Shown: in pieces, positions 1-64,000 of the stretch | Layout: each line of letters begins with the position of its first letter | Numbering within the stretch: the first letter of the stretch is position 1 | Source of the DNA: Amphiscolops sp. MND2022 | Lineage: Eukaryota | NCBI GenBank assembly: GCA_964187785.1 | Contig: OZ076409.1 | Span: 80,724,001 to 80,788,000, forward strand | Direction of reading: 5' to 3' | Length of the DNA stretch: 64,000 nt | Translations under genes and position numbers: made by a program | Notes under the pieces: model-generated | Database searches by the model: none | Seen by the model: the letters and a program-made list of their open reading frames with translations, nothing else | What the model was told of the DNA's origin: nothing

Positions 1-1164
1 GTTTATGCTTCTTGTGATTGTGATTCTTATGCCGTTGCTGTTTATTTTGATGTCACAAAGGCCTTTGATTCTGTTTCTCACCATTTGTTGTTGTCAAAAC
101 TTGAAAAATTTTCTTTCGACCGCAATTTTCTAGAATTATTCAACTCTTATCTATTTGGGCGCTACCAGAGTGTGCGCATAAATCAATCTATTTCGTCGGC
201 CCTACCTGTTACATCAGGTGTGCCCCAGGGCAGTGTGTTGGGTCCGTTACTATTTTTATGTTTTATAAATGATATTGGTGATGGCATACAAGACAGCCAA
301 TTCCGACTCTTTGCCGATGATCTTAAGGTCTTCAATAACTTCAATGCACAATCAGTTCAAGCCGACATTAATAGTCTTTCTGAATGGAGCGAATTGAACA
401 ATCTTGACTTTCACCCTAAAAAGTGTAAAGTTATCGATTTTAGTCGCAAAAACAAATCCGACCAATTGATGCTTGGTTGCAATCCTCTTCCCTTTGTCGA
501 AGAAATGGATGACCTTGGTTTCATTATCTCTAACCACTTATCATGGAAACGACATGTTGATTCTAAGCTCCTAAAATCAAAAAGAGTTTTCTTTTTTCTA
601 AAGAGAAACATTCCATTTTCGACATCTTCTAAAAGGAAAAAGTTATTGTATTCATCCCTTATTCTTCCTATTTTACTGTATGGCTCACCTGTATGGTGTC
701 CAACTAGAACCCAGCTTCGTCAACTTGAAAATTTTCAATACAAAGTAATACGTTGGATCAATAAAACTTCTTCTCTTGTTTCAGCACTGATACATCTTGA
801 CATCCTTCCAATATGCTACCAAATTGTGAAAAACGACGTTATTCTGTTATGGAAGTTGTGTAACAATTCTGTGGACCTAGACAACAATATCATGAGATCC
901 AACCTATGCACACGCTCGTCATCGAATGGCCTGTTCTACATTCCAAAATGCAACAAATTTTCCACAAATGACAATTTCTATATTAGAGCGGCGCGTTCAG
1001 CAAATGAACTGATAAATTTGAAAATTGTGTCTTTTGATATGCCTCTTGATATTTTCAAGTCTTGTATAAATCGGTTCCTTGCTGATAAAACTGCAAATTG
1101 TTTCAACATTGATCACTCATGCAGTTTCTACCTGAAATGCCTATGTACTTTTTGTAGATCATAA
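1..1164 (+). CDS. Reverse transcriptase and C-terminal region of a CR1/L2-type non-LTR retrotransposon (5' end off-window)
   Basis: Frame open from base 1 to the stop at 1162-1164. RT motifs YFDVTKAFDSV, GVPQGSVLGPLLF, LFADDLK; Cys-rich end YLKCLCTFCRS. Confidence 0.93.
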   Translation, partial: VYASCDCDSYAVAVYFDVTKAFDSVSHHLLLSKLEKFSFDRNFLELFNSYLFGRYQSVRINQSISSALPVTSGVPQGSVLGPLLFLCFINDIGDGIQDSQFRLFADDLKVFNNFNAQSVQADINSLSEWSELNNLDFHPKKCKVIDFSRKNKSDQLMLGCNPLPFVEEMDDLGFIISNHLSWKRHVDSKLLKSKRVFFFLKRNIPFSTSSKRKKLLYSSLILPILLYGSPVWCPTRTQLRQLENFQYKVIRWINKTSSLVSALIHLDILPICYQIVKNDVILLWKLCNNSVDLDNNIMRSNLCTRSSSNGLFYIPKCNKFSTNDNFYIRAARSANELINLKIVSFDMPLDIFKSCINRFLADKTANCFNIDHSCSFYLKCLCTFCRS

Positions 1165-1214
1165 CTCATTACATTTTGATGTCGAATCACCTTTTAAAAA
1201 GGAATTGAGTCTTT

Positions 1215-1244
1215 TACTACTACTACTACTACTACTACTACTAC
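1215..1244 (+). repeat. (TAC)10 microsatellite, LINE 3' tail
   Basis: Ten perfect TAC units. Confidence 0.97.
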
Positions 1245-3500
1245 AAATCGTGTAACTTGTTAGGTGAGGAACTAATTCAAATAGCTGACCACTTCAGCAA
1301 TCTCAATGATGGTGAGCCTACGTTTTTGGCAGCAAATGGCTACAGTGTTATCGATCTCTGCATTTGTTATGGGCCTCTGTTTGATAGATGTAAACACTCT
1401 CTGTCTACGGATGAATTTGCTGAGCTGTTCAACGGTGCTCAACAGAGGGGTCATGTTCCTGTTATTATGAGATTGGAGCGTAGTGGCATAACTGAGAAAA
1501 CCAAGAAATTATGGATTGAAAAAGCTGATTGGGTGGGTTGGACTTCTTTCATTGAGGGCCGAACAGATGATCTCATGGTTGTTGGGGACGACCCAGTTTT
1601 TCTTTGGAACGAGTTCAAGAATCTGCTGCAAGAGGCTTCCCTTGGTCATATACCCCTCAAATGTGCTTCAAATCATTACAAACCGTTTTGGAACTCAGTC
1701 TTGACAGAGGCAAGCAATGAACTCCGATTTTTACGCAAAAAGTTCAAGTACAAATCAAATTTCGAAAATGGACAAAAGCTACAGACAGCGAAGGAACGTT
1801 TTAAAATTCTACTCAACAAAAGTGTAACTGAAAAGAGGAAGAGAATTTTGGACTTCTTACAAGGCCTTACTCAACACTAAACATGAAGAAGTTGGTCTAA
1901 TACGCAGTAAGGAAGGGAGACTCTTATATGATCCAGAGGAAAGTAGCAAAGAGTTCGAAACCACGTTCTTCAGAGGAGAACATCTGAAAAAGCAAATTTT
2001 CAACGATGCAACGCAACTACAAGTAGAAGCCAAAACAAATCAACCACATGATGGTCCTGAACATGATTATGAAGTTTTTCAAGATGAAAGTACTTTCGAT
2101 GAGTTGAAGAATGCCATTTTGAAATCAAGCAACACTAAATCTTTTGATATTGATGGTCTCCATTTGACAATGATAAAGAATTTGGGAACTGAAGCACTCC
2201 TTTTTCTGCTGAATATTTTCATATGCTTGCTGGGCGTATCATGTGTGGCCATGAACGGAGTCACAAGTCGTATTCATACGCAAGCCAAACAAAGAGAGAT
2301 ATGATGAATGCTCTTCATATCGACCACTCTCAATCTCCAGTCATATCGGCAAAACATTGGAAAGAATACTTGCAACCGGAATCAAATCACATCTCGATGT
2401 GAATGGACTGCTTGGTGACGAACAGGAGGGTTTCAGATCGAAAAGAAACGCCACTCGATCGCTCTACAGACTACATCTAATGCTGGAAAAAGCTAAACGT
2501 TCACGTTTACCGACGGCTCGGCTTAACATTGACCTCAAAAAGGCTTTCGATAGCGTGTGGGTGGATGGCCTCTTCTTTAAACTGTTGGAACAAAATATTT
2601 CTGGCAAAATGTATCTGATAATAAAATCGTTCTTAAAAACAAGAGTCGCGTCAATTGAACTGAATGGATACCAATCGCCGAAGTTCCAGATTGACATTGG
2701 CGTTTCACAGGGAAGTGTGTTGTCACCATTACTCTTCATCATCTTCCTAAACGACTTCCCCAGTAATCATGCTCAAAAATTCAAGTTTGCAGACGATAGT
2801 TCTCTCATTGCCACTCCCAAGGATCCGTCAGAATTATCTGCCATCCTTCGAAAAACTTGTTCTGACATCGAGAAGTGGTGTGCAGATTGGAGGATGTTAG
2901 TGAACGGAGGAAAAACTGAATAAATCATTTTCAATTGCGAAGAGAATGACTTCGAACTCCCGTGCCTCAATGGTGATATAAGTCAAGTTAAAAAGAACAA
3001 CAAAGTCTCTCAGGGTAATTATCGATAGCAAGCTCAACTACCGGGATCATTCTACTAAAACTATCGAGAGAGCAAAGCAAAATTGGAAGATAATCAAGTG
3101 GTTATGCAATAGAAAATGAAGCCATGCAGTTCCAACGCTATTTCTGTTGTACAAAACGACTATCTTACCCTCACTTTTTTATGCAGCACCAATTTGGCTT
3201 AAAAAAACTTCAAATACGTCACGGCAGTACAGAACACTTTCACAAGGACAGTTTTTAGACACGGTTTTTCGCCGAATATCGACTCATCTCAAGTTCTGCT
3301 AGGAACGCCGCCTCTTGATCTTTTGAGTACAGCCATCAACGTCAAATTTCTCGTGAAGCTCAAACTAGAAGACGATTTACAACCTTGGACCCATCATGCA
3401 TCTTCATCTTTTCCGGACAGTGTTGCCAACCTCCTCGAGAGTCATGTTACCAGATTCGGAAAGTTTTCGTGAATTCATAATTGTACGAGATATGAACAGC
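1245..3500 (+). pseudogene. LINE-B copy 1: decayed APE endonuclease-RT ORF, truncated at both ends
   Basis: APE C-terminal motif PTFLAANGYSVIDL; RT motifs QEGFR, IDLKKAFDSV, QGSVLSPLLF, FADD; frameshifts and stops. Confidence 0.9.
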
Positions 3501-3764
3501 GGTCGAATTTTATCGTATTTGTTGTATGGCTCGGTCGCTTCGCTCCCTTCGCTCCCTTCGCAACATTGAGGCATTGCCATATGGCACGTCGCTCCGCTTT
3601 GCTTCGCTCCTGCAATCAGGGCACTAGGGGTATGTGAACATATCCGACTACGTTATAAAAAATTCAATCCGAGTTGTTTCGATCCCATTCAAAAATTTGG
3701 TATGTCGACCTGAGGACTAACTCTGATTTTCGATCCCGTTCCTTCGACCTACTTCCGCCCACCC
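3499..3764. mobile_element. Right part of the 348-bp MITE family (full copy at 37614-37961)
   Basis: Matches 37697-37961, ending in the TIR TTCGACCTACTTCCGCCCACCC. Confidence 0.88.
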
Positions 3765-4060
3765 ATTTTGTTACTGGTCTACTGGGATAGTGGCTAGTAT
3801 GGGGTTTCCTAAGTTCGTTGCAGACCATGGGTGTGTGTCTTCTCCCCCAACATGATGATACACATGGCACTTGATTGATGACGAAGTTCCATGATATCTG
3901 ATAGAGGAAAAAAGATTTAAAATGACTAGAAGACTGAATTGAGACAAGTCAACACAGATAAAACATGACGATTGTTTAAATATACAGATTGGTTAAGACA
4001 TTTTCAACAGCAGGTACATTTTAAGAACATTTTGCAGCTACTGTCTTCATAGCTAGTTAG

Positions 4061-4133
4061 CAGGGATTCCAATTAATTGGGTCAGCAAGGATTTGGATTT
4101 TGTTTATTTGGTTTGTTTCGCTACTATTTGGGT
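4061..4133. mobile_element. Left end of the hAT-type MITE (duplicated copy)
   Basis: Starts CAGGGATTCC, preceded by CTAGTTAG; same as 7021-7093. Confidence 0.8.
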
Positions 4134-6461
4134 ATGTTGACAAAAATTGCCTGAACGGAGTTCTTTCTTTGGTGATCTCAATGCAAGACATACCTATTGG
4201 GGAGACAAATCGTGTAACTTTTTAGGTGAGGAACTAATTCAAATAGCTGACCACTTCAGCAATCTCAATGATGGTGAGCCTACGTTTTGGCAGCAAATGG
4301 CTACAGTGTTATCGATCTCTGCATTTGTTATGGGCCTCTGTTTGGTAGATGTAAACACTCTCTGTCTACGGATGAATTTGCTGAGCTGTTCAACGGTGCT
4401 CAACAGAGGGGTCATGTTCCTGTTATTATGAGATTGGAGCGTAGTGGCATAACTGAGAAAACCAAGAAATTATGGATTGAAAAAGCTGATTGGGTGGGTT
4501 GGACTTCTTTCATTGAGGGCCGAACAGATGATCTCATGGTTGTTGGGGACGACCCTGTTTTTCTTTGGAACGAGTTCAAGAATCTGCTGCAAGAGGCTTC
4601 CCTTGGTCATATACCCCTCTAATGTGCTTCAAATCATAGCAAACCGTTTTGGAACTCAGTCTTGACAGAGGCAAGCAATGAACTCTGATTTTTACGCAAA
4701 AAGTTCAAGTACAAATCAAATTTTGAAAATGGACAAAAGGTACAGACAGCGAAGGAACGTTTTAAAATTCTACTCAACAAAAGTGTAACTGAAAAGAAGA
4801 AGAGAATTCTGGACTTCTTACAAGGCCTTACTCAACACTAAACATGAAGAAGTTGGTCTAATACGCAGTAAGGAAGGGAGACTCTTATATGCTCCAGAGG
4901 AAAGTAGCAAAGAGTTCGAAACCACGTTCTTCAGAGGAGAACATCTGAAAAAGCAAATTTTCAACGATGCAACGCAACTACAAGTAGAAGCCAAAACAAA
5001 TCAACCACATGATGGTCCTGAACATGATTATGAAGTTTTTCAAGATGAAAGTACTTTCGATGAGTTGAAGAATGCCATTTTGAAATCAAGCAACACTAAA
5101 TCTTTTGATATTGATGGTCTCCATTTGACAATGATAAAGAATTTGGGAACTGAAGCACTCCTTTTTCTGCTGAATATTTTCATATGCTTGCTGGGCGTAT
5201 CATGTGTGGCCATGAACGGAGTCACAGGTCGTATTCATACGCAAGCCAAACAAAGAGAGATATGATGAATGCTCTTCATATCGACCACTCTCAATCTCCA
5301 GTCATATCGGCAAAACATTGGAAAGAATACTTGCAACCAGAATCAAATCACATCTCGATGTGAATGGACTGCTTGGTGACGAACAGGAGGGTTTCAGATC
5401 GAAAAGAAACGCCACTCGATCGCTCTACAGACTACATCTCATGCTGGAAAAAGCTAAACGTTCACGTTTACCGACGGCTCAGCTTAACATTGACCTCAAA
5501 AAGGCTTTCGATAGCGTGTGGGTGGATGACCTCTTCTTTAAACTGTTGGAACACAATATTTCTGGCAAAATGTATCTGATAATAAAATCGTTCTTAAAAA
5601 CAAGAGTCGCGTCAATTGAACTGAATGGATACCAATCGCCGAAGTTCCAGATTGACATTGGCGTTTCACAGGGAAGTGTGTTGTCACCATTACTCTTCAT
5701 CATCTTCCTAAACGACTTCCTCAGTAATCATGCTCAAAAATTCAAGTTTGCAGACGATAGTTCTCTCATTGCCACTGCCAAGGATCCGTCAGAATTATCT
5801 GCCATCCTTCGAAAAACTTGTTCTGACATCGAGAAGTGGTGTGCAGATTGGATGATGTTAGTGAACGGAGGAAAAACTGAATAAATCCTTTTCAAGTGCG
5901 AAGAGAATGACTTCGAACTCCCGTGCCTCAATGGTGATATATGTCAAGTTAAAAAGAACAACAAAGTCTCTCAGGGTAATTATCGATAGCAAGCTCAACT
6001 ACCGGGATCATTCAACTAAAACTATCGAGAGAGCAAAGCAAAATTGGAAGATAATCAAGTGGTTATGCAATAGAAAATGAAGCCATGCAGTTCCAACGCT
6101 ATTTCTGTTGTACAAAACGACTATCTTACCCTCACTTTTTAATGCAGCACCAATTTGGCTTAAAAAAACCTCAAATACGTCACGGCAGTACAGAACACTT
6201 TCACAAAAACAGTTTTTAGACACGGTTTTTCGCCGAATCTCGACTCATCTCAAGTTCTGCTAGGAACGCCGCCTCTTGATCTTTTGAGTACAGCCATCAA
6301 CGTCAAATTTCTCGTGAAGCTCAAACTAGAAGACGATTTACAACCTTGGACCCATCATGCATCTTCATCTTTTCCGGACAGTGTTGCTAACCTCCTCGAG
6401 AGTCATGTTACCAGGTTCGGAAAGTTTTCGTGAATTCATAATTGTACGAGATATGAACAGC
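4134..6461 (+). pseudogene. LINE-B copy 2 (decayed APE-RT)
   Basis: GDLNARHTYWGD APE motif and RT motifs as in copy 1. Confidence 0.9.
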
Positions 6462-6724
6462 GGTCGAATTTTATCGTATTTGTTGTATGGCTCGGTCGCT
6501 TCGCTCCCTTCGCCAAGTAGCAACATTGAGGCATTGCCATATGGCACGTCGCTCCGCTTCGCTTCGCTCCTGCAATCAGGGCACTAGGGGTATGTGAACA
6601 TATCCGACTACGTTATAAAAATTTCAATCCGAGTTGTTTCGATCCCATTCAAAAATTTGGTATGTCGACCTGAGGACTAACTCTGATTTTCGATCCCGTT
6701 CCTTCGACCTACTTCCGCCCACCC
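6460..6724. mobile_element. Right part of the 348-bp MITE family (second fragment)
   Basis: Matches 37697-37961. Confidence 0.88.
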
Positions 6725-7020
6725 ATTTTGTTACTGGTCTACTGGGATAGTGGCTAGTATGGGGTTCCCTAAGTTCGTTGCAGACCATGGGTGTGTGTCT
6801 TCTCCCCCAACATGATGATACACATGGCACTTGATTGATGACGAAGTTCCATGATATCTGATAGAGGAAAAAAGATTTAAAATGACTAGAAGACTGAATT
6901 GAGACAAGTCAACACAGATAAAACATGACGATTGTTAAAATATACAGATTGGTTAAGACATTTTCAACAGCAGGTACATTTTAAGAACATTTTGCAGCTA
7001 CTGTCTTCATAGCTAGTTAG

Positions 7021-10000
7021 CAGGGATTCCAATTAATTGGGTCAGCAAGGATTTGGATTTTGTTTATTTGGTTTGTTTCGCTACTATTTGGGTATGTTGA
7101 CAAAAATTGCCTGAACGGAGCTCTTTTCTTTGGTGATCTCAATGCAAGTTATACCTATTGGGGAGACAAATCGTGTAACTTGTTAGGTGAGGAACTAATT
7201 CAAATAGCTGACCACTTCAGCAATCTCAATGATGGTGAGCCTACGTTTTTGGCAGCAAATGGCTACAGTGTTATCGATCTCTGCATTTGTTATGGGCCTC
7301 TGTTTGATAGATGTAAACACTCTCTGTCTACGGATGAATTTGCTGAGCTGTTCAACGGTGCTCAACAGAGGGGTCATGTTCCTGTTATTATGAGATTGGA
7401 GCGTAGTGGCATAACTGAGAAAACCAAGAAATTATGGATTGAAAAAGCTGATTGGGTGGGTTGGACTTCTTTCATTGAGGGCCGAACAGATGATCTCATG
7501 GTTGTTGGGGACGATCCTGTTTTTCTTTGGAACGAGTTCAAGAATCTGCTGCAAGAGGCTTCCCTTGGTCATATACCCCTCAAATGTGCTTCAAATCATA
7601 GCAAACCGTTTTGGAACTCAGTCTTGACAGAGGCAAGCAATGAACTCCGATTTTTACGCAAAAAGTTCAAGTACAAATCAAATTTTGAAAATGGACAAAA
7701 GCTACAGACAGCGAAGGAACGTTTTAAAATTCTACTCGACAAAAGTGTAACTGAAAAGAGGAAGAGAATTTTGGACTTCTTACAAGGCCTTACTCAACAC
7801 TAAACATGAAGAAGTTGGTCTAATACGCAGTAAGGAAGGGAGACTCTTATATGCTCCAGAGGAAAGTAGCAAAGAGTTCGAAACCACGTTCTTCAGAGGA
7901 GAACATCTGAAAAAGCAAATTTTCAACGATGCAACGCAACTACAAGTAGAAGCCAAAACAAATCAACCACATGATGGTCCTGAACATGATTATGAAGTTT
8001 TTCAAGATGAAAGTACTTTCGATGAGTTGAAGAATGCCATTTTGAAATCAAGCAACACTAAATCTTTTGATATTGATGGTCTCCATTTGACAATGATAAA
8101 GAATTTGGGAACTGAAGCACTCCTTTTTCTGCTGAATATTTTCATATGCTTGCTGGGCGTATCATGTGTGGCCATGAACGGAGTCACAAGTCGTATTCAT
8201 ACGCAAGCCAAACAAAGAGAGATATGATGAATGCTCTTCATATCGACCACTCTCAATCTCCAGTCATATCGGCAAAACATTGGAAAGAATACTTGCAACC
8301 AGAATCAAATCACTTCTCGATGTGAATGGACTGCTTGGTGACGAACAGGAGGGTTTCAGATCGAAAAGAAACGCCACTCGATCGCTCTACAGACTACATC
8401 TCATGCTGGAAAAAGCTAAACGTTCACGTTTACCGACGGCTCAGCTTAACATTGACCTCAAAAAGGCTTGCGATAGCGTGTGGGTGGATGGCCTCTTCTT
8501 TAAACTGTTGGAACACAATATTTCTGGCGAAATGTATCTGATAATAAAATCGTTCTTAAAAACAAGAGTCGCGTCAATTGAACTGAATGGATACCAATCG
8601 CCGAAGTTCCAGATTGACATTGGCGTTTCACAGGGAAGTGTGTTGTAACCATTACTCTTCATCATCTTCCTCAGTAATCATGCTCAAAAATTCAAGTTTG
8701 CAGACGATAGTTCTCTCATTGCCACTGCCAAGGATCCGTCAGAATTATCTGCCATCCTTCGAAAAACTTGTTCTGACATCGAGAAGTGGTGTGCAGATTG
8801 GAGGATGTTAGTGAACGGAGGAAAAACTGAATAAATCCTTTTCAAGTGCGAAGAGAATGACTTCGAACTCCCGTGCCTCAATGGTGATATATGTCAAGTT
8901 AAAAAGAACAACAAAGTCTCTCAGGGTAATTATCGATAGCAAGCTCAACTACCGGGATCATTCTACTAAAACTATCGAGAGAGCAAAGCAAAATTGGAAG
9001 ATAATCAAGTGGTTATGCAATAGAAAATGAAGCCATGCAGTTCCAACGCTATTTCTGTTGTACAAAACGACTATCTTACCCTCAATTTTTTATGCAGCAC
9101 CAATTTGGCTTAAAAAAACCTCAAATACGTCACGGCAGTACAGAACACTTTCACAAAAACAGTTTTTAGACACGGTTTTTCGCCGAATCTCGACTCATCT
9201 CAAGTTCTGCTAGGAACGCCGCCTCTTGATCTTTTGAGTACAGCCATCAACGTCAAATTTCTCGTGAAGCTCAAACTAGAAGACGATTTACAACCTTGGA
9301 CCCATCATGCATCTTCATCTTTTCCGGACAGTGTTGCTAACCTCCTCGAGAGTCATGTTACCAGATTCGGAATATTTTCGTGAATTCATAATTGTACGAG
9401 ATATGAACAGCAAGATGTCAACCTTTTCATTAACTATCTTTGGAACCTCAGGTGAAAAAATAATGACAACAAGTCATTTCTGAAATGTTACACCAAAACC
9501 CAACCAACTTGTAACACTATATCGCCCCTTTTCACCCTTCAAAGGTATGAAGCCGTCAAAATTTGTGAAATGCTGATTGGCAATTCTTTCGCTTCAGCCG
9601 ATTACGCTTGGAAAAATTGGCAGACGTAATCTCCGATGTGTCATTGTGGCAAAAGTGAAGAGACTACAGAACATTTCTTTCTGGCATGTGGACTATACCA
9701 AGACATCAGACCTGAAGACATTGACTCATTGAATCTCCTTGACCCTGAAGATTGCAATAGCATTGTCGACTACATCTCACATTCAACGAAGTTAAAAGGA
9801 ATCGTATAGCGCTCATCATTAAATCCTAACTTAACTTTATCCAACTCACAATGCTCTCTTTGTACTATTTATATACGATGAATACCCTCCCGCAAATTGG
9901 GGATGTTAGAAAATATACATATATAAATGTTGGGTTAGGTATTTGGGTCTTCACCTTCACCAGTATTTGAATTTGGTATTTGTATTTCTCAAAATCCACT

Positions 10001-10361
10001 AATTGCATTTGGTATCTGAGTGGGGCCGAGACATTTCGTCGACAACTATTCCGCCGACAAATTATTTGACTATTTTCGTCGATAGAATTGTCGAAAAATG
10101 ATTAAAGTAAAATGATTAAATCAAACAGAATTAGAATCACCAGTGTGTATATTGTCGCTCTCGTCTTCGTTGCTCATTGCAATAAAATGAAACAAGTTTT
10201 GTTACAAAAGTAACATGCATTTGGTATTCGTATTTAGGCGTTGTCGAAGTATTTGGTATTCGGGTTTTTAACATTTTTCTTTGGCATTTGTATTGGGGTC
10301 TAAAATATACCCAATTAGTTGGTATTTGGGCAATTAATTGGTTTGCTATTCGGAATCTATG
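7021..10361. mobile_element. hAT-type MITE (~0.5 kb) split by LINE-B; pieces 7021-7093 and 9930-10361
   Basis: Left end CAGGGATTCC; right end GGAATCTATG (degenerate inverse). Perfect 8-bp TSD CTAGTTAG at 7013-7020 and 10362-10369. Internal GGTATTTG motifs. An 8-bp TSD with CAGG ends is typical of hAT. Confidence 0.85.
7094..9929 (+). mobile_element. LINE-B copy 3: 5'-truncated non-LTR element retaining its 3' end (Jockey/I-group-like)
   Basis: APE and RT motifs; C-terminal C-X1-C-X8-H-X4-C (CHCGKSEETTEHFFLAC, ~9639-9689); stop ~9807-9809; AT-rich tail; probable TSD TTGGGT (7088-7093 / 9930-9935). Confidence 0.85.
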
Positions 10362-10369
10362 CTAGTTAG

Positions 10370-11199
10370 GTAATACTTCCAGAAAACTTTTTCCAGTTCC
10401 GCTTCAGTAGCCTCTGGATGATATGGAATCTTAAGATTATACTTCAGGTACAAAAATTGGCAAGTTTTCTAAGGCGGTAGAAGAAGAAAGCACGTGTACG
10501 GTTCAGCCGTGAGGGTCTGTTATAAAAGTCTTTAGAGAGTTGCTTCGCAGTTCGTAGTACTCGTTTCGCTGGTTCAGAGACACATAGTTCCAGATTGGAA
10601 AGTCGTACAGACTGGAAGTCAATTTTTAAATAGAAGTAGGTCGTGCATTTGGAGCATGAGGGAAATTGGTAAGAGTTGGTTTTTCCGTAATAGGGTATGA
10701 TAGGACTGTTTGTGGTAAATTTACTTGAAGCACTTTCTCTGGAGTTTCTGGAGCTATTTTATATCACCTCTGTTCGGGTACCAGACACCTGAAGCCTAAG
10801 TGAGAGCAGGTAAGATGTACACTCGGTATAAATTGAATTTTAATTCTCTGTTGAGATATTTTGACGTAGGATTGCATACCTCTGGTAACAATTTCCAATT
10901 TTTGAATTTACATGACTGTTCCAAGTCAGGTTTGGAGAAACGATGACACCAAGGTCATGAATCTTCTCGTTTTTGAGATATATGTCGTTTTCCATGAATA
11001 GAACAAGGTGATCACATTTGACACTCGTTTCGCTAAAATTCAGAGGGCTCGTTTTTTTGAAGTTGAGGTCTAATTTGTAATTATTACTCCATGTTAGTAG
11101 CGACAGTAAATCGTTCTGGGGAGTAAACAGACAGGAACTAGCGAGTTTTAGGTCATCGGCAAAAAAATCGGGTACAGATACAAAAATCAGGAAGGTCGA
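10370..11199 (-). pseudogene. LINE-D 3' part: RT C-terminal half of a CR1-like element
   Basis: DLPD...FFADDLKL...HDLGVIVSPNLTWNSHV. Continues the RT at 17673+ across the Gypsy insertion. Lower boundary approximate. Confidence 0.82.
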
Positions 11200-12894
11200 T
11201 GTCGTAAGCATTGTGATTGGGTTGCTCATCATTATGACGATTTCGGGTATGCTCTCTTCTTGAGTTATCTCTAGTATCTGCATTTCGCAGGACTTCGGAA
11301 TTTACTTCTGATTCCGCAGCCGAAACGTTCCATCCTCTTCTGGTCACGTGTCCTGAATCAGCCATAATGGCAATTTGAAACTGGGCTAAAACCTGATTAT
11401 TAATGGCATCATTTATGGCCCTCTGTATTTGAACACTGACACTGTTCATCATCTCATTCATCTCCCTAGATATTCTAGAATTCAATTCGCTTGACAGTCT
11501 GTTAATGTCAGCATGAGAATTGGTACCAACTGAATTCTGGCCGTAATTGGCATTAATCCCTGAACTAATATCTCTACCGTTCTGGTGCAAATTCTCGTCG
11601 TCATGTCCAAAATAATTACTAGTGGCGCTATCAGGCCTTCTGGCTAAGTTGCTATTTAAGCTTTATTCTCTATCCATTACGTTAAAATGGTCTTCTCCAA
11701 ACATAACGTCAAGATTTTCAAAACCTGAGAGTATTCCAAGTCCTCTTGACTTTTTAGCTTTCTTTTGTTTTCTTGTAGTAGGCATCAAAAATCCGAGTAT
11801 AAACATTTGAATTATCTATAAGTTCGGAAAACTAACAGAGAACTGTTTTGAATGTACCTTTATCGAAGTAAGAAATGAAAAATAGTGACCCTCTCAAGAG
11901 GGATCTGGGTATTTATACCTCCGAGAGAGTGGCACTCACTTTCTTTACATTTTGGGTCACGTGGTTGATCATAAGGTCACGTGGTTGATCATAAGGAAGC
12001 ATCGGTGAATGCCTTCATTTTGGCGGTTAATGGGATTATTACATCAAAGCATCGATCGAAACAAAATACCTAAACAACTAAAGACTGAACATTCCGGGTT
12101 ATTACTTCATGTTGTCAACAATTCATCATCACAATACTGCTGAAGTACAAATATTCTAAGTATGTAACACCAGCTTCGAGCACGTGGTGGCACGTGAGAT
12201 TCAAATTGGGACATGGGTAAAACAACTTACATGTTTTGAATATTTACTAAATAGGCCCAATATGACCGGCGTACTCAAAATCATTCAGTAACCAAAGACC
12301 GGTATAGGACCGGAGACCAATCCTTATTACTATCATAATAAACCAATAACCACCCCTTCAAACCATCAATAACAATCTTTTTCATCCTCTAAAAGTTGTT
12401 ATATCAAACAAGTATGCATCAATAATCTACCGTACTGAGTATTGGCATTTCAGAAGCAGATTGCTTTAACCGGCCGGAACCCGCCATTTACCTTAACAGC
12501 ACACGTGAATTAACAATTCTCAGGCGAACGGTCATAACCGGCAATAATTGGACTGCACTATAAAAATGAAGGTTTGTGATTGGTTGAGATTTACTAGCAA
12601 ACGACATTGCCGCAAAAGTACGGAAACTAATTTGAACTCGTTTCCGTTTTGCTTTGCCATCAACTTTCACATTTTGCTCTCCTGTTATTTTGCATCTACA
12701 GCACTTCAACTAGCACGCTTATGTTAACAGACTAAAAATACTTGTGTATAAAAATATAAAAGATCGACAATACATACATCAAAAGTTTATTCTAAACAAC
12801 AGTTTTTAAAATATCGGTAAAGTGCCGGGTACGGCTTCTTGCTCGAACGTCGTAGTCGTAATCCTTGTACCGTCACAGACGACAACCTGCGACA
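11200..12894 (-). repeat. 3' LTR (1695 bp)
   Basis: TG...CA ends; homologous to 15974-17672 with many substitutions. Confidence 0.88.
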
Positions 12895-14149
12895 CTGCGG
12901 GTGCCAAGAAAAGCAAACTGCCGGCGTTGAGTCATATACGCCTCCCGCCTGATATTCGTGACGTAAGTGGCGTAGATCTTTCCATGTACCATCTTGTTTT
13001 TTGCGAGTTACTAGGACCAGCCACCATCTCATCGTCAAGTCCTTTCACCGTCATGGCACGTCCCACAATGAGGATTGGGCTTGATCTAACTTCGCGCTTT
13101 CTAGATAAGTTAAACTTCTGCATTATCACTTTTTAGCAATTTTGGAATTTCAAGATGCGACTGAGTTGGACAAAGCTTTAGGGTATAATGAAATCATTGC
13201 AATTCTTGAAGCAAGCCGAATCGGACGCTCTTCCGGTAATTTTAATTCGGCGGTTAAAACTTCGGTTATTCGTCCTGATCCGACGTTAACTTTCTTGAAT
13301 GGAATTCCACCAGTAGTCGGCATTCTTTGATATGTTGATGTTTACCCTCCATCAACAACATCATCAGAAGACGTATAAACGACGCTTGAGATGTTAATAT
13401 CAATTACATTTGTCTCAAGTGGGTAGTTAACGGGTCACTTGGAGGCAATTAACGGCACGCGTCTCTGATTTTTCTCGAAATGGCTTTAGCCCATCAGAAT
13501 TAGGCTTTGACAAATTTGAAAAATGAATATTAAAATGGCGTAAAATATTAATTCCGGATAATTCAAAATGGCGGAATTCTAACTAAGATAATAGGGATAA
13601 CGAAACAAAACGGCAAAATAAAATAGGGTAAACGGCTACAATCGGCTTCCAACTAACAAGATTGTAAATAATGAAGAATCTCCTGTAAAATTCGCTGGCA
13701 GACTCTATGTACAGTTTTAAAAATGTAAATAGCACTATACTATTAGTCTGGTAAAATCTTCAGCCACGACCTCGAACTTTTAATTTTCAATTGCATTATC
13801 CATTCTCAATTCCATTACCATTTGTAATTCACGTGTCTTGTTGAATTTACCTATCGTCATCAACTGCGGATCTTGTCAGCATCTCCCTTCTGAATTATCT
13901 CTTCCAACACTCCCTTCACAGCCGGATCCGGCCAATTTCCTATACTTCCAAATCCCCGGTTGGACTACATCCCAATTTCCAAACGAGCAGCTTCATGTCT
14001 TCAAATTCAGGTTGGTCCGGATTTTCAGTATTTTGAACTAGTTTAATTTGATCAGGGTCAAATCTTGTTCACGAACGCTTCCTGTTTCCGTCTTATCTCA
14101 CGTGCTCAGTCCTTTTAGTCAGGCTGAAAGATACTTCTAGAAGTTTTCT

Positions 14150-16562
14150 AATGCGGCAAAAGGGATTTCTTTCAAGGATGGTCAATTCCCCAAAGTCCAT
14201 TGGAAAATACAACATATGCTTCTTGCATTTAAGGTTGATATTAGTTGACAGTGGTATACAGTCTGGCTCACCATCTTTGGTAATGAGTACATTCTGGAAT
14301 TGTTTCTCGTCTAATAGTGGGGTCGTCTCAGCGTTGTTTTCATAGTCCTCGGTTCCTAAGGGGTTTCGGAACACTGGATGGTTGGTACCATCATTCATAT
14401 GCCAAGTTTCGATGAACGCTCTTGTCTTCTTGTTATGGGTTAATGGATTGTTTTCATGGACTGTTGTGTTGTAGTGCTAGATGTCGTCTAGGACGTATTG
14501 AAATTGTAGCAAATCTTGGTTATACAGTTCTGTGTCCCAGTAGGGATCTGTACCGTAATCTGGATCGATGTATGTGGGGTTGTAATCGTCAACTAAGGGA
14601 ATGGGCCTGAATCGGGTAGTAAAGGTAGTTCTGTAATCAGGATCCCAAACAGGAATTGGTTTCTGGAACAAATGGGTCTTATGATAAGTATTAATGATAG
14701 CTTTTTCATCTGCTGCTGCCAGACAACAGAAGGATAGCCCATCAATTGTTGTTTATAGTTATGGAAAAATGTGTTGGAGGTTACGATTTGATGTATTGTC
14801 GGACAGAGACTTGTTGGTCGTATTGGAGTCGTGGCGAAGCTAGTTTGTTGACTCGTCTTTCTTGGATGAAGACTGGGACTTGGACGATATTGGGTTATGG
14901 TGGGGTTTTGGAGCCTTTGAATCGGGATCGTTATCAGCCGAATCCTCGGGCCTTGTGCGCTTAGGTTAAAGATGCGCGCCGGCACCCTGCCAACATCGTT
15001 CCTCCGGTTGGTCTTGCCACAAGTCCCGCATTTGGGATAGGTTTTCTTCTGAGCAGTTTTGCCTTGTTGGGCATCTTCCTCTTTCTTCTTTTCCAGTTTT
15101 TCACAGTCTTTGACCATATGGCCCTTTTCCTTGCACTAATTGCAGGTGATGTCGTCTGTTTGCCCAGTGGAGAGAGAGGTTTTGGGCTTAGAAGATGAGG
15201 ACGCCATCGTTGCTATGGGTAGGTCATCTGAATCATCGAGGGCGTTAAGCTCGAGTTCTCTCTCCAAATGAGCAACTATCTCGTCAAATGAGCCAATTTC
15301 TAATCTGGCCATGTTGACTAAACTCTTCAATTTTGGCGGTGATTTTGCGTAAAGGAGACTGTCGATCATTTTTTGAGCTTTATCTCCGAACGCTTTTTCT
15401 GCGCTTTGATTCAATTCCTCAAGGAAGTCAGGTAGTTTCGTTGTGCTGGGGTCAAAGACCAAGCGGTGCCATTCGTGTTTAGCAGTCGCTTGTGACTCAA
15501 GCTTGACGTATTTCCGTCTGAAGATGACTAATACGTCCTCGAGAGTTTGGCAATAAGCCGTGCTGATGTTCTTCAATGTTTGTAGAGCGTTCTTTCTCAA
15601 CAGCGAATGAAAATGGTTAATTTTCATCTGTTCGGACACTTCAGGCTGCATCTTGATCTGATCATTGTGTGGAAGAGATCTTCAAACAGCTCGAACTTCT
15701 CGCTTTTGCTGTCAAAGCTCATAGTGTTAGAGTTGACCGGACGAATAGTGAGTTGTTGGGCTGTTGGACGATTCTGCATACTCGTCAAGACGTCAGCTAG
15801 CCTGTTGATGGGATCTTGTACTGGGGCCGGTACGGTCCTCTCTTGCGCTGGGACCGTCGTGTCGAGAAGGGGATTGAGGTCGTCATCGGATCTGTGGAGA
15901 TGACTTCTTGATAGCATTCGTCCCCTGAGGAACTCAGGAACATCAATTGGAACTTCGTTTTCTCCTGTCACCATGTCGTAAGCATTGTGATTGGGTTTTT
16001 CATCATTATGACGATTTTGGGTATGCTCACTTCTTGAGTTATCTCTAGTATTTGCGTTTCGCAGAACTTCGGAATTTACTTCCGGTTCCTCGGTCGAAAC
16101 GTTCCATCTTCTTCTGGTCACGTGTCGTGAACCGGCCATAGTGGCATTTTGAATCTGGGGTAAAATTTGATTACTAATGGCATCATTTATGGCCCTCGGT
16201 ATTTGAACTTTGACACTGTTCATCATCTCATCCATCTCCCTAGATATTCTAGAGTTCAATTCGCTCAATTCATCAGTCTGTTAATGTCGCCATGAGAATT
16301 AGTACCAACTGAATTCTAGCCGTAAACGGCATTAATGCCTGAACTAATATCTCTACGGTTCTGGTGCAAGTTCTTGACGTCGTTTCCAAAATTGTTACCA
16401 GTGGCTCTATCAGGCTTCTGGCTAGGTTGCTATCTAAGTTTTATTCCCCATCCATCCCGCTAAAATGGTTTTCTTCTAACATAACGTCAAGATTTTCAAT
16501 ATCTGAGAGTATTTCAAGTCCTCTAGACTTTTTAGCTTTTTTTGTTTTCTTGTAGTAGGCAT
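14150..16562 (-). pseudogene. gag(-protease start) of the long-LTR element, frameshifted
   Basis: MPTTRKQKK... start at 16562; capsid-like region (ORF 15136-15651); CN-CKEKGHMVKDC and CGTCGKTN knuckles; protease-like start near 14180-14230. Confidence 0.78.
15962..15973 (-). promoter_or_regulatory. Primer-binding site TGGTGACAGGAG
   Basis: Abuts the 5' LTR end. Matches 11/12 of the TGGTGTCAGGAG PBS expected for tRNA-Leu(CAG), using the vertebrate tRNA sequence from memory. Confidence 0.75.
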
Positions 16563-17672
16563 CAAAAATCCGAGTATAAACATTTGAATTATCTATAAGT
16601 TCGGAAAACTAACAGAGAACTGTTTTGAATGTACCTTTATCGAAGTAAGAAATGAAAAATAGTGACCCTCTCAAGGGGGATCTGGGTATTTATACCTCCG
16701 AGAGAGTGGCACTCACATTCTGTACATTTTGGGTCACGTGGTTGATCATAAGGTCACGTGGTTGATCATAAGGAAGCATCGGTGAATGCCTTCAATTTGG
16801 CGGTTAATGGGATTATTACATCAAAGCATCGATCGAAACAAAATACCTAAACAACTAAAGACGGAACATTCCGGGTTAATACTTCATGTTGTCAACAATT
16901 CATCATCACAATACTCCTGAAGTACAAATATTCTAAGTATGTAACACCAGTTTCGAGCACGTGGTGGCATGTGAGATTCAAAGTGGGACATGGGTAAAAC
17001 AACTTACATGTTTTGAATAATTACTGAATAGGCCAAATATAACCGGCGTACTCAATATCATTCAGTAACCAAAGACCGGTATAGGACCGGAGACCAATCC
17101 TTATTACTATCATAATAAACCAATAACCACCCCTTCAAACCATCAAAAACAATCTTTTTCATCCTTTAAGAGTTGTTATATCAAACAAGAATGCATCAAT
17201 AATCTACCGTACTGAGTATTGGCACTTCAGAAGCACATTGCTTTAATCGGCCGGAACCCGCCATTTACCTTAACAGCACACGTGAATTAACAATTCTCAG
17301 GCGAACGGTCATAACCGGCAATAAATGGACTGCACTATAAAAATGAAGGTTTGTGATTGGTTGAGATTTACTAGCAAACGACATTGCCGCAAAAGTACGG
17401 AAACTAATTTTGAACTCGTTTCAGTATAGCTTTGCCGTCAAATTTCACATTTTGCTCTCGTATTAATTTACATCTACAGCACTTCAAATAGCACGCTTAT
17501 GTTAACAGACTAATAATACTTTTGTATAAAAATATAAAAATACGATAATGAAAACATCAAAAGTTTATTCTAAATAACAGTTTTTAAATTATTGGTAAAG
17601 TGCCGGGTACGGCTTCTTGCCCGGACGTCGTAGTCGTAATCCTTGTACCGTCACAGGCGGCAGCCTGCGACA
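15974..17672 (-). repeat. 5' LTR (1699 bp)
   Basis: TG...CA ends; immediately followed by the PBS. Confidence 0.88.
16687..16771 (-). promoter_or_regulatory. Candidate LTR promoter: TATAAATA plus two tandem 20-bp repeats each with a CACGTG E-box
   Basis: TATTTATA at 16687-16694 (also 11910-11917); GGTCACGTGGTTGATCATAA at 16732-16751 and 16752-16771; ~125 bp upstream of the gag ATG. Confidence 0.6.
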
Positions 17673-18383
17673 GTCTTTGATGAAGATAAGAAAGAAGAGG
17701 GGACCGACCACTGAGCCCTGAGGGACACCGCTGGTGATAGATAACTCATCAGAAAGGTAATTCCCAACTCTGACTTTTTGTACTCTGTTTTGTAACTACA
17801 ACGCAATCACTTTGAGAAGGGAACCATCAAGACCAAAATGACGCAGTTTTATTAAAAATTTGTAATGGTGAACTCGATCAAATGCTTCTTAGAAATCCAA
17901 ATAGATAGCGAAAGCCTGTTCGTTAGAATCAATCTACTCAGATATTTTGTCAAAAAACGAAAGTATTTGAGTGCAACTTGATCTAGACTTTCTGAATCCG
18001 AATTGATGAGGACATATCTTGTTCTGTGTATTTTTGAGGATAGTGTTGTAAACAATTCTCTCGAAAGCCAGAGATAATTTAGAGAGCGAAGCAATGGGGC
18101 GATAAATTGAGATTTCAGCATTCCGACCATCTTTGAATATCGGGGTAATGATCGTGCGTTTCCATGGAGATAGGTAATCGCCTGATTGTATAATTAAAAA
18201 GATTAGGTTGTAAAAGTGGATTGATAGACTGTTTGAGCACTTTCGTAGAATTCGACCAGGTATGAGGTCCGGGCCAGTACCATCGCTAGATGATTTCAAG
18301 GCATCTCTGACTATTTCAACTGTGACATCTATTTCATTAACTTCATTGTCTGAAAGATCGGTGAATGTTTCATATGACACGTT
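17673..18383 (-). pseudogene. LINE-D RT N-terminal fragment
   Basis: GPDLIPG, PIFKDG, YRPIASL, QFGFR, GVPQGSVVGPLFFL; near-identical to 22823-23533. Confidence 0.88.
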
Positions 18384-18384
18384 T

Positions 18385-19798
18385 CACTGAGGGGTCATGG
18401 TCCTGTTGTTATGAGATTAAAACGTAGTAGCATCACTGAGAAAACCAAGAAATTATGGATTGCAAAAGCTGATTGCGTGGGTTGGACTTCTTTCAATGAG
18501 GGCCGAACTGATGATCTCATGGTTGTTGGGGACGACCCTGTTTTTACCTGGAACGAGTTCAATCTTCATGAAGCTTCCTTTGGTCACATACCCCTCAAAT
18601 ATGTTTCAAATCATAGCAAACCGTTTTAGAACTCAGACTTGACAGATGCAAGCAATTAGCTTCAATGTTTACTCGAAAAGTTCAAGTACAAATCGATTTT
18701 TGAAAACAGCTAAAGGCAGCGAAGGAACGTTCCAAAATTCTACTCAGCAAACGAGTAACTGAATGGATGGAAAACTATTTGTCATCGCTTGTGTATAAAA
18801 GAGGAAAAGTGTTTTGGTCTTCTTACAAACCCTTACTCAACACTAAACATGAAGAAGTTGGTCTAATACGCAGTAAGGAAGGAAGGCTTTTATATGCTCA
18901 AGAGGAAATTAGCAAAGAATTTGAAACTAGGTTCTTCGGAGGAGAACATCTGAAAAAGCAAGTTTTTATCGATGCAACACAACAGCGAGTAGAAGCCAAA
19001 ATATACCAAGCACATGATGATACTGAACATGATAATGATGTACTTCGTGATGGAATTAGTATCGATGAAATGAAGAATGACAATTTGAAACCAAGCAACA
19101 CTAAATCTTTTGATATTGATGGTCTCCATGTGACAATGATAAAGAATTCGGGCACTTGAGCTTTTTTTATGCTGAATATTTTCAATGCTCGCTGGGAATA
19201 TCATGTGTGGCCATGGACGGAGTCACGAGTCGTCCTAATACGCAATCCAAACAAAGAGATGTGATGAATGCTCTTCATATGGACCACTCTCAGTCTCCCG
19301 TTATATCGGCAAAAAGCTGGAAAGAATACTTGACACTCGAAGCAAAGCACATTTCGATGTGAATGGACTGCTTGGGGACGAACAGGAGGGTTTCAGATTG
19401 GAAAGAAACACCACTCGATCGCTCTACAGACTACATCAGATGCACGAAAATGACAAACGTTCACGTTTGCCGACGTCTCCGCTTAACATTGACCTCGAAC
19501 ATACTTTCGATTGCGTGTGCGTGGACGGTATTCTCTTTACACTGTTGGAACACAGTAATTCTGGCAAAAGGTATCGGATAATAAAATCGTTTCCAAAAAC
19601 CAGAGTCGCTTTCATCGAATTGAATGGATACCAATCTCCGTTCCAGATTTACATTGGTGTTCCACAGGGAAGTGTGTTGTCGCCATTGCTCTTCATCATC
19701 TTCCTAAACAACTTCCTCAATAATCAAGCACACAAATTCAAGTTTGCAGACGATAGTTCTGTCATGTCACTGGCAAAGATACGCAAGAATTATGTGCC
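18385..19798 (+). pseudogene. LINE-B2 fragment (relative of LINE-B), duplicate of 25753-27167
   Basis: ORFs 18767-19159 and 19359-19808 with QEGFR, GVPQGSVLSPLLF, FADD. Confidence 0.88.
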
Positions 19799-20558
19799 TA
19801 ATTTCTGAATCAGAATGTCGTGAGGTCTGTGTCGAAGGCTTTGGCAAAGTCAAGATATAAATGAGCTAGCTGGTTTGTTTCTACTTTGTCATAGGGTACA
19901 AATAATCGGTCAAGGAACAGTCACAATTGGATTGTCGCTGATAGCCGTTTCCGGATGCCGAATTGACTTTCGTGTAGTCTATCTTCGGTATGCTTGTGTT
20001 TGCTGTCAAATATGTTATTTTCCAGTAGTTTTGCGCAGCAGCATAGTAAACTGTTGGGTCCGTAGCAATTTACGTCAGCCTTGTTGCCTTCGTTGAATAT
20101 CGGCGTAGCTTGAGAGAGTTTCCATGTCTCTGGAAAAAAGCCGTTGTTGACACAGGTTTGGAAGATGAGAGTTAACGACTTACTGAGAGTACTGTTTCAT
20201 TTCTTTGGGACAAGATTTCCAATTTTCTCATGATTTTGGATTTGTTCACATTTAGATGCTCCATGATGTCACTGATTTGATTTTGAGTCACTTTGAGTTG
20301 GTTCAGAGGTACTGTCATTTTCATTTCTCAATTTTCATTTCACTTTCGCCAAACACTGACGAAGTTATTGTTGAAAAGTTCGCGTTTCTCATTACCATTG
20401 GTTGAGGCATTTGAGCCGTTTCTCCCAGTAGGCGCAATAGTTGGTGTTTTGCGGACACATTGCAGATACTTTTGAATTTGACCGGAAACTTTTGTTTTGA
20501 GGACCTTGGTTTCGAATTGGGATAGATCTTCTTCAGACTCTTCCAAGATTTCTTTCCA
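19796..20558 (-). pseudogene. LINE-E fragment (RT N-terminus), duplicate of 27165-27925
   Basis: FPETWKLSQATPIF, YRP, QFGIR, YLDFAKAFD on the minus strand. Confidence 0.85.
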
Positions 20559-21533
20559 AGATAATTTAGAGAGCGAAGCAATGGGGCGATAATGTGACAT
20601 TTCAGCATTCCGACCATCTTTGAATATCGGGGTAAAGATCGTGCGTTTCCATGGAGATAGGTAATCGCCTGATTGTATAATGAAAAAGATTAGGTTGTAA
20701 AAGTGGATTGATAGACTGTTTGAGCACTTTCGTAGAATTTGACCAGGTATGAGGTCCGGGCTAGTACCATCGCAAGATGAATTCAAGGCATCTCTGACTA
20801 TTTCAACTGTGACATCTAGTTCATTAAATTCATTGTCTGAAAAATCGGTGAATGTTTCATCTGACACGTTACACACGTGAGGCAAAAAACTGATTGAAGG
20901 CATTTGCAATAATGTCGGAGCCACAAACCCTTTGCTTTTTAGGGTTAATCATTGTCTCAGGAACATCAGAACTCTTTGGATTATTCAATACTTTATAGCA
21001 GTGGTCCACATCACAATTTGAGCTACTGAAGTTATCAATAAATAATATTGTGTCAAAATCGAGGGATATTTCCAACTCCTTGCAAAACGTGGTATAAGCT
21101 AAGAAGTTTTTCAGGTCTAAGCATTTCAGTCGTTTCATTTCTGTTTGTAGGCAATTGAAGAAGAGGATGCTATAAGAACTCAATTAACTCGGTAACAGTC
21201 TCCTTCTGTTCCTTTTACGATTCATGAATATATTTAGAATTGTTTCGAGGGACTTCAGCCAGTCATCAATAAAGTTATATGAGAGTTGTAGCAGATCGAA
21301 GGAGAAAAGCGACTTGGAAAATTCCAAGTCTAGTGCTTGAATGTCAGAAGCTATGAGACAGAAAGGTCTACAGTCTGTATTGATAGTCAAAGCCAACTTA
21401 GTTCTGGGAAAGCTAAGAGATACACTATAGATGCTTTTCGATACAGAGAATATCAGAGTCATTGAAGTTGCTGAAGATCAGGTTCAAGACATTGCCACCC
21501 TTATGAGTTGGTTGAGTGACTAATTGGGTAAAA
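20559..21533 (-). pseudogene. LINE-D fragment (APE end to RT start), paralogous to 23224-24190
   Basis: QLVTQPTHKGGNVLNLIF APE motif; PIFKDG, YRPIASL. Confidence 0.85.
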
Positions 21534-21536
21534 TTT

Positions 21537-22822
21537 GTTTCAAAAATTGTTACCAGTGGCTTTATCAGGCTTCTGGCTAGGTTGCTATGCAAAGTTTTTT
21601 CCCTATCCATCACGCTAAAATGGTTTTCTTCTAACATAACGTCACGATGTTCAATATCTGAGAATATTTCAAGTCATCTAGACTTTTTAGCTTTCTTTTG
21701 TTTTCTTTTTGTTTAGTAGGCATCAAAAATCCGAGTATAAATATTTGAATTATCTATAAATTTGGAAAACTAACAGAGAACTGTTTTGAATGTACCTTTA
21801 TCAAAGTAAGAAATGAAAAATAGTGACCCTCTCAAGATGGATCTGGGTGTTTATATCTCCGAGAGAGTGGCACTCACATTCTTTACATTTTGGGTCACGT
21901 GGTTGATCATACGGTCACGTGGTTGATCATAAGGAAGCATCGGTCAATGCCTTCAATTTGGCGGTTAATGGGATTATTACATCAAAGCATCGATCGAAAC
22001 AAAATACCTAAACATCTAAAGACTGAACATTCCGGGTTAATACTTCATGTTTTCAACAATTCATCATCACAATACTGCTGAAGTACAAATATTCTAAATA
22101 TGTAACACCAGCTTCGAGCACGTGAGATTCAAAGTGGGACATGGGTAAAACAACTTACATGTTTTGAATAATTACTAAATAGGCCAAATATGACCGGCGT
22201 ACTCAATATCATTCAGTAACCAAAGACCGGTATAGGAGCAGAGACCAATCCTCATTACTATCATAATAAACCAATAACCACCCCTTCAAACCATCAATAA
22301 CAATCTTTTTCATCCTTTAAGAGTTGTTATATCAAACAAGAATGCATCAATAATCTACCGTACTGAGTATTGGCACTTCAGAAGCACATTGCTTTAATCG
22401 GCCGGAACCCGCCATTTACCTAAACAGCACACGTGAATCAACAATTCTCAGGGGAACGGTCATAACCGGCAATAATTGGACTGCACTATAGAAATGAAGG
22501 TTTGTGATTGGTTGAGATTTACTAGCAAACTACATTGCCGCAAAAGTACGGAAACTAATTTGAACTCGTTTCAGTATTGCTTTGCCGTCAAATTTCACAT
22601 TTTGCTCTCGTAATAATTTACATCTACAGCACTTCAAATAGCACGCTTATGTTAACAGACTAATAATACTTTTGTATAAAAATATAAAAATACGATAATG
22701 AAAACATCAAAAGTTTATTCTAAATAACAGTTTTTAAATTATTGGTAAAGTGCCGGGTACGGCTTCTTGCCCGGACGTCGTAGTCGTACTCCTTGTACCG
22801 TCACAGGCGGCAGCCTGCGACA
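21537..22822 (-). repeat. Partial third copy of the long LTR (duplicated block)
   Basis: Homologous to 16382-17672, with the same LTR/LINE-D junction at 22822/22823. Confidence 0.88.
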
Positions 22823-24390
22823 GTCTTTGATGAAGATAAGAAAGAAGAGGGGACCGACCACTGAGCCCTGAGGGACACCGCTGGTGATAGATAACTCATC
22901 AGAAAGATAATTCCCAACTCTGACTTTTTGTACTCTGTTTTGTAACTACAACGCAGTCACTTTGAGAAGGGAACCATCAAGACCAAAATGACGCAGTTTT
23001 ATTAAAAATTTGTAATGGTGAACTCGATCAAATGCTTCTTAGAAATCCAAATAGATAGCGAAAGCCTGTTCGTTAGAATCAATCTACTCAGATATTTTGT
23101 CAAAAAACGAAAGTAATTGAGTGCAACTTGATCTAGACTTTCTGAATCCGAATTGATGAGGACATATCTTGTTCTGTGTATTTTTGAGGATAGTGTTGTA
23201 AACAATTCTCTCGAAAGCCAGAGATAATTTAGAGAGCGAAGCAATGGGGCGATAAATTGAGATTTCAGCATTCCGACCATCTTTGAATATCGGGGTAATG
23301 ATCGTGCGTTTCCATGGAGATAGGTAATCGCCTGATTGTATAATGAAAAAGATTAGGTTGTAAAAGTGGATTGATAGACTGTTTGAGCACTTTCGTAGAA
23401 TTTGACCAGGTATGAGGTCCGGGCCAGTACCATCGCTAGATGATTTCAAGGCATCTCTGACTATTTCAACTGTGACATCTATTTCATTAACTTCATTGTC
23501 TGAAATATCGGTGAATGTTTCATATGACACGTTACACACGTGATGCAAAAAACTGATTGAAGGCATTTGCAATAATGTCGGAGCCACAAACCCTTTGTTT
23601 TTCAGGGTTAATCATTGTCTCTGGAACATCAGAACTCTTTGGATTATTCAATACTTTATAGCAGTCGTTCATATCACAATTTGAGCTACTGAAGTTATCA
23701 ATAAATAAAATTGTGTCAAGTTCGAGGGATATTTCCAACTCCTTGCAAAACGTGGAGCTAAGAAGTTTTTCAGGTCTAAGCATTTCAGTCGTTTCATTTC
23801 TGTTTGTAGGCAATTGAAGAGGTGGAGGCTATGAGAACTCCATTAACTCGGTAACAGACTCCTTCTGTTCCTTATACGATTCAAGAATATATTTAGAAAT
23901 GTTTCGAGGGACTTCAGCCAGTCATCAATAAAGTTTTATGAGAGTTGTAGCAGATCGAAGGAGAAAAGCGACTTGGAAAATTCCAAGTCTTGTGCTTGAA
24001 TGTCAGAAGCTATGAGACTGAAAGGTCTACAGTCTGTATTATTAGTCAAAGCCAACTTAGTTCTGGGAAAGCTAAGAGATACACTATAGATGCTTTTCGA
24101 TACAGAGAATATCAGAGTCATTGAAGTTGCTGAAGATCAGGTTCAAGACATTGCCATCCTTATGAGTTGGTTTAGTGACTAATTGGGTAAAACTGTTGGT
24201 TTAAAAAAAAATTCAGAATGCTTGTTAGAGTTTCAGCATCAATGGCTAGAAAGTTCGCCCAATCTTCATCAGGCAGAGTGAAATCACCCAAAAACAAAAC
24301 TCTGTCAATATATTGCCTGCGAAGGAGTTTCCAAAGATAAGCAGTTGAATAAAAATTCATCAGGTATACGATATTCACTTGTAACTGGAG
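22823..24390 (-). pseudogene. LINE-D 5' part (APE and RT N-terminus)
   Basis: LFLGDFTLPD APE motif; RT motifs up to IFIKD. Confidence 0.85.
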
Positions 24391-24422
24391 TGTTATAGAA
24401 TACAACAAGACCGTATTTGTTG

Positions 24423-25260
24423 ATCTAGATATAGATATAGATATATAGATAGAGATAAATTATAGACAATGATACAAATTACAAACTTGTCAACTACCAC
24501 AAACCTTAACAACTTGAAAAAACGGCAACGGATGGCAAATAAAAAACAACAATAACCTTTTGAAAACCGAAACCCTTTAAAATTAGCATTCTTGGATCGC
24601 CTTTTCGCTGGGAAACCGAATAAGAGGGAGCCCAAATTACAGGAACCAAAATCATCAAGCGTAGCGCTTAGCGCCCTCTGTGTGAAAAGTGCCTCTGGGC
24701 GAATGAGAAACGAGAAGAGTTATCTCTTCAACTACTGTATCCAGTCATCAGGTGAGAATGTCTGTTTCCAGTGGGAATTATGACAGCCGTCGTCACCGAC
24801 ACAGGGACAAATGCTGCATCAATTTTTTCCTCTCTCAGATATCATGGATCTTTGTCATCAACCAAGTGCCATGTGTTTCGTCATGTTGGGGGAAGAAGAC
24901 ACACACTTGTTGTCTGCAACGAAAGTAGCATGGAACCCCATACCAGCCACTATCCCAGACGACCGGTAGAATTTAAAAAAAAAAACTGGAATGATATAGA
25001 GGTTTAAAAAACAAGATTTTTGTAATAATATTCTTCGGACGCATCTCTGTCGCTCACAGTTTCTAGAACACAGGCCGCATTGCCAATTTGAAGTTCCATT
25101 GAAATCCGTTGCTTCAAAAAGCTGCCAGCTCGTTGATCGTCGTGCGAATGTCAGAGCTTCAAACAAAGACGCGTGATGAGATTTTCACTGCTCTCGCGTA
25201 AACGACCATGTACTTCTAAGGCGATCGGTTGAAAAATGTATCCATTGTTTGTTAATTCGC
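24423..25260 (-). mobile_element. Probable 3' end of another CR1/L2-type LINE with a (TATCTA)-like tail at ~24423-24460
   Basis: Cys-rich end NWQCGLCSRNC resembles the LINE-A C-terminus; T-rich 3' region; simple-repeat tail. Confidence 0.5.
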
Positions 25261-27167
25261 TATCAATCAGTTGTATGGGTGGAAGTTCTGGGGGCTCGCA
25301 CTTTTATTGAAAAATCATGTTCCTTACTCAAGATTTAATCAACTCGAAGAAACCTCTGTAGATTATGTTGTTTTGACTGTTACGCTGGGCGGTATCAACT
25401 TAGTTGTGTCTACTGCATATGTCAGACCCGATGACTTCGAGGGTTTGAGAAAAACAATAAAAGTTATAGAGTTGCAAAACGTATGTTGTCAAAATTTGCC
25501 TGAATGAAGCTCTTTTCTTTGGTGACCTCAAGGCAAGGAATACCTTTTGGGGAAACAAATCGTGTAACTTGTTAGGTGAGGAAGTAGTTCAAATAGCCGA
25601 CCACTTCTGCATTCTCAATGATGGTGAGAATACGTTTTTGGAAGCAAATGACTCCAGTGTTATCGATCTTTGCATCTGTTAAGAGCCTTTGTTCGATAGA
25701 TGTAAACACTCTATGTCTACGAACGAATTTGCAGAGCTGTTCACCGGTGCTCCACTGAGGGGTCATGGTCCTGTTGTTATGAGATTGAAACGTAGTAGCA
25801 TCACTGAGAAAACCAAGAAATAATGGATTGCAAAAGCTGATTGCGTGGGTTGGACTTCTTTCATTGAGGGCCGAACAGATGATCTCATGGTTGTTGGGGA
25901 CGACCCTGTTTTTCCCTGGAACAAGTTCAATCTTCATGAAGCTTCCTTTGGTCACATACCCCTCAAATATGTTTCATATCATAGCAAACCGTTTTAGAAC
26001 TCAGACTTGACAGATGCAAGCAATTAGCTTCAATGTTTACTCGAAAAGTTCAAGTACAAATCGATTTTTGAAAACAGCTAAAGGCAGCGAAGGAACGTTC
26101 CAAAATTCTACTCAGCAAACGAGTAACTGAATGGATGGAAAACTATTTGTCATCGCTTGTGTATAAAAGAGGAAAAGTGTTTTGGTCTTCTTACAAAACC
26201 TTACTCAACACTAAACATGAAGAAGTTGGTCTAATACGCAGTAAGGAAGGAAGGCTTTTATATGCTCAAGAGGAAATTAGCAAAGAATTTGAAACTAGGT
26301 TCTTCGGAGGAGAACATCTGAAAAAGCAAGTTTTTATCGATGCAACACAACAGCGAGTAGAAGCCAAAATATACCAAGCACATGATGATACTGAACATGA
26401 TAATGATGTACTTCGTGATGGAATTAGTATCGATGAAATGAAGAATGACAATTTGAAACCAAGCAACACTAAATCTTTTGATATTGATGGTCTCCATGTG
26501 ACAATGATAAAGAATTCGGGCACTTGAGCTTTTTTATGTTGAATATTTTCAATGCTCGCTGGGAATATCATGTGTGGCCATGGACGGAGTCACGAGTCGT
26601 CCTAATACGCAATCCAAACAAAGAGATGTGATGAATGCTCTTCATATCGACCACTCTCAGTCTCCCGTTATATCGGCAAAAAGCTGGAAAGAATACTTAA
26701 CACTCGAAGCAAAGCACATTTCGATGTGAATGGACTGTTTGGGGACGAACAGGAGGGTTTCAGATTGGAAAGAAACACCACTCGATCGCTCTACAGACTA
26801 CATCAGATGCACGAAAATGACAAACGTTCACGTTTGCCGACGTCTCCGCTTAACATTGACCTCGAACATACTTTCGATTGCGTGTGCGTGGACGGTATTC
26901 TCTTTACACTGTTGGAACACAGTAATTCTGGCAAAAGGTATCGGATAATAAAATCGTTTCCAAAAACCAGAGTCGCTTTCATCGAATTGAATGGATACCA
27001 ATCTCCGTTCCAGATTTACATTGGTGTTCCACAGAGGGAAGTGTGTTGTCGCCATTGCTCTTCATCATCTTCCTAAACAACTTCCTCAATAATCAAGCAC
27101 ACAAATTCAAGTTTGCAGACGATAGTTCTGTCATGTCACTGGCAAAGATACGCAAGAATTATGTGCC
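25260..27167 (+). pseudogene. LINE-B2: decayed APE-RT, 3'-truncated just after FADD
   Basis: GLALLLK, VSTAYVRP, FFGDL APE motifs, then RT motifs. Confidence 0.88.
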
Positions 27168-28880
27168 TAATTTCTGAATCAGAATGTCGTGAGGTCTGTG
27201 TCGAAGGCTTTGGCAAAGTCAAGATATAAATGAGCTAGCTGGTTTGTTTCTACTTTGTCATAGGGTACAAATAATCGGTCAAGTAACAGTAACAATTGGA
27301 TTGTCGCTGATAGCTGTTTCCGGATGCCGAATTGACTTTCGTGTAGTCTATCTTCGGTATGCTTGTATATGCTGTCAAATATGTTATTTTCCAGTAGTTT
27401 TGCGCAGCAGCATAGTAAACTGTTGGGTCTGTAGCAATTTACGTCAGCCTTGTTGCCTTCGTTGAATATAGGCGTAGCTTGAGAGAGTTTCCATGTCTCT
27501 GGAAAAAAGCCGTTGTTGACACAGGTTTGGAAGATGAGAGTTAACGACTTACTGAGAGTACTGTTTCATTTCTTTGGGACAAGATTTCCAATTTTCTCAT
27601 GATTATGGATTTGTTCACAATTAGATGCTCCATGATGTCACTGATTTGATTTTGAGTGACTTTGAGTTGGTTCAGAGGTACTGTCATTTTCATTTCTCAA
27701 TTTTCATTTCACTTTCGCCAAACACTGACGAAGTAATTGTTGAAAAGTTCGCGTTTCTTATTACCATTGGTTGAGGCATTTGAGCCGTTTCTCCCAGTAG
27801 GCGCAATAGTTGGTGTTTTGCGGACACATTGCAGATACTTTTGAATTTGACCGGAAACTTTTGTTTTGAGGACCTTGGTTTCGAATTGGGATAGATCTTC
27901 TTCAGACTCTTCCAAGATTTCTTTCTCCATTTTCTTTATCTTCAAGAGCTGTTTCAAGTCTTCAGTTGGTTTCTTTTTGATTAATTCCAACTTCTTGATG
28001 AGATGGGATGTGGGGCTTCTAATCCAGGATGGGAGATTCCTTCTACGATCGGTTACTCTCGGTACGAATTTGTTGATTTTTTTCCCATAGCCAAGCGAAC
28101 CATTGCCCGACAATTTCGTTCACACTACTGTTGCAGAACGAGAGAAAGGTTGCGTTTTAATCGAATGGTTCAGACCATCCTGACCAACTCGACTGAAAGC
28201 GTTTTGACTTCTTTTAGAATTTTGCAATTTGCATTCGGAGATATTGACCAGAATACAAGTCACTTGCTTATGGTTTGAGAAACAATTTGATATCATTTTT
28301 ATCAGTGGCTCGTCATTGTGGCATGAGACTATGAGTTCAGGGTTTTCACGTAGCATTACTCTAGAGTTGGATTTTCATAGAAATCTGAGGAAGCGAGTGT
28401 TTTCGAGTTCCTCTGAGAAAAGTTGATATCACCAGCTATGATTATGTCACAGCGATTTGATTCAGTAGCAAGTTTGAGATAGGAAATCTCCTCCAGGAGA
28501 CCCGATAGCTCGTCGTGTGTCCATTGATGAACACTGAGGAATGGTGCATTGTAGATACAACATAGGATGAGAGTGGTTTCTTTTAGCTCGATCTTTACTA
28601 CAATGTATTCAGTTTTTGGGCATTTCATGGGTATCGATTCGTGAGGCAATTAGATTGCTAACAGCGATGAGTACACCCCCATTTTTCATTTTTCTGGATT
28701 CTGTGACAATTCGGTCAATTCTCTATACTTCGTAGTTTTCAAAGAAAATCGATGCATTCGCAACATCTTTAGTCAACTAGATCTCACAGAGACAGATCAG
28801 GTCAAAGCTCGAGTTGAGCATGCAAATTGGATCTCGTTTGGGAAATGGGTGAACAATTGGTATGAGATATCACGGTTCTA
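27165..28880 (-). pseudogene. LINE-E: decayed CR1-like APE-RT, truncated after DFAKAFD
   Basis: FDLICLCE, CCIYNAP, IIIAGDINF APE motifs; RT N-terminal motifs. Confidence 0.87.
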
Positions 28881-29443
28881 AATTACCTTGCACCCAGTTG
28901 CTTGAATCAAGGCTCTTTGGGCAACCCTGAAACACCGGCTCTGATCTCAAGAAGGTTGCGAAATGTCAACAATCGAATGACAACGGAATTACAGGGTTGA
29001 TTTGGATTCTGGACGTTTCAGTGACAGACGTTTCGGCGACAATATGGCCACGGACGTTTCGGCAACAGAGTGTCGCCAAAACGTCCTTTAAAAAGCTAAA
29101 AACGTTCGCTCTGGAAGCGAAAAAATAATGTGGGCGGCGATTCCAAATAACAAACCAATTATTTGCCCAAATACCATTGAATTGGGTTAATTTTAGACCC
29201 GAATACAAATGCCAAATAAAAAAAATGAAAACCCAAATACCAAATACAAATACCAAATGCATGTTACTTTTGTCACAAAAACTGTTTCAGGTTATTGCAG
29301 TGAGAAACGGAGACGAGAGCAACATTATACACACTGGTGATTCTAATTCTGTTTCTTTTGTTACTTTAATCATATTACTTTAATCATTTTTCGACAAATC
29401 TATCGACGATATTAGTCAAAAAATTTGTCAGCGAAATAGTTGT

Positions 29444-29590
29444 TGTCGTGGGGAAAACACTACTTGCAGGGAGTTTCTATTCGATAAGCATTCATCTGAA
29501 GTATACATACAACAATTAGGTTAACATAAAAAACACAACGACATTATATAACAGTAATAATAACTACATATATATTTTACATTCATAACA
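29444..29590 (-). repeat. LTR1 (147 bp, TGTTATG...CACGACA)
   Basis: TG...CA ends; preceded on the minus strand by PPT GCAGGAAGGAG. Confidence 0.92.
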
Positions 29591-29612
29591 CTCCTTCCTG
29601 CTTCGAAAGTCT

Positions 29613-32299
29613 CTAGTTCATAGCCGACACAAAGTCGTCCAGGTATGTAAGTGGTTTCCTGTCCCTAGTCGAGCGTCGCAAGGTGGCAGCGGGAGAGTCC
29701 GGGCTGAATTGATATTCCTTCACTGGTTCCACAGATTTAGGTGGTTCACCTTCGGTTCTGATGTCAGGACCCGATGTTCCGATGTCTACATCGGACTCCT
29801 TGTCTTCGTATTGACCTCCAGGTTGTGAGGTCGTTCCTTCATTGTCAATATCCAGCGGTCGTCGAGAGAGGTCACTTGTAGAAACAGTGTCAGCTCGCCC
29901 ATCGCCAAAGGAGACCCGTGCAAGGTGAGGGGAGATGACTTCGGATATCTGTACAGGCACAACTGGAGCTTGGTCTTTCGCGCTTACAAATTTCCGGAGG
30001 TACGCTGGAGCGTCTGCTCTGAGCCAAGGTGCGCTACTGGAGGGACGCATCAGCGGCTCGCTGCGTTTGAAACAGAAGAAGCGATCATGGGGGCTCTCCT
30101 TGGTGACGGTATTGATAAGTGTCCCAATCGACGAGAGCGCTGATGGTAGGACACTTTCCCAGTCAGTTAGTGGGCGGTTTGTGGAGTGTAGCAGGCACTG
30201 AGGGTGGCCATTGCCCTGAAGGTGGCCATTGCCCTGAGAGTGGCCATCGCCCTGAGGGTAGTATGGCGTAGTTTTGGAGGTCGCAACTCCATTTTAGCTG
30301 CAGAAGTTTTGGAATTCCGATGAGACGAACTGTGTTCCCCGGTCAAAGTGAATGAACCCAGGTGTTCCGAAGATGGCGAAACGTGCTGAAAGACACTTGA
30401 TAACGCTACTAGACGTGATGTTCCGGAGAGGGAAGGCGAAGCGAAACCTACTAAACTTATCCACAACTGTGAGAAGGTATTGCTTTTGGTTTCTAGTCAT
30501 TGGTTTGGGGCCAACGATGTCGATTGATAGTCGCTCTCAAGGTTGGAAAGATCGGATAATAAGATCGCTGCCGGGGGTCGCAAAAAGCGCGGTTTCCATA
30601 GAGCGCACGTTTTGCAGTTCTCGGTAACCCTTTTCGCCTCATCTAAAGATATTGGGACTTTGTGTCTTTGAATGTATTCGTACAGTCGGGTCACTCCTAG
30701 ATGCGCAAGTGTCTCGTGTAGGGTTTTGCAGCTGGGCTGTAGGGACGCTAATCGAGACAGGGCGTCAGCTGACACGTTCTGACAACCTCTCTGGTAGCTT
30801 ATCTCGAAGTTGTATTCTGAAAGTTCCAGGCGCCAGCGAATCAGTTTGTCATTCTTTACTCTGGAAGAGTTGGGTCCAAATATGAAAGAGAGGGCCTTTT
30901 GGTCGGTGCGAACTAGAACCCGTGACGTCCGTAACAGGTCTGAGAAACGACGGAAGCCTTCCAAGATAGCCATAGCTTCCCGTTCAACCACCGAGTACAC
31001 CATTTCGCTATGTTTCAGAGTTCTCGAGAAGAAACCGACAGGTTTGTCGCTTTGAGTGAGTGTCGCTCAGATACCGGTTCCGGATGCATCGGTTTGGAGA
31101 ACGAGAGGTTCGTATGCCCGGGGCAGCCAGAGTACGGCAGAGGCAACTTCTTTCTTGAGAGTTGCGATAGCCAGCCGAGAAGCTTGATTGAGCGGAAAGG
31201 CCAGTTGTTTCTGTGCTGCGAACAGAGGAGCAACCTTATTTGAGTAGTCTGCAATCCACTTTGCGTTGTACGCAAAGATCCCAAGAAGTCGTTTCAACTG
31301 TGACGAGTTTTCGGGGATAGGGAAGTCTATCAGTGTCTTGATTCGGCTCGGATCGGGGCGTTTAGACCCAGCTCCCATGATGTGATCGAGCATTGGTACT
31401 GTCTTACAGCCAAAACGCACTTAGCTTTGTTCAGCGTTCATCGCCGGCAAATTTGAGGCTGACATTCAGAGTGGCAGGGGATATGCCAGTAGTGCACAAA
31501 ACGGCTGCAGTCTCGGGTTCATCATCAGATGACTGTTGTAAGACAGCAGCGGTCGATCTACATACCGAAGCACAGTGTCCTGCTTTCGAGCATTTGTGAC
31601 AAGTGTCCTTTTTGGCTGGGCACTTTGAGCGTGGGTGCTGTTTTAAACCGCAGAACTGACAGCGCGGACAAGGCTTGTTCGAAACCTGTTGGGCAGCGGA
31701 GTAGCCGGGTTGATCAGGTTGCCGTCGAGTTGTCTGGGAGAACGGCTTGGTTGCTGCTACATTTGAAGATTCGGCACTTCTGAAAGATTTGGAAAAATCA
31801 CTGGATAGTTCGATAGCACAAGCAAGCGATATGCAGCTATCAATGTCGGCCTTGGAGTCTTCCAGTTCCAATAGTCTTGCCTGAATGTCGTCAGACCTGA
31901 GCGCCCTGATATTAAAGCGTCTCGTACTAGATAGTCTTTATGTGCTTGGACGGTCAAGCTGGTGCATTCGCAGTCTTCAACAAGACGTTTCAGCCTTCCT
32001 GGAAATTGTACAATAGATTCGTCGTCTTTTTGACTGGCACTGAGCATTTGATGACGGGCAAAGGGCACTCTCGTGGGCTTCAGAAACTGTCTGTCCAATG
32101 TTCTCAGGGCGTCTGCAAACGTTGCAGAGCTTTCGAGGAGAGTGAAATAGTCGCAGCCGACAAATGTACGAAGAAAAACTAATTTTTCAGCATCTTCGGT
32201 TGTGCCATTTATGCGTAAGCCGTCCTCGAAACATTTCTTTCACCATTTCCACTACTCGGGAGACGGATTTGATGACATGTCGGGTGGTTTGAACTTCAT
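29613..32299 (-). pseudogene. Copy A: gag fused by deletion to end of RT, RNase H and integrase (protease and most of RT missing)
   Basis: gag ends ...KFAG at ~31445 and joins LNKAKCVFG; VLQTDAS, YSVVEREAMAI, LLTVVDKFSRF, HFDRGTQF present. Confidence 0.9.
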
Positions 32300-32335
32300 G
32301 GGCGTCAGAAGAGGGAATACAGCGCATAGACAATT

Positions 32336-32544
32336 GCAACGAGGAACTTAAGATTGTACCGTTGTATCAGAATCAGGCGATAGCTACGAGAAACTTGAGA
32401 AAGTACCGTAGTAGCGGAATTTTCGTTAGCTACGAGGAACTTATGGAAGTACCGTAGTAGCGGAATGGTCGATAGCTACGAGGAACTTAAGGAAGTACCG
32501 TAGTAGCAGAATAGCCAGTAGCCAAACGAAGGTACCGTAGTAGC
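32336..32544. repeat. ~46-bp tandem repeats in the 5' leader of copy A
   Basis: GCTACGAGGAACTT...AAGTACCGTAGTAGC units start at 32336, 32383, 32429, 32475, plus a partial unit. Confidence 0.9.
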
Positions 32545-32644
32545 TTAAACAGGAAAGTCGCTTACCTGAAGACAAGTCCAGCTTACGTGACTTAGCGCGG
32601 GCAGGCGCAATGACCCCGAGGGCACTCGTATGTTCGGGGGTGAC

Positions 32645-32777
32645 CACTACTTGCAGGAAGTTTCTATTCGATAAGCATTCATCTGAAGTTTACATACAAC
32701 AATTAGGTTAACATGAATAACACAACGACATTATATAACAGTATTAATAACTACATATATATTTTACATTCATAACA
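32645..32777 (-). repeat. LTR2, shared between copies A and B, with its 3' tip deleted
   Basis: Matches LTR1 but lacks the terminal ~16 bp and fuses to the PBS through a 2-bp microhomology. Confidence 0.88.
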
Positions 32778-32799
32778 CTCCTTCCCGCTTCGAAAGTCT

Positions 32800-35472
32800 C
32801 TAGTTCATAGCCGACACAAAGTCGCCCAGGTATGTAGGTGGTTTCCTGTTCCTAGCCGAGCGTCGCAAGGTGGCAGCGGGAGAGTCCGGGCTGAATTGAT
32901 ATTCCTTCACTGGTTCCACAGATTTAGGTGGTTCACCTTCGGTTCTGATGTCAGGACCCGATGTTCCGATGTCTACATCGGACTCCTTGTCTTCGTATTG
33001 ACCTCCAGGTTGTGAGGTCGTTCCTTCATTGTCAATATCCAGCGGTCGTAGAGAGAGGTCACTTGTAGAAACAGTGTCAGCTCGCCCATCGCCAAAGGAG
33101 ACTCGTTCAAGGTAAGGGGAGATGACTTCGGATATCTGTACAGGCACAACTGGAGGTACGCGGGAGCGTCTGCTCTGAGCCAAGGTGCGCTACTGGAGAG
33201 ACGGATCAGCGGCTCGCCGCGTTTGGAACAGAAGAAGCGATCATGAGGGCTCTCCTTGGTGACGGTGTTGATAAGTTTCCGAATCGACAAGAGCGCTGAT
33301 GGTAGGACACTTTCCCAGTCTGTTAGTGGGCGGTTTGTGGAGTGTAGCAGGCACTGAACAGCTTTCCACACAATTTCGTTGTAGCGCTCGTTTTGGCCAT
33401 TGCCCTGAGGGTGGTAGTTTTGGAGGTCGCAACTCCATTTTGGCGGCAGAAGTTTTGGAATTCCAATGAGACGAACTGCGTGCCAAGTCTGCAATCCACT
33501 TTGCGTTGTACGCAAAGAACCCAAGAAGGCGTTTCAACTGTGACGAGTTTTCGGGGATAAGGAAGTCCATCAGTGTCTTGATTCGGCTCGGATCAGGGCG
33601 TTTAGACCCAGCTCCCACGATGTGACCGAGCATTGGTACTGTCTTACAGCCAAAAACGCACTTAGCTTTGTTCAGCGTCAAACCTTAAATCTCGGCCGCT
33701 TTCAGGAAGTTCTTCAGATTTTCTTGATGTACCTCCACGGATCTGCCTCCGATGATCACATCGTCAAGATATGGGTGCGTTCGCTTCAGGTTGTGCCGGC
33801 GTACAAAGGCTGTCATTTCTCGTTGAAATGCAGCTACAGCGTTTGTGACGCCAAAGGGAAGTCTAGTGAACTCAAAAAGTACTTCCGTTCACTTCAAACG
33901 CAATGAATGACATGTCCTTGCAATGGAGTGGGATTTGATGATACGCAGACTTCAAACCGATTTTCGAAAAAGTAGTGTTCTCTGCTGCTTGGTCAAGCAG
34001 GTCTTGCATATTTGGAAAGGGAAGGCATCCTTGGACGTATGACGAATAATTGTCTGAGAATAGTCGATCACCATCCGTGGCTTGGGTCCGTCCCTAACGA
34101 CAAAGGCTTGAGCCCGCCAGGGAGACGTGGAAACTTGAATTATGCCTTCAGCGAGCATTCGGTTAACCTCTGACACCATGAAGGCGACGTCTTGCGGTTT
34201 GTGACGACGCGATTTTGTAGCAATCGGTTTGGCACTCAAACTGTTTTGGAAAGTATGGTCGGAGGGGCAATTTTCATCGCGGGAACTTCACTTCCTTAAA
34301 CCCGGCAGATCTAACCGTCCCTGGTCGATCACCGCCTAATTCCAGTCTCACAGAGTGATGTTTTCGGAGAACGTCAAGCCCGACAATAACATCCGCAACG
34401 AGGTGTTTTGCGACAGTAAAGAGTACTTGGTAGGTCTTTTGGTTTACCTCAATTTTAGCTTTAGCGGTGCCTGACGTAATCAAGGAGTCGCCATTTGCCA
34501 AGGCAGTGACCTTGCGCTTCGCGCGGACATTCAGGCCATATTTGGCAGCTGTTGAGGCGCTGATAAAAGAGCCCGTGGACCCGGTATCAATCATTGCTTG
34601 AACTTGTTCATTGCTTCCGGCAAATTTGAGGCTGACATTCAGAGTGGCAGGGGATATGCCAGTAGTGCACAAAATGGCTGCAGTCTCGGGTTCATCATCA
34701 GATGACTGTTGTAAGACAGCAGCGGTCGATCTACATACCGAAGCACAGTGTCCTGCTTTCGAGCATTTGTGACAAGTGTCTTCTTTGGCTGGGCACTTTG
34801 AGCGTGGGTGCTGTTTTAAACCGCAGAACTGACAGCGCGGACAAGGCTTGTTCGAAACCTGTTGGGCAGCGGAGTAGCCGGGTTGATCAGGTTGCCGTCG
34901 AGTTGTCTGGGAGAACGGCTTGGTTGCTGCTACATTTGAAGATTCGGCACTTCTGAAAGATTTGGAAAAATCACTGGATAGTTCGATAGCACAAGCAAGC
35001 GATATGCAGCTATCAATGTCGTCCTTGGAGTCTTCCAGTTCCAATAGTCTTGCCTGAATGTCGTCAGACCTGAGCGCCCTGATATTAAAGCGTCTCGTAC
35101 TAGATAGTCTTTATGTGCTTGGACGGTCAAGCTGGTGCATTCGCAGTCTTCAACAAGACGTTTCAGCCTTCCTGGAAATTGTACAATAGATTCGTCGTCT
35201 TTTTGACTGGCACTGAGCATTTGATGACGGGCAAAGGGCACTCTCGTGGGCTTCAGAAACTGTCTGTCCAATGTTCTCAGGGCGTCTGCAAACGTTGCAG
35301 AGCTTTCGAGGAGAGTGAAATAGTCGGAGCCGACAAATGTACGAAGAAAAACTAATTTGTCAGCATCTTCGGTTGTGCCATTTATGCGTAAGCCGTCCTC
35401 GAAACATTTCTTTCACCTTTTCCACTACTCGGGAGACGGATTTGATGACAAGTCGGGTGGTTTGAACTTCAT
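32800..35472 (-). pseudogene. Copy B: gag, protease, RT, then deletion of RNase H and the integrase N-terminal part
   Basis: AMIDTGSTGSFI, SPWRAQAF, RMVIDYS, HPYLDDVII present; junction at ~33478-33486 skips ~0.9 kb retained in copy A. Confidence 0.9.
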
Positions 35473-35507
35473 GGGCGTCAGAAGAGGGAATACAGCGTAT
35501 AGATAAT

Positions 35508-35718
35508 TGCTACGAGGAACTTAAGAATGTACCGTTGTAGCAGAATCGGGCGATAGCTACGAGGAACTTGAGAAAGTACCTTAGTAGCAGAATTTTTGTT
35601 AGCTACGAGGAACTTATGGAAGTACCGTAGTAGCGGAATGGTCGATAGCTACGAGGAACTTAAGGAAGTACCGTAGTAGCAGAATAGCCAGTAGCCAAAC
35701 GAAGGTACCGTAGTAGCT
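35508..35718. repeat. ~46-bp tandem repeats in the 5' leader of copy B
   Basis: Same units as 32336-32544. Confidence 0.88.
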
Positions 35719-35867
35719 CAAACAGGAAGGTCGCTTACCTGAAGACAAGTCCAGCTTACGTGACTTAGCGCGGGCAGGCGCAATTACCCCGAGGGCACTC
35801 GTATGTTCGGAGGTGACCTTGTCGATTGTTGTGTGTATACTTCAGATGAATGCTTATCGAATAGAAC

Positions 35868-36003
35868 TGTCGTGGGGGAAAACACTACTTGTAGAAGTTT
35901 CTACTCGATAAGCATTCATCTGAAGTATACATACAACAATTAGGTTAATATAAATATCATATAACAGTATTAATAACTACATATATATTTTACATTCATC
36001 ACA
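35868..36003 (-). repeat. LTR3 (136 bp), shared between copy B and fragment C
   Basis: TG...CA ends; PPT adjacent at 36004-36014. Confidence 0.9.
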
Positions 36004-36700
36004 CTCCTTCCCGCTTCGAAAGTTCATAGCCGACACAAAGTCGCCCAGGTATGTAGGTGGTTTCCTGTTCCTAGCCGAGCGTCACAAGGTGGCAGCGGGA
36101 GAGTCCGGGCTGAATTGAGATTCCTTTACTGGTTCCAAAGATTTAGGTGGTCCACCTTCGGTTCTGATGTCAGGACCCGATGTTCCGATGTCTACATCGG
36201 CCTCCTTGTCTTCGTATTGACCTCCAGGTTGTGAGGTCGTTCCTTCATTGTCAATATCCGGCGGTCGTCGAGAGAGGTGACTTGTAAAAACAGTTTCAGC
36301 TCGCCCATTGCCAAAGGAGACCTGTGCAAGGTGAGGGGAGATGACTTCGGATATCTGTACAGGCACAACTGGAGCTTGGTCTTTCGCCCTTACAAATTTC
36401 CGGAGGTACGCGGGAGCGTCTGCTCTGAGTCAAGGTGCGCAATTGGAGGGACGGATCAGCGGCTCACCGCGTTTGAAACAGAAGAAGCGATCATGAGGGC
36501 TCTCCTTGGTGACGGTATTAAAAAGTGTCCGAATCGACGAGAGCGCTGATGGTAGGACACTTTCCCAGTCAGTTAGTGGGCGGTTTGTGGAGTGTAGCAG
36601 GCACTGAACAGCTTTCCACACAATTTTGTTGTAGCGCTCGTTTTGGCCATTGCCCTGAGGGTGGTAGGGCGTAGTTTTGGAGGTCGCAACTCCATTTTGG
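36004..36700 (-). pseudogene. Fragment C: integrase C-terminal part and PPT
   Basis: TTPYHPQGNGQNERYN...ESPHDRFF; paralogous to 29591-30300. Confidence 0.88.
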
Positions 36701-37130
36701 CGACAAATTGTCCTGGACCCAACCCGAATACCAGGCAAATAGTAGATTTTGAGTAATACAAATACCAAATACAAATACTGGTGAAGGTTGAGACCCAAAT
36801 ACCAAACCCAAATAGTAACGAACCAAATAAACAAATAACAAAAACTTGCTGACCACTTTATTGGAATCCCTGAATGTGGGGCATATGCTGTGTATGCACG
36901 CTCGGCCTCACCGTCGCAAAGACCAGCTCCCAACACGATCGCTTCGCGATCTCCGTTCTCGCTAGGTCTTTGCTCCTATTCGTCCTAGCTCAGCGAGATG
37001 GGAAGGAGTGTACGCCTTTGATCTAATTGCTTGGGTCTAATGGAGTTAGATCTAACTGTTAGGTCTAACTTTCAGATCTACTTTTATCTGAAATACTTAG
37101 GTCTAACCCCTTTATGATCTAGTATGTGTT

Positions 37131-37342
37131 CTGAAAGCGAAAATATAACGTGGGGCATATGCGATGTATGCACGCTCGCCCTCACCGTCGCAAAAACCAG
37201 CTCCCACTGCGATCGCTTCGCGATCTCTGTTCCCGCTAGGTCTTTGTTCCTGTTCGACCTCGCTCAGCAAGATGGGAATATAAGCGGCCCCAAGGGGCAG
37301 CGGGGCACCAGAGGAAATGAGGACATATCCGAGGCACGTTTT
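37131..37342 (+). repeat. ~210-bp GC-rich dispersed repeat R1
   Basis: Other copies at 29110-29134 + 36881-37005 (split by the MITE), 37505-37580 (partial) and 38413-38625 (inverted). Confidence 0.8.
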
Positions 37343-37613
37343 ATACTTTTTATCACTTTTTAGTTTTAGATCCTAATTGACTGATTTTTTTTCTCATATT
37401 AGAAGAGATTTTTGGGCCTGATTATTTATATCAGTTTATTCAGATCTCAGTTTTGACCCCTCTCTTAGATCTGTTTCATTAGACCTGATTCCAAGTAGCC
37501 GATGGCAACATAAGCCGCCCCAAGGAGCCGCGCGGCACTAGGGGAAATGGGGACATATCCGAGGCACGTTTTATACTTTTTAAATGATCTGATATTTTTG
37601 GTAATCTTCATAT

Positions 37614-37961
37614 GGGTGGCTGTAAATGGGTCGAATTTTTCTGGTCGAAAGTACAGAGGTCGAACCTTTTGATCAATTGCAGGGATCGAATGGAATGCGG
37701 TCGAATTTTATCGTATTTGTTGTATGGCTCGGTCGCTTCGCTCCCTTCGCCAAGTAGCAACATTGAGGCATGGTCATATGGCACGTCGCTCCGCTCCGCT
37801 TCGCTCCTGCATTCAGGGCACTAGGGGTATGTGAACATATCTGACTACATTATAAAAATTTCGATCCGAGTTGTTTCGATCCCATTCAAAAATTTGGTAT
37901 GTCGACCTGAGGACTAACTCTGATTTTCGATCCCGTTCCTTCGACCTATTTCCGCCCACCC
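37614..37961. mobile_element. 348-bp MITE with 9-bp TSD (Mutator- or Merlin-like)
   Basis: 22-bp TIRs with 18/22 matches (GGGTGGCTGTAAATGGGTCGAA vs GGGTGGGCGGAAATAGGTCGAA); perfect TSD TCTTCATAT (37605-37613 / 37962-37970). Confidence 0.9.
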
Positions 37962-38233
37962 TCTTCATATATACGTTTCCGCCCATCCTATAAAGAGACG
38001 TTTCGGCGACTGTTTTCCTCCCACCCTGTTAAGAGACGTTTCAGCGACACCTTGTCGCCGAATACGTCCAATGACACGTCTGTCGCCAAAACGTCTTGTT
38101 CGCGTTGATTTTTTTAAATCAGAATTGGATCGTCGTCATCAATCAGCCTTTTTAAAAAAACGCTTCTTTATTCATGGTGTGCCCCCAGCCCGGGCGAAAG
38201 ACAAAAAAACTCTAACCAAGGTAGGAAACAAAA

Positions 38234-38751
38234 GGGAAATGGTCATCTCGCCTAATGCCATTTCGCCTAAAGTCATTTCGCCTAACGTGTTTGGTCACTT
38301 CGCCTAATTTTTTTAGGCGAAACGTCTTTTACTTTGGTCACTTCGCCTAATTTTTTTTCAGAAACGTGAAAAACACATGAAATTGGAAAACAAATAGTGG
38401 AAAACAAATAGAAAACGTGCCTCGGATATGTCCCATTCCTTCTAGTGCCCCGCGGCCCCTTGGGGCCGCTTATGTTCCATCTTGCTAAGCGAGGTCGAAC
38501 AGGAGCAAAGACCTAGCGGGAACGGAGATCGCGAAGCGATCGTAGTGGGAGCTGGTCTTTGCGACGGTGAGGGCGAGTGTGCATACACCGCATATGCCCC
38601 ACATTTTGATATTTTCGCTTTCAGAAAGCCTTTTTCGAAACATGATTATTTAGACGTTATTCCCGTTTGGTCATTTCGCCTAATTTTCTTAGGCGAAATG
38701 ACTCAACTAAATTTTTAGGCGAAATGGCATTAGGCGAAATGACCTGCATTC
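38234..38751. mobile_element. MITE with repeated TTTCGCCTAA motifs, carrying an inverted R1 copy
   Basis: ~31-bp inverted repeats GGTCATYTCGCCTAATGCCATTTCGCCTAAA (38241 / 38744); flanking direct repeat AAACAAAA (38226-38233 / 38752-38759), low-complexity so less certain. Confidence 0.72.
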
Positions 38752-40642
38752 AAACAAAAAGAATTGAGAAACGAGATCATGCAACCTGAGAGTTCAATGG
38801 ATCGAGGACATCTCAATTCAGGAACTCAATGAGGCTCGTGAAAAGGTAACGATTATGAAGCAAAGAACACATAAATTTCTTGATTAAACAAAACGGTCAT
38901 TGAACACAGTTTTACAAGTAGTAAAGTTCGCTCAAGTGGTCTTCGTCCCGAACCGTTCCAACTACACTGGCAGCATTGCCTTTCTGGATTGGGAGAGAGA
39001 GTCTCTGCCTGAAAAACGACCCGGCTCTATTTTCCTGGTTGAACACGCACAATTTTTTACAAAGGTTCTTTAAGAATCCCGTTGATTCAGGGGCAAGTAG
39101 TGAACTCGTACCGCGCACGCGCGTCTATGAAATAAGTTCTGTCGTTCGAACGATGATCAACGAGCCGGTGCCTTTCAAAGCAACGTATCTCAATTGCTTT
39201 GAGAAACGGCAAATGCGACATGTGTTCTAGGAACAGTGAGTGCATCATTGCATTTCGACGATCAGCGTGGGTTGTGTTTTTTTCGGTGTTTTGGTCTGTC
39301 TTTCGACTGTGATAATGGCGGCCAACTGTAGTAGTTTTTATTCGTTTCCTTTTTTGCAGATCCAAGGTGTGTGTCATCTTCCTCCTACATAATGACTTAC
39401 TTGACACCAGATTAATGGGGACAATCTATGTCATCTGAGATTGTTTCAGATCCTAATGGAAACTGAATCGTATGGTAAGTCCACTAGCATTTTCTTGTTT
39501 TAGCATTTTCTAGCGTTTGTGGGCGCGTTTCATAATTGCGCTCGAATTTTACTGTGACTAGTTTTAACCACATGCAAAGTTCTCAGAGCGCTACTTTTTA
39601 CAGACTTTACGCCCAAGATCTAAGACATATCTAAAGAGGCCAAAGAGTACTCCGAAACTATTTGGAAACGAAATGTCCAGTTACGGTTTTTTCGGCCCTC
39701 TGTGTCTTTTTCCCGGAATACCTTTTTCAGTTTTTCCATGTTTTTCGGCAATGTGAATGTGTGACTTTGAAAAAAATCACTTCAAAAATATGGTTCTCCT
39801 TGTCTTTTTTCTGTGAGATAGTGTATTTTTTGCACTTTTATATTTGTGAGATTATACTTATCAAAACCTGAGCATTGAAAAACGTTCCGCTTTCTGAACC
39901 TTCCCGACTTTAGACGTTCTTGTCTTGTTTTCTCTTGAGTTTCCATTCGTGTGAAATCTGAACTAGAGAATTATGAGAAAGTTTAATTCTTGGGATGTTG
40001 TTAAAATGCTTCTCATGAACAGTTTTTTCAAAATTAATTATATAATTTTTTCCGATATTGTTCGCGCATTTCGAAAAAGTTCTGATGAATTCAACTTTTC
40101 TGAATAGACTGGTTTCGTTAATTTAGAAAATTAAGGCTGTCGTGTCAAAATAGACTTACAGTAGACTTTACAGACTTTATCATAATAGAGAACAGAAAGA
40201 CGTTGATAGATATCGCTGATTACTAAATATAACAAACCGGGAACGGCCCAAGTCGGCGCCAAATCTAAGGCTCAAAAATAGCAAAAAGACTTCAAAGTGT
40301 AAAGTCACCCGCATGAGGAAAAAATTGAAAAAGATTTTTTTTTTCAATTTTTTTTGTCCCCGGTAAGTCGCACAGTGCCGAAAAATGTAAAAGGGGACCT
40401 CGAAAAAGCCTAATTAACCTCTATCTCAAGTGCCAGTAGAAGTAGTGTGGAATTTAGTGTTAGTTCAAGTCAGCTTATAAAGCTTATAAAATCTGTCACT
40501 TCGTTTGTCTTTGAAAAAGTCACTACTATAGTCTGCGTTTTTCTACGAAAAGCGCCGGCTAAAAAATCTCTTGATTACACTTGCGATAACTTTTTTCCGG
40601 GCGACAACTTTCTCGTTTCAGCCCGCAAGTCGCATAGTTCAG

Positions 40643-40715
40643 GCGTTCGTAGTCTAGTGGTAAGATGCTTGCTTTTCAACCCAGAGGGTTCGTGTACGAA
40701 CCCGTGTGTATGCGC
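40643..40715 (+). pseudogene. Degenerate tRNA-like sequence (tRNA pseudogene or SINE head) followed by T7
   Basis: A-box-like TAGTCTAGTGG; paired D stem; B-box-like GTACGAACCC; TTC at the anticodon position; mismatched anticodon and acceptor stems; T run at 40719-40725. Confidence 0.6.
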
Positions 40716-40959
40716 TAATTTTTTTACGAGTATTCCGAAGCAGAAGGTCCTCACTTTTTTCGGCACTATGAGACTTCCCCCCAGTCCTGTATTGTCTGAT
40801 GCAGGGGTTGACAATCAATTATTGGGTTTTCAACTAATTGCAATTATTGGTAGCAATTAATTGATTGGTATCGTTTTTCAATACCAATTATTGATTGACG
40901 GATGGCAATTATTGCAATTATTTAAATATATGTTAATATTACTTTAAAGATTGAAAAAA

Positions 40960-41499
40960 ATGTCTAAAAAATTGGACATTTGTCGGAAATACTTTCCAAG
41001 AAAGATACGGATAGTGATGTTTGGATTTGTGGCTTTGGAAAAGAGTTGAAGACGAGGCACGGGACTGGTTGGAAAGAACCTGTATACCCATGTAAGGGTT
41101 CAGCATGATGTTGAAAAAACGGTCCACGATAAACGGACGGCCCTAGAATTTTCTGGCGGTAAACTTATCAACAAGAAATCAAATAACATCTTCAGTTGGC
41201 CCGAATGGATTTGTTTAGAGCTGCGCCCATTCAGTTTCGTTGAGAGTTCACTCACCCAGAAGTACACAACATTACAACCAATTTCGAAAAACACTTTTAT
41301 GAAATACTTGGGATTGGTGACTCGAAAGACTGAAGAAGCTACCTGCCAAATTTGCACTTCTGTACGACGGCTTGAGTAGTGCCAGTACTCATTATGTCGG
41401 CATTATGGCATCTTTCCCAGAAGATCAAAGTCACGAAATAGCCATTTTGGCCTTCAGTCCTCCACTGGACGAGACAACAATAAATCAATTGCCGAGAAG
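40960..41499 (+). pseudogene. hAT transposase N-terminal part (BED-like finger remnant, first catalytic Asp)
   Basis: Frameshifted VWICGFGKELK...GTGWKNLYTHVRVQH; WICLELRPFSFVE; FALLYDGLSS; LAFSPPLDET. The segment normally carrying the second Asp appears deleted near 41478. Confidence 0.8.
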
Positions 41500-44400
41500 T
41501 TGGAAAAACCTATGATCGATTGTGCTGCACATAGATTCCAGTTAGCTGTGAATGATTACTTTGTAGATGTCATGTCGATCATCGTAAAAGTTCACCACAT
41601 AATGACAAAACTCAGGACCCTGAAACTTGCTGCCAAAATGAGAAATCTCTCAACTTTGCGTCCGATGACATAGATTGCCACACGGTGGGGTAGTTCATTT
41701 GCAATGATTTGTCGATACCGAGAACTTAAAGTTGTCATACAAACAAATTTCGCCTTGGAACCTATGATACTTGAGCATATGTTATCTCCTCGAGAAGATG
41801 CTAACATAGAGTCCATTTATCAAGATCTGAAAAGTTTCAATTCGGTCACTCTAGCCCTACAAAGGCACAACCTGGATCTCACATCGGTCAGACTCTTATT
41901 CGATGAGACTATGAAAAAATTCCCGCCGTTTGACCCGAATCAAAAATATTTGGTAAAAGATGCATCAATTGTGAAATCAAACCATTTTGAGAACGGAGTT
42001 GTGAAAATTATAGACAGAATGGAAGCGGATTTGACAATGGTAGAAAAACTCACTCGGTAGAAGTGGTAGAAAAATGACAGTGAATTGGTGGAAATGAAAA
42101 AACCTATGATCGATTGTGCTGCACATAGATTCCAGTTAGCTGTGAATGATTACTTTGCAGATGTCATGCCGATCATCGTAAAAGTTCACCACATAATGAC
42201 AAAACTCAGGACCCTGAAACTTGCTGCCAAAATGAGAAATCTCTCAACTTTGCGTCCGATGACATAGATTGCCACACGGTGGGGTAGTTCATTTGCAATG
42301 ATTTGTCGATACCGAGAACTTAAAGTTGTCATACAAACAAATTTCGCCTTGGAACCTACGATACTTGAGCATATGTTATCTCCTCGAGAAGATGCTAACA
42401 TAGAACCCATTTACCAAGATCTGAAAAGTTTCAATTCGGTCACTCTAGCCCTACAAAGGGACAACCTGGATCTCACATCGGTCAGACTCTTATTCGATGA
42501 GACTATGAAAAAATTCCCGCTGTTTGACCCGAATCAAAAATATTTGGTAAAAGATGCATCAATTGTGAAATCAAACCCTTTTGAGAACGGAGTTGTGAAA
42601 ATTATAGACGGAATGGAAGTGGATTTGACAATGGTAGAAAAACTCACTTGGTAGAAGTGGTAGAAAAATGACAGTGAATTAGTGGAAATGAAAAAACCTA
42701 TGATCGATTGTGCTGCTCATAGATTCCAGTTAGCTGTGAATGATTACAGTGCAGATGTCATGCCGATCATCGTAAAATTCACAACATAATGACAAAACTC
42801 AGGACCCTGAAACTTGCTGCCAAAATGAGAAAACTCTCAACTTTGCGTCCGATGACATAGATTGCCACACGGTGGGGTACTTCATTTGCAATGATTTGTC
42901 GATACCGAGAACTTAAAGTTGTCAAACAAATTTCGCCTTGGAACCTATGATACTTGAGCATATGTTATCTCCTCGAGAAGATGCTAACATAGAGTCCATT
43001 TACCAAGATCTGAAAAGTTTCAATTCGGTCACTCTAGTCCTACAAAGGGACAACCTGGATCTCACATCGGTCAGACTCTTATTCGATGAGACTATGAAAA
43101 AATTCCCGCGGTTTGACCCGAATCAAAAATATTTGGTAAAAGTTGCATCAATTGTGAAATCAAACCCTTTTGAGAACGGAGTTGTGAAAATTATAGACGG
43201 AATGGAAGCGGATTTGACAATGGTAGAAAAACTCACTCGGTAGAAGTGGTAGAAAAATGACAGTGAATTGGTGGAAATGAAAAAACCTATGATCGATTGT
43301 GCTGCATATAGATTCCAGTTAGCTGTGAATGATTACTTTGCAGATGTCATGCCGATCATCGTAAAAGTTCACCACATAATGACAAAACTCAGGACCCTGA
43401 AACTTGCTGCCAAAATGAGAAATCTGTCAACTCTTCGTCCGATGATATAGAATGCCACGCGGTGGGGTAGTTCATTTGCAATGATTAGTCGATACCGAGA
43501 ACTTAAAGTGGTCATACAAACAAATTTCGCCTTGGAACCTATGATACTTGAGCATATGTTATCTCCTCGAGAAGATGCTAACATAGAACCCATTTACCAA
43601 GATCTGAAAAGTTTCAATTCGGTCACTCTAGCCCTACAAAGGGACAACCTGGATCTCACATCGGTCAGACTCTTATTCGATGAGACTATGAAAAAATTCC
43701 CGCTGTTTGACCCGAATCAAAAATATTTGGTAAAAGATGCATCAATTGTGAAATCAAACCCTTTTGAGAACGGAGTTGTGAAACTTATAGACGGAATGGA
43801 AGTGGATTTGACAATGGTAGAAAAACTCACTTGGTAGAAGTGGTAGAAAAATGACAGTGAATTAGTGGAAATGAAAAAACCTATGATCGATTGTGCTGCT
43901 CATAGATTCCAGTTAGGTGTGAATGATTACAGTGCAGATGTCATGCCGATCATCGTAAAATTCACAACATAATGACAAAACTCAGGACCCTGAAACTTGC
44001 TGCCAAAATGAGAAAACTCTCAACTTTGCGTCCGATGACATAGATTGCCACACGGTGGGGTACTTCATTTGCAATGATTTGTCGATACCGAGAATTTAAA
44101 GTTGTCAAACAAATTTCGCCTTGGAACCTATGATACTTGAGCATATGTTATCTCCTCGAGAAGATGCTAACATAGAGTCCATTTACCAAGATCTGAAAAG
44201 TTTCAATTCGGTCACTCTAGTCCTACAAAGGGACAACCTGGATCTCACATCGGTCAGACTCTTATTCGATGAGACTATGAAAAAATTCCCGCGGTTTGAC
44301 CCGAATCAAAAATATTTGGTAAAAGTTGCATCAATTGTGAAATCAAACCCTTTTGAGAACGGAGTTGTGAAAATTATAGACGGAATGGAAGTGGATTTGA

Positions 44401-47400
44401 CAATGGTAGAAAAACTCACTTGGTAGAAGTGGTAGAAAAATGACAGTGAATTAGTGGAAATGAAAAAACCTATGATCGATTGTGCTGCACATAGATTCCA
44501 GTTAGCTGTGAATGATTACAGTGCAGATGTCATACCGGTCATCGTAAAATTCACAACATAATGACAAAATTCAGGACCTTGAAACTTGCTGCCAAAATGA
44601 GAAAACTCTCAACTTTGCGTCCGATGAAATAGATTGCCACACGGTGGGGTAGTTCATTTGCAATGATTAGTCGATACCGAGAACTTAAAGTTGTCATACA
44701 AACAAATTTCGCCTTGGAACCTATGATACTTGAGCATATGTTATCTCCTCGAGAAGATGCTTACATAGAGTCCATTTATCAAGATCTGAAAAGTTTCAAT
44801 TCGGTCACTCTAGCCCTACAAAAGGACAACCTGGATCTCACATCGGTCAGACTCTTATTCGATGAGACTATGAAAAAATTCCCGCCGTTTGACCCGAATC
44901 AAAAATATTTGGTATAAGATGCATCATTTGTGAAACCAAACCATTTTGAGAACGGAGTTGTGAAAATTATAGACGGAATGGAAGCGGATTTGACAATGGT
45001 AGAAAAACTCACTCGGTAGAAGTGGTAGAAAAATGACGGTGAATTGGTGGAAATGAAAAAACCTATGATCGATTGTGCTGCATATAGATTCGAGTTAGCT
45101 GTGAATGATTACTTTGCAGATGTCATGCCGATCATCGTAAAAGTTCACCACATAATGACAAAACTCAGGACCCTGAAACTTGCTGCCAAAATGAGAAATC
45201 TGTCAACTCTTCGTCCGATGATATAGAATGCCACGCGGTGGGGTAGTTCATTTGCAATGATTAGTCGATACCGAGAACTTAAAGTGGTCATACAAACAAA
45301 TTTCGCCTTGGAACCTATGATACTTGAGCATATGTTATCTCCTCGAGAAGATGCTAACATAGAGTCCATTTATCAAGATCTGAAAAGTTTTTATCCGGTC
45401 ACTCTAGCCCTACAAAGGGACAACCTGGATCTCACATCGGTCAGACTCTTTTTCGATGAGACTATGAAAAATTCCCGCGGTTTGACCCGAATCAAAAATA
45501 TTTGGTAAAAGATGCATCAATTGTGAAATCAAACCATTTTGAGAACGGAGTTGTGAAAATTATAGACGGAATGCAAGCGGATTTGACATTGGTAGAAAAA
45601 CTCACTCGGTAGAAGTGGTAGAAAGATGACAGTGAATTAGTGGTAATGAAAAAACCTTTGATCGATTGTGCTGCTCATAGATTCCAGTTAGCTGTGGATG
45701 ATTACAGTGCAGATGTCATGCCGATCATCGTAAAATTCACAACATAATGACAAAACTCAGGACCCTAAAACTTGCTGCCAAAATGAGAAAACTCTCAACT
45801 TTGCGTCCGATGACATAGATTGCCACACGGTTGGGTAGTTCTTTTGCAATGATTTGTCGATACCGAGAACTTAAAGTTGTCATACAAAAAATTTCGCCTT
45901 GGAACCTATGATACTTGAGCATATGTTATCTCCTCGAGAAGATGCTAACATAGAGTCCATTTACCAAGATCTGAAAAGTTTCAATTCGGTCACTCTAGCC
46001 CTACAAAGGGACAACCTGGATCTCACATCGGTCAGACTCTTATTCGATGAGACTATGAAAAAATTCCCGCGGTTTGACCCGAATCAAAAATATTTGGTAA
46101 AAGATGCATCAATTGTGAAATCAAACCCTTTTGAGAACGGAGTTGTGAAAATTATAGACGGAATGGAAGTGGATTTGACAATGGTAGAAAAACTCACTTG
46201 GTAGAAGTGGTAGAAAAATGACAGTGAATTAGTGGAAATGAAAAAACCTATGATCGATTGTGCTGCACATAGATTCCAGTTAGCTGTGAATAATTACAGT
46301 GCAGATGTAATACCGGTCATCGTAAAATTCACAACATAATGACAAAACTCAGGACCCTAAAACTTGCTGCCAAAATGAGAAAACTCTCAACTTTGCGTCC
46401 GATGACATAGATTGCCACACGGTTGGGTAGTTCTTTTGCAATGATTTGTCGATACCGAGAACTTAAAGTTGTCATACAAAAAATTTCGCCTTGGAACCTA
46501 TGATACTTGAGCATATGTTATCTCCTCGAGAAGATGCTAACATAGAGTCCATTTACCAAGATCTGAAAAGTTTCAATTCGGTCACTCTAGCCCTACAAAG
46601 GGACAACCTGGATCTCACATCGGTCAGACTCTTATTCGATGAGACTATGAAAAAATTCCCGCGGTTTGACCCGAATCAAAAATATTTGGTAAAAGATGCA
46701 TCAATTGTGAAATCAAACCCTTTTGAGAACGGAGTTGTGAAAATTATAGACGGAATGGAAGTGGATTTGACAATGGTAGAAAAACTCACTTGGTAGAAGT
46801 GGTAGAAAAATGACAGTGAATTAGTGGAAATGAAAAAACCTATGATCGATTGTGCTGCACATAGATTCCAGTTAGCTGTGAATGATTACAGTGCAGATGT
46901 TATACCGGTCATCGTAAAATTCACAACATAATGACAAAATTCAGGACCTTGAAACTTGCTGCCAAAATGAGAAAACTCTCAACTTTGCGTCCGATGACAT
47001 AGATTGCCACACGGTGGGGTAGTTCATTTGCAATTAGTCGATACCGAGAACTTAAAGTTGTCATACAAACAAATTTCGCCTTGGAACCTATGATACTTGA
47101 GCATATGTTATCTCCTCGAGAAGATGCTAACAAAGAGTCCATTTACCAAGATCTGAAAAGTTTCAATTCGGTCACTCTAGCCCTACAAAGGGACAACCTG
47201 GATCTCACATCGGTCAGACTCTTATTCGATGAGACTATGAAAAATTCCCGCGGTTTGACCCGAATCAAAAATATTTGGTATAAGATTCATCAATTGTGAA
47301 ACCAAACCATTTTGAGAACGGAGTTGTGAAAATTATAGACGGAATGAAAGCGGATTTGACAATGGTAGAAAAACTCACTCGGTAGAAGTGGTAGAAAAAT

Positions 47401-50400
47401 GACAGTGAATTGGTGGAAATGAAAAAACCTATGATCGATTGTGCTGCATATAGATTCCAGTTAGCTGTGAATGATTACTTTGCAGATGTCATGCCGATCA
47501 TCGTAAAAGTTCACCACATAATGACAAAACTCAGGACCCTGAAACTTGCTGCCAAAATGAGAAATCTCTCAACTCTTCGTCCGATGATATAGAATGCCAC
47601 GCGGTGGAGTAGTTCATTTGCAATGATTAGTCGATACCGAGAACTTAAAGTGGTCATACAAACAAATTTCGTTTTGGAACCTATGATACTTGAGCATATT
47701 ATATCTCCTCGAGAAGATGCTACAATAGAGTCCATTTATCAAGATCTGAAAAGTTTTAATCCGGTCACTCTAGCCCTACAAAGGGACAACCTGGATCTCA
47801 CATCGGTCAGACTCTTATTCGATGAGACTATGAAAAATTCCCGCGGTTTGACCCGAATCAAAAATATTTGGTAAAAGATGCATCAATTGTGAAATCAAAC
47901 CATTTTGAGAACGGAGTTGTGAAAATTATAGACGGAATGCAAGCGGATTTGACATTGGTAGAAAAACTCACTCGGTAGAAGTGGTAGAAAGATGACAGTG
48001 AATTAGTGGTAATGAAAAAACCTTTGATCGATTGTGCTGCTCATAGATTCCAGTTAGCTGTGGATGATTACAGTGCAGATGTCATGCCGATCATCGTAAA
48101 ATTCACAACATAATGACAAAACTCAGGACCCTGAAACTTGCTGCCAAAATGAGAAAACTCTCAACTTTGCGTCCGATGACATAGATTGCCACACGGTGGG
48201 GTAGTTCATTTGCAATGATTTGTCGATACCGAGAACTTAAATGTTGTCAAACAAATTTCGCCTTGGAACCTATGATACTTGAGCATATGTTATCTCCTCG
48301 AGAAGATGCTAACATAGAGTCCATTTACCAAGATCTGAAAAGTTTCAATTCGGTCACTCTAGTCCTACAAAGGGACAACCTGGATCTCACATCGGTCAGA
48401 CTCTTATTCGATGAGACTATGAAAAATTCCCGCGGTTTGACCCGAATCAAAAATATTTGGTATAAGATGCATCAATTGTGAAACCGAACCATTTTGAGAA
48501 CGGAGTTGTGAAAATTATAGACGGAATGAAAGCGGATTTGACAATGGTAGAAAAACTCACTCGGTAGAAGTGGTAGAAAAATGACAGTGAATTGGTGGAA
48601 ATGAAAAAACCTATGATCGATTGTGCTGCATATAGATTCCAGTTAGCTGTGAATGATTACTTTGCAGATGTCATGCCGATCATCGTAAAAGTTCACCACA
48701 TAATGACAAAACTCAGGACCCTGAAACTTGCTGCCAAAATGAGAAAACTCTCAACTTTGCTTCCGATGACATAGATTGCCACACGGTTGGGTAGTTCATT
48801 TGCAATGATTTGTCGATACCGAGAACTTAAAGTTGTCATACAAACAAATTTCGCCTTGGAACCTATGATACTTGAGCATATTATATCTCCTCGAGAAGAT
48901 GCTAACATAGAGTCCATTTATCAAGATCTGAAAAGTTTTAATCCGGTCACTCTAGCCCTACAAAGGGACAACCTGGATCTCACATCGGTCAGACTCTTAT
49001 TCGATGAGACTATGAAAAATTACCGCGGTTTGACCCGAATCAAAATTATTTGGTAAAAGATGCATCAAATGTGAAATCAAACCATTTTGAGAACGGAGTT
49101 GTGAAAATTATAGACGGAAGGGAAGTGGATTTGACAATGGTAGAAAAACTCACTTGGTAGAAGTGGTAGAAAAATGACAACGAATTGGTGGAAATGAAAA
49201 AACCTATGATCGATTGTGCTGCACATAGATTCCAGTTAGCTGTGAATGATTACAGTGCAGATGTCATGCCGATCATCGTAAAATTCACAACATAATGACA
49301 AAACTCAGGACCCTGAAACCTGCTGCCAAAATGAGAAAACTCTCAACTTTGCGTCCGATGATATAGAATGCCACGCGGTGGGGTAGTTCATTTGCAATGA
49401 TTAGTCGATACCGAAAACTTAAAGTGGTCATACAAACAAATTTCGTTTTGGAACCTATGATACTTGAGCATATTATATCTCCTCGAGAAGATGCTAACAT
49501 AGAGTCCATTTATCAAGATCTGAAAAGTTTTAATCCGGTCACTCTAGCCCGACAAAGGGACAACCTGGATCTCACGTCGGTCAGACTCTTATTCGATGAG
49601 ACTATGAAAAAATACCGCGGTTTGACCCGAATCAAAAATATTTGGTAAAAGATGCATCAATTGTGAAATCAAACCATTTTGAGAACGGATTTGTGAAAAT
49701 TATAGACGGAATGGAAGCGGATTTGACATTAGTAGAAAAACTCACTTGGTAGAAGTGGTAGAAAGATGACAGTGAATTAGTGGAATTGAAAAAACCTATT
49801 ATCGATTGTGCTGCAGATAGATTCCAGTTAGCTGTGAATGATTACATTGCAGATGTCATGCCGATCATCGTAAAATTCACAACATAATGACAAAACTCAG
49901 GACCCTGAAACCTGCTGCCAAAATGAGAAAACTCTCAACTTTGCGTCCGATGATATAGAATGCCACGCGGTGGGGTAGTTCATTTGCAATGATTAGTCGA
50001 TACCGAAAACTTAAAGTGGTCATACAAACAAATTTCGTTTTGGAACCTATGATACTTGAGCATATGTTATCTCCTCGAGAAGATGCTAACATAGAGTCCA
50101 TTTATCAAGATCTGAAAAGTTTCAAATCGGTCACTCTAGCCCTACAAAGGGCCAACCTGTGTCTCACATCGGTCAGACTCTTATTCGATGAGACTATGAA
50201 AAAGTTCCCGCGGTTTGACCCGAATCAAAAGTTTTTGGTAAAAGATGCATCAATTGTGAAATCAAACCTTTTTGAGAACGGATTTGTGAAAATTATAGAC
50301 GGAATGGAAGCGGATTTGACAATGGTAGAAAAACTCACTTGGTAGAAGTGGTAGAAAAATGACAATGAATTGGTGGAAATGAAAAAACCTATGATCGATT

Positions 50401-53400
50401 GTGCTGCACATAGATTCCAGTTAGCTGTGAATGATTACATTGCAGATGTCATGCCGATCATCGTAAAATTCACAACATAATGACAAAACTCAGGACCCTG
50501 AAACCTGCTGCCAAAATGAGAAAACTCTCAACTTTGCGTCCGATGATATAGAATGCCACGCGGTGGGGTAGTTCATTTGCAATGATTAGTCGATACCGAA
50601 AACTTAAAGTGGTCATACAAACAAATTTCGTTTTGGAACCTATGATACTTGAGCATATTATATCTCCTCGAAAAGATGCTAACATAGAGTCCATTTATCA
50701 AGATCTGAAAAGTTTTAATCCGGTCACTCTAGCCCTACAAAGGGACAACCTGGATCTCACATCGGTCAGACTCTTATTCGATGAGACTATGAAAAATTCC
50801 CGCGGTTTGACCCGAATCAAAAATATTTGGTAAAAGATGCATCAATTGTGAAATCAAACCATTTTGAGAACGGAGTTGTGAAAATTATAGACGGAATGCA
50901 AGCGGATTTGACATTGGTAGAAAAACTCACTCGGTAGAAGTGGTAGAAAGATGACAGTGAATTAGTGGTAATGAAAAAACCTATGATCGATTGTGCTGCT
51001 CATAGATTCCAGTTAGCTGTGGATGATTACAGTGCAGATGTCATGCCGATCATCGTAAAATTCACAACATAATGACAAAACTCAGGACCCTGAAACTTGC
51101 TGCCAAAATGAGAAAACTCAACTTTGCGTCCGATGACATAGATTGCCACACGGTTGGGTAGTTCATTTGCAATGATTAGTCGATACCGAAAACTTAAAGT
51201 GGTCATACAAACAAATTTCGTTTTGGAACCTATGATACTTGAGCATATTATATCTCCTCGAAAAGATGCTAACATAGAGTCCATTTATCAAGATCTGAAA
51301 AGTTTTAATCCGGTCACTCTAGCCCTACAAAGGGACAACCTGGATCTCACATCGGTCAGACTCTTATTCGATGAGACTATGAAAAATTCCCGCGGTTTGA
51401 CCCGAATCAAAATTATTGGGTAAAAGATGCATCAATTGTGAAATCAAACCTTTTTGAGAACGGATTTGTGAAAATTATAGACGGAATGGAAGCGGATTTG
51501 ACAATGGTAGAAAAACTCACTTGGTAGAAGTGGTAGAAAAATGACAATGAATTGGTGGAAATGAAAAAACCTATGATCGATTGTGCTGCACATAGATTCC
51601 AGTTAGCTGTGAATGATTACATTGCAGATGTCATGCCGATCATCGTAAAATTCACAACATAATGACAAAACTCAGGACCCTGAAACCTGCTGCCAAAATG
51701 AGAAAACTCTCAACTTTGCGTCCGATGATATAGAATGCCACGCGGTGGGGTAGTTCATTTGCAATGATTAGTCGATACCGAAAACTTAAAGTGGTCATAC
51801 AAACAAATTTCGTTTTGGAACCTATGATACTTGAGCATATGTTATCTCCTCGAGAAGATGCTAACATAGAGTCCATTTATCAAGATCTGAAAAGTTTCAA
51901 ATCGGTCACTCTAGCCCTACAAAGGGCCAACCTGTATCTCACATCGGTCAGACTCTTATTCTATGAGACTATGAAAAAGTTCCCGCGGTTTGACCCGAAT
52001 CAAAAGTTTTTGGTAAAAGATGCATCAATTGTGAAATCAAACCTTTTTGAGAACGGATTTGTGAAAATTATAGACGGAATGGAAGCGGATTTGACAATGG
52101 TAGAAAAACTCACTTGGTAGAAGTGGTAGAAAAATGACAATGAATTGGTGGAAATGAAAAAACCTATGATCGATTGTGCTGCACATAGATTCCAGTTAGC
52201 TGTGAATGATTACATTGCAGATGTCATGCCGATCATCGTAAAATTCACAACATAATGACAAAACTCAGGACCCTGAAACCTGCTGCCAAAATGAGAAAAC
52301 TCTCAACTTTGCGTCCGATGATATAGAATGCCACGCGGTGGGGTAGTTCATTTGCAATGATTAGTCGATACCGAAAACTTAAAGTGGTCATACAAACAAA
52401 TTTCGTTTTGGAACCTATGATACTTGAGCATATGTTATCTCCTCGAGAAGATGCTAACATAGAGTCCATTTATCAAGATCTGAAAAGTTTCAAATCGGTC
52501 ACTCTAGCCCTACAAAGGGCCAACCTGTATCTCACATCGGTCAGACTCTTATTCTATGAGACTATGAAAAAGTTCCCGCGGTTTGACCCGAATCAAAAGT
52601 TTTTGGTAAAAGATGCATCAATTGTGAAATCAAACCTTTTTGAGAACGGATTTGTGAAAATTATAGACGGAATGGAAGCGGATTTGACAATGGTAGAAAA
52701 ACTCACTTGGTAGAAGTGGTAGAAAAATGACAATGAATTGGTGGAAATGAAAAAACCTATGATCGATTGTGCTGCACATAGATTCCAGTTAGCTGTGAAT
52801 GATTACATTGCAGATGTCATGCCGATCATCGTAAAATTCATAACATAATGACAAAACTCAGGACCCTGAAACCTGCTGCCAAAATGAGAAAACTCTCAAC
52901 TTTGCGTCCGATGATATAGAATGCCACGCGGTGGGGTAGTTCATTTGCAATGATTAGTCGATACCGAAAACTTAAAGTGGTCATACAAACAAATTTCGTT
53001 TTGAAACCTATGATACTTGAGCATATTATATCTCCTCGAAAAGATGCTAACATAGAGTCCATTTATCAAGATCTGAAAAGTTTTAATCCGGTCACTCTAG
53101 CCCTACAAAGGGACAACCTGGATCTCACATCGGTCAGACTCTTATTCGATGAGACTATGAAAAATTCCCGCGGTTTGACCCGAATCAAAAATATTTGGTA
53201 AAAGATGCATCAATTGTGAAATCAAACCATTTTGAGAACGGAGTTGTGAAAATTATAGACGGAATGCAAGCGGATTTGACATTGGTAGAAAAACTCACTC
53301 GGTAGAAGTGGTAGAAAGATGACAGTGAATTAGTGGTAATGAAAAAACCTATGATCGATTGTGCTGCTCATAGATTCCAGTTAGCTGTGGATGATTACAG

Positions 53401-56400
53401 TGCAGATGTCATGCCGATCATCGTAAAATTCACAACATAATGACAAAACTCAGGACCCTGAAACTTGCTGCCAAAATGAGAAAACTCAACTTTGCGTCCG
53501 ATGACATAGATTGCCACACGGTTGGGTAGTTCATTTGCAATGATTAGTCGATACCGAAAACTTAAAGTGGTCATACAAACAAATTTCGTTTTGGAACCTA
53601 TGATACTTGAGCATATTATATCTCCTCGAAAAGATGCTAACATAGAGTCCATTTATCAAGATCTGAAAAGTTTTAATCCGGTCACTCTAGCCCTACAAAG
53701 GGACAACCTGGATCTCACATCGGTCAGACTCTTATTCGATGAGACTATGAAAAATTCCCGCGGTTTGACCCGAATCAAAATTATTGGGTAAAAGATGCAT
53801 CAATTGTGAAATCAAACCTTTTTGAGAACGGATTTGTGAAAATTATAGACGGAATGGAAGCGGATTTGACAATGGTAGAAAAACTCACTTGGTAGAAGTG
53901 GTAGAAAAATGACAATGAATTGGTGGAAATGAAAAAACCTATGATCGATTGTGCTGCACATAGATTCCAGTTAGCTGTGAATGATTACATTGCAGATGTC
54001 ATGCCGATCATCGTAAAATTCACAACATAATGACAAAACTCAGGACCCTGAAACCTGCTGCCAAAATGAGAAAACTCTCAACTTTGCGTCCGATGATATA
54101 GAATGCCACGCGGTGGGGTAGTTCATTTGCAATGATTAGTCGATACCGAAAACTTAAAGTGGTCATACAAACAAATTTCGTTTTGGAACCTATGATACTT
54201 GAGCATATTATATCTCCTCGAAAAGATGCTAACATAGAGTCCATTTATCAAGATCTGAAAAGTTTTAATCCGGTCACTCTAGCCCTACAAAGGGACAACC
54301 TGGATCTCACATCGGTCAGACTCTTATTCGATGAGACTATGAAAAATTCCCGCGGTTTGACCCGAATCAAAAATATTTGGTAAAAGATGCATCAATTGTG
54401 AAATCAAACCATTTTGAGAACGGAGTTGTGAAAATTATAGACGGAATGCAAGCGGATTTGACATTTGTAGAAAAACTCACTCGGTAGAAGTGGTAGAAAG
54501 ATGACAGTGAATTAGTGGTAATGAAAAAACCTATGATCGATTGTGCTGCTCATAGATTCCAGTTAGCTGTGGATGATTACAGTGCAGATGTCATGCCGAT
54601 CATCGTAAAATTCACAACATAATGACAAAACTCAGGACCCTGAAACTTGCTGCCAAAATGAGAAAACTCTCAACTTTGCGTCCGATGACATAGATTGCCA
54701 CACGGTGGGGTACTTTATTTGCAATGATTTGTCGATACCGAGAATTTAAAGTTGTCAAACAAATTTCGCCTTGGAACCTATGATACTTGAGCATATGTTA
54801 TCTCCTCGAGAAGATGCTAACATAGAGTCCATTTACCAAGATCTGAAAAGTTTCAATTCGGTCACTCTAGTCCTACAAAGGGACAACCTGGATCTCACAT
54901 CGGTCAGACTCTTATTCGATGAGACTATGAAAAAATTCCCGCGGTTTGACCCGAATCAAAAATATTTGGTAAAAGTTGCATCAATTGTGAAATCAAACCC
55001 TTTTGAGAACGGAGTTGTGAAAATTATAGACGGAATGGAAGTGGATTTGACAATGGTAGAAAAACTCACTTGGTAGAAGTGGTAGAAAAATGACAGTGAA
55101 TTAGTGGAATTGAAAAAACCTATTATCGATTGTGCTGCAGATAGATTCCAGTTAGCTGTGAATGATTACAGTGCAGATGTCATGCCGATCATCGTAAAAT
55201 TCACAACATAACGACAAAACTCAGGACCCTGAAACTTGCTGCCAAAATGAGAAAACTCTCAACTTTGCGTCCGATGACATAGATTGCCACACGGTGGGGT
55301 AGTTCATTTGCAATGATTAGTCGATACCGAGAACTTAAAGTTGTCATACAAACAATTTTCGCCTTGGAACCTATGATACTTGAGCATATGTTATCTCCTC
55401 GAGAAGATGCTAACATAGAGTCCATTTATCAAGATCTGAAAAGTTTCAAATCGGTCACTCTAGCCCTACAAAGGGCCAACCTGGATCTCACATCGGTCAG
55501 ACTCTTATTCGATGAGACTATGAAAAAGTTCCCGCGGTTTGACCCGAATCAAAAGTTTTTGGTAAAAGATGCATCAATTGTGAAATCAAACCTTTTTGAG
55601 AACGGAGTTGTGAAAATTATAGACGGAATGGAAGCGGATTTGACAATGGTAGAAAAACTCACTTGGTAGAAGTGGTAGAGAAATGACAATGAATTGGTGG
55701 AAATGAAAAAACCTATGATCGATTGTGCTGCACATAGATCATAGATTCCAGTTAGCTGTGAATGATTACATTGCAGATGTCATGCCGATCATCGTAAAAT
55801 TCACAACATAATGACAAAACTCAGGACCCTGAAACCTGCTGCCAAAATGAGAAAACTCTCAACTTTGCGTCCGATGACATAGATTGCCACACGGTTGGGT
55901 AGTTCATTTGCAATGATTTGTCGATACCGAGAACTTAAAGTTGTCATACAAAAAATTTAGCCTTGGAACCTATGATACTTGAGCATTTTATATCTCCTCG
56001 AGAAGATGCTAACATAGAGTCCATTTATCAAGATCTGAAAAGTTTTAATCCGGTCACTCTAGCCCTACAATGGGACAACCTGGATCTCACATCGGTCAGA
56101 CTCTTATTCGATGAGACTATGAAAAATTACCGCGGTTTGACCCGAATCAAAATTATTTGGTAAAAGATGCATCAAATGTGAAATCAAACCATTTTGAGAA
56201 CGGAGTTGTGAAAATTATAGACGGAATGGAAGTGGATTTGACAATGGTAGAAAAACTCACTTGGTAGAAGTGGTAGAAAAATGACAGTGAATTAGTGGAA
56301 TTGAAAAAACCTATTATCGATTGTGCTGCAGATAGATTCCAGTTAGCTGTGAATGATTACAGTGCAGATGTCATGCCGATCATCGTAAAATTCACAACAT

Positions 56401-59400
56401 AACGACAAAACTCAGGACCCTGAAACTTGCTGCCAAAATGAGAAAACTCTCAACTTTGCGTCCGATGACATAGATTGCCACACGGTGGGGTAGTTCATTT
56501 GCAATGATTAGTCGATACCGAGAACTTAAAGTTGTCATACAAACAATTTTCGCCTTGGAACCTATGATACTTGAGCATATGTTATCTCCTCGAGAAGATG
56601 CTAACATAGAGTCCATTTATCAAGATCTGAAAAGTTTCAAATCGGTCAATCTAGCCCTACAAAGGGCCAACCTGGATCTCACATCGGTCAGACTCTTATT
56701 CGATGAGACTATGAAAAAGTTCCCGCGGTTTGACCCGAATCAAAAGTTTTTGGTAAAAGATGCATCAATTGTGAAATCAAACCTTTTTGAGAACGGAGTT
56801 GTGAAAATTATAGACGGAATGGAAGCGGATTTGACAATGGTAGAAAAACTCACTGGGTAGAAGTGGTAGAAAGATGACAGTGAATTAGTGGAATTGAAAA
56901 AACCTATTATCGATTGTGCTGCAGATAGATTCCAGTTAGCTGTGAATGATTACAGTGCAGATGTCATGCCGATCATCGTAAAATTCACAACATAACGACA
57001 AAACTCAGGACCCTGAAACTTGCTGCCAAAATGAGAAAACTCTCAACTTTGCGTCCGATGACATAGATTGCCACACGGTGGGGTAGTTCATTTGCAATGA
57101 TTAGTCGATACCGAGAACTTAAAGTTGTCATACAAACAATTTTCGCCTTGGAACCTATGATACTTGAGCATATGTTATCTCCTCGAGAAGATGCTAACAT
57201 AGAGTCCATTTATCAAGATCTGAAAAGTTTCAAATCGGTCACTCTAGCCCTACAAAGGGCCAACCTGGATCTCACATCGGTCAGACTCTTATTCGATGAG
57301 ACTATGAAAAAGTTCCCGCGGTTTGACCCGAATCAAAAGTTTTTGGTAAAAGATGCATCAATTGTGAAATCAAACCTTTTTGAGAACGGAGTTGTGAAAT
57401 TTATAGACGGAATGGAAGCGGATTTGACAATGGTAGAAAAACTCACTTGGTAGAAGTGGTAGAAAAATGACAATGAATTGGTGGAAATGAAAAAAACCTA
57501 TGATCGATTGTGCTGCACATAGATTCCAGTTAGCTGTGAATGATTACATTGCAGATGTCATGCCGATCATCGTAAAATTCACAACATAATGACAAAACTC
57601 AGGACCCTGAAACCTGCTGCCAAAATGAGAAAACTCTCAACTTTGCGTCCGATGATATAGAATGCCACGCGGTGGGGTAGTTCATTTGCAATGATTAGTC
57701 GATACCGAAAACTTAAAGTGGTCATACAAACAAATTTCGTTTTGGAACCTATGATACTTGAGCATATTATATCTCCTCGAGAAGATGCTAACATAGCGTC
57801 CATTTATCAAGATCTGAAAAGTTTTTAATCCGGTCACTCTAGCCCTACAAAGGGACAACCTGGATCTCACATCGGTCAGACTCTTATTCGATGAAACTAT
57901 GAAAAATTACCGCGGTTTGACCCGAATCAAAAATATTCGGTAAAAGATGCATCAATTGTGAAATCAAACCCTTTTGGGAACGGAGTTGTGAAAATTATAG
58001 ACGGAATGGAAGCGGATTTGACATTCGTAGAAAAACTCACTTGGTAGAAGTGGTATAAAGATGACAGTGAATTAGTGGAATTGAAAAAACCTATGATCGA
58101 TTGTGCTGCAGATAGATTCCAGTTAGCTGTGAATGATTACAGTGCAGATGTCATGCCGATCATCGTAAAATTCACAACATAATGACAAAACTCAGGACCC
58201 TGAAACCTGCTGCCAAAATGAGAAAACTCTCAACATTGCGTCCGATGATATAGAATGCCACGCGGTGGGGTAGTTCATTTGCAATGATTAGTCGATACCG
58301 AGAACTTAAAGTGGTCATACAAACAAATTTCGTTTTGGAACCTATGATACTTGAGCATATTATATCTCCTCGAGAAGATGCTAACATAGAGTCCATTTAT
58401 CAAGATCTGAAAAGTTTTAATCCGGTCACTCTAGCCCTACAAAGGGACAACCTGGATCTCACATCGGTCAGACTCTTATTCGATGAGACTATGAAAAATT
58501 CCCGCGGTTTGACCCGAATCAAAAATATTTGGTAAAAGATGCATCAATTGTGAAATCAAACCCTTTTGAGAACGGAGTTGTGAAAATTATAGACGGAATG
58601 GAAGCGGATTTGACAATGGTAGAAAAACTCACTTGGTAGAAGTGGTAGAAAAATGACAATGAATTGGTGGAAATTAAAAAACCTATGATCGATTGTGCTG
58701 CACATAGATTCCAGTTAGCTGTGAATGATTACATTGCAGATGTCATGCCGATCATCGTAAAAGTTCACCACATAATGACAAAACTCAGGACCCTGAAGCT
58801 TGCTGCCAAAATGAGAAATCTCTCAACTCTGCGTCCGATGATATAGAATGCCACGCGGTGGGGTAGTTTATTTGCAATGATTAGTCGATACCGAGAACTT
58901 AAAGTGGTCATACAAACAAATTTCGTTTTGGAACCTATGATACTTGAGCATATTATATCTCCTCGAGAAGATGCTAACATAGAGTCCATTTATCAAGATC
59001 TGAAAAGTTTTAATCCGGTCACTCTAGCCCTACAAAGGGACAACCTGGATCTCACATCGGTCAGACTCTTATTCGATGAGACTATGAAAAATTCCCGCGG
59101 TTTGACCCGAATCAAAAATATTCGGTAAAAGATGCATCAATTGTGAAATCAAACCCTTTTGGGAACGGAGTTGTGAAAATTATAGACGGAATGGAAGCGG
59201 ATTTGACATTCGTAGAAAAACTCACTTGGTAGAAGTGGTATAAAGATGACAGTGAATTAGTGGAATTGAAAAAACCTATGATCGATTGTGCTGCAGATAG
59301 ATTCCAGTTAGCTGTGAATGATTACAGTGCAGATGTCATGCCGATCATCGTAAAATTCACAACATAATGACAAAACTCAGGACCCTGAAACCTGCTGCCA

Positions 59401-61638
59401 AAATGAGAAAACTCTCAACATTGCGTCCGATGATATAGAATGCCACGCGGTGGGGTAGTTCATTTGCAATGATTAGTCGATACCGAGAACTTAAAGTGGT
59501 CATACAAACAAATTTCGTTTTGGAACCTATGATACTTGAGCATATTATATCTCCTCGAGAAGATGCTAACATAGAGTCCATTTATCAAGATCTGAAAAGT
59601 TTTAATCCGGTCACTCTAGCCCTACAAAGGGACAACCTGGATCTCACATCGGTCAGACTCTTATTCGATGAGACTATGAAAAATTCCCGCGGTTTGACCC
59701 GAATCAAAAATATTTGGTAAAAGATGCATCAATTGTGAAATCAAACCCTTTTGAGAACGGAGTTGTGAAAATTATAGACGGAATGGAAGCGGATTTGACA
59801 ATGGTAGAAAAACTCACTTGGTAGAAGTGGTAGAAAAATGACAATGAATTGGTGGAAATTAAAAAACCTATGATCGATTGTGCTGCACATAGATTCCAGT
59901 TAGCTGTGAATGATTACATTGCAGATGTCATGCCGATCATCGTAAAAGTTCACCACATAATGACAAAACTCAGGACCCTGAAGCTTGCTGCCAAAATGAG
60001 AAATCTCTCAACTCTGCGTCCGATGATATAGAATGCCACGCGGTGGGGTAGTTTATTTGCAATGATTAGTCGATACCGAGAACTTAAAGTGGTCATACAA
60101 ACAAATTTCGTTTTGGAACCTATGATACTTGAGCATATTATATCTCCTCGAGAAGATGCTAACATAGAGTCCATTTATCAAGATCTGAAAAGTTTTAATC
60201 CGGTCACTCTAGCCCTACAAAGGGACAACCTGGATCTCACATCGGTCAGACTCTTATTCGATGAGACTATGAAAAAATTCCCGCCGTTTGACCCGAATCA
60301 AAATTATTTGGTAAAAGATGCATCAATTGTGAAATCAAACCGTTTTGAGAACGGAGTTGTGAACATTATAGACGGAATGAAAGCGTATTTGACAATGGTA
60401 GAAAAACTCACTTGGTAGAAGTGGTAGAAAAATGACAGTGAATTGGTGGAAATGAAAATACCTATAATCGATTGTGCTGCACATAGATTCCAGTTAGCTC
60501 TGAAAGATTACATTGCAGATTTCATGCCGATCATCGTGAAAATTCACCACATAATGACAGAATTCAGGCCCTGAAACTTGCTGCCAAAATGAGAAATCTC
60601 TCAACTCTGCGTCCGATGATATAGAATGCCACGCGGTGGGGTGGTTCATTTGCAATGATTAGTCGATACCGAGAACTTAAAGTTGTCATACAAACAATTT
60701 TCGCCTTGGAACCTATGATACTTGAGCATATGTTATCTCCTCGAGAAGATGCTAACATAGAGTCCATTTATCAAGATCTGAAAATTTTTAATTTGGTCAC
60801 TCTAGCCCTACAAAGGGACAATCTGGATCTCACATCGGTCAGACTCTTATTCGATGAGACTATGAAAAATTCCCGCGGTTTGACCCGAATCAAAAATATT
60901 TGGTAAAAGATGCATCAATTGTGAAATCAAACCATTTTGAGAACGGAGTTGTGAACATTATAGACGGAATGCAAGCGGATTTGACAATGGTAGAAAAACT
61001 CACTTGGTAGAAGTGGTAGAAAAATGACAGTGAATTGGTGGAAATGAAAAAACCTATGATCGATTGTGCTGCGCATAGATTCCAGTTAGCTCTGAATGAT
61101 TACATTGCAGATGTCATGCCGATCATTGTGAAAATTCACCACATAGTGACAAAACTCAGGGCTTGAAACTTGCTGCCAAAATGAGAAATCTCTCAACTCT
61201 GCGTCCGATGATATAGAATGCCACGCGGTGGGGTAGTTCATTTGCAATGATTAGTCGATACCGAAAACTTAAAGTGGTCATACAAACAAATTTCGTTTTG
61301 GAACCTATGATACTTGAGCATATTATATCTTCTTGAGAAGATGCTAACATAGAGTCCATTTATCAAGATCTGAAAAGTTTTAATCCGGTCACTCTAGCCC
61401 TACAAAGGGACAACCTGGATCTCACATCGGTCAGACTCTTATTCGATGAGACTATGAAAAATTACCGCGGTTTGACCCGAATCAAAAATATTTGGTAAAA
61501 GATGCATCAATTGTGAAATCAAACCATTTTGAGAACGGAGTTGTGAAAATTATAGACGGAATGGAAGCGGATTTGACATTGGTAGAAAAACTCACTTGGT
61601 AGAAGTGGTAGAAAAATGACAGTGAATTGGTTGAATTG
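41500..61638 (+). repeat. Satellite array: 34 tandem ~592-bp units of the transposase core
   Basis: 34 occurrences of the TAGATTC(C/G)AG landmark from ~41532 to ~61076 at ~589-600-bp spacing. Each unit covers IDCAAHRFQLAV...ATRWGS...LTMVEKLT with shared stop codons. Confidence 0.97.
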
Positions 61639-61895
61639 CGTGACGACGGTGACACTGAAGATTTTGCTTGGAAGATTTTACAGAAACGCGCCAAGAACAC
61701 TGTCGATTCTGGTTACTGGAATTTGCAGTTTTTGAAGCCTACTAGCAATCTTCTCGAACGGTTTTTATTTATGCTGGCTTCGCTTTGAATGACCTCCGCC
61801 AAAGCCTGACCCCTTTACACCTCGAGCAGCAATTGTTCCTAAACGCCATTAAGAAATTTTTGGGTACCGAGACAGTTACGGTTTTACAGGACTAG
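61639..61895 (+). pseudogene. hAT transposase C-terminus (catalytic Glu / dimerisation region)
   Basis: DDGDTEDFAWKILQKR...KPTSNLLERFF...LNDLRQSLTPLHLEQQLFL, matching the hAT PTS..ER.FS motif. Confidence 0.88.
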
Positions 61896-64000
61896 TGATG
61901 ATAAATTGTGTTCGTTTTAAGATTTTAGAAAGTTTTGTTTTTTTGATCATTATTTTCAGTTTGTTGATTTATGCCAATAATTGCGATTATTGATTGATGA
62001 GGAAACCAATTAACAATTATTGATTGGCAAGCTTTTTGGAATCAATTAATTGCAATGAATAATTGCCTAGTCCTGGTCTGATGGGACACCCCTTTTTCGG
62101 CTTTGAGAGACTTTTTTTAAATTTTTTAATGTCCCCCAAGGGTGCTCCGTTCAATTTGTTTGCATTAGAACGAATGTTAAAAAATCCCAAAGGGTCCCTT
62201 TCAGATTTTTCGGCATTGAGACTTAAAATTTCCCCCTTTTTTCGAAAGTTTTTTAAAGACTCCAAAGGGTCCCCTCAAATTCGTTTTCACCGAAGCCTCT
62301 CCCCAATTTATACTAGAAACAAAACGTTTTGGGAGCGTTAGCGACTCCTCAAGGTTTTCGGCACTATGCGACTTACCGGAGACCATCAAAAAAAATTCGA
62401 AAAATTTTTTCCCTCCATTTTCTGTTTTTTTTTTAAGGTTTGTCGTTGAGAAAGATGAGTTTTTTGCTCTTTCCAGTCGGGGAAGAATGGCTTTCGAGAC
62501 TTATGCGTATCCTTTCGGGTATTTTTCGGCGCTGTAAAATTGATGACATTTTAATGTCCTTTTACCCTTGGTTCTCCGTATAATATTGCTTATTTGGTTT
62601 TCTTCAAAAGTTCGCAAGTGTTTGCGAAGCACGGCTTCGCCTCTGTGTAAACTTTGTCCTTTAAATTTTGAAAACTCACTGTGTATGATGATAGTATATG
62701 AACTCCAATGAATTTGCTATGCGATGATCCAATTTGTTCCAATTTTTTCATATTGTTATTTGAGTTTTCAAAATCCTTATACCTTTAATTGCGTTTAATA
62801 TTGACAAGACTTCATCAAAGTTCAAGTGTGCAGCCAATAGTTCAGATTTTGTTCCAAGTAATGCTGATCTAAAAGTCTTCATGGCAATGTTTGGAGTAAC
62901 ATTGATATTCCTGTTGGCATTCCTTGATAAAACCAAAGTGGAGGTTTAGTCAATGGACAGTGTCGCAGTTTGTAAGTATGCGTTTCTTTTCTGTGAGAAT
63001 TTCGGAGATTTCTGTGCGGTTGTATAAACAGTTGTCCCTTTGTTACTGTTGTAACTTGAAGAAAAATAAATCAGCATGAAACAAAGCAGCTGTAAGTTCG
63101 GATTGCAATAAATTCTATCCTTTGACTTGAAACATTGGCCTCTTGATATATGTGAAGCTCAGGAGCTGGGGAACCGAGCTTCAAATACTACATATTATGT
63201 CGACATCGTTACTGCCAAGGTTTACGAAAAATGAATTACCAATGTCTTGACATTAATTGCATTAATTTTCTTTATTATTTGCCCTAATTGAAAATTCTAA
63301 TTATTGGTTTTGAAGACACCCGGATAACTTCGAAGCGTTTTCACCCTCCACCTTTGAAAATTTTTGAAAAATTTGTAAACAAGATGAGGAAAAGCCAATA
63401 TTCGTTGACTTTCTGTTGAAATTTCTTCATTGTCCAATATTCCGCTGCAAAAGTTTAGTCATAATTACCCACGTTGGGACAACTTAACGTCAATCCCGAA
63501 ATTTCCTACTGGTAGAAAATCAATTTGCTTCATTATGAAGAAATCTAGGCAGTAAATTGCAGGAATAGCATGTGATTTACTGATATCTCTATGCAAGCCG
63601 GGATATTACTAAACCACTGAAATTGAAGGTCTGTAATTTGGTCATCTAACTCTCCTAGCAACTGTTTTGGCAAAAACCGAGTGTTTTCACTACTCGATAC
63701 CCAGTACGCTCAATTAATCAATTAATCGCCGAGAGGTTGGAATGGAGTCACAACAAAAGTTCTCTGATTTCACCTGTGGTGTAGGGCTCAAGTATATGGC
63801 ATTACTGTTTGGTTTGACTAACCAGTTTCGTGGAATATGTATTTTAGAAGTTTTGAACTTTTTTGTAATGACCCCAAATGACTAGTCCAAATTTTTTACA
63901 GCCTAAAACTCCAAATTGTCCATTTTTCGATCATTAAATTGGCATCTTTGTTCAACTTTTGAAGTTTTTGTGATTTTCATGTTTCAGGACCTGGCATGAA

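What the first reader, a model, noticed from the sequence alone, without database searches (positions are those of the whole stretch)
40802..62075. A 20-kb satellite born inside a single hAT transposon that still has both TIRs and its TSD
Seen: one element bounded by CAGG-type TIRs and a perfect 8-bp TSD (GTCTGATG). A unique transposase N-terminus and a unique C-terminus flank 34 head-to-tail copies of a ~592-bp internal transposase segment. Removing 33 units restores a ~1.7-kb defective hAT. Established: TE-derived satellites exist, but usually come from TIR/LTR or MITE sequence and often lose their parental context. Inference: this locus preserves the birth of a satellite from transposase coding DNA with the progenitor intact around it. 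The 21-kb unit might still be mobilised in trans or act as a source of transposase-silencing small RNA.
Basis: partly seen in the sequence, partly recalled or inferred. Interest (0 to 1): 0.85.

Follow-up and report, generated by a model that had tools for sequence, protein, structure and literature searches.

The report
Tandem array grown inside one hAT transposon
One dead copy of a small cut-and-paste (hAT) transposon has had a 592-bp piece of its own enzyme gene copied head-to-tail 34 times between its intact ends; it is a clean, still-changing example of a known way that tandem repeats arise, but it occurs only at this one locus.

Summary
Window 40802-62075 is one hAT-superfamily element with family-typical ends and a perfect 8-bp target-site duplication (GTCTGATG). 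Unique 5' and 3' transposase parts flank 34.0 head-to-tail copies of a ~592-bp coding segment.

The units are 92-100% identical (mean 95.6%). They group together against all other family copies, evolve neutrally, and are joined at a 3-bp ATG microhomology.

A separate contig-level ENA assembly matches the element with no mismatches. A second ENA contig carries a variant of the array with two fewer units between units 11 and 24, so the array is real and still changing by unit gain and loss.

- The family's normal length is only ~1.85 kb, encoding a ~506-aa BED/hAT transposase. This copy also has a private 103-bp deletion that removes the second catalytic Asp.
- The unit-unit junction occurs nowhere else in the 1.07-Gb assembly. 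This is a single-locus array (a proto-satellite), not a dispersed satellite, and nothing shows it was ever mobilised.
- No RNA or small-RNA data were available.

TE-internal expansions, including a satellite derived from a transposase domain (Chenopodium CACTA), are already described. I therefore class this as a new member of a known kind, of modest interest. An earlier first-reader note reports another hAT-derived array elsewhere in this genome; I did not check it.

The parts
40591..40793 (+). Left half of the tRNA-derived SINE copy that was the insertion target
   Evidence: About 93-94% identical to thousands of paralogs. In two paralogs this half continues directly into the right flank.
40794..40801 (.). 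Left copy of the 8-bp target-site duplication, GTCTGATG
40802..40815 (+). 5' terminal inverted repeat, CAGGGGTTGACAAT (13 of 14 bases match the family form CAGGGGTTGGCAAT)
40816..40914 (+). 5' subterminal region with four exact CAATTATTG motifs, likely transposase-binding repeats
   Evidence: Six of the eight exact matches in the 64-kb window lie in the two subterminal regions; 1.2 matches are expected by chance.
40960..41502 (+). Unique N-terminal transposase remnant: start codon at 40960, BED-type zinc finger, first catalytic Asp; broken by stops and frameshifts
   Evidence: aligns to residues 1 to ~224 of the intact family reading frame.
41477..41478 (+). Junction of a private 103-bp deletion (CAA microhomology) that removes the second catalytic Asp motif and shifts the frame
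   Evidence: absent from the C12, C9 and C5 copies.
41503..61638 (+). 34 head-to-tail units of ~592 bp (589-598), derived from transposase residues ~225-422 (CxxH motif, RW motif, insertion domain)
61639..61895 (+). Unique C-terminal transposase remnant (hAT dimerisation region with the catalytic Glu motif) ending at the TAG stop, 61893-61895
61975..62022 (.). 3' subterminal CAATTATTG motifs (one on each strand)
62062..62075 (+). 3' terminal inverted repeat, ATTGCCTAGTCCTG (12 of 14 bases match the family form ATTGCCAAGCCCTG)
62076..62083 (.). Right copy of the 8-bp target-site duplication, GTCTGATG
62084..62290 (+). Right half of the same SINE copy

Best explanation
A low-copy, compact hAT transposon (normal length ~1.85 kb, ~506-aa BED/DDE transposase) inserted once into a SINE copy and made the GTCTGATG duplication. 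Later, in place, a non-homologous repair or replication error joined two ATG triplets 594 bp apart in its coding region, producing a tandem duplication of residues ~225-422. Once two copies existed, out-of-register exchange, slippage and gene conversion between units added and removed units and blocks of units, up to the present 34. The units carry no coding or other detectable constraint. The array is a neutral, locus-bound proto-satellite inside an immobile, dead element, and its unit number still varies. Shown directly: single insertion, in-place origin, junction microhomology, neutrality, uniqueness of the locus, and a structural variant. Inferred: the molecular process behind the first duplication and the later expansions.
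For: hAT identity: 8-bp duplications at six copies and CAG-type ends. A profile of the family and its homologs hits Hermes transposase at E = 4e-14. Homologs carry the Dimer_Tnp_hAT and zf-BED Pfam domains above cut-off. Asp, Asp, Glu, Trp and CxxH are conserved. Single insertion: perfect duplication; the two flanks are adjoining halves of one SINE copy; and the private substitution load is equal in the 5' part (17 of 420 sites) and the 3' part (12 of 293). In-place origin: other copies hold the segment once, continuous with the same flanks, and the units form one group with 16 fixed differences. Junction: the internal junctions read GAAATG followed by AAAAAACC, joining ancestral ...GAAATG|TGTGAC and ...AAGATG|AAAAAACC at a shared ATG. 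Stepwise growth: identical pairs 17=21, 18=19 and 29=31; nearest neighbours at lags 1, 2, 3, 4, 6 and 18; and the most divergent units (33 and 34) at the 3' edge. Neutrality: variable sites by codon position are 45/44/48 (p = 0.92), and the longest open frame is 128 aa. Reality and turnover: ENA contig ctg183949 is identical to the window over 40447-64000 but differs upstream at ~40335. ENA contig ctg155609 (12.1 kb) runs 11, 12', 12, 13-16, 19', 20, 23', a 644-bp unit, then 24-33, with 0-1 differences in the shared units. Locus-bound: the junction 31-mer is found only in this array.
Against: No raw reads could be laid, so the count of 34 rests on two assemblies that probably share their reads. 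The minor ENA contig could in principle be an assembler bubble, although it carries sequence variants absent from the main contig. Per-unit divergence (about 3% shared plus 3% private) is somewhat higher than the ~4% private load of the unique parts, and I cannot explain the difference. About 24 bp around the insertion site is absent from the two SINE paralogs examined, and no exact empty site was found.
Confidence: 0.85

Rival explanations
1. Assembly artefact: the array is much shorter in reality and the assembler inflated it.
For: Three unit pairs are identical. Long tandem arrays are error-prone to assemble. No reads could be laid.
Against: 31 of the 34 units are distinct sequences with a nested pattern of shared variants, which assemblers do not invent. 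A second contig-level assembly that differs from the window upstream is identical over the whole element. A variant contig shows the same units in a slightly different order.
Confidence: 0.04
2. A burst rather than stepwise growth: a circle excised from the 592-bp segment was copied by rolling-circle replication and reintegrated by homology, creating most units at once. Later exchange only reshuffled them.
For: Every internal junction is the same, as expected from a single founding event. Most units differ from the unit consensus by a similar 2-4%.
Against: The unit tree is hierarchical, with many young sister pairs and multi-unit blocks rather than a star shape. The variant contig shows that gain and loss of one to a few units is happening now. 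Identical junctions are equally expected under stepwise unequal exchange.
Confidence: 0.08
3. The array is kept because it is useful, for example as a source of small RNAs that silence this hAT family or as a chromatin or structural element.
For: 34 sense copies of transposase sequence would be a rich template if transcribed from both strands. The genome holds many apparently intact relatives of this transposase.
Against: No RNA run was found for this organism. Substitutions are spread evenly over codon positions. Unit number varies freely. The family is low-copy and old, and only one intact reading frame was found. Relatives are under 55% identical in protein, too distant for RNA-guided silencing by this array.
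Confidence: 0.05
4. The direction is reversed: a pre-existing satellite was captured by, or inserted into, a hAT element.
For: MITEs and Helitrons are known to capture tandem repeats (PMC12628747).
Against: The unit is colinear with the family's transposase gene and continues in frame into both unique parts. Every other copy has it exactly once. The junction exists nowhere else in the genome.
Confidence: 0.01

Closest known systems
Chenopodium CficCl-61-40 satellite, derived from the tnp2 transposase domain of the CACTA element Jozin (PMC7320549)
   Same: The monomer comes from transposase coding DNA of a cut-and-paste transposon, and arrays start beside the parental transposase remnant.
   Different: That monomer is ~40 bp and forms the major satellite at many loci in a plant. 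Here the monomer is 592 bp, from a hAT element, at one locus, with both element ends and the target-site duplication preserved.
MITEs with internal tandem arrays (Xenopus Xstir composites; bivalve MITE-like elements with satellite cores), as reviewed in PMC12628747
   Same: A tandem array lies between terminal inverted repeats, with microhomology proposed as the seed and unequal exchange as the mode of growth.
   Different: Those cores are non-coding, the elements are multi-copy and mobile, and their arrays are usually short. This array is coding-derived, 34 units long, and was never transposed.
Tetris and DINE-TR1 in Drosophila (PMC4079207), and retrotransposon-derived tandem repeats in Lathyrus (PMC7004042)
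   Same: A tandem repeat internal to a transposable element acts as the seed of satellite DNA.
   Different: Their sources are terminal repeats, central non-coding repeats or untranslated regions, and the arrays have spread to many loci.
Tandem accumulations of hAT MITEs at Atlantic cod inversion breakpoints (PMC12368964)
   Same: hAT-derived sequence in tandem arrangement.
   Different: Those are whole elements arranged in tandem, not an internal segment amplified inside a single element.
Satellites derived from LINE ORF2 (listed in PMC9659126)
   Same: The monomers derive from the coding sequence of a transposable element.
   Different: They come from retrotransposons, and the parental element context is not preserved.

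Membership tests
hAT superfamily DNA transposon | 8-bp target-site duplication | tested here: met
   Perfect 8-bp duplications flank the window copy and five other family copies.
hAT superfamily DNA transposon | Short terminal inverted repeats of the CAG... type | tested here: met
   The family ends are CAGGGGTTGGCAAT and CAGGGCTTGGCAAT (13 of 14 bases complementary). The window copy differs from these by 1 and 2 substitutions. Subterminal CAATTATTG motifs are enriched.
hAT superfamily DNA transposon | Transposase with a BED finger, an RNase-H-like DDE core with a Trp-bearing insertion domain, and a C-terminal hAT dimerisation domain | tested here: met
   A profile of the family's intact reading frame plus 23 homologs hits Hermes transposase at E = 4e-14. 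Homologs pass the Pfam cut-offs for PF05699 and PF02892. Asp, Asp, Glu, Trp and CxxH are conserved. Scanned on its own, the family reading frame gives only a sub-threshold zf-BED hit, and the window's stop-free pieces give nothing.
hAT superfamily DNA transposon | This copy encodes a working transposase (is autonomous) | tested here: not met
   A 103-bp frameshifting deletion removes the second catalytic Asp. There are stops and frameshifts, and the longest open frame is 128 aa.
Satellite DNA | Long head-to-tail array of one monomer | tested here: met
   34.0 units of ~592 bp, 20.1 kb in total.
Satellite DNA | High genomic abundance or presence at many loci | tested here: not met
   The junction 31-mer (up to 3 mismatches) gives 32 hits in 1.07 Gb, all in this array. 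Elsewhere the unit occurs once per family copy.
Satellite DNA | Concerted evolution and turnover by unequal exchange | tested here: met
   16 substitutions are fixed across the array. There are identical and near-identical unit pairs at several lags, and a variant contig with a different unit complement.
Satellite DNA | Heterochromatic or centromeric packaging | not testable with these tools
   No chromatin data were available.
Tandem array derived from a transposable element (proto-satellite inside a TE) | Monomer homologous to part of a TE, with single-copy parental forms present in the same genome | tested here: met

The most novel reading that the evidence does not exclude
This compact hAT clade may be unusually prone to internal tandem duplication, perhaps through template switching during repair of excision gaps. 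If so, transposase coding DNA would be a recurrent seed of long-monomer arrays in this genome, and the window would show the most advanced and still polymorphic case. Besides this array I saw four others: a ~1.7-kb unit repeated about 4.6 times in a second family member, a partial duplication in a third, a ~240-bp triplication in a related family, and a 2.5-kb triplication that cuts a related transposase gene. An earlier first-reader note reports a further hAT-derived array, which I did not check.
Probability: 0.2. Interest if true: 0.5.

Novelty: new member of a known kind. Interest (0 to 1): 0.3.

Why it matters
Most satellites derived from transposable elements are recognised only after the parental context has decayed, so the founding step has to be guessed. 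Here every stage can be read from one locus: the target site, both element ends, the exact microhomology junction of the first duplication, single-copy parental forms elsewhere in the genome, a nested unit genealogy, and a second allele-like version with a different unit count. That makes it a good teaching and calibration case for models of how tandem arrays start and grow, and a possible marker for measuring unequal-exchange rates. It does not change what is known about how satellites arise.

Tried and rejected
- Tandem Repeats Finder found nothing because its longest period is 500. I used an anchor search instead.
- Pfam on the window's stop-free pieces gave no hit. The family was identified through an intact copy and a profile.
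- Both sequencing-run searches found only four DNA runs from one study and no RNA run, so expression is untested.
- The search for an exact paralogous empty site (28-mer, up to 3 mismatches) found none. SINE paralogs run continuously across the site but lack about 24 bp of locus-specific sequence.
- A whole-genome search with PF05699 did not reveal other tandem clusters among the 150 candidates scored, so the array in the earlier first-reader note was not located.
- The 4.7-kb C2 copy is not an autonomous form. Its extra 2.9 kb is a nested element with reverse-transcriptase-like and GIY-YIG-like reading frames.
- Rejected readings: a satellite captured by the transposon, and an assembly artefact (see rival explanations).
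- A look-up for a right-flank reading frame in the ENA assembly found nothing on record.
Full report
**Observation.** A 24-nt anchor taken from the repeat occurs 34 times between 41505 and 61049, with spacings of 589-598 bp. Tandem Repeats Finder reported nothing only because its longest period is 500. Aligning the 34 units gives a mean pairwise identity of 95.6% (range 92-100%) with clear blocks of closer units. The element begins with CAGGGGTTGACAAT at 40802 and ends with ATTGCCTAGTCCTG at 62075. GTCTGATG lies directly outside both ends. The 5' part (40802-41502) and the 3' part (61639-62075) each occur once in the element. With 33 units removed, 1,732 bp remain.

**What the element is.** The window's genome (1.07 Gb) holds a low-copy family of the same element.
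- About 1.85-kb copies lie on C12 (20.67 Mb), C10 and C5. Copies on C2 and C9 are enlarged by nested insertions, and a copy at C12 48.97 Mb is truncated at its 3' end.
- Five of these copies end at the same terminal bases as the window copy. Each has its own perfect 8-bp duplication (GCGAGGGT, CCTGAGAT, CTACAGAT, GTTGAAGG, TTTGGCAC).
- The family ends are CAGGGGTTGGCAAT and CAGGGCTTGGCAAT.
- The C9 copy keeps an open 508-aa frame, so ~1.85 kb is the normal size of this compact element rather than a deletion relic.

The protein evidence is as follows.
- Alone, the C9 protein gives only a sub-threshold zf-BED hit.
- Its homologs (31-46% identity, about 500 aa, from oomycetes, diatoms and unnamed assemblies) carry Dimer_Tnp_hAT and zf-BED above the Pfam cut-offs.
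- A profile of 24 of these proteins hits Hermes transposase at E = 4e-14.
- The alignment conserves the two Asp residues, the Glu, the Trp and the CxxH motif.
- CAATTATTG motifs are concentrated in both subterminal regions: 6 of the 8 exact matches in the 64-kb window, against 1.2 expected by chance.

Membership in the hAT superfamily is therefore well supported.

**State of the window copy.**
- The repeated unit corresponds to residues ~225-422 of the transposase (CxxH motif, RW motif, insertion domain).
- Just upstream, at about 41477/41478, the window copy has a private 103-bp deletion with CAA microhomology. It removes the second catalytic Asp motif and shifts the frame.
- Stops and frameshifts are frequent, and the longest open frame in the whole element is 128 aa.

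**Evidence for a single insertion.**
- The 8/8 duplication sits at boundaries that were defined independently by the other copies.
- The two flanks are the adjoining halves of one tRNA-derived SINE copy. In two paralogs the matching stretches adjoin.
- The two unique parts carry the same private substitution load: 17 of 420 sites and 12 of 293 sites, about 4% each.

There is one caveat. About 24 bp around the site is not present in the two SINE paralogs examined, and no exact paralogous empty site exists.

**In-place origin and mechanism.**
- In every other family copy the 592-bp segment occurs once, directly continuous with the same 5' and 3' parts.
- In a tree with four other family copies, the 34 units form one group. 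At 16 alignment columns no unit has the family's base.
- All internal junctions read ...GAAATG followed by AAAAAACC.... In the other family copies the two contexts are ...GAAATG|TGTGAC... and ...AAGATG|AAAAAACC.... The founding duplication therefore joined two ATG triplets about 594 bp apart, using a 3-bp microhomology. This is the signature of a non-homologous repair or replication error, not of recombination between repeats.

Later growth was stepwise.
- Units 17 and 21, 18 and 19, and 29 and 31 are identical. Units 16, 20 and 22 differ from one another by 1-3 positions.
- Nearest neighbours lie at lags of 1, 2, 3, 4, 6 and 18 units.
- The most divergent units (33 and 34) sit at the 3' edge, where exchange is least effective.
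- Units differ from their own consensus by 2.95% on average, and that consensus differs from the family by 5.3%. The common ancestor of today's units is therefore clearly younger than the insertion.
- Variable sites fall evenly on the three codon positions (45/44/48, p = 0.92), so nothing selects on the coding sense.

**Is the array real, and is it still changing?** Read laying failed on a filter. However, gene look-ups led to a contig-level ENA assembly (ERZ25074608).
- Its 275-kb contig ctg183949 is identical to the window from 40447 to 64000. It departs from the window upstream, at about 40335, so it is not simply the same sequence record.
- A second contig from the same assembly, ctg155609 (12.1 kb, lying entirely inside the array), reads: end of unit 10, 11, a second 12-like unit, 12, 13, 14, 15, 16, a 19-like unit (7 differences), 20, a 23-like unit, a 644-bp unit, then 24 to 32 and the start of 33. 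The shared units differ by 0-1 positions.
- Between units 11 and 24 this version has ten units where the window has twelve. It differs exactly in the region where the window has its identical unit pairs.
- I read this contig as a second allele or haplotype produced by recent unequal exchange. The labels in the contig names (204x and 30x) may be coverages, but I could not verify that.

**Spread.** The unit-unit junction 31-mer (up to 3 mismatches) occurs 32 times in the whole assembly, always in this array. The amplified element has therefore not been transposed, and the unit has not seeded arrays elsewhere. By the usual criteria of abundance and many loci this is not yet a satellite. It is a single 20-kb array.

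**Function.** I found no evidence for any function. No RNA run is available. The family is small and old: copies differ by 4-12%, and only one intact reading frame was seen. Related hAT lineages with intact frames are under 55% identical in protein. The small-RNA and trans-mobilisation ideas remain untested speculation.

**Comparison with what is known.** Reviews state that monomers derived from transposable elements come mostly from terminal repeats, LTRs and untranslated regions. They also note that central parts of DNA transposons and short internal arrays can be sources (PMC9659126, PMC12628747). A satellite derived from a transposase domain of a CACTA element is documented in Chenopodium (PMC7320549). 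The present case adds a hAT example with a long coding monomer and a fully preserved parental frame. It is a new member of a known kind.

**Recurrence.** In passing I saw other internal tandem duplications in this clade.
- A ~1.7-kb unit repeated about 4.6 times in a family member on C12.
- A partial duplication in the C5 copy.
- A ~240-bp triplication in a related family on C1.
- A 2,531-bp triplication with TGTC microhomology that cuts a related transposase gene on C1675.

An earlier first-reader note (s1-152043) mentions another hAT-derived array, which I did not locate or check. Whether compact hAT elements are enriched for such events, or the genome simply makes many tandem duplications, needs a controlled genome-wide count.

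Noticed in passing
G000 C12:22601904-22619229 (L046 and L053): A second member of the same hAT family, about 17 kb long. It holds a different internal tandem array, at about C12:22602628-22610463, of ~1.62-1.70-kb units repeated about 4.6 times at 96-98% identity. Each unit holds element positions 118-1126 plus ~700 bp of foreign sequence. There is also ~8.6 kb of other inserted DNA. The flanking 8-mers match at 6 of 8 positions (CTCCAAAC and CTACAAAA).
   Followed up: partly
G000 C5:8348682-8351447 (L048): This family copy (2,766 bp, target-site duplication CTACAGAT) has a partial internal tandem duplication covering the end of the 5' part plus unit positions 1-284.
   Followed up: partly
G000 C1:38383399-38385644 (L067 3399-5644): A related hAT element (about 65-78% DNA identity) has three copies of a ~240-bp C-terminal coding segment and a 745-bp tandem repeat.
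   Followed up: partly
G000 C1675:22232-29820 (L070): Three tandem copies of a 2,531-bp segment, 99.2-100% identical, joined at TGTC microhomology. One breakpoint lies inside the reading frame of a related compact hAT transposase (an intact 503-aa copy at 28804-30270).
   Followed up: partly
G000 C9:26546857-26552753 (L049): This is the only family copy found with an intact 508-aa transposase frame (L049 1254-2780, minus strand). A 4,033-bp insertion containing a 239-aa reading frame that I did not identify separates its 5' tip from the rest.
   Followed up: partly
window 40783-40801 and 62065-62083: The left flank reads CCCCAGTCCTG, then TATT, then the target-site duplication. The element's 3' end reads GCCTAGTCCTG, then the duplication. 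The two 11-mers match at 9 of 11 positions, including a base private to this copy's 3' end. This could be chance (roughly 1% by my estimate) or a trace of repair or conversion at insertion. It remains unexplained.
   Followed up: partly
window 40591-40793 and 62084-62290: The insertion target is a tRNA-derived SINE with thousands of ~93-94% identical copies and a tail of ~40-100-bp sub-repeats. ARAGORN does not call its head as a tRNA.
   Followed up: partly
L045 1624-4530 (G000 C2:60348123-60351029): The C2 family copy contains a 2.9-kb nested insertion whose reading frames look reverse-transcriptase-like and GIY-YIG-like, suggesting a Penelope-like element. This is judged by eye from the translations only.
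   Followed up: no
window ~40317-40358: The ENA contig ctg183949 and the window diverge (an indel) at about 40335.
   Followed up: no
G000, many loci: The genome holds many related compact hAT lineages with intact 503-536-aa frames in several same-length copies. Their closest named homologs are from oomycetes and diatoms, so the clade looks recently active here.
   Followed up: no
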